A stretch of 64,000 nucleotides of DNA, from NCBI GenBank assembly GCA_003427395.1, contig BFEA01000036.1:2190241-2254240 (forward strand), read 5' to 3'. This document shows, in pieces, positions 1 through 64,000 of the stretch. Every line of letters starts with the position of its first letter. Position 1 is the first letter of the stretch. The position numbers and the translations under genes were made by a program. The DNA comes from Chara braunii (taxonomy: Eukaryota; Plantae; Charophyceae). The notes beneath the pieces were generated by a model. The model saw only the letters and a list, made by a program, of their open reading frames with translations. It was not told the DNA's origin and searched no databases.

Positions 1-46
<46 letters not shown>
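1..46. repeat. (GA)n microsatellite
   Basis: Perfect GA run at window start. Confidence 0.95.
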
Positions 47-50
<4 letters not shown>

Positions 51-931
51 GACGAGGAGGACGAGGAGGAGACAGGAGGGGGGTGTGGGGATCTGATTTC
101 TTGTTTTTGTTGTTTTTTCCTAAATGCCCTGCGCGTTGGCGGGGGGCAAGTGTTCGAGTTCCTCGCCACCTCGCTCCGAGGCGCGTTTAAAGTCTTAAAA
201 GGTTTTGACGCGCACGCGGGGGATTTGAACGTCCCCGTTTGAATGCGAATGCGCGTTCCGCGCGTTCAAATGGGAACATAGATGGGCAGACCGAAAATGG
301 CAGTTGTGACAACTTCAGAATTGTGTTCCAGTCTTGTCCTGTTGCCTGGAATGCACATGTCTTATAGACTCGTACCATAATGATCCTTTTTTTTGTTTTC
401 CTTTGTTTTTTAATCCTTTTCAAGTGAGGCCTGGTAAATCTTTGTCTGGTATCTGAAGGCAAAACTTTCCCGATTAGCATATTTCGCCGTGTACTCTATT
501 TGAATGTCAATGAGAACACAAGAAGTGACAAATGCATCACAATGCCGGTGGCAGGCGGTGGTTTTCCACATGTGCCCAGTGGTCATATCTGAAGAAGACA
601 CAGTCTGTGCCGCCTCAATCTTGATGGCGACTGCTGTAATGCACAGGAGTAGCAGACAGAAGCTTGCAGAAATGCAGGCTGTTTCGCACAGCGTGACAGC
701 GATCATCTCTGGACACGTGGTCTGTGCCTCGGAGTCTATCAGATCTCTTATCTCCGCGGGGGAAACTTCATTCTTCTTTTTCAATGGCCTTGTTCAATGC
801 GCACGAGCACCAGACAGATTGGGGGGCCGAAGGGGAGGGTGTTTCTTGAGCTAGCCAGACAGATTGGGGGGCAGAAGGGGAGGGTGTTTCTTTCGCGAGA
901 TTATCGTTGTTGCCATGGTTATCTTTTATAC

Positions 932-1511
932 CATGGCAGCGGCGGACAAGTGAACCGGACAAGTCCGGACACCGGAAACCGGATTTCCTGGTTTCATCCG
1001 AACGTCCGGATTTCCGGTATTTTCCGGCTAATCCGGACATGTCTGGATCAGCCTGTCCGGATCCCTCTCCGGATGGGTGTACATGTCCGGATTATTAAAA
1101 AAAAAAAAAAAAAGACTTCTATACAAAGTACTGCAAATGTGTTGAAAACAACGAAAAGGCCATGTGGCACAGGTAGGGGCGGGGAGGGGAGGTTATAGTG
1201 AGTACATGTCAACAACCAAGATGAGGGGGAGGAGGGCGAAGACGTGGAGGAGCAGCAGGAGGAGGGCAAAGACGTGGACGGGGAGGAGCGGGAGGAGGAT
1301 GAAGACGAGGAACATGCCAACAAAGTTCTGGAAAAAAAGGAAAAAGGGTGCCACGTGGCATGAGCAGGGAAGGGAGTGGGGGAGGTTATATAGCAAGTAC
1401 ATGACGATGACCAAGACGAGGAGGAGGAGGAGGAGGAGCGGGAGGAGGACGCAGACATGGAGGAGGAGGCGGATGGAGGAGCAGAAAGGAGGAAGACCAT
1501 GACAACAAAAC

Positions 1512-1565
<54 letters not shown>

Positions 1566-2109
1566 GCTTCCACTGCTCCTTTCTGGGCTCCTCGCGTGGC
1601 CTTCGCTGCACCCACTGCCAGCTCTCCTGCTCCTGCTCCGCTTCTGCTCCGTGCCTGCTATGGCCGCCTCGTTGCCCTGCTTCTTCCTCCCTATGACACT
1701 GGTGGTAGTGGCAGGCATGCAAGCTCAAACGTTGTTGTGGGAGGGGGGGCGGCCGAACCCGCAAGGCGGGAGGATGAATTCAAAGACTGTGCCCACTACG
1801 AAGCTGCCACGATGCAAGGATGACATTCAAGCGGGCAGAAACATAGAAGGAAGAAAACTTCCCACAGGCAAAAAAAANAAATTCTGGCCCTACCGGATGC
1901 CCCTTCAGGGCCAAAAAAAATCTGCTCGTATTTTTTGGCTGGCGGCGAGACGAAACGCCCTGGACAGTGAAAAAAAAATTGGCCGTTGGCCAAAGGGTGT
2001 GGAATCCGGACCGGGATCCGGACACGTTCACCGGACACCGGACACCGGACGGTCTGGATCCCTGTCCAGAGGTCCGGATCCCTGTCCAGAGGTCCGGATC
2101 GCTGCCATG
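932..2109. mobile_element. Non-autonomous hAT-type DNA transposon
   Basis: TIRs CATGGCAGCG / CGCTGCCATG; 8-bp TSD TTTTATAC (924-931) / GTTTATAC (2110-2117), 1 mismatch; dense CCGGA/TCCGG subterminal repeats at both ends. Confidence 0.8.
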
Positions 2110-3764
2110 GTTTATACTACTTTAATAGTGTTTGTGGTTGTGACAGGTGGCAGCTGCAATGGACAGCTGCTGCGGCTATGTTCATGTGACAGTGGGTAGT
2201 GCTGGCATGACGATTGCAGAAGAACAGTGATGTGAACAAGCGTTGATTTCTTTGACATGCAGATGCCATAACACAGCACAACGAAAGTTTTGTTTCAGTA
2301 AGGGCGGCGTTTCACGACACGACATTCTAAATGTATCTGGTCACGATTGTGGTCCGAATACGCTCAGAATGTTGGATGTACCCAATGCATTTGTGCGCTT
2401 CGATACTGTCGAAATACATTGTACAATGTTGTGTAGTGGAACGATGCTGTAATTGTGCACATCAGCTCCCACTATAACTGGAGAGCCTTTTGCTTAAGGC
2501 CTCCCTTGTGTTTTCTTAAAAAAAAACTATGAAAAAGAAACTAGAGTACAAAGATTAAAAAATAACAAGATATAGCCAGCATGGCTCCGCCCGCGGCCCA
2601 AAGGGGTGGGGAGGGGACAGTATTAGTATTTCGATACCTGGAACAGGTCACGGCCGTTCGAAAGGAGCTGCGACAAACAGTTGCAGTGAAAAGGATAGAA
2701 GAGTTATCGTCCCAAAGGAACGGCAGGCCGAAGTCTCACTCGGGAATTGACTGTCGAACAATCGAGCAATTAACTTACAATCAACGAGTGAGAAAACCCA
2801 AAAGAGTGATTGTATTGTGTTTTTGTCGTTTGGAACTGAGAGGGATTTGTTTGTCAAGGATGAATTCACGTGAAAAGGCCACGGACTCATGCCCAACAAA
2901 GTCATAGCTGTACTGGTAGGACGTTTTAAATTCCGTAGTCAGCAACCTGCCCAGTTGTTTTTCGGAAGGTAGTAAATTCCGTAGTCAGCAACAAAGTCAG
3001 AAATCCTATACGAAGGCCAAACGAAAAAGAATGAGGCGAACCGAACGAATAACAATTGTTGCATACATTCAGAGGTTGTTGCCATGTATGCAAGAACTTG
3101 GACAACAGGGTGCATGAGAATAAACCGAAGATCCGCGAAGAATAATAACAATAACGTGGGTAAAAGAATCGAATGATTCGAATCACATGAAGGGCGCAAC
3201 GCACGGGTGACAATGCCAAAGGGTGTCAGGGAACAGACGGGAAGGGCAACGCATGCAGCAGTTTGGCCACACTTCTTCAAGTCGCGAGCCGGGTTCGTTG
3301 TTGTCTTATTTAGGTACGTACCTGCAGAGGCGGAAGATGCCCGCTGTTCCGAGAAACAGTTCGCATCAGAAGCGACAGACGGTAAGATGGGGCACAGAAC
3401 ACAAAGAGAGAAAGTAAAGAACAACCAAGAAATAGAAAGCCCGGAAAAGAATGCAGAGGGAGAATAAGTGGCCACCAAAATGGAGCCGAGAGGTTGATAA
3501 GAGAGGATGTGATGTGGAAGATGACAACGACGTTTATTGCACAGAATTAAGACGCACACGCAAAGCAAATACAACAACCGGCACAGAATTCGGCGAACTT
3601 TGCGAAACACTCGAGATTCACAATGCACTGCATTTCGGACAATGGATTCAGGCGGTCCTCCGAAGACCACAACGACGGAGTGACACGAAATGAACATAGC
3701 TCTGAGTCAGTGCATGTTGCACGAAGAACCAAGAGCACAAAATGTTTGAAATGTTTGATGTATG

Positions 3765-3900
3765 CAACCCAGTCAACGTGAAAGTACATCGGATCGAATT
3801 TCTGACGACAGAAGACAGCAACCTAGTATGTGAAATCAACCCAGTCAACGTGAAAGTACATCGGATCGAATTTCTGACTACAGAAGACAGCAACCTAGTA
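3765..3900. repeat. ~72-bp tandem duplication
   Basis: CAACCCAGTCAACGTGAAAGTACATCGGATCGAATTTCTGAC...CAACCTAGTA occurs twice. Confidence 0.9.
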
Positions 3901-4395
3901 CGTGAAAGGAGTGAAGTAAACCCAAAGAAAGTGGGCAATGAACTTTGTAAACAGAGAGGAAGGAACATATTGAGCGGCCTGCAAATCCGAAGAGGCACAA
4001 TGCGTCCACATCACGGGGGAGCATCGAGAGAGCGAGAGAGCAAAAAAGACCCGCAGACTCCAGGAGAGCAGATGCCAACCCCCAAATCCCTGCCGTGGGG
4101 ATCCCCGACCCCCGCCCCTGCCATTTGACCCCTGCCACTGCCCCAAGCCCAAGTCAAAACCAATCAGCAGGCCAGGACCAGCATCGCAGAGAGGGGCTGC
4201 ACAAAGCGCAGAGCCGCATCCGTACTCAATTGACATTTCGAGATTAGCAATCAGAGGGTTCATCATGGCTGCCATCATCATCTTCGATGGTGGAACCCGT
4301 AGAGGAGGAGCTGTCATCAGTGCTATCGTCCTCAGTGGTGCCATGAAATTCAGGAAACTCTTTTTCCGCTTCGATGTCACTAAGATCATAGTCAG

Positions 4396-4682
4396 GAAGC
4401 ATCTCCTCCGGATCCGTAGACTCGGACTCATCTTCCAAATCCGCCAGCCATTCACTTCCGGTATGGTAATCCGCATCCTCGTCGATGTCCCCAGCATCAA
4501 TGATGACACGCACCCGGCCTGCTCTGGTGGCAGCCTGGTGAAGCATCTCCTCCGGATCCGTAGACTCGGACTCGTCTTCCAAATCCGCCAGCCATTAACT
4601 TCCGGTATGGTAATCCGCATCCTCGTCGATGTCCCCGGCATCAATGATGACACGCACCCGGCCTGCTCTGGTGGCAACCTGG
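4396..4682. repeat. 144-bp tandem duplication in an acidic degenerate minus-strand ORF
   Basis: GAAGCATCTCCTCCGGATCCGTAGACTCGGACTC... repeated; peptide EDESESTDPEEML duplicated. Confidence 0.9.
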
Positions 4683-5289
4683 TGGCGTTTCGCTTCGGCC
4701 TCTTCGATCTGCTCGCAAGCACGTTCAACCCGCAGGTCCGCGTCCTCGTAGCACTGTCGGTGTGCAGGTCACTTTTGATTGACTGAAGGACGGAGTTGCT
4801 CTTGCAGAGCAATATAGGAGGCTGCAGCTGTCTTGTACTGCTCGAAGCTGGTGACATTGTTGTGGCCTTGGCCTTAGTAATCCACGAACAGCACGGCTTC
4901 AAGAGCTTACCAGTCATCGTTCCCTTCTTTCTTCGCAGCGAGCACAACAGTTATCTGTTGCAACCTGTGATTGCTGTCAATGGTAGAGTGCAGAGATTGC
5001 ACGTTGAGGATGAATAGAAGACAAAGCTTCGACCCAGGTGCGCGGCTCTGTACAAAGTTGCAAAGAGGGGGGGGTTCAGAATGTGCAGGTCCAGGCTGAG
5101 GCTGCTGCGGGGGAAAAGGGAAAGATGGAGGTGTTGGTGGAAGAAACAAACGGCGCTGCACACGATGTGGAGCACCTCACAGTCTTGTTGATGATGTGTT
5201 TTTCCTAATGAGTAATGAATGCGGATTTTTTTGAAAAAAAAAAAAAAGAAGGTGGATGGCGAGTGGTCAGGTGCATGGTCGGTAGCAAC

Positions 5290-6325
5290 AGAGTCGGATG
5301 TCGGTTTGCGCATCCGACTGCGAATGTATGCTTGGGAAACCCCGTCTGTCGCCGGTGTATGTGGCGATGAGGCAGTCTCCTATACAGGCTCTGAGCTATG
5401 GATTTGAAATTATGGGGCTCTCGGGCAAACGTGAAGCAATTTTATTGAGTCTAACGTACCTATAGATCTAGAACGGCACGTAATCGTCCTCGAATTTACA
5501 AAATTAATTTTCAGCGGAGACTTCGAATAAGCACGCAAGGCGTCTCGTCTTGCTGTATTCGTCTCGCAAGATGACTTCAATCAGCTCCTGCGAATCTTGG
5601 AGCGATCCATTATCACAGACTAAGTTATTACGATGTGGGATATGGTTGCGCTCGATCTTTCCTCTCGCAAGCAAAAAAGCTTGTCAGATGTGTTCAATAG
5701 GCTCAACCTGTTCTTCATTGTATAATAATGCGAAGAGCATCCAATTCAACATTTGTCTTTATGCCGATCTTATCAAAAATATTCGACTACAACTGAACTT
5801 GCCGCTGTGAGTCAGATGTTCGTTTGCGCGTTCGACTGCGAATGCATGCTTGGGAAACCCAGTGTGTCGGCGGTGTATATGTGGCGATGGGGCAGTCTTC
5901 GTTGCAGACCCGCAGAATCTGATGTGGAATTGGAACTCTGGGGCTCTCGGGCAAACGTGAAAGAATTTCATCGTGTCTAGCGTACCTACAGATCTCAAAC
6001 GGCACGCAATTGTCCTCGAATTTACAAAATTTACAGCAGAAGACTTCGCACAAGCGCGCAAGGCCTCCTGCTATATTCGCCTCGCAAGATGTGGTCAATC
6101 AGCTCCTGCGAATCTTGGAGCGATCCATTATCACAGACTAAGTTATTACAACGTGGGATAAGGTTACGCTCGATGTTTCCCCTGGAAAGCAAAATTTTTG
6201 CCAAATGTGTTCAGTAAGCTCAACCTGTTCTCCATTGTAGAACAGTGCGAAGAGCATCCAATTCAAGATTTGTCTTCTACCTATCTTATCAAGAATGTTC
6301 GACCACGACTGAACTTGCCGCTGTG
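5290..6325. repeat. ~520-bp diverged tandem duplication
   Basis: CGACTGCGAATGYATGCTTGGGAAACCC ... CTGAACTTGCCGCTGTG present at ~5290-5810 and ~5810-6325. Confidence 0.85.
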
Positions 6326-7606
6326 TTTTCCGATCGAGAGCACCAATCATTTTCCTATTCAACCAGATAGGAAGATCGTAGCATTGGATCTCATGATAGA
6401 TCAGTGTTGCAGTCGGGGGAGAAAGCATTGCGACTTGTTGATGGTGTCATTGGTGTGCTTTGTGAGGCTTTGGCTATATATTCCGGGGGCTGGTGTGGAG
6501 GTTTGGATGTCAACAGAGGCGAAGAATGATGGTTGTTTTCGGTAGCTCCAAATGTAACAGTCAGGGACAAACCGTTGTTGCGTGTGTCAATTGCGAAGAT
6601 TGATACCGGGGCGAGATGCTTGAGATGTTCGCGTGGTGGATTTGATCCGAACATAGGCAAAGTCGAAGGTTGATTATGGTTAGCAGGAAGAGAAGAAGGG
6701 AAAGATTCAGCGTGCGGGCCAAAGGCTGGAGGCCGATGTGGCTGGGCCGTCCGCACTAGGATTTTGCGGGCTGTTCCAGGGCAAGCAGAGACTTACTAGG
6801 GCTAGTGTCCGTATGAGCACAGTCCTCAGTCACATTGTACGGAGGCGTGGTGCCTGCGGTTTTGCAGATCTGGGTGGAACGTCGGCGCAATGAGGTTGTG
6901 ATTTGAATGCCAAGACAGTGGGTGGAGTGCATTGTTGCCCATGATTTGCAGGTGGTGAGTCAGATTGACTGTTACTTCGCCGTGTCGAGAATGGTTGTCG
7001 CTTCTGGCACGCATTTGGGGGGCTTCCATGAGAATGGCCGGGAGGGATGCTATGGATGTCCAACAAAAGTGACGGTTGTGGAGGACGGTTACTGTATTCA
7101 CAACAATTTGCACGCATTGATTGTCCTGCTGTCCCCTGTGCGGGTTCAGATCCTGTTGGCCCGGTGTACATCCTCGTCGTCATAAGCAATGAATCCCTCA
7201 TCCCCGGAGGAATGAGTGGAGCGAAGGAGAGGCCGATTCCTGGGTTGGGATGCAGGTGGAGAGTTGTTCTCCATTGCAGAAGAGCGGTAGGATCCGTGGG
7301 AAGGAGCCGTGCAACTGAAAGGGAGGAGGTAAATACAGCACAGACATCACAAACAGACAAAGGCATCAGGAAGGTAACGAGTGAGCGCAATTGTCGTCGC
7401 AAGTGAAATTGCAAAGGGAGTTATGCCAGCAGTTCTTTGTATCCAACATTCTTTGTTCTTGTTGAACCGCCAAGAAGTGCAAAGGGACGCTGGACCCGGT
7501 TTCCAGCAGGTGCCGCTCCCCACCAATAGATGGAGCAGCCCGACAGATAAACCCTCAATCCAGACGGTTCTCTTACCACCGCCAGGATAGAGGGCTTACG
7601 CAAGGG

Positions 7607-7642
<36 letters not shown>

Positions 7643-7652
7643 ACACGAATAG

Positions 7653-7730
7653 ATAGGGTAAGCAGTGTGTATAATCTGACTAAGCTTCCCTCCGAACCGT
7701 GCGTGCAAGATGTCGAAGCACACAACTCTC
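7653..7730 (-). ncRNA. Group II intron 3' end (domains V and VI), organellar origin, degenerate
   Basis: Minus strand GAGAGTTGTGTGCTTCGACATCTTGCACGCACGGTTCGGAGGG matches the DV pattern GAGCCG..GCACG.ACGGTTC.GAGGG (AGC triad changed to AGT); DVI ends CTTACCCTAT with bulged A at -7 and AY terminus. Confidence 0.75.
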
Positions 7731-8211
7731 CATCCGTTTGGCAAGACTACGGATTGTTTCCCTTCCATTTTCATGTACTATGGAAACTCTGACGCCACAC
7801 TTCGTGCCGGCATACGGACAAAAAAGTTGGCCCATTTCCAATTAGAAAGACGCTTAAAAAGAAGGTGCCTTAGATTAGAGAAAGAAACAAACAAAAGAAG
7901 AAGAAGAAGAAAAAAAAACGGCATCGTAGCTTCGCCTAATCGGCAAAATGAATGAATAGTAGGTTACCCTACATTTATTCATTTATTGAATTTAACTTCT
8001 TATTAATTTTTTTCACCTATATCACTCTTCACGACTCGAGCCTTTTCTTAAGTGTTCAATTTTATATGGATTAATATCATACATAATGAAATTAGAACCG
8101 AAGAGTAGACATACAAAATTATCATCAAATAATAACAGAATAGATCCATCATAGACTTCCGCCCCCACAAGGACATTACATGTAATTCATGAATGTATGA
8201 AGGCCACAAAG

Positions 8212-8298
8212 TGGGAGAGGCAGGATTTGAACCTACGTAGAAATATAATCTTCAACAGATTTACAGTCTGTCGCTTTTAACCACTCGGCCACTCTCCC
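8212..8298 (-). tRNA. trnY: tRNA-Tyr(GUA), mitochondrial type (NUMT)
   Basis: GGGAGAGTGGCCGAGTGGTTAAAAGCGACAGACTGTAAATCTGTTGAAGATTATATTTCTACGTAGGTTCAAATCCTGCCTCTCCCA; long variable arm, no intron; closely resembles plant mitochondrial trnY from recall; AT-rich context. Confidence 0.9.
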
Positions 8299-8389
8299 GG
8301 AGAATTCAGCATCATGTAAAAGATTTAAAGCATCATTTAGGTAAATACATATTAGAATAGTAAAAACAGAAGCTTGTAATACAGCAAGA

Positions 8390-8391
<2 letters not shown>

Positions 8392-8439
<48 letters not shown>

Positions 8440-9750
8440 GGTCTTTTGAGGTTATTTGAGATACGGGGGCCATTACCCGGCTTCGATTGAGAACAAACTG
8501 TGAAATAGAGGTCCTACGAATGCTCACTACTCTCAGGTTCCCTAACAAACCCTTCTAAGACTTCCCAACACCGTCTTACTCCCTGCTGAGTTCTTCCAGG
8601 CCTCACGCCCCCACCCTGCTGGGTTACAGGGCAACACAACTCGCCCCAGTTCCGACCAGCGTCATCCCAGCAGCGACCCTTGGTCGTCCCTTGGGATGCC
8701 CACCCCAAAGCATCCCCAAATCTCTCTACTAGGCCTCACGCTCCTGCATCAGCAGGTTACAGGGCGACGCCCCATCACCGGCCAGCATCGTTCTGGCATC
8801 GAACGGCCACATATCCTTGAGTATGACAGCATAAAAACTGCCTAAGATGGATTGCTAAGAAACCCTAAAGTCCTAAGACATTCATAAGAGCAACTGACTT
8901 ATTTTTTCCATTCAGACTCTGCCGAGCCAAAAAAATATGTGTGTCAATAAGCCTCCCCATCACGAATCCGATAGGTGAAACCTATTCAATCCCCCTACGA
9001 CCACCACCAACATGGTTAATTTTAGCACGAACCAAAGCTCTTCCAGGCCTCATGCTCCCATCAAGTTAGGTTACAGAGTTGCACCACCTTGCTCCAACAC
9101 CAGCCAGCGTTGCTCCAGTTACGACCCCCGATGACCATTGGGACTGCCCCCGCAGACAGCTCCCCAGAGCTCTCTACCAGGCCTCACGCCCCCACTAAGC
9201 TAGGTCACAGAGTTGCGCCACTTGACTCCGGCTCCGGCCAGCGTTGCTCCAGCATCGATCTTCGAGGGCCACCAACTTTTTAACCACCCCTCGCAGGATC
9301 ACAGATGGCTTGCCAGATAACACCTATTCCTACAACCTCCTCGAGAGGCAACCAAATGGAAAGCTATAGTAAACTGGATGGTAGATTTCTTCGAGCGAGA
9401 TCGCCCCTCCCTCCCCCTCCCCCTTCCCCCTCAGCCCTATATTGCCTCCGCCGAGGAGAGTCACTCACTCTCCCTCGGCCCCAATATAGGACCAATCCTC
9501 TCCCCTCCTTTCCCCAGGAGCACGCAGTTCCCACCTAAAGCATGCCCCCCCGCCCCTTGCCCATTTCCGCCTGCAGGGACTGATGGACCCACCCACAGTC
9601 CCTGCCCCAAAATAAGGCAACCCCCTACTCCGCCCCTATCCTCTTTGAGACATTCACCCCCCACCTTGCGATGCCCCTGCAGGATAGAGCTCCCCCCACC
9701 CCCTTCCCACCGTTCAGCCCTCCGGGAACAATCCGATCCAGCCGACTACA
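8392..9750 (-). mobile_element. Probable 3' end of a non-LTR retroelement with internal repeats
   Basis: 47-nt polyT at left end; four copies of AGGCCTCAYGC..GGTTACAGRG unit (~8590, 8725, 9040, 9170); no TSD found, right boundary approximate. Confidence 0.45.
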
Positions 9751-9799
9751 GTTATTGATGACACACTTACCAAAATATCATTCGCTTGGATTTCGTTGG

Positions 9800-10208
9800 A
9801 TTTTGTTGATGACGATGGACAACACCCCGAAGACGATAATAATGAGAATGATGGTGACAACCAACGCACCTGCTGATGGAGAGCAACATCTTATTGAAAA
9901 TAAGTTGATGATGAGGATGATAATGATGAGGATGAAAACGAAAAGATGATGTTGATCATACCAAAGAGCAGCACCAACAGCCCCTATGATTACAAAGTGA
10001 TGATGCTGCTGATGATGATCGTAATGATGATAGCGATGATGATGATGATGATGTTGATAGCGATGATGATGATGAAGATAATGATGGTGATGTCAGTAAT
10101 GATGATGATGATGATGATGATGATGGTAAGGATGATGACGCATAGCGCCCTATGATGACTACAAGATGATGATGGTGTGATGACGAGCTCCTTGGATAAT
10201 AACCTAAA

Positions 10209-10240
<32 letters not shown>

Positions 10241-10600
10241 GCAAAGTCGTATGATGACGTCAAGTTTTGCCACCCGTGCCGTATGATGGAGATAAATTTG
10301 ACGATGGTGATACAACAGTGAGTGATGAGCAACTCCACTGATGCAAGACTCCTTGATAGTAGTAATGATATTAGCGCCGAACAGGAGTAAAGACCTCCGC
10401 CTTGATGATGATGACGAGCAGTATCCTGATGCTGATGATGGTGATGACGAGCAGCGACCTGATGATGATAACAAACCATTACCGTGATGATGATGTCAAA
10501 TCACGCCATGTTGCTGATGATGGTGACGAGCAGCATTCTAATGATAATGACGCCGATGCTGGTGTTGGTGGTGATCAACGAGAGTGTCGTCGATGACAAA
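9800..10600. repeat. Degenerate (GAT)n low-complexity tract
   Basis: Runs of GATGATGAT over ~800 bp. Confidence 0.9.
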
Positions 10601-11064
10601 GATGTATACAAAAAAACCGAAATCATCGCACTCGATATCGCCTCCAGTCCTCCTCCCGCTCCACGTAAGCACACGCTCCTCCTTTTCGTTCGCGTCATAC
10701 CAACCGCCTACCACAACACTACGCAGACCAAGGAGCAGAAGCCATAAGAGGGCTGCAATTCTCAATGAGACCCACCTCCTGTCGAAGGCAAGTTCCCCTT
10801 CACCCAACGTGCTAACCTGTAACACCACTGGATGAAGCGCAAAGCCGGAGAGATGGCACCAAAGTGCTTTCAAAAGGCAGGCAACACCGAGTCACGCTCC
10901 ATCCTCCTGCCCTCCCGCTGTCTGATCTCTACTTCATCACTACCCCATCACCAACGCGCCGACATACCAAAATTGTCCACGTCATATCCAACCGCCACTT
11001 TGCGCTCGCGTGTTTTCAACCTATAGGGTGCCACAGGACTGCTCATGTGAGAGTGTCAACCCGG

Positions 11065-11098
11065 CGGGGCGCAGCGCTCCCGGAAGCGCTGCGCCCCG
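11065..11098. other. GC-rich hairpin, candidate Helitron subterminal palindrome
   Basis: Perfect 14-bp stem CGGGGCGCAGCGCT-CCCGGA-AGCGCTGCGCCCCG just downstream of the Pif1 helicase end. Confidence 0.55.
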
Positions 11099-11149
11099 TG
11101 CCCGCTTGACAACAACACCTAACTCTTAACCCAGTTAATGTGAGAAGAG

Positions 11150-14100
11150 GTGCAAAATGAGCTAAATACATTATACGTCGTCAGGATGTCCTGGATGCAA
11201 CAAACCAACGTAGTGCATGACCAACCACAAATGTTTCCAAGTACAACCCAGCCTGGAAGCAGTTTGACTTTGAGACTTATTAATTGTGATTGCAAAGGCA
11301 ACATACAACGAGAACTGTCTGCGTTTCCACAGGAAACCAGCAAAGTAGTCCGAGTCGAGAGTAAGACTATGAATGACAACAATTTTATGACTAGGAAGAA
11401 TTGTGGCCTCAATGAGTCGTCTTTGGACCGACTTGTTAACAATTAGGCGAGTGCCATTGCACATTCCCATTTATCAAGAGAGGTTCTTGAGCAACATGAG
11501 CGGAATGCCTTTTTTGATGTGGAGGACATGCGGTGGCAAGCCTGAGCAATCGAGTTTGTTGAGGTAACTCCACACGAATGTTTAGACTAAAGGAGTCCAT
11601 AAGTGTGCTATCAATTGACTCGTGAATTATATCTGGTTGTGGGAGGTCCTCTAGAATGGCATTATTGATAAGATAAGCAACATCGTTTTGGGGACAGAGA
11701 ACGAACTTGCCTGAAAGGTAATCATGATCGTTGAGATGTTCAATGAGGTCTGGAAATGTCAGTTGATGAGTTAAAGAATGTCAGTTGATGAGTCCAAGAA
11801 TGTCAGTGTTCATGCAAATTTTTTTTGGCAAGTCGATTGCGATCTGCAGGGTCTATGAGGTCATGTTCCTCGTCGCAGACCCGCAAAAAAAAAGCAGCGA
11901 ACTTTCTTGTGACCTCGTTATCCCCACGGCAGAGCGCCCTCATGTTATTTTGCAACCCTTGTGTTTTGTACAACCCCCACAGTGGGGGTGCTTTCATGGA
12001 AGCGCTGAATTGGTCTGCCCGACAGACTCTCCTCACATCCGGGAGAACTTGTCTGAAGTCGCATGTGAGCAGCAGAACCTTGTCACCAAAGGGCTTGTCT
12101 ATGCGGCAAATGTTTTGCAGCGTGCTTAACGCTTTCAATTGGGCACAATGTGTCATGGGGACCCTATCCCACTGAGTTGAGCAAACTCCCTTTGTTTTGG
12201 GATCAAAAAAAATTTCTTAGCATCTGATTGAAAAGATAGGTGAAATTGAGAATGAAATGTTCAATCACCAGGAAGGATTAGGGAGGCTATCCCGCTCGAC
12301 GCAACGGTCAAGGCGATGCATTGGTCTTGACTACGAACGTCAACAAGTATTATATTGATGCAAAACGTCTTTTGTCCGTGCCAATAGGAGCATCCACAGA
12401 GACGAGAGTCCGATTGAGGACAACATCGACAACGTCATCCACGAACTCTTTCTGAGAAGGGCGAAACGAAGGGTAATTTGTGTTTCATTGGGTCTCCATA
12501 TTGTGTTTATCAGACATGATATTTTCCCGAATGAGTTCTGGTATGCCATGCATAATTATTTCATTGCGCAACTGTTCAGCAACACGGTGAGTTTTTGGGT
12601 CCGGGAATGACAAACCGACAAATGCCATGCTCGTTTTCATGTCACAAAGTTAAATGTGGATATCAAGCAAGGTAAGGGCTTGCAAAACCTTTGGAGGAAT
12701 TATTCCAGTGCTTTGAAAAGAGGGTCATGGGGTCAAACACAGGGTCATATGCAAGCAGCATGTTGAACACTTGCCTGGTTTGGTGTGACATATAGTGATG
12801 AACAGTCGTTTCCATATCCTTATCGTACTCGAAGTTGTTGTCAAGTAGGCGAAGATGCTGGCATGTTTCACGGAATGTCGGTAGTTGGCGGTTTTCCAAC
12901 GTTCTCAAGTCAGCAAAAGATGTTGTGCCGCGCGAATGCGCATGTTTCAGCAAGATCCAAAGACAATAAAGGTCACTCTAAGCAAGATATACATTGTGGA
13001 GGCGCCCAACTTTGGGGAACAGTCCAGCTCTGCCGTTGGATGAACATCGCTTCCACCGTTTTTGTTTCTTATGCCATGTGTGTGTTAAAGTGATTTCAAC
13101 ATACAACAGGAAACTGTGAGAGCTAGATGATTTTAACTCCTTGTTAAGTTTCATCACCACAGTGACTGTCAGTTTCGTGCAATCAGGGTCGGCATCGACC
13201 GTGGTCTCCTCCTGGCTGTTCTCAAAGCAAACTGGTTCATCATCCTCCAAGTGCAGGGTTAATCTTTCAACGGGTCACCATTGTTGTGCTATTGGAAAGC
13301 TGAAAATTCTCCAGGCCCCAACACAGAGCATATTCCGATATTTGCGTATCTCGTTAATATCCTGTTGTCTTTTTAACTCAACAGTCATAACTTTGTTCTT
13401 TTCTTTGAGGACATATTTATAGAGGTACTTGCAAACCAGTATGTTAGCCCAAGACTCGACATTAATGTGTGAGTTGAACCGTAAAAGGAGGTAGCCATTG
13501 TACGGCACGACTTGACCGTTGTCATAAACAATGTCGTCGTTGGAAAGTGTGCAGCCCTCCTCATCTGGTGAGCGGCGCTTGTAAACAGGGTATCCTTTCC
13601 TGGTTTGGAAAGTTGTGTGGGACACGAACGACTTAGGAAAGCGTTTTGTGCACCTCTTGTCCCTCGTACAACCGACTGTAGTGCAACACCGCGCATCTAG
13701 TGGATCATAAACTTAAACACTTTGTCTCAGAGTTCGCCGTCAACAGGTATTTCAACAGATATCACTTCGTCCACAACATCCGGATGTGGCAGTTTGCCAG
13801 TTTTGTCAACTATGACGAGGATGTGTGCGGGGGGCAGACCACGTTTTTGAAACTCAACAGTGGAGAAACCAACACTCACTCTGCCAAAAATATGCTTGTC
13901 TTTGATTTCATTTATGAACTGTTGGCGGTGTCCTCGGAAGGCACGAGCAAGAAGGTCTGACATATCGTTGGGCACTTGACCTGGCAACAGTGCATCGATA
14001 AAATCCGACCAATTGTTGTTGCAAGTCATTGTGATGAAGAGATCTGGTTTTCCGTTCAGAGCACAATGTGCGTTTTCGTTTTAGAAATTACCCTGATGAC

Positions 14101-15650
14101 AATAAGGGATACGACCCTTTGCATTACGTACTTTTGTTCCCTGCTGGAGATGATAGTTGGAACAGCAAACCAGGCAGTTCAAAAGGCAACTCGGACAGCA
14201 TCACTGCGAGATAGTTTTATGCATTCCACTTGCACGAGAGGGCTGCTGAGCGGTTCACTCTTCTCTGCGCAAAGCGCCTGCTGCAAAAAATATCGCTGCA
14301 TGACATTTGCTATGATGAAAACTCATCGTCAGAACTACATAGATTTCAACCAAGACAAAATACGCAGTGAACACTACAAAGAGCTGCGAAAAGTTGTTGA
14401 AAGCAGTCAACATCATAATGGCGCTGGCACAAAAGTCTTTCTGCCATCAACATTGACAGGAGGTCTGTGTTACACGACAAAAAAATATTACGACGCCATG
14501 GTTGTTGTTCATAAGACCTGCACTTCACTTGGCAACGACTTGTCGGGAATAAGTATGCACGACTCGAGCAGCCCCTCAGGTTTGTTGTACCGGCGGCCGT
14601 GCTCGTGCTGTGGACAGGCATGGGGATTAAGCACAATCATGAGATTGTCTTGCAGTGAATCTGGGATACTGTGATAAGTTATGAAGTCGCGGACGTATGC
14701 ATTGCATTCTTCTACGAGGGCGTGAAGGCAAGCAAGCAGGTTGCGAATGCCCCGAAGCTCGGAGTCGGTCGTTTTACTACAAAGATGCATCATGTTCATT
14801 CTGATGTTAGTAATAACCTTCATGTCTGTAGGGTTGTGAATGTATATTTGTGAGTACTGCGGCTGATGGTTAGACCCGGGCTCTAAAGCCCTGATCCTAT
14901 GAAAAACAGGGTCTTCGATCTTCAGTTGTCCTTCGTACCCTTTCAAACCTTGATCGACTTTCTTCATATGTGCAGACAGGAGACACAAAGCGTTGTTAAA
15001 CTTTCGGGAATTTGCATGCAAAAGCCTGCCATCTCGAGAGTCTTCGGTCCACAGCGACAGTATAGAGTATGCAGGTGTTCCAAGAGGGGGCATCTCTCAA
15101 AGTTGGCATTTGGTCTTGCCCTTGCGACGAGAAATTGTGGACCACGCATGTTCATGGGGCCAAAGTTGGGCGCCACAATACTGGCACAGATGACGTTGAC
15201 CCAAAGAGTAAGCACCACCCTGCCGGCGTTGTGAAAAAGTTGCAGGTGATTGTGAATTGCATAACGGTAATCCGCAAAAGCCAATAGAGGTGGCAGCGGT
15301 GCAAGGATAGATGACACAAAGTCCGAATTGGACGAAGGAACGAGTTGAGAGACTGAACAAGATTATTCCTCAAAAGCATGATGTGCAAATGCGGTGATGT
15401 AGGGGAGGATGATGCAGTGTTTTGGACATGTGAGGATGAGCGTTGGAGCCCTCTATGCAAAATGTGAATGTGCCTCGCAAGCTGTATCCACCTGGCGCTG
15501 GTTCTGCTTCGTTTTCTCTCTCTGTCGTAATCTCTTTGTCTTTGTTGTGAGAGCACAAAAGCAAAGGGTTGGGTTTCCTTGCGTTGTTTGTGCGGGATGG
15601 AATCCCGTTGTGTGAATGCACTTTGGAGAGCTTTGCTCGGCGGAGCGCAC
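11150..15650 (-). pseudogene. Helitron RepHel (HUH Rep + Pif1 helicase), many stops and frameshifts
   Basis: N-term CQYCGAQLWPHE; FHRIRALEPGSNHQPQYSQIYI; GKPDLFITMTCN; Rep motif 2 VEFQKRGLPPAHIL; GYPVYKRR; VVPYNGYLLLRFNSHINVE; motif 3 YLYKY; RGTTSFADLRT; Pif1 PFGDKVLLLTCDFRQVLP, GMCNGTRL, RRQFSLYVAFAITINKSQ. Confidence 0.93.
14057..14515 (+). other. Inverted internal segment of the Helitron Rep
   Basis: Plus strand encodes YDPLHYVLLFP and NQDKIRSEHY..LPSTLTGG..YYDAMVVVHK, which normally precede GKPDLFIT, found on the minus strand ending at 14054. Confidence 0.85.
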
Positions 15651-17259
15651 AAGCAGTAACTAATGGTGATGGCGTCGGTTGTGAATTGGACACTACAACG
15701 ATGAAGTGAGCAGCCGCCAGCAGGTGACGCATGTATGTGCTACACACGAAGGAGCGGGTGGAATACGGCGGCAAAACTCAAAATTCAAAGTTCATTGAGA
15801 GGCTATGTTTCCAATATTCTTTCCCAGAGTTGCATAGCAATCCTTTCGCCGCACAACTGCAATAGGCATGCAAGTAGACTGGAGTTGATTATCCGAAGTG
15901 ACAACATGTCCGTCCCCTGACATGTTGGTCCGAGTTGTTTGTGGCGTTAATATAAAATTGCACCCGAGTTGAGAAAAATGATAAGAGAGGACAACATATC
16001 ATTTTGTGGTATGGTAATATGGTCAAAGGGTGCACAACGGTCGGCCCGCGAGACAAGATGTGTGTCGTGCATCGAAGGTGATGTTGCACGTGTTGCAAAA
16101 TTGTTTGAAAGGAGGAGGCGATGCGTGAGTAAGAACTTGTAAAAAAAAACGGGGACTTGAGCAGTTTGTGATTTGGTGATAAGGCGTTTGCTGCATACTA
16201 CGTCCAAGCAAATGAGTCTCACCATCATTGAAGCAAGTGTGCAACAATTGATGATTATCTACATGGGGAAAAAAAAGAGTAGGTAATTGCAATGTGTTGG
16301 TCATATGAGGACGGTGCTGCGAAGCCGTAACTGGCATCTAACATCGCCTTCTCTTTGGTTTCCTCGTCCAAGGTGTACCTTTCTCTAATGCATTTGCGTT
16401 GCACGACGGGAGGTCATGCAGCGCGTGACGACAACTCACCTGAGATGGAGGGTTGTTAGCACCTTCGAGGTGTGGAAGGAGTGGACTGTCTACAAAGTTG
16501 GGCGAAGCAGTTGCGGGTGCAAAGGGAAACTAAGACTGGTGGACTGCTCCTGAGAATGGCACAGGTGATCAAGTGAGTGGAGAACACGGACAAAAACCTG
16601 GATGAGGATTGTGGATAGGACTGAATGGAGTAGTGTGAACATCTTGCGGGTGGATTATCTCTACTGTTTGAGGAAGATGTTGCAATGTAGTTGCAAGGTA
16701 TGCCCCGACATGTAAAGCAGCGTCAACGTCGCGATTGCAGCAGTTGTTGCAGAGCCGCAGATCATGGGAAGGATATGAGCAATATGTGAGATGCCATCGA
16801 ATGATTTATGCAACATGAAAGCCTCTCTCCAAGGTACAGGACGTGGAGGTGGGCCCGTATCAACGAAGTCGGTACTATCTATAATTGTGCGCAAGGCATG
16901 CAACAGGAAACGATTCAACTGGTTGACGACACGAAGGACAAAAGATCACAAACAAGATCCTTGAGACAGAAGAAAGATACAATTTGCAGACGACCAGTTA
17001 AACATGTTATTATGTGTGCATCGGGAAGCGTGTGAAACAACAGTTGAAGGTGTAACATTGAGATGAAACTTGTGATGCAAATAATAAAATAGAAAGGAAA
17101 TATAAACGGTAGTCAAGTCCCGCCTGCCATCAAATTTTAGGTCCAGAAATTGAAAAACAATATTATCACTATGCGCGTTGCCATAATAATTGTCCTCGTA
17201 GAAAACAACACAAATTCAACGAGAACACCGTACGAATACGTGAGGGAGAGAGCACATAA

Positions 17260-18495
17260 AAAAGCGAAAGGGAAGAGAATTCAAAGTAGTGTGCAGAGCA
17301 ATTGGAACACACATTAAAGCTCACCGTCGACAATTCAAACAAAACAGAGAAACGAAGTAGAGAATATGTGAAGGTCTCCAAAATTGGAAGGGGAAAAAGA
17401 AGAGTTCCGCCAGAAACAGAACACAAACGATTTCAGAAAGCATGTGACACCATGTATGTTTTTAAAAACAAGGACAAAGAGAGTATCAAAAGTGTCAGCT
17501 TAGGTGACAAATCATTCAAAAAGTAAGTGACATCATGTGTTTTCAAAAACGTACAGAGAGAGGAGCAGAAGTGTGCAGTGATACGGTCCTCAATTTGTGA
17601 ATTGTGCCTAGTCCGGAGAGAACCAGCATGAGCTAGTGAGACCAGACACATCTCTTAACTAAAGTAATATACACACAGTTGGTCAGGTAGCTGTTGACAC
17701 AGATAGCAGAAAAAAGCATCGGAAAGCCTCAACGGTGTGATACTCCTCGCGAGAAGATCATCAAGTCGTCATTTGCGCGACCAGTGTTTGGCAAATCCAA
17801 TCAACAAAACGTTAGTTGAGATGACAAATCATTCAAAAAGTAGGCGAGACCATGTGTTTCCAAAAATGTACAGAGAGAGGAAGTGTGCAGTGATAAAGTC
17901 CTCGATTTGTAAATTGTGTTTAATCCGGAAAGAACGGGCAGGAGCGATTGAGACCAAAAACATCTCCTAACTAAAGTAATGTACACACAACTGGTTAGAC
18001 AACTGTTGACACAGATAGTCGACAAAAACACCGGAAAAACTCAACGATGTGATGTTTTTAGTGAGAAGATCATCAAGTCGTCATCTGCAGGGCCAGTGGT
18101 CGGCAAATCCAATCACAAAAAAACGAACAAATCCTAGGTAGGGAACAACAACCACATTGAGCATTAGAGCACATAGCAGGTTGTTGTTCGTGGGCAAATA
18201 GTGCACAATGGGCAGCAAAAGCTGCAGAGATGAGCAACACACCGGCCAACACGCAAGTCTCCAACCCCGCGACTGGTCTCACGGTACTTCCATCGATAGG
18301 ATGAGCAAAATGAAATGAATTTTCCGCTAGAACGTCGAAACATACACTACCACANNNNNNNNNNNNNNNNNNNNNNNNNNNNNNNNNNNNNNNNNNNNNN
18401 NNNNNNNNNNNNNNNNNNNNNNNNNNNNNNNNNNNNNNNNNNNNNNNNNNNNNNNNNNNNNNNNNNNNNNNNNNNNNNNNNNNNNNNNNNNNNNN

Positions 18496-18543
<48 letters not shown>

Positions 18544-19500
18544 GAAGGGAAACAACAAAAAAGTAGTGCGCAGAGCAATTGGAATACACATTAAAGCTCC
18601 TTGTCGACAATTCAAATGAAGCAGAGAAACACAAAAGAGAATATGTGAAGGTTTTCAAAATTGGAAGGGGAAAAAGAAGACTTTCACCAGGAACAAAACA
18701 CAAACAATTTCAAAAAGCACGCGACACCATGTGTGTTTTCAAAAACGGGGAGAGAGAGAGCATCGTAAGTGTCGGCTTAGATGACGAATCATTCAAAAAG
18801 TAGGTGACACCATGTGTTTCCAAAAACGTACAGAGAGAGGAGCAAAAGTGTGCAATGATGTCGTCCTCGATTTGTGAATTGTGCCTAGTCCGGAGAGAAC
18901 CGGCATGAACTGTTGAGACCAGACATATCTCCTAACTAAAGTAATATGCACACAATTGGTCAGGCAGCTGTTGACACAGATATGAGACAAAAGCACTGAA
19001 AAGCCTCAATGTGTGATGCTCCTAGCGAGAAGATCATCAAGTCGTCATCTGCGTGGCTAGTGGTCGGCAACTCCAATCAGCAAAAAAGTCGGCTGAGATG
19101 ACAAATCATTCAAAAAGTAGGGGACACCATGTGCTTCCCAAAACGTACAGAGAGAGGAACAGAAGTGTGCGGTGTTACGGTCCTCAATTTGTGAATTGTG
19201 CCTAATCTGAAAAGAACAGGCAGGAGCTATTGAAACATATCCTTACTAAAGTAATGTACACACAATTGGTCAGACAACTGTTTACACAGGTAGTAGACAA
19301 AAGCACCGGAAAAAGTCAACAGTGTGATGCTCCTAGAGAGAAGATCATCAAATCGTCATCTGCACAGCCAGTGTTCAACAAATCCAATCAGCAAAAACGA
19401 CCAAAATCCTACGGGTTAGGAACAACAGCCTTGTTGAGCAGTAGAGCAAATAGTAGGTTGTTGTTCGTGGGCAAATAGCGCATAGTGGGCAGCAAAAGCT
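17260..19500. repeat. Hierarchical tandem repeat: ~1-kb unit twice across an N gap, each with two ~320-bp subunits
   Basis: ACAAATCATTCAAAAAGTAG...GAGAAGATCATCAAGTCGTCAT at ~17505, 17820, 18785, 19100; N gap 18355-18494. Confidence 0.85.
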
Positions 19501-20294
19501 GCGGAGAGGTCAGACGAGTGGCTGGTTAAACTTCAGGTCAGTCAGAGAACGTGGACATTCATTTGAGAACACAACGTTGTCATTGAAGCACAATGCTATA
19601 CATAAAGTGGTCGTTAAGAACGGGCAGGTAACAACTAGTGCTCATGTGTCTTTGTGCCTACACTTCATGACGGTTCAAGTTGCATGGTGGCAAGTTGCAA
19701 AAGCCGGAAACATTGTCGTACACCATAATAGACTCACAAAAAGTGCTCTTCGTAACTCTCGTCCTCGTCGTGGAAGGGCTTTGAAATTGGAATTGGAATT
19801 GTTAACATAGCAAGTCATTGCACGAGCTATGACTAATGGTGGCGGCTAGCGCTTGTGGGCAAACACATTTGTGACTCTCTTTGCCTCTTGCTCTGTGTGA
19901 ACCATTACTTGGAAATGAAAATATCAAAAAATCAATTGGAAATTTACAAGAAGATGAGCAGGAGAACGAAACTAGACCCTGCCCCCCTAGTTACTCTCTC
20001 ATGTAGTTCCTCCAGAAATTCCTTCACCCTTCTAAGGTGTAGATGTGCTCCCCTCAAACACTGGATAGTAATCTGTCTCCTCTTCTTGACCTATTGGGGT
20101 ACAAATCCTCACATCCAAACCATCAGTCTTAAGGGCTCTGGTAGCTGGATCATAAAATATTACTCGCAAAGGTGGTAGGAATCAAAACTATACGTGTAAG
20201 AAAGTCAAAATCCTTGACGGTAACCAATATGCAATTTAAAATGTCAAGGACTGAGGAATAAAGGAATGTAGGAATTTAGAGATTTAGGAATCTA

Positions 20295-20760
20295 GGCGTT
20301 TCGTTGATCTTGATGTAACCTTGAAATTATACGAGCTGCTAGACTGACGTTAATATAGAAGACCAACAGCAACGGACTAACAACCTACAAGGCCACAATA
20401 GCGAAAACAGTACAACAAGGTTCATGAAGCTGGATGCCGTTCACTTATGCCTCTAGAGTCATAGACCGAAGCCATCCAATTGGGTCTACATCGCCCTTCA
20501 CTGGGCCACACCATATCCCGTAGTACTGCCAAAACCACTGCCATAGCAAGCTATCACCCCACGGTTCAAACCCTTTCCCCCACCTTCGTTGAGAAAGAAC
20601 ATCGTTGTCCTCTCTGACGTCAGCTTCCGTCAGTTCTATGGCGCCCAATAAAAGCCATGGGCCGCATCCCGGCCGACTGTCCATTCCAGTCGAGGCGCAA
20701 CACGGACATGATCGTCGAGCCTGCCGGCAAACCAAGCAGATGATAACGCTACCTTGGATC
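20295..20760 (+). pseudogene. Degenerate Penelope-like reverse transcriptase C-terminal/thumb fragment
   Basis: Across frameshifts RFVDLDVTL..YRRPTATD (cf. PLE FLDV..YRKPT), IASYHPTVQ (cf. LPYHP), FQSRRNTDMIV (cf. AFRR..NL.D.LV); lies just upstream of a hammerhead-bearing repeat. Confidence 0.5.
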
Positions 20761-21052
20761 TGAAAAAAACATGTCTGGCCCAGGCACTCGCAGTGGATGA
20801 AAAGGAAAAGAAAGTGAAGGAAAGCGCACGTGGAAGGGAGATGAGCAGAGAGAGCAAGAGGAGGGAACTTGAGCGAGAAGAGAAACTCACACACCCCTTC
20901 CTTCTTTATATATATGATAGTCTACTTTGACTTCCGTCACAGGTACCTTGATGGCACTGGTTGGTGCCCACCTTACGGTATCAGTTGTAGGGCAGTTGTT
21001 GATGCTTAACCACAACCGGGGTTAAGGCGGATTATCACTTACATAGTCAGTT

Positions 21053-21235
21053 AGGGGATTCTGCAAGCTGTTGAGGGTTCAGCCTCCCTATGAGTCGGTG
21101 AAACTCCAACGAAACAGTTTGTCACAGCCCCTCGTTTGTTGTCCTCTTCTCCCTCTCTGCTGCCTACGGTTTACCGGGCAGTTCTGTTTGACGATAGATA
21201 TATAAAAAACCCGAGTTGTTGTCGAGGCTGAATTC
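21053..21235 (+). ncRNA. Hammerhead-ribozyme-bearing repeat (pLTR-like), core mutated
   Basis: CCTC-CCTATGA-GTCGGtgaaactCCAAC-GAAA-CAGTTTGTC; same family as the 43494-44490 copies. Confidence 0.65.
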
Positions 21236-22369
21236 CAGACATACGATGGTTGCAATCATCAGTCAATCATGGATTACCCTGACAATTATTATCTTTGTGA
21301 GGCTACCTCCCAAACCATCCTCTCATCAATGCTCCCAGGCTCCCAGCACACTCCCTATCCCCACTATTAGTTTGACTATCTATCCTGCCTTTCATATTCT
21401 ACCACGACGTGAATGAGAGTTATCCTTCCGAAAATTCCAAGTTCACCTCAGCGCCTCCACGCCCCACCGCTCACCTCCACCCTGCTCCTTGCGCTATCCA
21501 ACCCACGCGTAACTATGCAAGACGAAGACCTCCATATCCACAAGTCCAGAAAAATCACATACTCCCACATTTCCTAGCCGATCTGACCTCGACGATGCAT
21601 GTGAGCCATGCCACCAATGTGCTTGCCAGTTTCGCCTGGTGGGTCTGCCACCAGAGGAAGAATCTCTCTGCATGTCAGCACCATGCACCAAACTCCAGCT
21701 TCGCCCGGTTGCTCCCGAACCACTCCATGTGAATGGTGCGGGCTGAGCACAGGGCTCCCGGCAGTGCTGCGCCCTTCCCCTCTGGTGTGATATAACTCAA
21801 TGTTTTATTTTTATTTTTCATTTCAAACTTCAAATCGAATTTCAAGGTGAAACTCGACCAAAACTTCCCAAAAGTTGTTTAATTTGTTAGTTTTCTTTCC
21901 AGTTTTTTTTTTTCTTTTTTTTTTTTGAACTGCGAGTACCTGGTCCCCTCTCTCATTTTCACCCATCCCTGGATGCTTGTACACAGAGTGGTAGAATCAC
22001 ACTTGGTATGGCCGGTCAACCACTCACAGCTTGAGCAGATGGAGTAGAAGAGGCTGTACGGGTGAAGTGTTGCTGCGCCCGATCTTTTGATGTAGTTGAT
22101 CTGTGATATGTAAACTCCAGCTACATTATAAGTTTTGAGTTAATCTCTATATCCTCCAGAGAGAAATAAGGCTGAAAATCCCGGCTTCCCCCCTCGCCTA
22201 TACATAGCCAGGCACCATCCATTCCCTGATTCTATCGCAGATAGGGAAGAGGCATCTCCAAAGGACGGTGGCCGCGCCACGCCATTGTGTCTCCACACAC
22301 TAGTACGGTTCAGTTAGCATGCACACGATATAATCTCAGCGCCGAACACTACGAAGGGATGGTCACTGC

Positions 22370-22720
22370 CAGCCTCGGCCATGAAAACTGCAACCCATCG
22401 TCTTGCACCTATCCCCCGCAACCCCTTCTTACTTGCCCAATATGTCTTTGTGGCCTTGAGATGCCATGCCTGAAAATCTGTGAACGCCAGCCTGCTTTCC
22501 TGCTGGCATGTCAGCAACATGCCATATGTTGTCAAAAGACTCAAAACCGCAACCCATGGCCTTGCACCTATCCCGTCAAAAGTGTGGCCAATTGTGGCCC
22601 CACCTCCTTATTACTTGCCCGATATGCCGTTGTGGCGTTGAGATGCCATCCCATGCTTGAATGCCTTCGAACGTCAGCCTGCTTTCCTGCTGGCATGTCA
22701 GCAGCATGCCATACGTCGTC
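22370..22720. repeat. ~180-bp diverged tandem duplication
   Basis: CAACCCAT..CTTGCACCTATCCC...GCCTGCTTTCCTGCTGGCATGTCAGCA twice. Confidence 0.75.
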
Positions 22721-22812
22721 AATGTTTCCAGCCTGAGGAAGCTGTCATAAAAAGTATGCGTCTCTACTGTGTGGACTATCCCCAATGCCATCACCCACCC
22801 CATCCTCTCCTA

Positions 22813-22917
22813 CCGTCTTCACCCGAATAGAACGCCCGGTCATTATCGCTGCATCTGGACCGAAAGTTGTGACAAATACAGCTATAATGACCGGGGGTTC
22901 TATTTGGGCGAAGACGG
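22813..22917. mobile_element. Tc1/mariner-type MITE
   Basis: Long imperfect TIRs CCGTCTTCACCCGAATAGAACGCCCGGTCATTAT / ATAATGACCGGGGGTTCTATTTGGGCGAAGACGG flanked by TA..TA. Confidence 0.8.
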
Positions 22918-24489
22918 TAGCATGTCCCACATGCAGCTTTCGGCATACACCTGCTGCATCTGGAGTTGGATCTCCTTCATCCTTGCCAGACGAACAACAC
23001 AGCAGCCTAAGGAGGAAAATGGATTCTCACATGTTGCTCCCCATTCAAATTCTCCTTTGACTAGGCACGAAGTACAGCAAGACATGCTGGACACGAAAGC
23101 AAGACGCAAAGAAGTGGGCGTCAGGTCTCCTTCCTGTATTTATTATGGAGTAAATCAACAAAGGCCAGCGTTGCCGAAATGCACGTGAACCACCTACAGA
23201 CCACTGTACTGAAAGGTTATCACCGCTTGGGCGAGCTGTTGCAGACCAAATCTTGCAACAGCTCAACACCCCTACTTGGATCAGCCCTTGTCGTCACCTG
23301 CCCATACAAAAGGAATGCAACAGCGAAAACCCAAAAAACTTGCTCAATGCCGCTCTGTGATGGCACGCCTGAGATTCGGCTGGGATGTGATTCACATGCT
23401 TTGTGTTGTTACGATTGTGCAGGCATGGGCCAAGTATCTGTTTTTTTTTTTTGTTTTGTTTCTTTTTCTCTCTGTTTTCATACGTATGATGACAGTCCAC
23501 ATTGCACTTATGTATGGCACCCTGACATGTCATGTCCAAGCTGTGGACAGGGGCTGGATGAGCACCAATATGAGAACAGACGAAATATAAACAGACGATC
23601 TGAAGAAAAATGAGAGGATATAACTTCCCCTTTACTCTTGGCTCCTTTCATAACGCACAAAGTGGGCCGTTAAGGGGTACCCCGAAGAAAGCCAGCCTTT
23701 CATGAGAGGGGGCACAGTTAAAAGGGGTCTGCAATAACAAATAGAAGGGGTACCCCAAAGAAAGCCAAAGTAGAGAAAGTAGAGAAAGGGATAAAAATCA
23801 TATAACGGATCTATTCTGCTCCATGTTGCCTGCTATAGACGTAAGACTGTCTCATTGTTGGAATGACTCATCTCCTGTGTGCTTCATTGTCTGCAATAAA
23901 GGTAGAGCTGCATTGATATTGGATCTACTCATCTGGGTGGAACAGGGGCTACAGTGGAGAAAAAAAACACAATACACACAATCACTTTTATAAATGTCTT
24001 GCGTCCTGTATTTTTCTTAGTATTTTCTGTGTGTGCGTGTGAGCAACTCTGAGAAGTGCTGTTGCCGGGTGTTTGGAGAAAACATTTCTCTTAGAAAACA
24101 TTTCTCTTGTCCAGTTTTCACTACCCTGGGAGCCTATCAAAGGATCGAAGAGAAGGTGCTGACATGAAGTTCGGAATCTTAACTTCTTAAGTGCGTGGGG
24201 AATATACGGCCTTGCAGAACTTACTGTTAAGTGAGGCACCCTATTCATGATGTGTGGACTGCCTTGTCTACGCTCCTCTCACTGGCTTGCTGCTCATCCT
24301 GCTTGCTTTCCAGCTCTTGCCTTGCAGCCTTTGTTTGCCTTGTAATTTGGCTGCCTTGTGCTGTTGCGTTGCTGCCCAGCTTCATGCCTTGTCATTCCTC
24401 GCAATGTGCTTGTTTGCTGTGCAGTTCGGCTGCTTTGTTTTAGAAATCTAATACAGCCAGTCTCAAACACCCTGTTTACGGTCCTATGT

Positions 24490-25947
24490 ATGAACGAAAC
24501 TGACAAGGCTGTGATCTACAGTTGGCAGCGCCTGCGATGTGAGCGGTCGGAGGTACGGATCCGCCCGTGGGTGCCACAGCGATGGCTGGGTCCGGAGAAA
24601 AGGAGAGCACAACTGATGCAGGACTGCTACTGGGTGGAATTTCGTCATATCCCGGTCAAAATTTAAGCGGCCTTCGTGTATGACTTCAGAATGATGTATG
24701 CCATTGTGGCTTTTATCGATCCCCTCCCCTCGTTTGTTGCAAAAAGGGCTGATCACTTAATGCTGGCCCTCGACTTTCCCCCGGGCCAGCCTTTCTCCCT
24801 CGATGATGTGATTCTGTACAGAGTAGGGGGAAAGGAATACATGATCCATACTGCGCATAAGATGTGGCCGTGGTGTCCCAAATGCAGAGCGTACGGACAC
24901 CTCAGCACGGAATTCACCTGCCCGCTGCACCCACAGAAGAGGACCCGAACATCCGGGGGACTATTACGGGATCCGAACAAGGTAACCCACTGGCGTGCTG
25001 TGGACCAGGGACATGAGGGATGGGTATATGTGGAGGACCGAACAAAAGAGGGCGCCCCGAGGGGGTGGGTGTGGGAAAAAACGGGAGCCCAGTACGGAGC
25101 AGAAGGAAGGAAGTTGTGGAAGGAATCCCAGGGGTGTTATGGGCCCCGATGCGAAACAATACGTCCCAGCAAATGTACAAACAGGGGAAAGCAGTTCTCT
25201 AGAACACAGGAACGAGGACGGCGCATACACCTCAAGACAGCCAAGCGAGGAGGCTGTGACAAAGAACACAACACCAGCAGAACCCCTCCCGGTCACTCAC
25301 CAGACAGATCCCCCAGCACCGATAGAACCAGATCAGACCGGAATGCAGAAGAGCACGAAAGAATGGATGGGGAATTGGGGAAACACGGGAAGGAGAGGTC
25401 CGGGCGACAGGAGGAAACTGGGAAGGGATCGTATCGAGACCAGATGGTGGACACCGGCCCTTTCCAAGCCGCCTTTGATCCCGAGCCGATGGACGTAGAC
25501 CCCCTCCCGGACAGCGCCAGTGCATCACCCGAGGGGCTGGCCCCCGGTAGGGAGGAAGAAGCAGGGGAGGAAGGGGCCCCGCCTCAGCACATAGCCGTGG
25601 AACAAAAGCTGGTCGCCATCGCAGACTGGCTCATGAATAGTCTGAAAGCAAAGTATGGCCCCCTCACTGATGAATTTTGGGACAAAACATATTTAGATTT
25701 GTTCCCTATGCTGGATACGAGCATTTCACTTAAATGCGTGCTTGAACAAGGGCTGCAGTCGGGGGTGGGGTGGACGGAAGCATGGCACAGACTAGCCACC
25801 ATAGTTTTCTCACGCTTTCAACCACCCCACCCAGCCACTGACAGCTGGGGGGAGGAGGAAAATGGAACAAAATTTGGAAAAGGAAGATGGAGAAGAAGGG
25901 AAAATACAACCCCCCCCGCCCTCACAGCCGTCCACACCCCCCCCTGA
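24490..25947 (+). pseudogene. LINE ORF1 (gag-like) with CCHC knuckle
   Basis: WVEFRHIP motif followed by CPKCRAYGHLSTEFTC; in-frame stop at ~24666. Confidence 0.75.
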
Positions 25948-26627
25948 CCCTGCGCCCCCGGACCCAGAAGAAAATACACCATTGGACTTGGTACAAAGAA
26001 GGAAACTTAGACATCTAGTCGAGTTAGGTCATGACACGGGGGCCGGGGCCATTGTCACAAACCGCACTGCTCTTGATTCCCGTGCGTAAAAAGGACGGGA
26101 AATGGGAGGTAGGCACGTCCCCAGCCGGGAAGGGCAGGCAAGGTGGCCTCAGGTTACAGGGTCTATCCTCCTTTTGAGCGGACCCGAAGAACTGCCAAAC
26201 ATAAGCAGCAATACGGATCCTACAGATGCATATGGAGACATACATTGCAGACACCCTCCCACGAGGGGTGCAGGCCATGACATCCGTAACATCCGGCTCT
26301 AAAAAATCGCCCTAAGGGACATGTACATCCGCTTTGACCCAGCCAAAGATGCTGGACTGAAGTGGCACACCCACTCCCAACTTTTGGAACTGCAGACAGT
26401 CAAGATCAGGTCCAGTGAGACGTGGACAGAGCAGGACGTCCAAAGATGCCTTAGTGTTATTCTAAGGCTGGGCTTATTGGCGGGTACAACCTGGTGGGAC
26501 TGGGAACAACTGCCGTGGGCCCGTTTAGGGACCTAAAGACAAACATGATTGACAAGATTGATATGGACCCAGTCAAAGCGGTGTACAGAAAGGATCGAAT
26601 CTGGAATCAATGCCAACGAGCAGCAGA

Positions 26628-29600
26628 CTTGGATCTGCGGTCCCTCAACGTCAATGGCCTTGCATCCTGCAAAATGGACAAATAGAACGCAATATGGGAT
26701 CTGATGAGGGGGGTGGGGGGCAGAAATTGGCCAGATGTTGTATGCATCCAAGAAACACACTTAATGGACACCCCAAAACACAACCACATTCATAAAAGGA
26801 TATGGTATTACAAGGCAATCAGGGCATATGCCCCAAGACCTGGGAGCGTCGGGGTAGCCATCTTGATCCCCCCAGAATCCTGGGCGGACCCGGTACTTTG
26901 GGTGGTTGATCAGAAAGGGGGCCAATGGGTGTCAATTTTGGTTACCTGGGAATTGAAGATTGTTTGTATACTGTGCATGTACGCCCCGAAAACTGAGAGG
27001 GAGAGAAGGGTATTTTTCGAGAGCTTGAAAGCACAAATCCTGGTTGGGGTCCCAAGAATTATAGCGGCCGATTGTAACGCAGCCCCCGACTGCTGGATGG
27101 ACAGATGGAAAACACCCTTGCCGGCCCCGTCGTACATAGAGGAGGACGAACGAATAATAGAGGATTTATGCTTCTCACTAACTATTTTTGGAAACTTAAC
27201 CCGGATGCCCGATTTTATTCATGCTCACGTAAAACTGGGACTGACGCCCAATCAAGGTCAATAATAGACCTCATTCTAATTTCGGAGGACATGGGGGGAT
27301 CGCTGCTGCTGGCAGCAATCTTACCCGCTAGCCCGCATCCGGGCCTGGATCATAAAATGTGCACCAGAATTTTCTCGTTCCACAAGAAACTTGATCATAG
27401 GGCTGACTTTTATAAACTTAACATATTCACCTTGCAACAGAAGTCCTTTCAAAACTACATCAAGGACTGTTGGGAGTTTTGGCACACGCAAAAAAAACAC
27501 ATACCGCACGAAACAAACTGGTTCAACAACAGACTACTATGCCTGGGTAAGAAGTGCTGAGAATACTCAAAATTAGTAATGGCTCGGAAAAATCAACAGG
27601 AAATGGAAATCCACAACCGTCTCCAACAACTCGAATGAAAACAAAATCCTGAAAACCTCAGAGTCGAGCATCTCTAAACGATCAGTCCGAATTACAATCC
27701 CTACGACAACAACTTCATATTTTCGCAACGTAACGCTGGGAGGGAACACGTATCAGAGGACGACTGACACGCCATGAAATGGAAGGGTCAATGGACAAAA
27801 AATTCTTCAGCCTGACCCGTGCACGTGCACACAGAACGACGATAGAGGCGCTATATGATCCACAGTCAGGAAGTCAAGAAGTAGCGACCTCCACAACGCA
27901 GTGCATGCAAATCGCAAGATCCTTTTTCAAAGATCTGTTCATTTCAAGATGCACTGGACGGGAGGTGGCCACCATGGAAAAAGAGATAACAAATTTTATA
28001 GAGCCAATGAGGAAGGCACTGTCGGGCCAGCAAAAAGAGCAATTGGACAGACCCTTATCCAAGGAGGAAATCTGGACAGCCCTGATGCAGATGGAAGAGG
28101 AAAACCCCCCGGGTGTGGACGGGTTGCCAAAAAAGTTTTGAGAAACGTTTTGGACATGAATGGGCCCGGACCTCATGGGGTTCTACCATCACGTGTGGGA
28201 AACAGGGCACATGGGGGAGTTGGTAGGGCAGGGGGTCCTCACCTTTCTACAAAAAAAAAACGACATGACGGACATTAAAAACTAACGTTCAATAACTTCG
28301 CTCACAATTATCTACAAAATGCTAGCAAAGGCCTTGGCAAACCGCCTGATTCCGGTTTTGGAAGACATTATTCACCCGACACAGGCTGGGTTTGTCAAGG
28401 GTCGTAGGATCCACGATAATATTTTGCTGGTCAATGAGATCCTCAAGCTAACAAGGCAAGACAAACACAACGCTGCTGTGGTCTTCATCAACTTCGAGAA
28501 AGCATATGACCACGTGGACTGGATGTTCTTAGATAGGTGCATGCAGAAAATGAATACTGGGTCAACCTTTCAACGCTTGACTGAGATTCTACACCACAAC
28601 GCTACGACGAGTATCCAGGTCAATGGACTGATGACACCAGTAATCTCGCTGCAACTGTCGGTCCGCCAAGGAGACCCCTTGGCTCCCTTTCTATTCATCA
28701 TTGTGATGGAGGCATTGGCAGCGAACCTCCGCACTAACAAAGACCTTAAAAAATTACAGATCTCCGCCATCCCTGAGGAGGCGATCCCCATATGTTTGAT
28801 GTTCGCGGATGATTTGATGGTTATGGTGGACGCCACCCCCGAGAACATGGAAGAGATTAAGCAATTGTTCGATCGATTTACGACAGTCTCAAACATGAAT
28901 ATCAACCGGGGGAATAAAACACTTGGACGGTGGATCCATCACCAAGGAATGCGCCCGCTGAAATAGTCGTGGGTCAAATGGCTACCGAAAAACGCCTCGG
29001 TCAGAGTATTGGGCATAATGCTGACAACATTGGGGAAGTCGGCATCGAACGACAAATGGATTCTCAAACGAGCACTGGAAAAATTGACACGCTGAACTGA
29101 CAAACACACATCTTTGGTTGGTAGAGCACTGACAATCAACAACGCGGTTCTAGCAACCCTCTGGTATAGGTCTGTGCTTACGTAGCATCGCGTTCGGGCT
29201 CGGTGACTGAACCCAAACGCTCGGTACCGAACCCGAACATGGACCAAATTCGACCGAGCCCGAACATTTTTATTTCTTTTATTGTTTTTTTTTTTTTTTA
29301 ACATAAATAGGGGTTGGGGGACCTCTAGGGGCGTTGCTCATCACTCTTGAACATATACACACACATACACACACACACACCACACACGAACACATACACA
29401 CCCACACACACCCCATACACCACACACACACGAGGACGCGTTCGGTAGCCCCCTGATTTGTGCTCAGCCGAACACATTCGGTTCCCACTCGACCGAGCAT
29501 CCGAACATGTTCCGCTGCTCGGTGGGGCGCCGAACATGTTCGTTGTGCTTTGGGCCCTAAACAAAGGAACGGTTAGATCAAATCACCGCCTTGCTGTGGA

Positions 29601-31458
29601 GAGGCAACAGTGAGCTTCCAAATGTCGTAAGTAGGGTGGCTTGGTCATCGTTGATTCAACCCAAGGACAAAGGGGGTTTGGGCATCCTAGACCCAAATAC
29701 ATAGGTGGCTTCGCTGATGGTACAATGAATCAGAAGACAGGTATTTACGACAGACCTTCCCTGGTATACCCTTTCTCTATAAAAAATTGCTAGACTGGCA
29801 CCACAAGCACCACGAGGTGTGGATCCCCTGACCTGGCTAGAGGACCGATACTGGCCCATACCATGGCACCCTCAGGTCGACAAGGACTCCACTCGGGGAA
29901 CAGCGAGGAGTGACCTGGCCAAAGATGACTTCTAGCCCCGGGTACTGAAGGCCTGGCGCCAACAACCGTTGCTAGAAAAAAACACGCCGAACAGATGGGA
30001 AGAGGTGACGACGCAACCCCAGCAACAGAAATATCACTGATAGAAATGACAGGGTACACCGTAGTTCGGACCCCCCATGGAGCAGCTGGGTCAGAAACGA
30101 GACAGTGAGGATCAAAGACATATGGGTCCCAACGCGAACAAACTGGAAAACGGCGCCACAATTGAGGGTTCAGATGAGGTACTGTCATGATATTGAAAGG
30201 AACCTAGAAACACTAATCTTTGACATCCCTGTTGGCTGGGTGCGCACTCTTCGAAAAGGACCGCGGTCGCAGTCCCGGACGACACGGAAAGCGTGAGCAA
30301 TGTGGTGGAAGTGCGGGCAGGCGAATCCTTGGTCAACCTCTTCCATAAGGAAAAGGGCAGTATTCTCACCAGGTACACTCCGGACGCAGTGAGGTGGTGG
30401 AAGAACGAGGAGTTGCACAGAACCCGTGGACTGAGACACAAACACGAATGGATCGCATTCCGCCCCGGAACATTCCTTGCTGAACTCCCCTTCGACCCGG
30501 ATGAGTGACACTGGGTGCCCGCACGAAGAACACCAACCAATCCAAACATAAATTTCTTTAGCTTGTCAGTGAAGGCCACTTACCGGCTGCTGCGGCCAAA
30601 GGTGAACCTTAAGGAGATGGTAAAAGCCTGCTGGATAGCCCACCTGAACATAAGTCAGGGGACCGTCCACCCTATCTGGTGGTTTTCAACCATGAGATCC
30701 AATCCGGCCAAATTCGCCTCGCTGCAGTGGCAGATAGAGCATCGTTGCCTCCCGGCAAATAATTGGTTGATAGACCGCACGTTCCTGGAGCAGAAGGGCC
30801 TGGCGCTCCCCTACTGCAAATCTTGCCATAACGCCTTCCCCTCCTGTAAGATCTCAGAAACTATAGAACACATCTTCCTATAGTGCCCAGGGGCGGTTCT
30901 CACTTGGCATTGGTGGGATAGGATACGGAGCCTCCTGGGCACCGGATCGACTTGGCCGTGGGACTGATGGCGCTGCTCTGTGAAGAATGGACCTCCCCCC
31001 AAGACAGCGATTTTGAAAACAACATGTTCAAGATCGGGAGGAGAGCGGTTATTCGGGCACTTTGGAGGAAGCGCTGCACATACTCCATTGAGGGAGTTAG
31101 CATGGAAGGAGAAGAAGTAACGGAAATAATAAAACAGTATATACAGCAAGAGCTCCTCTCACAATGGCAGAAGGCCAAAAACCAATTACAAACATATCAC
31201 TCAAAGAAAGACATCACACAAACAATCAATCAATTCTCAGGGGACTGGCTAGGTAGCGAGAAAGAAGGCTGGATTGCCTATATCCGATGGGAGGGTGGAC
31301 AGTCTCCCGGGCAGGAGCAGGTGGACTTCAGGAGAGACTGCTGCATCTGCTTCAAGGGGGACCAAGGAGTGCCGATGCGCTCACCCACAGAGTTCCCGGA
31401 CCCGTTCCCTCCCCATCAACTGTCGTTGGTGGATATGCAATGGTATGGTGCAGAATAA
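26628..31458 (+). pseudogene. LINE ORF2 (APE endonuclease - RT - zinc finger), disrupted
   Basis: LRSLNVNGL, CIQETH, MYAP, ADCN, IDLILIS, LDH; PGVDG, YKMLAKALANRL, QAGFVKGR, FEKAYDHVDW, RQGDPLAPFLF, FADD; PKDKGGLGI; CKSC..ETIEHIFL*C. Confidence 0.92.
29180..29542. mobile_element. MITE inserted in LINE ORF2
   Basis: Flanked by CTGTGCTT / TTGTGCTT; CCGAA/TTCGG subterminal repeats; removal restores LWYRSVLW; TIRs imperfect. Confidence 0.65.
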
Positions 31459-31848
31459 GCAAAGCTTGGAGTTCTGTAATGCAGATTGAAGAGCCTTTGG
31501 AGAGTTTAGGGCTTAGATTGAAAAGAGGGTTTTAGTGAAACCAACAGAAATCAACTGTCGCAGCTTGCTCTAGAGGCACATGTAATAACTGACAGCCATA
31601 CAGCTGAGAGAAGTGACCAGTGACGGATTAGGCACACAAATCCATACAAAAGACTAGCTACGACAGGCTAACTTAGGCAGGGGTGAGGGGTGGTACATCC
31701 TTCCTACTGGAAGTAATCAATGCCGTCCAATCGAGCCTCTCAACCATAATGGGGAGGAGCGTGGGGTGAGTCAACCTTGTACTATTCATTGACTTGCCGG
31801 GGGAATAGAAACCGGACTGTCACTCCCCAGAATGGCATGAGCCAGAAC

Positions 31849-31885
<37 letters not shown>

Positions 31886-32117
31886 GGCTGCTTTGTTAGT
31901 GCTTCCTTGTGCTTCGCTGCGCCGTGGCCTAGTTGCTCATCCGCTTATATTGCCTAGTCTCTCCATGCAGCGTACCTGTTTGCCCTGTGGTTTGGCTGTG
32001 CTGTCAGCGCTGCCTTAAAGCCCACTGCACTGTTGCCCACTGCACTGTTACTTTGCTGCTTGTGCTGCAGTCTGTCCGCCTTCAACACGAGTGACTCAAA
32101 GCGACAATATGCCAATA

Positions 32118-32185
32118 TGGGAATTCCACAGGGTGTCGAAGGTTCAGTCTTCTGATGAGTTGGTGCAGCAACTGCCAGCAAGCCA
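32118..32185 (+). repeat. Degenerate copy of the hammerhead-bearing repeat
   Basis: GGGAATTCCACAGGGTGTCGAAGGTTCAGTCTTCTGATGAGTTGGTG aligns with GGGGATTCTGCAGACTGTTGAGGGTTCAGCCTCCTGATGAGTCGGTG. Confidence 0.6.
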
Positions 32186-32841
32186 TCATCATTAGTTTTC
32201 GTTTTTTTGGGTCTTTTGATGTTTTCTGGTACTCGTGCTTTTTGCCTTTTCCCTTGTTGCCTTGTCCTGTTTGTCTGCTCACCATGCCCTCCAGCCTGTG
32301 TGCCTTGCTTTCGTCCTGTCCGTTGGCCATGGTCTTTGTCTCTTTTTTTTTTGTAGTTATATTTTTTTGCCCTTTCCGTTGTTGGCATGACCTGCTGCCC
32401 ACACGCCTCCGCCATGCCCTTCAGCGAGCCTGTGTGCCTTGCTGTGGCTTGTTGTTCAAGGCCTCGCTGCCTACCTACCCTTTGCTTTACTGTCTTCTGC
32501 TTCACTTGCCCGTGGGATTTGATGTTTTCCCTACTCACGTAAGGTCCCATGCGAGCAGCCTATGCATGTCCTGAATTGGTGTGGCGATGTTTGGGCTCGG
32601 CAACCTTCCTCTCCATCGTACTTTCTATCCTGATAAGTGCCGAAAACTTGGAGCATGGTGGTGCGGTGTTCATACCATGACATGCATACAGTTACTATTG
32701 CACAATACACACATATCAGTGATGATATCACACACACCCGCACACACACAGATTATGCAACCTCGTGCTGGGCCAGTGAAAAACCGACGAAACAGTCTGG
32801 CACAATCACGCTTTCTCATTGGAGATATGTACAGCAAGCAC

Positions 32842-32904
<63 letters not shown>

Positions 32905-33393
32905 ACATCGGGCGGTTGAACGGTGACAGGGACAGGAGCACGACCTCAGGCTGAGCAGACGAGGCGGGCTCTGTAATAAGTGCGGTGTTCTCTTTCTCTC
33001 GCCTTTGTTGTTTTTCCTTTTTCCTTTTTCCGATTCTTCTTGTTTTGTCCTCCTTTTTCTTCTTCCCTTTTTCTTTTTTCCTTTTTTCTTTTCTTTTTTT
33101 GTCTTTTCTCTTTTCTTTTTTCTTTTTTCTTCTTTTCTTCTTTTCTTTTCTTCTTCCCCCCCCCTGTTTTTACCCCCCTGATACGCACATGCACGCCCCT
33201 CCCTGCAGTATGTCCCTTACTGCTTCGTCGGCCCTCCACCACCACCTCCCCACCCACCCCACCCCTATTTTTTCCTTACTTTGAATAAGGCTCGCCTCTG
33301 GTCACCCCTTCCGAAGAACGTGATTAGGCACACACCCCACACATGGATAGGACCGAGGCCCTTCCCATGAAGATGACCGCCCCCCCGACGGCN

Positions 33394-34678
33394 TGTAAGA
33401 ATAGTGCAGATACATAGGGAACCGGGGGATGTCGCGCACTCAGAACAGGGCCGGTTCGTGAGCCAGGCCATGGGCCGATTGTAGCCTAGTTTGCTTGATG
33501 GTTTTGCATTTTCTCCTTTTTATTTTTATTTTTCCTATTCTTTTTTCTTCTTTCTTCTTTTTTTCTTTTTTCTTTTTTCTGTTCGTTTTTTGCTAAGTAG
33601 GTACTCTGGAATAAACGGATGGATGTGTGAGGAGGCTTGCATTGGAAGGCCACGATCTCCGATGGAGGAGCAACTATATTAGGACCAGACGTAGGTAAGA
33701 CTGTTCATAGGTCCGGGCGCGGTGCGTTCTGGTTTTGCGGGTTCTTGGGTGAGGCGGCGCACGGCATGGACTTCTTCGACGACTGGGACCAGGTGGAGGA
33801 GCAGCCGGAGGCGGAAGACGCGGTAACGATCCTGGCGTGAGGACTCTCTCGTCAATTTCCTGCTGCCCCGACCGGACCTCGACCACGCACCATGCAAGCG
33901 GACGCGACCTGCCTTGCGCAACCTGCCCTGCTCCCTCCGGGCTCAATCACGCCAACGCTGGGCGCAGGCCTGGCCCTCCTCTTCCTCCTCACCTTACTCC
34001 CCAACCTCGCCATTGCCTGCATGCTCACGGCCGCTNTGTAAGAATAGTGCAGATACATAGGGAACCGGGGGATGTCGCGCACTCAGAACAGGGCCGGTTC
34101 GTGAGCCAGGCCATGGGCCGATTGTAGCCTAGTTTGCTTGATGGTTTTGCATTTTCTCCTTTTTATTTTTATTTTTCCTATTCTTTTTTCTTCTTTCTTC
34201 TTTTTTTCTTTTTTCTTTTTTCTGTTCGTTTTTTGCTAAGTAGGTACTCTGGAATAAACGGATGGATGTGTGAGGAGGCTTGCATTGGAAGGCCACGATC
34301 TCCGATGGAGGAGCAACTATATTAGGACCAGACGTAGGTAAGACTGTTCATAGGTCCGGGCGCGGTGCGTTCTGGTTTTGCGGGTTCTTGGGTGAGGCGG
34401 CGCACGGCATGGACTTCTTCGACGACTGGGACCAGGTGGAGGAGCAGCCGGAGGCGGAAGACGCGGTAACGATCCTGGCGTGAGGACTCTCTCGTCAATT
34501 TCCTGCTGCCCCGACCGGACCTCGACCACGCACCATGCAAGCGGACGCGACCTGCCTTGCGCAACCTGCCCTGCTCCCTCCGGGCTCAATCACGCCAACG
34601 CTGGGCGCAGGCCTGGCCCTCCTCTTCCTCCTCACCTTACTCCCCAACCTCGCCATTGCCTGCATGCTCACGGCCGCT
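33394..34678. repeat. Apparently identical 643-bp tandem duplication, probably an assembly artefact
   Basis: 33394-34035 matches 34037-34678 with identical ORF translations; single N at both junctions. Confidence 0.85.
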
Positions 34679-36252
34679 TGCCTCTCCGAGAGAGTCTTTC
34701 TGTATGCTTCCTCTAAGGGCTTCGCGCTGCTGATAGCGTGCACTATCTGCTTCATCTCCTTGTTCCTAGCCTGCTGCTGCTGCCTCTTTTTCGCGATCGG
34801 AGCTGCTTTCGGTTGGCGCGCGCTGGTTGAGTAGCGCACGGCGGGAGCAATGGAGTTGAAGGGCGCAATAGGGACTTCTCCACACGTTTTCTTGGCCTTT
34901 CTTTCCTTCCTGTCCTTCCTATCCTTTCTGTTCTTCATATACTCCCTCCCTTCTCTCCCGCCGCCTGGATGCTGTTCCCCCCTCCCCTCCCCCTTGAATT
35001 CCCCCTCCCCCGTCTTGACCACTGCCACCGCCCCCCACGCTCCCCCTCGCCACGCCCCCCCTCGCACTTCCACGACCCCTCCACCTTCCAAAGACCATGG
35101 AAGATGCTCCCCCTCCCCCCTCTGATGACGCCCCAGATGGCATGGGGCAGAAAAGCGCTTTAGGGATTTGCCATGCCCTCCCTGCGATTCGGCGAGATGG
35201 TCTGTGCGGAGGCAGGAGCACGATGGGCCTGGAGGATAGAGCTGAAGCAGGGTTTCCTTTTTTCCCCCCCGCCCCCCCTCCCCTTCTTTTCTTGACCACC
35301 ATCCTTCCCCCGTTGCCCCTTCCCCTTCCTGGCTATTCGAAGAGTTACGTGGATGGTACTTGGCAGCGAGGAATGATTTGGCTTTAATTGACTTGGCGCT
35401 CTATTCATTTTTCGCAGCGATTCGCGAAGTTTGTTTTTCTATTGTCTATTTGCGCTTCTTCGAAATGGGCGTGCATCTTGGGATCTACAATTGAAAAAGG
35501 ACTGGGGATAATAGTAATTGGCCTATGGATGATGCATGGATGGCTCGTTTTCAACCTTCTTTACTCTCTTATTGTCTCTCGGTTTTCCTCTGGAGTGTTT
35601 TGCTCTCATCACTCTCTTCCCTTCTCCTCCTGAGAGACAGAAGCATATGGCATCTGAGTGTTTGGTCGAGGGAGGGCATGCATGTTTTCCTTCTCTCCTT
35701 CTCTCCTTCTCTCCTTCCCCTCCTCTCTCGCTCGTTCTCTCCGGAATTATTGTATGACTTATGATCAGTGCTTGGAATGGACTATGATTGCAGACTGCAT
35801 CCGCCGCTTCTTGAATGACTCCCCCTTGCTTTATATCGTCGTCAGTTTTGGTTCCCGTTTTAGCTTCTCTCCCCTCTCAATAAGGCGTATAGCGCCAGTA
35901 GTAGTTCTTTGCATTTTTGGCAAGAAAGATTGTGATATGCTGTACGTATGATCTATGTATGGGATCATTCCTTCTGGAAAGGCAGGCCTACGCCCGTTCT
36001 CCTTTCGCCCTGCGCCCTTCTTATGCACCCACTTACTTTCGGCTATACCGGCCTATTTCGCCCTCGCTACAGACGGACACACTGTTTGGCTTTACCCTGC
36101 CGCGTTTGTGAATCGCCTCCGCGCCTTGTCTATTGCCTGCGGTGTGCCGACATGGTCGGAGCAGTACAGGTATGACGTGTCGTACCTGTACGCATCTCAT
36201 GTTACACACACATGTCACACACACACACACACACACACTATGACACACACAA

Positions 36253-36309
<57 letters not shown>

Positions 36310-37184
36310 GCCACACACACACCATGACACACACACACACACACGAACAAGCAAACAAACAAACAAAAACAATCTCATACCTACAGGCAGACATATGAGT
36401 GATACGAAGGGGAAAGTAGACGAGTGATTCGAAGAGTGTTTAATGGAAAACTCTTCAAGGAGACACATTGGGAAATTTGGGATCCATCCTGGGAATAAAT
36501 GTCTGTCATCCACAGCCTGCAGGATTCGCAGGACACCTTAGTTCCATGCGTAAATGAGCTGAAGAGCTCAATGAAAGCCTGAAGAAGTGTCAAACATTTG
36601 AATCAGCTCCTTCTCCCCATTCTTGTTAGATACTTCGAAGTATCAATACTGATTTTATATATGACCTCTAAGAAAATATTGTCAGAATCCTCCCTCCTCC
36701 TTCCCCCCCCCCGAACATTACACATACAAGCCAACCAAATGAAATGCCCCGCGTCACCATGACAGTTATACTAGAACACACGACTAAGGCTACGCCATGG
36801 CATAGCAGGGGACTTCTTTGTCTACGTCACACCCAAGAAACCCATCAGTACATGCATCTGCAGCCTTGATTCAGATCTGTCAAACTAAAAAATAATAAAA
36901 TATCCAACCTGCTGTCATGTATCTAATGCCCAGCAAGCTAGAACGGCCAACAGGACAGCGGGCCAGAGCCCAGCAGACTGTCCGTGCCTGCCAAACTGTC
37001 CTATAAGGCTTAAAAGGGATATAAACCATAAATCCCTCTGAACAGTTAGTTAAACTTAGATTCTGATTCTCCGGCTGTATGTAGAAGAAGCACACAGCCA
37101 GAAGGCCAGGTACTGAGAACCACAGCAGGAAAAGTTGACACAGAAGTGACAGAAGCCAAAAACAGTGCTGAAACTGGGGGCACG

Positions 37185-37350
37185 TCAGTGTTCGGCAGTG
37201 TGTGCATAACCCGCGCCAGTTCAGTGTTCCACCATATGCATTAACCCGCGCGCCAGTTCAGTGTTCTGCAGTGTGCATCAACCCGCGTTAGTTCAGTGTT
37301 CTGCAGTATGCATTAACCCCCACGCCAGTTCAGTGTTCTGCAGTGTGCAC
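37185..37350. repeat. ~33-bp minisatellite, about 5 copies
   Basis: CAGTTCAGTGTTCTGCAGTRTGCATTAACCCGCG-like units. Confidence 0.85.
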
Positions 37351-37819
37351 AAATTGTGAGAAAGATGGCCACCAGATTCCCTTGAAAACCAGAATCCCAG
37401 TTCCAGGCAAAGGTAAAAAGCTGTGCACTTACAAGGCACAAACTGTGCCGAGCCGACAGTGAATGGATTGACACAACCGTGTTGTGAGAGTTGTGAGAGT
37501 CGTGAACCAGACGGTGTCACACACGGACCAACACGCTACGACTGTCATATATAGCCCCAGGTATCATACCGTGAATCTCGTGCGCGATCCTGATTAATCA
37601 GGTGCAGGAATCAGCCAGCCGCCTGATGATAGAGACCGACCAAACAGGCGACATCAGGGCAACTTTTGTCCAGTCCCGCTAGATGATTCAAAGTTTAGCA
37701 GTTGATGTTTAAGCTTCCAGTTTAATTTCTAAAGAGAGAACACTGGATGCTCCTCAGGAGCAGGACAAGACATTCTCACCTGGCAGATGTCTTCCACATG
37801 CTCAGCTGCACCTGACGTT

Positions 37820-37947
37820 GTCACATGAAGGTACTGCAAAAGAGCAGTGTCATCACATGGAGGTACTGCAAAAGCGGAGTGTCGTCACATGAAGGTACTG
37901 CAAAAGAGCAGTGTCGTCACATGAAGGTACTGCAAAAGAGCAGTGTT
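37820..37947. repeat. 32-bp minisatellite, 4 copies
   Basis: TCACATGAAGGTACTGCAAAAGAGCAGTGTCG at 37821, 37853, 37885, 37917. Confidence 0.9.
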
Positions 37948-40178
37948 GCGGAACCCATGACTGCCGATGTATAGAACATAACACATGTGGCAAATGTCTT
38001 CCACATGTTCAGCTGCTGCGCCTGGAGTCGTCGCACGAAGATACTGTAAGAGCAGTGCTGCGGACTCCGTGATTGCCGACGTACGGACACCAACACATAC
38101 CACCTCTTCTGCGGACTCCGTGATTGCCGACGTACGGACACCAACACATACCACCTCTTTCACAGATCTCTATGCCTTGATAAGAACTGGGAAATTCTTT
38201 CAAATTCAACCATCTCTCCAGCTAAGGCTCTCAAAGTGAAGATCCGGCAGCGATCGCAGATGCAGACAAGTCTCCCTCGAAGAGGTACATCCAAAGTCGT
38301 ATAGTCCAAATGCTCCAGAAGTTCCAAACATATTCCCAGCAATGAAGTGGGTCCGTGGGAGGTGATCTCCTCCCCCCTTTCATCTTCCCACACATTTGTG
38401 CTTTCCCACCCCTTTAATCTTTGAAAGGGTTCTTATTTCGGCATCTGATTCATCACCCTTTGACAAACATGTTCAGCCATAACCTCCTGAATCTGTACGC
38501 AGTTCTGCAGGCTCCAAGGGTCGACGGCCTAGCCCAGTTAATTTCACACGCAAGTGGGGCCTTCAGGAGGTCATGGGTTCAATTCCCCAACAGCCGCCTG
38601 CAGCATGCTTGGTGCTCACCCGCAAGGATGTCTGTCTGAAATTCTGAATGAGGTACCACAGTTGAGCAGATTTGCAGGACACCTTACGAATCTCAGTAAA
38701 TGGGCAGAAGGATCCAAACAAACTCCGCACTTTAGCGGGGCGCAGGGTTAATTGGCTTATGCGTGCACATCTGAAATAGGTATTCTGGAAGACTGACGGT
38801 CTACGCCAATGGGTGGAACGCAGGGCCAATGGCCTTATACATGCCCCAAACTGTGAAGTTGAGAGCCTCAAGGGCTCATCACGCAAAAGAATAAATAGCG
38901 GTCCCACCGTCCCAGTCAATCAAAAACTTGATCGCGATTTATAAATGCTGAATCTGAGTCACATGAACAACACATGTACTAATTGATTCCCTCCCTCGAA
39001 GCGCTGGATGCAGCCTGTGCATTTCCTTTACGAAATCATTTTTGAGAGTGGAATTTGAATTGAGAGTTTGTCTCGTCTGCATGGTCAAGAACCAAATATC
39101 AATGGCATATGCATATGCATGTCCAATCCGAGAATCGAGCACACAACCAATGGCTTGTCAGGCAAACACCTAACCGATAGGCCAAACGCTTTTTGCAGAC
39201 ACACCCAGCACTTCCAGGACGCTATCTGCAGGCATGGCCATTGCTGCTGTAGACTTCAGGGAGAGCAATGGGAACACAACCAACTGCTTGTCAGGCAAAC
39301 ACCTAACCAATAGAATAAACGCTTTGTGCAGACACATCCAGCGCTTTCTGGACACTTTCTGTAGGCATGGCCCGACACATCCAGCGCTTTCTGGACGCTT
39401 TCCGTAGGCATGGCCATATCTGCTGTAGACTTCCGGGAGAACAATGGGAACAGGAGAAGCACCCGCTTCTGCGGACACACCCAGCTTTACGAGCTGCCAT
39501 TAAGCCGATACAGGCCAAGAACCCTTTTATATTGGACAGAAACACTTTCGATTCGCAATGATGCGTCCCAGAGTTAAGTATGCAACCATAAAGACTGCAA
39601 TAAAGGCATTTACATCCACCATCATCGAGTCAATGCTACGCTGCCATCCCCTGTCGAGTGCCTGAAATCTTGAACCGTCCGCATACTGTGACACTCATGC
39701 ATATCGACCACAGGGGTAAAATGTGGTATTCCAATCCTTGCCATTGAGGATCTGACCATAGCCCACGACCAGAGTTCGAGCTCCTGATCTAATAAGCAGA
39801 TAATTATGAAGAACCTGAGCCATAAATAGTCCAATAGAAGTCTTTTGTGTTCGAATCTGCAGATCACAAGCAATGGCACGCAAAACAAGTAAGCTACTAA
39901 ACATTGGAAAATCCGAACTGAATGGAAAGGACGGTTGATGGAAAACGGGCGAAGTACAAAGAACCGTTGCCCAAAGAACTGAATATTGGGAGAGCTAGCT
40001 GATATCAATTTCTGTAATTTCCTGATTATTTCTCAGTTCGCGGAATTCACTTTGAAAAAAAAGGACCTTCCCAGCAAAAGGCAGAACTTGCAGGGCATTG
40101 GTATGTAGTATGTTGTACATGTCCCGCACAGAAAATCAAAAGGGTTTACAAGTTACTACTCCTTAACTTTTCAGAAAT

Positions 40179-40268
40179 CTGTATTTGCAGAAAGTTTCAG
40201 TCTAGATGCATTTGATTTACAAGTCTACAAACCAAATGCATCTAGACTGAAACTTCCCGCAAATACAG
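40179..40268. repeat. Near-perfect fold-back derived from the mariner-type MITE centre
   Basis: CTGTATTTGCAGAAAGTTTCAGTCTAGATGCATTTG / CAAATGCATCTAGACTGAAACTTCCCGCAAATACAG; right arm continues as CTATAATGACC, as in 22813-22917. Confidence 0.8.
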
Positions 40269-42896
40269 CTATAATGACCATACCACAACGTATACATTCT
40301 ATTCGCGGAAGATGGTAGCGGATCCATCAAGCTACCCTGGATCTTAACCCACCAATACACCCCAGCCTTTCGGGACCCTCAAAAGTTTGCCCAACCCTGG
40401 ACTACCGAACCCTCACAGGGCCAACCAAGTGCCACAGTATTTCTTTTGCTCTGGTATGTCGGACCTTGTTGTAGCGCACTGTTAACCGGTGTCAGTTCGT
40501 GTCCAGATGGAAAATCATATGTGCAAGCCCACACCATGTGGAAAATTGCGCACGTACGGCATGCCGGCAAAAGGGGTCGCACGGGTGAAATAGGCACCCT
40601 TAGTGGGAGAGCGATTTCGCTACCTAATGGGTCAAGACTGATGTCCCAGACGCCTATTTGAGGCTATTTCTCGTGCCCGATTGGACAAAAAGAAACATCT
40701 GCTCGTCTGCACTCAAAAAGGATCTGTTCCTTGTGATTTTTTTGACTTCGGATTTTTTCGAAGACACAGAGTCTGAAGACTCTGAATAGTGTTTATTAAA
40801 CTTTATTTTCTTTAGCCTTAACAAGTCAAAGGCCAGCTGTGGGGGCAGAGGAGGAGCCTTAACAAGTCAAAGGCCCCACCATGGCGGGTGCATCAGGTAG
40901 GAAGAGGCAATGTGGGACATAACCTATAGGGAGAGAGGGAAAGCACTCAGCAGTGGGGGCAGAGGAGGAGTACACCATCCAGGACATACGACAACATCAT
41001 GAAGATGGTGTCTATGACCTTATTTGGCATAAACGCGGTGCTTGGCACCACTCTCTCCGCCTCTCTGCTCTCACAAAACACAATGAAAGAGCACACAGTG
41101 GTGCCACTAGGTGGTCCTATGTGGGCTAGGTGATGCTATGCGGCGTGGGTGCTATGGCCGACTGGGTGCTCTGGCTGCGGGGTACTGTGGGCCCTAGTCC
41201 CTTCATTCCAATACACCTTGGGAGATGGCACAAAACTGCAACACTGCCGAGCATGCGAGCTGTTCCACTACATCGACACAAGACGGGATGCGATGAGACA
41301 AAACAAAACGAAACCAGAAATAATTTTCAAATAAAATCAATAAGCGCTCGCTCACACTGTTGTATTCTATAGAGTTCATCACAATTCGAGCTCGTGGCCT
41401 GTTCCTTGACAGTAAACCAAGAGGGACAAAATAAAAACCGATAAACAGAAGAAAAAAAAAAAGGCGACCAGGCTGCAACCCTAATGTTATTGCATTTCGC
41501 CTTGCTCCACTACACAATGCTATCTGGACTGCATGTTGATCTGCATACATTCAGGCTGTCACAATTTCAGCTTTTTTTTTTTCTTTTTCTTTTTCCTTTT
41601 CCGGGTTTCCCCCTAAAACTACACTATTCTTCTCTCAAATTCTTGCATCTTTCACGACCTACCTACCACTACTCCTAAGGCTATACAGGGGACCCCTGCA
41701 AGCATAGCTATCTACCTCTCTTGGTGAAGGGAGGTTAGCTCTCTCGGTGGAGGGCGGTAATTGCATGTTTGCCCCTTGCCCTGGTGGTCTAGGGTGCAGG
41801 GTTGGGGCTGCCGGTAGGGGCTAGGCTAACACAAGGACCGAACATTTGCCAGTAGCTGCGCCTCCCTTTTCATCTTCCCCCACTCCCATCGAGTAACAGC
41901 AGTGTCTGAGGCCAACACTCTCCGACACACCACATGCAGCTCGCTCACACTCACACTCACACTCACACTCACACACGTGTTGGCTGAAGACCCTACTAAT
42001 ACCGACCGGGAGGATCCGGCTAACTATCTCAGTTGGATGGCACCAAGCATACAGCAGGGGGCTATGGGGATTGAAGTTCATTGCACCCACGACCTCCCGA
42101 ACGCCACTTGCTGCTTGCGTGCCTAACCAATCGAGCTAGGCCGCTCGATACAATTTCAGCTCGGAAACAGCACAAATAGAAACGAACTTCCGAGAGCCCA
42201 AAAAAAAAAAAAAAAAAAAACACGATGACCTCTTCTGATTCCATTACAACTCAAGCCCCATGCTTTCGCACCTCAGCGTTAGCTGATTACTAACAGTTAC
42301 ATGATTGCTGCTTGCTGGCATGGGCCAGCCATGTACTTGCATTCGAACGACCCTTGGACAGCCCCTCACACCCTCCTCTTCCAGGGGCCATTTTTACCTT
42401 CGAGTACTACATCACATGGCCTCTTGGTGACAGGGTTTCGGCCAGAAATCACTGTGTATACCTAGTTGACCTTCAGAACATCGAGATCATAAGCATGTTG
42501 GTTTCCTTCTCCCATTTACAGATGCAATCGTAACCTCCTCCTCCCTCACCTCCCAATGTTGTGGAAGGTTGTATACACCTGAGTGCTTTCCCTCTCTCCC
42601 TATAGGTTATGTCCCACATTGCCTGTTCAAGAGAGCAGAATGCAATCTATTGTTCCATACTGGACCTAATTTTCTGTAGAATGGCAATCGTAACCCCCAA
42701 TTTTCTGGACCTAATGGACGTCCAAGAGAGCAGAATGCAATCTATTGTTCCATAGTACTGATTCTATCATTCTGTAGAATCGATGGATATCGAACAAATC
42801 AGTATCAACTACTGAATACCATATCTTTACCCTTCACAATCCAGAACTGGGTTGAGAAAGTTCAAAAATCCATTCATGCAAAAAGCCATACCCTTT

Positions 42897-43125
42897 TTAC
42901 AAACTGACGGGGTCCGCTCCTTGGATCAGTTTCGCTACAAGCTGGCTTGCGACAGTGCTGGCAATATGTCCACTTTGAATGAGCTGACTTGCTATGTGGC
43001 TGGCAACGGCACTTGGATCCACCCGCTTGAAAACCGGTAGCTTGTTGAGGGGGGCCTCTAAATTGCGAAGCCATCGCGGTCCTTCATAAACTTCTTGGGG
43101 GTTCACCAGGTCACACCAAAACCCT
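42897..43125 (-). CDS. GH31 terminal coding exon GFWCDL...PLNKLPVF...stop
   Basis: GCAG|A GGG TTT TGG; TAA at 42897-42899. Confidence 0.88.
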
Positions 43126-46100
43126 CTGCAGCAAACATGCACAGTATTAAAGACCTTAGTTGTTAGTGCTTGTTACTAAATCAGATTTACAAGCCAGGAT
43201 TCACATACGCAGAGGAAGGCGAAAAATGTATAGTGCAGGTGCTTTATTGAAGCGTACTAAGCTTGACCGTACATAATACAGACTACATTGTACATAACAT
43301 ATTGTCACATAGCAATGAACTAAAAGAGCGCACTTTGCGAAACAAACGGTAAAAAAAAGAAAAGAAAAAAGACCAACATGGGGGCACACTGAAACCATTC
43401 AGTTGTCTCATTCTTATATATATATTATATTATATTATATATCGTATATATATTATATATATCGTCACAATATATATTATATTATATTATATACCTCCTG
43501 ATGAGTCGGTGAAACTCCGACGAAACAGTTTGTCACAGCCCCTCGTTTGTTGTCCTCTTCTCCCTCTCTGCCTACGGTTTACCGGGCAGTTCTATTTGAC
43601 GATATATTATATATATCTTCACAATATATATTATAATAATTATATCTATATATTATATCTTATATTATATATATCGTCAGATAGAACTGCCCGGTAAACC
43701 GTAGGCAGAGAGGGAGAAGAGGACAACAAACGAGGGGCTGTGACAAACTGTTTCGTCGGAGTTTCACCGACTCATCAGGAGGCTGAACCCTCAACAGTCT
43801 GCAGAATCCCCTCNTATCACTCACCCACACCAGATGGAAAACTCTACAGACTGTCGGTTCACACCCCATCACAAGCCAGCAAAACATCCACGAAACAAAG
43901 AAAGGTCTGTCACAGCCAAAAAATACACTCCAGACACGCCGCTGGCACTATAGCCAAACAGAACTGGCCGGTAAACCATAGGCAGAGAGGGAGAAGAGGA
44001 CAACAAATGAGGGGCTGTGAAAAACTGTTTCGTCGGGAGGCTGAACCCTGTGTCGTCAAACAGATCCCAACTTGTGCCCGGATACACGCCAGGGTGCCCA
44101 GCCGGGCATGACCCCAGGCAACGATCTGGGCAGCCCCTGTGCACAAAAAAAAAAATAAAAAAAAAAAAATCCAGAAAAAAAGAATGTTCTCATTGTTCTG
44201 TAGAATTGCATTTCCAACAACTAGCCCGGATTTTGATCTCGGTATGCGCAGAAAACCCCCACGGCAACTTTTATTTCCCCCACCCCCCGGCGCCGGGGTA
44301 CCCCGGGCAACACGCCCAGGTGGTCGGCCGGGCCAGCCCAGCCGCGCGTGACAATCTTCCTTATAGTAAATATCATCGTAAAGAACTGCCTAGCGAACGG
44401 TAGACAGAGATGGAGAAGAGGACAACAAACGAGGGGCTGTGACAGACTGTTTCATCGGAGTTTTAAGGGACTCATCAGGAGGCTCAAACCTGTATAGCTG
44501 TAAACTAAATGTGTAACCGTAGTAGCGATTTGTCAAGATAGACCCAAAATCTCAGGCCTGTTAGTCCATGCCTGGTAAAGTCAACAGTCGGGGCCAGAAT
44601 GGGAAGGAAAGCCAATGGTCAAACCCTTTGCCCAGGCAAACCTGAACCATCAAACACACTACATAAACGCCCGGCCACCATGATTTGCTTGTTGATGCAT
44701 GCAGACCCAGCTGCCATCAGTTGTAGCCTCAAGCTGCAGTTTCCAGCATTGATCAAAGCGGTGCCATCGTTCAGGCCAGTGTCCTGGCATGTCGGAATAA
44801 TGTAGATCCTGGTGCTGTCATACTCACGCTAGTACTTCTCCGACTGAATCTGTCTGACAGAGAAGACATATATCCTGGAAAGAGCAGGTGTGAGAACGGC
44901 TCAGTGCGCCCTCATCCATTCGCTTTGTGGCTGAAGTGCTGGAAAATTAGACTACCAGAGCAAGAGAGCATCAATTACCCAGCAGAAACAGCAAGGATGA
45001 TGATGATGGGGAAGCACCATAGCTACCACAGCAGTGGCTACGTGCATGGCATCGGGGTAGAAGCGACAATTGATAACTCAGAACTGGTGTGAGGAGGAGC
45101 CTAAACTTAGGTGGAGGTGGAGAGTCCGGCAGTCATAGCGTCCATGCTGCTGTGATCACAATTCGGCTATATTGGGTGGCGCTGGCCCTTACTAACTCAT
45201 CAGGCTCACAATCTGTCGTCCTCATAGAGCTCCCGACACGTGAATTGTCCCTCTTCAATTTTTGAATTATTTTTCATTTTTCTGCTTGAAGAGGAGGGGA
45301 ACCAATCACAGTAGGAAGAGAACCACTGGAGAGACTTAGGGATTGATGTCGACCACGAATTTGCTTGGCCGCTTGCTCTTGGGCAAAATGCTGATTGTAC
45401 GGTGAAACCTTGACTCACCTTCCACCTTAAACCACCAGTACATCCGAGCCTCCTTTTGCCGAGGAGGGTTCCCCCTGCGCGCCACGCTTTGCTGAAACAC
45501 CACCGTGGCGTGTTTTGTTTTCAAGCGCCACGCTTTGCTTAAACCACCAGTACATCCGAGCCTCTTTTGGCTAGCGCCGCCAGCCATTTTGGTCTGGCAG
45601 CATTGTTTTATCCAAACTTTTCGAAATGACTTTTTTTTTTTTTTTTAATTCGACAATCTGCGGAGCACCGGTTTTGGATGTTTTGGGTCATGAACCCTTT
45701 GACCCTTGTTGAAGGCAGATTGCCCACAAGCGGAACACAGCAGCGAGCAGCACCCGTGTGAAGCACCAGGGAACACACCCGAAGCCACTCAACCGCACAA
45801 CACCAAAGACGACTGCAAGGAACAACACGTCAAACAGCGGACGGCAGCAAGAAACAACCCTGCGAAGCACCAGGCAACGCACCAGAAGTCACTCAACTGC
45901 AGAACGACACAGACGGCTGCAAGGAACAACACCGCAAGTGGAGGCACAGCACAGCGCTCGTGTAATGAAGCACAAGGCAACAACCACACGACCACCACAC
46001 TACACGACACACAAGCAAGGAACCCAAAAGGCACGGCACATTTAACAGCACACAACGAACAGCACGTGACCCAAGCGGGATAGGCAGCAAGGCAACGGTG

Positions 46101-49100
46101 ACGCGCAGACAGCACAAGGCAGCCCACACATCCAACACGGAGCAAAGCAGCACATGACCTACTCACATCACGGGTGAACACCGCAGACTGTTGGTTCCCA
46201 CCACCCAATGAGCGACCTACTCACATCACGGGTGAACACCGCAGACTGTTGGTTCCCACCACCCAATGAGCCAGGGAGTCACTCCGCCGAACATCCGTCA
46301 TCACCGACAGGCAACACAGACGCCCCGAACCGAGCAGCCCCCCTAATGACTCATTTTCAACTCTCAAGTTTGCCTGGGTGGTGTACTTGCGGTTTAATGC
46401 TCTGTTTCAGTGTCTTGCATAAACATGCTCCGTCCGCACCAGAACTTGAATTAAGAGGAACCTACTGTAGTGGAAGAAATGTTCCACGCCCAGAAGCAAA
46501 CATTTGCCCGTTCACATCGCCTTCCCAGAAGCTGTTGAGGAAAAATCCCGCTTGCCTCGATTCGTGATTGCTGTCCATTGATCTCCATAATCTACCGTCC
46601 GAAATGAAAACTCCCAGCCGAAATCCTACCGATCCAAACTCCAGATCCTTCATCCCTGACCGTTGATCCTCATAGACTATGACCAGAAATGAAGAAGCAT
46701 GGTAGGTCAGACTGCATCTTCTTTTTTCCAATTTTAACCTTTAACCTTTGGTAGGTCGGACTGCATCTTCTTTTTTCCAATTTTAACCTTTGGCACAAAG
46801 GATCAAATCTCAACAGATTGCCATGCCAAGACCATTCTACTGCTTAGAATACCCCATTCCTGTGCTCTGCTGAGGGAGGGCAACTCTGAAGTTATGCCTT
46901 CGGGACCAGACCGTCTGCTGGCCCTAGGAAAGCTAAATTGGCTTGAACCAGAACTCTCCCTTCATGCTCTGCACCGGGAGGGACAACTCCGACATTATGC
47001 CTTCGGAGTCCGACTGGCTGGCCCTAGGACAGCCAAATTTTGGCTTGAATCACCACTCTCTCTCACTTGATGCCACCATAGGGTTGTTCTCCCATCAAGT
47101 ACGTAACGAACTGGCTGCTGGCAGGTTGGTCTGTTGAAAGCCTGCTTCCGCATTAACCGACGCCACAGTGAAATCAGGTGAGCGGCAGAGGTAGTTTACA
47201 GTCGGCAGACTCGGCACCCAATAGCTATCGAACGACCCCAAATTCTCCCAAAACAAAATCACAAACTGCCAGCGTGTTTGCTTCCGGCCAGACTGAATCA
47301 GCTGGTCCATGAGGGCTTAACAAATTGCTACAATTTTGTCCCCAAGCCAACCGCTTGATGCAGCTAAACCAGAGACTTCGAGCAGTGCGCAGTCAAACCA
47401 AAGAATGTCAATTCTTGTTCAGATGGTGCATAAACATCTGCAGCTACTTGGCACAACAGGACAGGCGAAAAAAACAACAGACCTTCGCCCTGCCTGCTCG
47501 TCGGACCCCCCTTCTGAGTGCCTCGGTACTTGGGGATGTTTACCGGCCAGGAGGGCCGCGCAAGCGGGAGGGTGGAAGGGCAGGGGTTGCGGATGGAGGG
47601 TGCCTCCCCTTGAACTGGTGTCTCGGGTCGCAGGGGTGAGGTGCTCTTGTTCTGGCTACTATTGTAAAACATGCTTGCCGGTGATAAGCAACTGGACTGG
47701 TGGCCCCAAGAATAGATGGGGCTTGTGTGGGTGCGGTTTAAAAAAGAAAAGAAAAGACAAGAAAAAACAACATACCTCGTGAGATACACATCGCGCCGCT
47801 TTTGACCCTTCACAACGACAGGTGCGACAATCACGTCATCTCCAATTGCAAACTGATCTCCAATGGGAAAAGTCTGCAGAGTCAGAAAGATATCAGTTAG
47901 AGCCAGTACGGGGATGATTGGATGGCAGCAGAAGACTATCTTTTTTTCCTTGTTTGAAAAAAAAAGGGCGACGGCCTTGAGATATCATGATTGAACTGAC
48001 CGGCCCCAGCCAGATAATTCAGAATTATATTTTTCTGTTCGGGTGGTTGCAGATGGACTCGAACTCAGGTCTGTATTTGCAAGAGTTCATGGGTGTCCCA
48101 ACTGGAACCATAAGACATTTCATTGCATGGAATCAATAAAATGAGCACCACCAGATGTGTGGGAAAGATTGCGTAGTTGTTGCAGCGTCGCCAAGTGTCG
48201 AGCCCGCACAATATACTTTCTATAAGTGGACCCTGGTTGAACCATCTCTGAAGTGAACACCGTGCTAATGGACTCGAGCATGGCGACGAGATCTGATTCA
48301 GCTGTCGTGCTGACATTAACCCATTACCTTGCTTCCCACCTGAAAAATTCACTAGGCAGATCAAAGCCTCCGAGCTGCGCCACTTATGTATCAATAATTA
48401 TTCATAATCTGGTGCATCGTCTTAAATTCATGGTTTGATGGACTTTGATCCTTAAATTTGGCCCTTAAAATTCATCAAGGAATTCGTTATATACGGTCCC
48501 AGCTGGCACTTGAGATTGCTGAGATCTGAAAAAGGGAAAAAAGGAAAACAAGATATCCTTCAGAGAGTGCTGTGTTGCTATTGTCTCCTTCAGTGCGTGC
48601 GTTGTTCATTCTGTTGGTGTGTGTTGACGAGGGGAAGGAAGAGGAGGGAAAGAAGCGTAAAAAGAACAGAAATTGAAAAGAGCGAAAAATGATAAAAAAT
48701 CCTTCCAAGGCTCCAAGCAAGATATCCATAAGAGAGTGCTCTGGTGCTAGTGTCTATCTCCGAGAGCGTGTTGTTCATTTTGGGCGTGTGTTTAAGGCCA
48801 TCACAAAGAAGGGCTGGTTCGACAGGACTACCCCCCCCTCAAGAGCGAGGTCCCTTCGAGCAAGTAACTCAATCAGAGTCCTTGCATAGTGCATCATAGG
48901 CGTAGGTAGCAAAAAGAGATTGGGCGTGTTCCATAGGAGTCAGGGTAGCAGTAAACTTTGGTTGCTGTTCAGCACTTATCAATCGTTCATAGGCATTAAC
49001 GACACGTGGTGCACTCTGCAGTAAGTCTTTCCTAGCAATCCAATAGAAATCGTCCAACGGATGGTACAGAAAATGAACTTTGTACTAAACATGCCCTCTT

Positions 49101-51708
49101 CATTCCGCTCAACACCCACCCAAACTATGTGCAGTTAGAATTAAAGCTGCAGGCGGTCTCTTTCGAGTTAGGCAGGTACTACGGGTAAGTGGTATAAATT
49201 AGGTTTGTTAAAGTGTCCAGAATCCAGATTCATTCAACTTGGTAAATTGGAAGCGTAACCAGTATATTGAAATACAGTGAATGTATGTGATCATGCCTTT
49301 CGTCATGAATTTCTACAAAGGAATAGAGTTCTCAGTCCTGCTTCAGTGCTTCAACCACCACCATGTTACCTAGGTGCAAAGGTAAATGGAACACACTAAC
49401 ATCTTTCGAATACCACAAACCCATGCACACCTTCATCGCTCTGTGATGTGGTGGCATACGAGCCGCGTGGAATGGACTTCTTCGATCATATACTCTGCTG
49501 CCTCAGGGGTCCAAGAGAAGGAATCCCGTTCTCACCTCATCATCTTCTGGGTCAAGCCACCACATAGGACGGCAAATTGGCGCCAAAGCCCGACACGCAT
49601 CATCTGCCAACATTAATAGATGGTTCTGAATTAGACGTCGAACCTACAGCATGTCACCACAGCAACGCACATGAACAACATTATGATTTAGTATGGGCAG
49701 TCCATGGCCAACCACATTGGCCGCGCGCATTTGCGATATTGTTGATACGGAGCTAACCACCACAGCAACAACCTCGCTACGGAATGTAAGACAAGGATGA
49801 GAGAGGCGGGATGGTACCAACCTGCAGAGCTGAATGGCACAACTTCTCGGCTTCCGCGCTAAAATCCCATGGTGGAATTGAGAACTGCATCCCAGCCCAA
49901 CAGGTAACACAACCGAAAACCAGTGAGTGCCTTCTTCTTCTTCTTTGTTTTTTTCTTTTTTTTTTCCCCAAAAAATTGGACCATTTCTCGATTTATGCAT
50001 GTCATCCTTGCACAGGGGCCATGCTAATCTTCTCTGTATCATTCCAATTTTAACAGATGTTCTGAAGGACACCTTCTTCTTCTTCTTCGTTTTCTTCTTT
50101 CTTCTTCTTCTTCTTCTTCTTCTTCTTCTTCATTTCGATTATTCGGACTATTACTCGATTTATGCATGTCATTCTTGCGCAGGGCCCCTGCCCTTTAACG
50201 GATGTCCTGAATAACATTCCTTCTTCTTCTTTTTCTTCTTCTTCCTCCATTCTCCTTCCTTCCTTCCCCTTCCCCTCCCCCTCCCCTTTCTCCTTCTTCT
50301 TCTTTTTCTTCCATCCTCTTCTTCTGCCATCACGTTCTGCAGCAGAGATTTTTCTTGAGCATTCTCATACCGAAAGCGGCGAAAAGAAAACCAGGACTTC
50401 TACACTCCTCCATTGTCAACTTCCTCCTCTTCTTCCTCTCCTTCCGCTTGGTGTTCTACATCCCCTTTTTCCATCAGGATGTTTAGCATTATTTCACTCA
50501 TGACATGTAGTGTTGATTTCCATCGAGTTACAACACTGCCACTGCGTCTCCTACATCCTCCTCGATCTTTTCTTCCATTTTCATCTTTTCATGCTCTGCT
50601 CCATGTCGCACATCAGGGAGCCAGGTTAAAACCGTTCCTCCTCATGCAGTAAAGAAAACCAGGCTAAAAGGGTCTTCTGAACGTCGCCGAGAAAGGAAAC
50701 CAAGTCAACCATTGCCAGCCTGGGTACTGTTCCCCGCACAGAACAGCCCACGCGATATGCTGAGGCGAAAAATCAGGAGGCCAGGAATCCAACCCATAAC
50801 CCCAGCGTCCCCTGCTAAGCTCGTAGTATACAGGTAGGTAGTGGGAGGCATATTGAGAGAAGAATACAGGTTAGCTTTAAAAAAAAAGAAAAGAAGTCGA
50901 CCCTTGCCAGATTCTAACCATCTGCAAGGGATGACAGCTGAAGGCAGAGCCTCACCAGCATTAATGAAAACAACAGCGGTGAAGAAGCTCGGAGACCCAC
51001 CACAAGTGCAGGGGTAACTTCGCAGCGTGGGAAAATGCACTGCATCTTCAGAAGAGAATGAATCTGAGAATGTGAGATCAATTAGCTGTGGTGCGTCTGG
51101 GAGTTTGAAACCATGGAAACAGAGAACGGATGGAGAGGGCATGCAAAAATATCTAGAAAAGGGAAGTCACTCGGAATTTAAAATCAACATACCTGCATGG
51201 CTGGCATCAAAGCATTTGCTTGCGCCCATCTTACCAGTAGCTCCATGTCTGTGCAGAGTGCAGTCGTCCATAAACAGTAGGCAATGATCACAAATGAGCA
51301 ACATAGAAAGGCCGGCAAAACAGTACCCAAATTCTACAGCAGCTCTCACAGACATCTTACTATCCTCTTCCTCACTTCGTCATCATTACTCCCTGCCTTC
51401 ATCGTGATCCCCAACCACAAACCCTCCCACACTTCCTCTTCTTCTTCTTCTCCTCCTCCTCCTCCTCCTGATCATCCTTACATAAACTATGCAAGTCGGT
51501 ACTTAATCCAACAACTCCATCATCATCCTTCCTCCTCCTCCTCATTATCAATTTATTGCCCTACCGGTAATTCACATCACCACAAGCACTGCCACCACTA
51601 CACCACCATCACGATCACTGCCAGCACCACGCTCGCCACCCTCCCCTGCCGCGTCCTACCACCATCACGATCAGTGTGAGCATCAATACAGGCATCAACC
51701 TACCAGCG

Positions 51709-51744
<36 letters not shown>

Positions 51745-53499
51745 ACGACCGCCGCCCCCCCCCCCCCCCTTTGTTCTTCTCCTTCTTCTCATGCTTTTCC
51801 ATCATAGGTTTCGAGTTCAACAGTAGCAGCCTTTACATGACAAGGTACCACTATCATCCTCGTTATTCATCACCACATGCCCCTTTCCCTATCCATTTCC
51901 CTCCTGCTCATCCACCACCATTAGCGCTGCCACCACCGCACTGCCTTATCATCAATATCTTCACCATCTCACAACTGCCACTCCCACCACAACCACTGCC
52001 TTATCATCAATATCTTCACCATCTCACAACTGCCACTCCCACCACAACCACCACCACTACCGCTATCATCCATGTCATCAGCATAATTGTTGTCAGTATT
52101 GTCACTCCATCATCATGATTCTTATCATCATCAGCCACAGAAGTATTGTCCTGTTACCATCATCCTCATCCTAATCGCATCACCATCATCATCATCCTCA
52201 TTGCATCATGGCCGTCATCATCACCGTCATCCTCACCACCCTGGCCATCAATCTCACCTAATCCTTAACACCAAGACCACCACTAGCGCAAGGATCAGCA
52301 GTGGCAGCACCGGCAGCACCACCACCACTAGTATCATCATAAGTAGCGGCAGCTCATCACCATCACCATTCCCCTGTCAACATCGTTCCCATCCCCACTA
52401 TCCTCACGGCCCTTCGTCATCATCATTATCTTTATCATTGTAGTTCCCATTTTTCATGTCCATACCCTCAGCAGTGCCAAGCCAATCATCACGATGTCCT
52501 AACTGTCCGCCTCTTCTAACCCTTCGTCATCACCACTATTAGCCTGAGTCATCACGATAGACGCACAACCACCACAACGACCACCCCCACCTCCAGCAGC
52601 ACCATCACCCCCACCACTATCAAAGAACAGCCATTTATGTTCTTTTATTCTCTTCGTCTTTCCATTCTTCCTATTCCACGTCTTGAGACATAGATCTGAA
52701 GTTTCTGAACTTCATCACCCACGTAAACACCCCCTTCTCCCTCCCCCACCCACGTAAACACCCCCTTCTCCCTCCCCCACCCACGTAAACACCCCCTTCT
52801 CCCTCCCCCACCCACGTAAACACCCCCTTCTCCCTCCCCCACCCACGTAAACACCCCCTTCTCCCTCCCCCACCCACGTAAACACCCCCTTCTCCCTCCC
52901 CCACCCACGTAAACACCCCCTTCTCCCTCCCCCACCCCCCCCCTCCCCCCCCCGAAGGCATGCTCACACTCAACCATTGATTCCCTGTGCACTTTCTGGT
53001 GGTTCTCGCCATGCAGAACAAAAGTAGATTAGTTTAAACTTTCACAATAGCTCCAATGCCGCATTCCAACAGGAAACCACGATGAAAATCCAACACCTAA
53101 GCAGTGTACAGACTACAATACCTGGTTTGCTTCCAAAGTACGCATTCCCTCCAATCATATCGGGAAGGCAGAATGGGTAGCCAAGCAGCCCAGATGTAAG
53201 TAGCGTTGGGATAACACTCCGCAAACCATTCCCCGAGCCCCAGTGCGAAAACCTGGGACCAAACACAACTCGAGCAACAAAACAGTGCATAAACCTGTCG
53301 TCAGAAATGAACTGCAAGTGCTGTCAAATATTTCGCAAGATTTCCCAAAAACGCTCTTAAGAGTCTTAACATAATTCTTCTTTTATTTTTTTTTGAAAAA
53401 AAGGCATTCTTGTTACATCAAAACTCAGACAGTCAACTGTGTTTTCCACTCTTTCGAAAAGAGAGCGTCATGTGAAAAGGATAAATGCATTCTGAGCCT

Positions 53500-53548
<49 letters not shown>

Positions 53549-53570
53549 AAAGGATAAATGTTCTGAGCCT

Positions 53571-53663
<93 letters not shown>

Positions 53664-53731
53664 CAAAGCGTCAGCAACACATTGCTACACCAGATGGCCA
53701 CCAAAGGATAAACGCCTCCTGAGCTTCCCGG

Positions 53732-53762
<31 letters not shown>

Positions 53763-55232
53763 AACCACGCACACACACACTCACACACTCACACACTCAC
53801 ACAACAATGCGTCATCAACACATTGCCACACCAGATTGCCACCTCCGTGGACATATCACCATCTTTCCTCTCCTGTCATCCTTGCCCTCCCCCCTACTCC
53901 GCTGCTCCTGCCAGAAACCATCTTATGTACAGGCAGTGCCAGGCTAGCAATACAACTATCAGTCAGGACACGTCCCCTGATCACTTCGAGGTAAGAAGCC
54001 AACCAGGCAGTTGCAAGCACTCGTACGAAGTGCCAGACGTGCATGTTATGCCAAAATGGGAATGAAATCAAAATTATATTTTTTTATAAGAGGCCACATG
54101 TAATCAAATCAGACATGCCAGCTTTTGTGAAACCAACGCATGCCCATCGCTGTCAGTCTTTTCATGTGCACCTCTTCATCTTCTTCCCTCTCTCCTCCTT
54201 GCCAGCATTGTACTAACAGCCCGTGGCTCCTTAGTCTCACCATCATGGCAGTTTTCCTCGCCATCCTTCTCCACTCACTTTTTTTCCCGCTACTTTTCTG
54301 TTCTCCACACTTTCACAATCATAAAAGGGAGAATAATGGAATATCCGAATATCATTAGTTTCACATATGATGTACTTCATGGTGACAAGAGGCGCAAGAG
54401 CGGGCATTGTTTTCCAGTCGATGGCGTGTTTGTAAGTTAGAACAAGATTTTTTCAGACTCTTCTTGATCGGACAAGGGACAAGTGATGGAGGGGGAGTGT
54501 GCTGAAATGATTGGACTTAATCGGAAGTTAGTCCACATCACGGTTTTTCTTTTTCTGCAGCTCCACTGACCTGTCGCCCATTCTTGTCAGCAATGGCACA
54601 CTCGTTGTTCGATGACCCGTCCGTACTTCTCCAACTTCAAAGTTCGATGCCACCTCCTGTGCACGTTAACGACAAACGAAATCTCCGTGAAAAATGCAAA
54701 AAAAAACTGAGGAACATGCCAGTGAAGTAACAGCACAGTCTCCAAGAGAAGGAGAGGGCTAGTATGGAAAAAAAATCAAAAAAAACTTGTGGACTGACAA
54801 TGCCAACTAGATAGTGTGAGCCTGTGAGGTTTTATATTGAGAGAACTCAGAGAAGAATATAGCTTCCTTAAAAAGGGAAAGAAAAGGGAAAAAAAAAAAA
54901 AAAAGAACAGAAACACGGCCAGTAAGAAAACCACATGAATTACAGGCACTCCAATTCTATTTCTGCCTTTGATCTTTTCATGTTCATCTTACGACTACTA
55001 ACTAATACTTGCCTTCTAGCAAAAGTTTCAGGAAACCACTTTGAAAAACTTAAGGCATGCGCACAGGCTAAAACACACTATAACACACACAGACAACATT
55101 AAACAAACTTTAACAAAGACAAAAATATAGACAAAGAAAGCAGAATAAAACAAGGGAAGCAGAATAAAGTAATTCTGAATTACCTAGGGCCCATCACTTC
55201 CGTGATGATATCTAGAGGCTGTTGGTCTCTCC

Positions 55233-55265
<33 letters not shown>

Positions 55266-58029
55266 TTGCTAACAGAAAGGCCTTGAAGCCCTCATGGAAT
55301 CAGCTTCCGTGAGAAAAAATAAGACAAAATAACTTTACAGTAAGACATAGGAATGATAGGATACTTTTTTTCCCCCCCACACCTTTTTTCTTCTATAAGG
55401 GCAACAATCTGGACTCTCGAGATATCGTCTTCCAAGTTCGAACTGACCGGCCCCAGGCAAAGTCAGATTTGTTTTCAGTCGTCTGATTCCATAGGAATTC
55501 AAGCTCTTGCGCCTCATCACCAAAGGGCCTGGCTCAGTTGGTACACCCATAAACTGTTGAAACTTGAGTTACAGACCTAAGTTCAAATCCAGATGCAGTC
55601 AATCAGATTAACAGAATAAAACAAGTCTGAATTACCTGGGGCCAGTCAGTCCAGTGATGATATCTCCGGACCGTCTCCCTCGAAGGGAAAAAACAGAAAA
55701 GAACTAGGCTACCAGCCGGGCCGCCCCGGTCCCCGGTGGCCAGCCCGTGCAAGGACCAGGGAAGGCCCCAGCAAAAAAAAAAAAAATAAAAAAAAAAAAA
55801 AATAAAAAAAAATCCCAAAACAAACTATGTTATGCAGAAAAAAACTGAACAACTTTTGCCTCAGGGTCACATCGAAATTCTTCACCAAATTTAGAATAAA
55901 AAATAAAATTAAAAATATTTATTTTATTTTTATTATTTCATTTGTTTTTGGCCCGGCCGGGCAAGTGACCCCGGGCCACTCTGGTAGCCTAGGAAAAGAA
56001 TCAAAAGATTCTTCAAAAAAAAAAAAAAAAGATTTCGAGAGTGGCACGTGACCACTTGCCCGGCCAGGCTAAATACGAAATACAAAAATAAAAAATAGAA
56101 AATAAAAAAATATATATTTTAAATTTGGTAGTAATTGGTACGCAATTTCGATGTGACCCTGAGGCAAAAGTTGTTCAGTTTATTTTTCTGCACAACATAG
56201 TTTGTTTTCGGATGTTTTGGATTTTGTTTTTCTTTTTTTTGCTGGCACCTTCCATGGTCCTTGCACAACCGGGCCACCCGGGAAAATAGGGTAACCCGGG
56301 CAGCCCGGCTGGTAGCCTAGCTCAGGCCTGTATTTCAACAGTACATGGGTGTAAGTTTGTGTAACAACTGAACAACTGTCTTCACCCGAATAGAACGCCC
56401 GGTCATTATCACTGCATCTGGACTTAAAGTTGGGCCAAATGCAGCTATAATGACCAGGCGTTCTATTTGGATGAAGACGGTGGGCCATCATGGAAAGATT
56501 TCCTCCATAATTGCTGGTCAGGACTCACAAGTATGGAAGGCTAGGATAAATGCCCTGTTGTCCTAAGACTCTGGAAAGTTAAATGTAGAGAGGTATTCAT
56601 AGCTAGAACCGTGGAAGCGTCAGCAAACGACTCAGCATGCATGTGAAAAGTGGAGGACATTTGGTTGCATCTCTCGGTCTTCTCGTGCATGTAGAGGAGG
56701 AGAGGCCGTTGGCTGGACAGCAAACCGAGTCAATAAAGATATACAGTACCGACCTGGACCCAGAGTCGTGTATATTCAATCGGTGATATGATAGGTGTAT
56801 GAGTGCGAAAGCGGCGAGGGAGGAAGCAAGGCTCTCCCGCATCAAACTTGAACCCATCGATCAAATTTTCCTCCTGCAGTTTCTTCAGCCGTGTCACAAA
56901 CCTGCAATCGCAGAGAGCGACAAGTTCGAAAAACAAGCAGTACACAAAGACGGAGATTGAACATAGGATGATAGGATAGATCTCAAAAAAATTGGTGCAC
57001 AGGAGGGACTTCGTACTTCGTACGTTCCGAGGTGGTTCCAGCACATAGACAGATTACGAGGCTCGTATTCGAACCTCGGGATCCAAGCGGGTTTCGTAAG
57101 ACAAAGTTACTTTCAATCGCAGGCCAAATAACTCGTGGAGTTTCACATAATGCAACTTTTTTCACGTAACTGTTTTGTTTCTGTCTAGCAAGATTGATTC
57201 TGTGATGCAGAATCCGAAGAGTGGAGATCAAGGCCAGTGACCTTTCAATGCTGGTCCTGGCCAAGCAGTACACAAAGACAGAGATTGAACATAGGATATG
57301 ATAGGATAGATCTCTAAAAATTGGCGTTCTACAGTGTGCATAAGAACACACAATACTTAGGAATGTATGTTCTTACTTAGCAATGTTGTTAATAAAGGAC
57401 AAGATGCGAAGCTTTCAGTAGGAGCATGCCCACACATTCCTTTTTAAATATTCTATTTATTTTACAATTTGGACCATTTCTCGATTTATGCGTGTCATCG
57501 TTGCGCAGGGGTCATGCTAATCTTCTCTATATCGTTCCAATTTTAACGGATGTCCCGAAGGACATGACCTCACATTCCTAATCAATGAAATTTAGCACTT
57601 GGGCTTCACCATTTTTTTCCGTCCTAGATAAGAACCAGTCACAAGGCCTCTCAGGTCTAACGCTCGGCGAAGATCACTGTAAGTCCAGTCGGACTACGGT
57701 GGTCTAGGCCGACGGGAGTGGGGAAGTGGATTAGTCAGCGTCGGTGGACTTGAGTTGGTGGACAGTAGGGGGAACCCCCTGAAGATGATGGCGTGGCTGC
57801 CATCGAAATGCGGTGTCGAGGACGCCAGTACCTCTGTTTTTCAGCTACATGATAATTTTGTCACACCTTCTGGACTTGTACTCTTTTGTCTTGTACTCTC
57901 CATTTGACCTTGTTTGGTTCTTTCCTAATCTAATCTCCTAATCTGGACAGCATTCAAAGAATGATGAAAGAAGCTCTTGCACCAAGACAGTTTATTCATG
58001 AGATAACCTACTCCTTTTTCTTTTTATTA

Positions 58030-58060
<31 letters not shown>

Positions 58061-58068
58061 TAATAATA

Positions 58069-58112
<44 letters not shown>

Positions 58113-59107
58113 CGAGGATCTGAGTACTCAGCAGGCCAAAGGGGCCCCTGTTGTATTCTGCGCCCGCCCTAAGTGAAGGCGGGCCTAATGAATCACGAGA
58201 ACCCTTCGGCTGTCAATTTCATATTGGGGCTCAGGCAGTTTCGTCGCGCCAGTTGGTTGACAGAAACACAGGCCGAGCAGCAAGGAAATTCCACGGCCTT
58301 CTAGGCTTTTCCAAAAGCGCAGGCCTTGGGCGAGATTCGCAGCCTCATACACAGACAGTTGGAAGGCCCAACCGAATGTGGCCCAGTATCTGCATCAGAG
58401 GCGCAGCATCCTGGGGCCTACCCGAAGCTTTTGGGCCCAGGCCCAGGCCAGCCAGGCTGCGAAGCCAGGCAGGCTCTTTCCATATAGGAAAGAGCTCGCT
58501 GCCTGGAGCGGCATTCAGCACTTGCATGCTGGCGGCAGCACTGCTGGAGCAGACGCTCGTGGGCTGCTGCTGGCACTGAGAGGCAAGGTGCTAGCGCGTG
58601 CGATCGTGCAGGGAGCAGGGCACTGCTGAGGACAGCGCCATAGCCCAGCCTCCATAGCTGGATGGGCTTGGACAACAATGAGGCGCAGGAGTGGTCTTCG
58701 GTTGTACAGAGGGAAGACGTGGGAGTAAGTCAGGGGAGAGAGAGAAGGATGATGATGATGATGATGTGAGGGCACATACCTGGTATTGGCGATGGTCTGC
58801 ATTGGGCGACATCTTCAAGTACTTCGTGGGCTGCTGACGTCAACAGTTGCATTGTCAATTACTAGGCAGACTGTAGCTGTGTAGGAAGTAGGCTGGGTGC
58901 CGAGCACCAATTAGGGAGATAGGGCCTGGACACTCATGTTGGTGTTGGAGAGAGCAAGCTCTCATTGACATTGGTTTTCAGTGTTACGATTCTTCATTGG
59001 TGTTATATTGGTGCATTTCTGCTTTCTGGGCACTGTTATACTATCTGGCCTTCAATGTGATTATGCGTTCTGGACATTGTCATCTCACTATTGCTCATTT
59101 TCCTAGC

Positions 59108-59138
<31 letters not shown>

Positions 59139-60176
59139 TAATAATAATAATAATAAATTTACTACTTCACTATGCCAATCTTAGATAAGAAGTATTAAGA
59201 AACCGTCACAACGCTTTTTTCGGGATATTCATTCAAGGAGACGATGAAATAACCTAATCGATTGGATTGATTCCTTGCACGGGGGCCAGGCTAATCTTTT
59301 CTGTATCGTTCCAAATTTAAAAGAATTGAGCAATGTTTTACAATACCATTTTCTTCAGGCTTAGATGAGAACCAGTCACTAGGGCACGTCATTATTTCAA
59401 AGCATGATGAAAGAAGCTTTCGCAACATGACATGATTTTCAGGAGATAACCTCAGATCAGACCAAAGTTATAAAAGAGATGATGATTGGAGGTATTGGAC
59501 AAGATTTGGTACCAGAGTAGGGAAAAACCCTCCCGAAGGCAACAGAGTTCAACAAGTTATCTTTTCATCTGCAGCCAAGTTCTGTAAACAGCATAATTTT
59601 TCCATATCCTACTTCTACCACCAGCTATGGTGGTCATCTACTACTCCGAGCTATGGCTGCCTGACCAACGCTCATTTCCCTCCCTGGCAGCAGCACAGCA
59701 GTATGGCACACTACAAACTAGCACTGAGTGTCCCGCAGGGCAGAAAATGTCACGACTGAACTGGCACCACACTGGGACATAGGACCCCCTTGGCTGGAAG
59801 GCCGCTTCATCCGTTAAGCGCTTAGGCTCGTACGAAAACTTTATCTGGACTGTCAGATGCGCTTGCAATTTCTGGCCAAAGGAGACAGAGGGGGAAGCAG
59901 GGGGAGGGGTGTGCCGCCTTTCAGGCAGACGTGGCAAACAAGAGCATCACAGATGGTTACTACACGGCACAGAAGAAGCAATGATGGAAAATGTCCGAAG
60001 ACAAAGCAGCTCAGAGAACTCACCATTTGACAGCATCCGGGTTTGTGACATCAAGCGCCACAGCAGGAGTGGGCTGCCACCTGTCACAGAAATGACAACC
60101 AATCAGTCAGATTTGCTAAGAACATCCTAACAAGTCATCGGAGGGTTTAATGAAGACTGAGATTGAGGGGGGGAGG

Positions 60177-60227
<51 letters not shown>

Positions 60228-60352
60228 NNNNNNNNNNNNNNNNNNNNNNNNNNNNNNNNNNNNNNNNNNNNNNNNNNNNNNNNNNNNNNNNNNNNNNNNN
60301 NNNNNNNNNNNNNNNNNNNNNNNNNNNNNNNNNNNNNNNNNNNNNNNNNNNN

Positions 60353-60404
<52 letters not shown>

Positions 60405-61150
60405 ATGGAATATAAACCACAAACCTGTACAGTCGTGAATTTGACGGAAACTGTGCAACCCATGATCCATGGGGGGGATGGTGAGAGGAAACCAACAACG
60501 AAGAAAACACCTGTGTAGCCCCCCAGGGCACTAATGCATGGTTCTAAGTTGGTATAGAACGGATGGGGTCACCCTGCCCAAACCACTTGAGAGTGCTGAT
60601 GCCTCCGACCTCGAATGGAATGGAATACACTCTGACCCTTGCAAAACCACAAACATAGGCACAACAGACGAGATCGAAAAGACGATAGCCAAACGCAGCG
60701 ACATTCAAGGCTCTCTGAACTAGTAAACGACCTGACGGACATGGATCGAAACCAAGCATTTACACAGCTTGAGGCCTATAGTATCGGAAATGCCATATAC
60801 TAACCATCTGAAGAACCCAGGCTTGAGGCCCCGTGTGGGCGGTGCATCTGACGATATGAAATAGCCTCTGCACACAGTCCAATGCAAATCCGAAATCGCT
60901 TCAGTCGAATTAAACACCAATTCTTTCCAATTACCGTTGGTTGAATTTGTTCCAAAGTTATTTGTGCACAGGCTCGTAGGACAACTGTAATGGGATAAGC
61001 ATGGGCTGAAGAACACTCCCAAATTTCTGTGCTTCCCCATCAGGTGATGCTCCCACCAATAGAAAGGGGCTTTTTGTTGAAAAAAACAAAACAAAAGAAC
61101 TTGCATTGAAGTCTCAAAGAGCCTTCCATTTTCTCTGAAGACGCAAAGAT

Positions 61151-61200
<50 letters not shown>

Positions 61201-61769
61201 TATACAGCCCTCCCCTCTCCCCTCCTATTGCTCTGCACTCAATGCTTTAAAAGGCTGAGAGTCTGAGATGCGTCCTTGCATGCATGTGCCATGTCAAGCT
61301 TTGATTGCCTTGGGTCATATTTAGTACTTACAATCTAGGCTGGGTCGTCCCCCGGCCAGGTATAGCCAGGCCAGCTGGGCCGGGGGGGGGATAGCCCGGC
61401 AAAACCAGGCAGGTCAAAAAAGAGGGAAGGATCCCCCCCAAAAAAGAAACTGACTTCAGGCCAGGACTGCGCTCAGCCTGAGCAGTCAGAATCCGGCCTT
61501 ACCTTCCATTTTGGTGGTGGGTCACCCAGGGGTGTTTTGGGGGGTATAAAGTTACTCTAACAGTGACTAGAGGGGTTTAAAAGGGTATATCTTACCTCAT
61601 TTCTCCTCATGTATTTTATCTTAAAATAAGGAATTTCCAGGGGACCCTCAGCCAAAAGATGCTTGTACTGCAATTTTACACAACATGTTTTTTATAACTT
61701 TTCTCCTAGGCTACCAGCCAGGCCGCCCGAGTCCCGGTGGCCAGCCTGTGCAAGGACCAGGGAAGGTCC

Positions 61770-61800
<31 letters not shown>

Positions 61801-63095
61801 TCCAAAAAATCCGAAAAAAAACTATGTTATACAGAAAAATAAACTGAACAACTTTTGCCTCAGGGTCACATCGAAATTCTGCACCAAATTTAGAAAAAAA
61901 CTAGGAAGATTCTCACGCCCGGCCGGGCACCCGGGCGTAACGCCCGGGGGGGGGTCTGACGCCCGGGGNACCCAGGNGGNGAAAAAAAAAAAAAAAAAGA
62001 TTTCTTTTTTTTTTTTTTTTTTGGTTTTCTGCGCTCTACCAGAGGACTCCAAATCCGGGCTCNTTTCGTTTTTTGCGAGTTGGCTGTCAAGGAGGGGGGA
62101 GGGGGGTATAAATTGGTTTTAAAGGGGCTATAGGGGTCTAAAGGGGGGTGCCTTTGTGTGATTCTGTTATTTTCTTTTTTATCTGTGATTCTGGGAGGAA
62201 TCATAATGTGACCCTCAGCCAAAAGTGGTTTGCATTTCAATCCTACACAACATATTTTTTTTCTGGAATTTTTTGAGTTTTTTTTTTTTTTTTTCGGCAC
62301 TGGGGCTGCCTGGAACCCTGCCCGGGGGTCATGCCCGGCCGGGCACCCGGGCGTGTACCCGGGCAGAAGTTGGGTGCCGGGCGCCCGGGAAAACAGCCTA
62401 GGAAAAAAAACAAATTTTATTTTTTTATTTTTATTTTTATTTTTATTTTTTTTTAATTGTTTTTGGCCCGGCCGGGCAAGTGACCCCGGGCCACTCTGGT
62501 AGCCTAGCTTTTCTCCAGATTATTTTTATTTTTATCATTTTTAATTTTATTTTTTTTAATGATTTTTTTGAATTTTTTGAATTAAAAAAAAAATTATGCA
62601 CTGGGCCCGGGACCCTGCCCGGCCTGGGCTTCCCGGGAGGGTACCCGGGCGACCTTTCCCCAGCCGGGCCGCCTGGGGACCAGCCTAGCTTACAATATGC
62701 CAATAATTTAATTAAATCAGACTGAGTCGCCGTGAATTATTTAATCGCCGTGGAATGCTAATTGATGATTGATCACTTGTGCATTTATACAATAGGCACG
62801 TAAATCCAACCCTTCACCTCCTTCACCCAATCATTTCGGACCACCTTTTGATGAAGCAGACATCGCACAGCTTCAAAATGTGTTCCAAGTCACTTACTAA
62901 AGAAGGACCGCATGAAAGAAGAACAATGAAAAGAAGGCAGAAGAAATCCCGCGGAGGAACAGATTAGGAAAGCTTCCATAGAGCTGCAGCTTACTTTGGA
63001 CCTCCTTCCTTATATGCCAATGAACTTTCTTCTGCAAATGGCATAATCCAGAGGGTCACCTTAAACCCTAGGGCATGAAGCAATTCCACCATGGC
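42897..63095 (-). CDS. Glycoside hydrolase family 31, MYORG-like; 3' 11 exons, 5' end outside window
   Basis: Exons 62995-63095, 60805-60867, 60024-60080, 56754-56901, 54571-54656, 53122-53252, 51193-51248, 49822-49884, 49536-49643, 47776-47873, 42897-43125 all have AG/GT ends and join in frame: [122 protein letters not shown]. Confidence 0.92.
43494..43603 (+). ncRNA. Hammerhead core repeat, 5'-truncated copy
   Basis: CTGATGA(43498-43504) GTCGG-tgaaact-CCGAC GAAA C-AGTTT-G TC. Confidence 0.75.
43675..43813 (-). ncRNA. Hammerhead core repeat, inverted copy with intact core
   Basis: Minus: GAGGGGATTCTGCAGACTGTTGAGGGTTCAGCCTC CTGATGA GTCGGTGAAACTCCGAC GAAA CAGTTTGTC ACAGCCCCTC. Confidence 0.75.
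43955..44049 (-). repeat. Hammerhead-family repeat with core deletion
   Basis: Same flanks, CTGATGA segment deleted (TTTCGTCGG|GAGGCTGAACCC). Confidence 0.7.
44060..44361. mobile_element. Partial hAT-type MITE, family of 61901-62401
   Basis: Reverse-complement similarity to 62300-62380 and terminus CGTGACAATCTTCCT. Confidence 0.6.
44382..44490 (-). ncRNA. Hammerhead-family repeat, diverged
   Basis: Minus: GAGCCTC CTGATGA GTCCCTTAAAACTCCGAT GAAA CAGTCTGTC ACAGCCCCTC; stem II damaged. Confidence 0.65.
47776..47873 (-). CDS. GH31 exon [32 protein letters not shown]
   Basis: GCAG|ACT ... AG|GTATG. Confidence 0.92.
49536..49643 (-). CDS. GH31 exon VRR...[15 protein letters not shown]
   Basis: GTAG|GTT ... 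GAG|GTGAGA. Confidence 0.9.
49822..49884 (-). CDS. GH31 exon [21 protein letters not shown]
   Basis: GCAG|TTC ... CAG|GTTGGT. Confidence 0.88.
49970..50070 (-). ncRNA. U6: U6 snRNA copy, probable pseudogene
   Basis: Minus: GTCCTTCAGAACATCTGTTAAAATTGGAATGATACAGAGAAGATTAGCATGGCCCCTGTGCAAGGATGACATGCATAAATCGAGAAATGGTCCAATTTTTT; ACAGAGA box and AGC intact, several CpG-type transitions. Confidence 0.9.
50155..50209 (-). pseudogene. U6: Internally deleted U6 fragment
   Basis: TCGATTTATGCATGTCATTCTTGCGCAGGG joined to TTTAACGGATGTCCTGAA. Confidence 0.75.
51193..51248 (-). CDS. GH31 exon [19 protein letters not shown]
   Basis: ACAG|AC ... CAG|GTATGT. Confidence 0.9.
52716..52935. repeat. 31-bp minisatellite, 7 copies
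   Basis: CACCCACGTAAACACCCCCTTCTCCCTCCCC repeated. Confidence 0.95.
53122..53252 (-). CDS. GH31 exon FSHWG...[14 protein letters not shown]
   Basis: CCAG|G ... G|GTATTG. Confidence 0.93.
54571..54656 (-). CDS. GH31 exon [29 protein letters not shown] (putative acid/base Asp)
   Basis: ACAG|GAG ... AG|GTCAGT. Confidence 0.9.
55704..55992. mobile_element. hAT-type MITE
   Basis: TIR CTAGGCTACCAG / CTGGTAGCCTAG; perfect 8-bp TSD GAAAAGAA. Confidence 0.9.
56038..56320. mobile_element. Inverted copy of the same hAT MITE, one TIR missing
   Basis: Reverse-complement similarity to 55704-55992; ends CTGGTAGCCTAG. Confidence 0.8.
56376..56480. mobile_element. Tc1/mariner-type MITE, second copy
   Basis: Closely similar to 22813-22917; TA TSD degenerate. 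Confidence 0.8.
56754..56901 (-). CDS. GH31 exon with catalytic nucleophile motif FKFDAGE
   Basis: GCAG|G ... CAG|GTCGGT. Confidence 0.92.
57464..57563 (-). ncRNA. U6: U6 snRNA copy, probable pseudogene retaining upstream flank
   Basis: Full-length GTCCTTCGGGACATCCG...GGTCCAAATT; ACAGAGA changed to ATAGAGA; oligo-T terminator broken. Confidence 0.9.
57624..57642 (-). promoter_or_regulatory. Candidate snRNA upstream sequence element
   Basis: GTGACTGGTTCTTATCTAG at -61 to -79 of U6; near-identical motif upstream of the 59271 copy. Confidence 0.45.
58032..58111. repeat. (AAT)n microsatellite
   Basis: Direct observation. Confidence 0.95.
59271..59318 (-). pseudogene. U6: U6 snRNA central fragment
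   Basis: Minus: AAATTTGGAACGATACAGAAAAGATTAGCCTGGCCCCCGTGCAAGGA. Confidence 0.8.
60024..60080 (-). CDS. GH31 exon [19 protein letters not shown]
   Basis: ACAG|G ... TG|GTGAGT; D.TNP motif. Confidence 0.9.
60805..60867 (-). CDS. GH31 exon [21 protein letters not shown]
   Basis: GCAG|A ... TG|GTTAGT, phase 2 to 2. Confidence 0.85.
61706..62507. mobile_element. hAT-type MITE, middle element
   Basis: TIR CTAGGCTACCAG / CTGGTAGCCTAG; perfect TSD CTTTTCTC (61698-61705, 62508-62515). Confidence 0.92.
61901..62401. mobile_element. hAT-type MITE, inner element
   Basis: Ends CTAGG / CCTAG; TSD GAAAAAAA; absent from the uninterrupted copy at 55704-55992. Confidence 0.8.
62995..63095 (-). CDS. GH31 exon [33 protein letters not shown]
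   Basis: ACAG|GCC ... CCAAA|GTAAGC, ends phase 2. Confidence 0.9.
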
Positions 63096-64000
63096 CTGTG
63101 TCCGGACAGGTGAACAAGAGGGAAATGAAATGTCAGCAACCCAACACCATGAAGCACACAAAGGCGCTCACAACACTCCGTATAGAATACTAGATACTAG
63201 ACACAAGTTCAAACAACAGAAATAGAAAAGATACATTACAAACAATCTGAACATGGTTTCAGCTATTACCTCGGGCACACTCAGGCATTGAACAACATCT
63301 CAGGCTATTATCAGCAAAAGAAATGCAGAGGCAACAACTGGAATATCATACTAATATGTATAGTAACTACAGTTTCACATCAACCTTGCACTGCTTGTTG
63401 GGTGGGGCACAAACAGCACAAAAAGCGCACAACTGTCGTTGGATGGACAATGATAACGCCAAAACGCAATGTTAACACTCCGGGGAAAATAAAAAAGAGT
63501 GAGTTGGCATTCGTCTGATACTTTCGGGGGCTCCTAGCTGCCTGATTAAAATGGCTGGTGCTGCCGAGCAGAAAGAAAGGACATTGTGTCAGCGTCGTTG
63601 GCTCTTTTTGGCGCCCACTGGGCTGCAGCATGATTTTTTTCGGAAGAAGAACAACCTTAACAATCGCCAGTTTGGACACGTGCCAAAACCACCCGTTACC
63701 TGTGGTCCTGTGGCACTCCTAATTTCTAGGCCGGGGGATGCAGAAAAGACCTGGTACAGGGGCGATGAGGAAGTTTGGACAGAAGCAACTTCTCAGAGAG
63801 CCCCGCAACCACATTGCCCAAAGCCATTCTTTTTTTTTTTTTTCTTCAAAAGGTTGTGCAGGCTAAGTGTTGCATACCGTATAGGTGCAGACCAGAACAA
63901 GAACCGACCTTTCAATACGAAGTATAAGATAGCACAGCAGAAGACTTAGATACCAGTGATCCGAACAATCAATGTTGTAATGCAGCCCTGAACATACATC

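Follow-up and report, generated by a model that had tools for sequence, protein, structure and literature searches.

A short repeat in the genome of Chara braunii carries a motif resembling a hammerhead ribozyme, and the questions are which fold the motif adopts and what kind of element has spread it. The window (the whole 64-kb stretch of DNA that was analysed) contains eight copies (Table 1). Six had been listed in a preliminary description and were recovered with blastn and nhmmer; 43842-43917(+) and 32757-32809(+) are additional. The pattern CTGATGA-N(8-30)-GAAAC matches three times in the window (43498+, 43778-, 44478-) against 0.32 matches expected, and none of 100 shuffles reaches three. 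The pattern search also recovers the two copies described as having the full core, with the 5-bp GTCGG/CCGAC stem II intact in two of the three matches.

Copy A is the only one of the eight with a complete hammerhead. The copy at 43494-43607(+) aligns without the cut site and without the 5' strands of stems I and III. The 21053 copy matches the Rfam model RF00008 with 26.7 bits (21065-21120), aligned in the same way as copy A. The relic at 32119-32167(+) is without GAAA and the 3' strand of stem III and matches RF00008 only locally, with 13.2 bits (E = 2). Copy D has a local alignment score of 52 (shuffles 17.5 +/- 2.9, maximum 29) and a GUC at the type III cut-site position; an Rfam search of this copy gave no match. 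Judged by their sequences, all copies except A are dead, either truncated or decayed.

Table 1. Copies of the repeat, their tails and flanks, and the parts of the copy A hammerhead (positions in the window)
Feature	Position	Strand	Description	Basis
Copy A	43669-43813	-	GAGGGG (43813) to tail TGACGATATA (43679-43670), then (TA)n	blastn, nhmmer, fold
5'-truncated copy	43494-43607	+	begins at CCTC, the 3' strand of stem I	blastn, alignment
Copy B	43948-44068	-	19-20-nt deletion; CUGAUGA and 5' half of stem II gone	blastn, nhmmer, alignment
Copy C	44360-44499	-	core letters retained; stem II, stem I and stem III 5' strand broken	blastn, pattern, alignment
Copy D	43842-43917	+	heavily decayed; head-to-head with copy A	local alignment
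Dispersed copy	21053-21202	+	93% identity to A; core CCUAUGA; end TGACGATAGATATATA	blastn
Diverged relic	32119-32167	+	5' part: GUC at type III site, stem I, CUGAUGA	blastn, alignment
5'-truncated relative, different subfamily	32757-32809	+	(CA)n on both sides	blastn, nhmmer
3' hairpin CUGCC..GGCAG	43687-43708	-	just upstream of tail	fold, alignment
(TA)n-type microsatellite	43414-43493		flanks the 43494 truncated copy	TRF
(TA)n-rich spacer	43602-43674		between the two 3' tails (43494 copy, copy A)	TRF, pattern search
Type III hammerhead of copy A	43745-43800	-	RF00008 model positions 1-54 of 54	MFE and centroid fold
Stem III	43802-43794 with 43751-43743	-	9 bp, open	
U17	43793	-	predicted cut between 43793 and 43792, triplet GUU↓G	
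Stem I hairpin	43792-43779	-	4 bp and 6-nt loop	
CUGAUGA	43778-43772	-	core	
Stem II hairpin	43771-43755	-	5 bp and 7-nt loop	
GAAA	43754-43751	-	core	
CCCCUC	43732-43737	-	pairs with GAGGGG (43813-43808); 6-bp outer helix lengthening stem III beyond an internal loop	

The motif of copy A forms a three-way junction in both the CM alignment and the computed fold, where pair probabilities are 0.9-1.0; loops cap stems I and II, and stem III is left open. Every invariant core feature is present: CUGAUGA (C3-A9), G12-A14, the A15.1-U16.1 pair and U at H17. RF00008, a type III model, matches 43745-43800(-) over its whole length with 45.8 bits, 2.7 below the gathering score of 48.5 (E = 1.2e-09 for the local stretch, 7.8e-07 for the window). 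The best member of the Rfam clan is type III, matched end to end. For RNAs of 60, 88 and 146 nt, the MFE and centroid folds both show the type III junction. Eight of the nine pairs of stem III have probabilities of 0.98-1.0; the terminal G-U pair has 0.68. By these models the motif is a canonical type III hammerhead, although the score short of the gathering value, the GUU triplet and the four-pair stem I count against it.

The preliminary description had paired the same bases differently, as a type I hammerhead that cuts after GUC (C43742), with a 3-bp near-palindromic stem III and a hairpin inserted next to stem I, a four-way junction that might work as a dimer. All the complementarities it listed (ACAG/CTGT, CCCCTC/GAGGGG, the GAGG-GTTCAG-CCTC hairpin) can be found in 43813-43725(-); it is their assignment that changes. 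The partner of the upstream CUGU is the first ACAG, directly after GAA, within the 9-bp stem III, and the near-palindromic stem III has a pair probability of 0.00. The probability is also 0.00 for a stem I formed from CUGU:ACAG, and the four-way model (-18.8 kcal/mol) is about 12 kcal/mol costlier than the type III fold (-30.6 kcal/mol). GAGG-GUUCAG-CCUC, taken to be inserted, is stem I of the canonical type III hammerhead. GAGGGG/CCCCUC, also assigned to stem I, folds as the outer extension of stem III. When type I is tried, the bases before C3 are a closed hairpin and pairing of the flanks requires a 15-nt insertion. The predicted cut moves from the GUC to the GUU (Table 1). What stands of that reading is a ribozyme-bearing non-autonomous retroelement with mostly decayed copies; the four-way variant falls away, the same bases making a type III three-way junction.

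Compared with the type III hammerheads of plant retrozymes, viroids and satellite RNAs (RF00008), copy A has the same invariant core, closed stems I and II and open stem III; its stem II and loop 2 are near the family consensus and the whole model is aligned. It differs in the cut-site triplet, which in copies A and 21053 is GUU and not the usual GUC, in a stem I of only four pairs plus a G-G mismatch, in an unusually long stem III (9 bp and the 6-bp extension) and in a carrier that is not an LTR element. CpG transitions make up 17-20% of substitutions among the copies against 10.5% of sites; as the source of the GUU/GUC difference, CpG decay is suggestive at most.

Cleavage we infer from the model: the ribozyme would cut after GUU and free a 21-nt 5' piece from copy A. 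Since the 9-bp stem III is stable and stem I is closed, it should act as a monomer. A point against this is that in a read-through transcript the ribozyme of copy A would be sequestered in a hairpin of about 290 nt with the inverted copy (-251 kcal/mol).

The structure of the copies and their flanks bears on how the element moved. The homologous unit is about 145 nt, the element roughly 145-190 nt, and it is without an ORF. Copies terminate in TGACGATA(TA)n and are surrounded by (TA)n, or by (CA)n for the 32757-32809(+) relative. Copies A, 21053, 43494 and B have all kept the hairpin upstream of the tail. A tail-only fragment, TGACGATATA, is located at 43458-43467(-) inside the 43414-43493 microsatellite, and an additional tail-like fragment at 43612-43621(-) within the 43602-43674 spacer. 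Two inverted pairs are seen, A/43494 and A/D; in the first, which is tail-to-tail, the inverted arms are 122 nt long and 97% complementary. Because of the TGACGATA(TA)n tails, the microsatellite sites, the 5' truncation and the inverted neighbours, target-primed reverse transcription into microsatellites is the probable route, and a Penelope-like (Chlamys-type) reverse transcriptase would have acted in trans. The ribozyme may trim the element RNA out of longer transcripts, as has been proposed for Penelope-like elements and retrozymes. None of the eight copies starts at the predicted cut site, and a role of the ribozyme in the copy ends is not visible here. As the sequence upstream of the cut site is retained in all six copies that include the 5' part, the template RNA would have been uncut, religated or circular; the kept 5' strand of stem III could reflect a religated or circular template.

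The coding content of the window was scanned for a partner. Among the 145 stop-to-stop ORFs in the 64 kb that reach 100 aa there is neither a GIY-YIG nor a second reverse transcriptase; the only reverse transcriptase, at 28.3 kb, belongs to an L1-like LINE (APE and RVT_1). The best named matches of this protein are plant L1, and its closest relative, P0056, has 79% identity. Its poly(A) end, at about 31850-31885, is upstream of the 32119 relic. We rejected it as the partner of the repeats, as it is unrelated and has its own poly(A). An exact look-up of seven ORFs of the window in a protein collection gave no match. The window also contains a U6, which we take to resemble plant U6. A degenerate core/stem II pattern run against metagenomes found five unrelated type III hammerheads and no members of the repeat family, and two scans of viral contigs with family-specific strings gave no match. 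With no GIY-YIG in the window, and with its only reverse transcriptase L1-like with APE, the copies would be either non-autonomous or tails only. Taken together, our data suggest that the locus is probably a pile-up of a short non-coding, non-autonomous retroposon of Penelope/Chlamys type, with a canonical type III hammerhead near its 5' end. Against this reading, the window has no autonomous Penelope-like element.

Some of the closest published systems are in the same species. Among the Penelope-like elements of Chara braunii, Chlamys-2_cBra and PLE-X have canonical hammerheads, and Chlamys and Naiad elements have (CA)n/(TA)n targets, 5'-truncated copies and inverted arrangements (Craig et al. 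2021, PMC8557442). The repeat resembles Chlamys-2_cBra and PLE-X, by their published description, in host, in a hammerhead near the end, in very high copy number and in microsatellite insertion, 5' truncation and inverted adjacent copies; unlike them, its copies are without an attached ORF and the unit is under 200 nt. An alternative is that the copies are the 3' tails of strongly 5'-truncated copies of an autonomous hammerhead-bearing Penelope-like element such as Chlamys-2_cBra, for which a canonical 3'-HHR, a very high copy number and many 5'-truncated copies are documented (PMC8557442); the 43494 copy is clearly 5'-truncated. We regard this as rather unlikely. Upstream of the cut site, five copies (A, 21053, 32119, B and D) cease to be homologous to one another within about 21-45 nt, and their flanks from -21 to -45 align only weakly; this pattern suggests that the repeat has a discrete 5' end and was not truncated at random. 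No Penelope-type reverse transcriptase or GIY-YIG ORF lies upstream of any copy, and the only reverse transcriptase of the window is that of the unrelated LINE.

Comparable short elements occur in animals. In metazoan non-LTR retrozymes the hammerhead is of type I and the units follow one another head to tail in tandem (Cervera and de la Pena 2020, PMC7229834; Li et al. 2026 preprint). Like the repeat, they are short non-coding hammerhead elements thought to be non-autonomous Penelope-like derivatives; unlike them, the repeat has a type III ribozyme and dispersed or inverted copies, and TRF finds no tandem array of period 100-500 in 43300-44700. The Penelope-like pLTR hammerheads with which the repeat was originally compared are minimal type I ribozymes with a 1-2-bp stem III and a palindromic loop that act as dimers (Cervera and de la Pena 2014, PMC4209133). 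Both place a ribozyme at the terminus of a retroelement; in the repeat, however, stem III is a stable helix of 9 bp and stem I is closed.

It is very improbable that the copies derive, as fragments or as solo LTRs, from a plant-type LTR retrozyme, in which a type III hammerhead lies in LTRs of 300-400 bp mobilised by Ty3-gypsy. The ribozyme is type III, as in plant retrozymes (PMC4918200), and the host is of the plant lineage. Against this, the homologous unit is too short and has a (TA)n end, and 5'-truncated inverted copies in microsatellites are non-LTR behaviour. No direct repeats of 300-400 bp flank any copy, the direct repeats of the locus being only the 102-nt copies (spacings 277 and 422 nt). 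No tRNA-Met primer-binding site is found near any copy; the two 2-mismatch matches in the window (51202 and 59507) are fewer than chance.

Covariation was scored for both architectures on six alignable copies, which are few and decayed. The type III model pairs 73.7% of cells, and 225 of 500 shuffles are as good; the type I/four-way model pairs 76.6%, a similar value. Neither architecture does better than shuffles in these few and decayed copies. Three pairs of stem III change on one side only with pairing kept. The pairs of the four-way stem I show no compatible variation among the six copies, and from copy to copy the hammerhead core aligns no better conserved than its flanks; the preliminary description had itself named both outcomes as speaking against its reading. 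Least credible of all is the four-way type I hammerhead itself: its complementarities are present, GUC is the preferred triplet and the GUC-ACAG segment is kept in most copies, but its pairs have zero ensemble probability, its stem I is without covariation in the six copies, it leaves the perfect 9-bp helix unexplained, and we know of no natural hammerhead with a helix inserted between stem I and C3.

The claimed novelty of a four-way junction is thus gone; it came from a shifted register, and the motif itself is a standard type III ribozyme. That Chara braunii has hammerhead-bearing Chlamys elements is already known, having been published in 2021; this locus adds one apparently intact ribozyme, by the models used here, among dead copies. 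The current classification assigns type III hammerheads to the LTR retrozymes of plants; Penelope-like elements and animal non-LTR retrozymes have type I. The present family would place a type III ribozyme on a short element with Penelope-type non-LTR behaviour in a genome of the charophyte lineage, a combination that bears on the origin of the type III ribozymes of plants and viroids. It is doubtful that the family is a still-active retrozyme of a streptophyte alga, combining a viroid- and plant-style type III hammerhead with Penelope-type, microsatellite-primed non-LTR mobilisation. If it were, it would link the ribozymes of Penelope-like elements with those of type III in land-plant retrozymes and viroid-like RNAs.

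Copy A, on the minus strand at 43669-43813, carries a motif that folds as a canonical type III hammerhead, for which cleavage is predicted. The whole RF00008 (Hammerhead_3) model, positions 1-54 of 54, aligns to 43745-43800(-) with 45.8 bits, 2.7 bits under the gathering score of 48.5 (E = 1.2e-09 for the local stretch and 7.8e-07 for the whole window). Copy 21053 gives the identical alignment with 26.7 bits, though its core is mutated. The three-way junction is both the MFE and the centroid structure for RNAs of 60, 88 and 146 nt (z about -2.7 to -2.9), with stem III pair probabilities of 0.98-1.0 (0.68 for the terminal G-U). The UUCA of loop 1 is complementary to the UGAA of loop 2 by direct reading of the sequence (chance of accident about 5%, a rough estimate), so a contact between the two loops is possible in copy A.

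The preliminary description had proposed a four-way or type I hammerhead cut after the GUC at 43744-43742. Taking this GUC as the cut site leaves a stem III of 3 bp and forces a hairpin between stem I and C3; the alternative register exists because ACAG is present twice. Every complementarity described is found in the sequence. The pairs of the short stem III and the CUGU:ACAG pairs have a probability of 0.00. Evaluated explicitly, the type III fold, in which the supposed inserted hairpin is stem I, comes to -30.6 kcal/mol and the four-way model to -18.8 kcal/mol. The data support neither a four-way junction nor type I; in the type III register the identical letters leave no oddity.

The six related copies first described are all real by blastn and nhmmer, and two more, D and 32757, are present in the window. 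The pattern CTGATGA-N(8-30)-GAAAC occurs 3 times, with 0.32 expected. Copy A alone keeps the core intact together with all three stems; the other seven copies of the non-coding retroposon are dead. Copy A is bordered directly on its 5' side by a single N at 43814, and runs of N lie within (GA)n microsatellites (18474-18495 and 60228-60352); these are assembly gaps at repeats.

Comparative support for the architecture is weak, the positive points being minor. Covariation among the six alignable copies does not exceed shuffled controls for either structure. Three stem III pairs vary on one side only with pairing kept; in copy 21053 these one-sided changes are A-U to G-U and G-U to A-U, and position 15.6 is either G-C or G-U. 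In the two most diverged relatives, 32118 and D, the type III cut site itself is GUC; in A and 21053 it is GUU. Conservation of the core does not exceed that of the element's 3' part, a pattern that fits inserted copies decaying neutrally.

The unit shared by the copies begins near GAGGGG, and in some of them it may begin 20-25 nt upstream of that point. From 5' to 3' it consists of the ribozyme, a conserved pyrimidine-rich stretch, a 3' hairpin (43687-43708 in copy A), TGACGATA and then (TA)n. The tail motif is found 7 times in the window (1.6 expected), 4 of these within the TA tract of this locus, tail-only fragments among them. The 5'-truncated copy 43494 has (TA)n on both sides and lies tail-to-tail with copy A, forming an inverted repeat (43494-43615 / 43661-43782) with 122-nt arms, 97% complementary, and a 45-nt TA spacer. 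RNA of this pair folds into a near-perfect hairpin of about 290 nt (-251 kcal/mol), a possible source of hairpin siRNAs. Several plant miRNA-precursor models also give scores for the inverted repeat, each of them far under gathering (e.g. MIR7533, 129 vs 230 bits). Copy B is adjoined by a short repeat of another, unrelated family, which carries a poly(A)/poly(T) run.

The window is non-human eukaryotic nuclear DNA. The U6 genes, whose sequence resembles plant U6, include one or two decayed copies beside the two intact ones. The extra nucleotides of the tRNA-Tyr gene are probably an intron; the gene adjoins a long poly(T) run (8390-8440). The group II intron match may be an organelle-derived fragment. 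The L1-like LINE is split over several frames; among its named relatives, land-plant L1 elements match best (34-38% identity). A PIF1-like helicase ORF (1.3e-14) was counted among the Helitron remains, and exon-like matches to Sec62 and to a glycosyl hydrolase 31 C-terminal domain are present. The direct duplication is explained either by a recent tandem event or by misassembly, and the 50-nt inverted repeat may represent a DNA transposon's terminal inverted repeats.

Features of copy A, its relatives and the remainder of the window
Feature	Position	Strand	Remarks
Stem I and loop	43792-43779	-	GAGG-GUUCAG-CCUC
CUGAUGA	43778-43772	-	
Stem II	43771-43755	-	GUCGG-UGAAACU-CCGAC
GAAA	43754-43751	-	
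Stem III	43802-43794 with 43751-43743	-	9 bp; upstream GCAGACUGU : ACAGUUUGU
H17	U43793	-	predicted cut between 43793 and 43792
Outer stem III extension	43813-43808 with 43737-43732	-	GAGGGG:CCCCUC across internal loop
Copy B	43948-44068	-	19-20-nt deletion
Copy C	44360-44499	-	broken stems
Copy D	43842-43917	+	decayed relic; head-to-head with copy A; score 52 vs shuffles 17.5 +/- 2.9
Copy 21053	21053-21202	+	core mutated to CCUAUGA
Copy 32118	32119-32167	+	relic
Copy 32757	32757-32809	+	relic; diverged 5'-truncated relative; (CA)n on either side
Copy 43494	43494-43607	+	everything 5' of CCUC missing
Second repeat family	44068-44190(-), 62249-62374, 61696-61809, 55707-55812		at least 4 copies in window, 68-83% identical
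U6 snRNA cluster	49970-50070, 57463-57563, 59239-59343, 50137-50192	-	two intact (98, 91.5 bits), one marginal (47.4 bits), one fragment
tRNA-Tyr (GTA)	8211-8298	-	88 nt, ~15 nt above standard tRNA
Group II intron domain V/VI match	7653-7730	-	37.9 bits, gathering score 40; ~480 nt downstream of tRNA-Tyr, same strand
L1-like LINE	~24667-31885	+	weak zinc-knuckle ORF; APE endonuclease 26704-27264; RVT_1 28319-28966; poly(A) ~31850-31885
Helitron remains	13961-14671(+) and other ORFs		two ORFs with Helitron_like_N, lowest E = 4.8e-23
Perfect tandem array	52685-52968		~nine 31-nt units (CACCCACGTAAACACCCCCTTCTCCCTCCCC); strongly C-rich, GC-skewed stretch
Direct duplication	33393-33692 and 34036-34335		100% identical, at least 300 nt, spacing 643 nt
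Inverted repeat	40901-40950 / 42579-42628		50 nt, 98% complementary, arms 1.6 kb apart
Hairpin	40181-40266		86 nt, MIR2593 53.6 bits (gathering score 96)

Mobilisation would begin with an element or read-through transcript, in which the ribozyme would fold co-transcriptionally and cut after U17. The 3' (UA)n tail would anneal to a nicked (TA)n target, and a Penelope-type RT supplied in trans would carry out target-primed reverse transcription, often yielding 5'-truncated copies. No copy in the window begins at G1.1, and in six the 5' strand of stem III is still present, which implies that productive templates were uncut, religated or circular. Religation would be favoured by the 15 bp that hold on to the 5' fragment. 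If transcription ran across both A and 43494, the ribozyme would be buried in their long hairpin.

Type III hammerheads are grouped with plant LTR retrozymes, which carry LTRs, a primer-binding site, a polypurine tract and 4-bp target duplications, and type I hammerheads with Penelope-like pLTRs and tandem animal non-LTR retrozymes (PMC4918200, PMC4209133, 10.64898/2026.07.22.740005). The window family fits neither class fully. It shares the type III hammerhead with the plant LTR retrozymes, but neither LTR-sized direct repeats nor a tRNA-Met primer-binding site was found; it differs from the type I carriers in its hammerhead, and no tandem array of the element was found. A scan of 145 ORFs, each 100 aa or longer, showed neither a GIY-YIG domain nor a second RT. 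Only unrelated type III hammerheads, and no family members, came from the metagenome scan, and viral-contig scans gave no matches. The window family resembles the Chlamys and Naiad Penelope-like elements in that it targets microsatellites, is 5'-truncated and has inverted neighbours; canonical hammerheads are described in two Chara braunii lineages, Chlamys-2_cBra (3' HHR) and PLE-X (PMC8557442). The carrier is a Penelope-style, microsatellite-inserting, non-coding retroposon, and the family is most simply viewed as a non-autonomous derivative of the hammerhead-bearing Chlamys lineage already published, or as a truncated tail of it.
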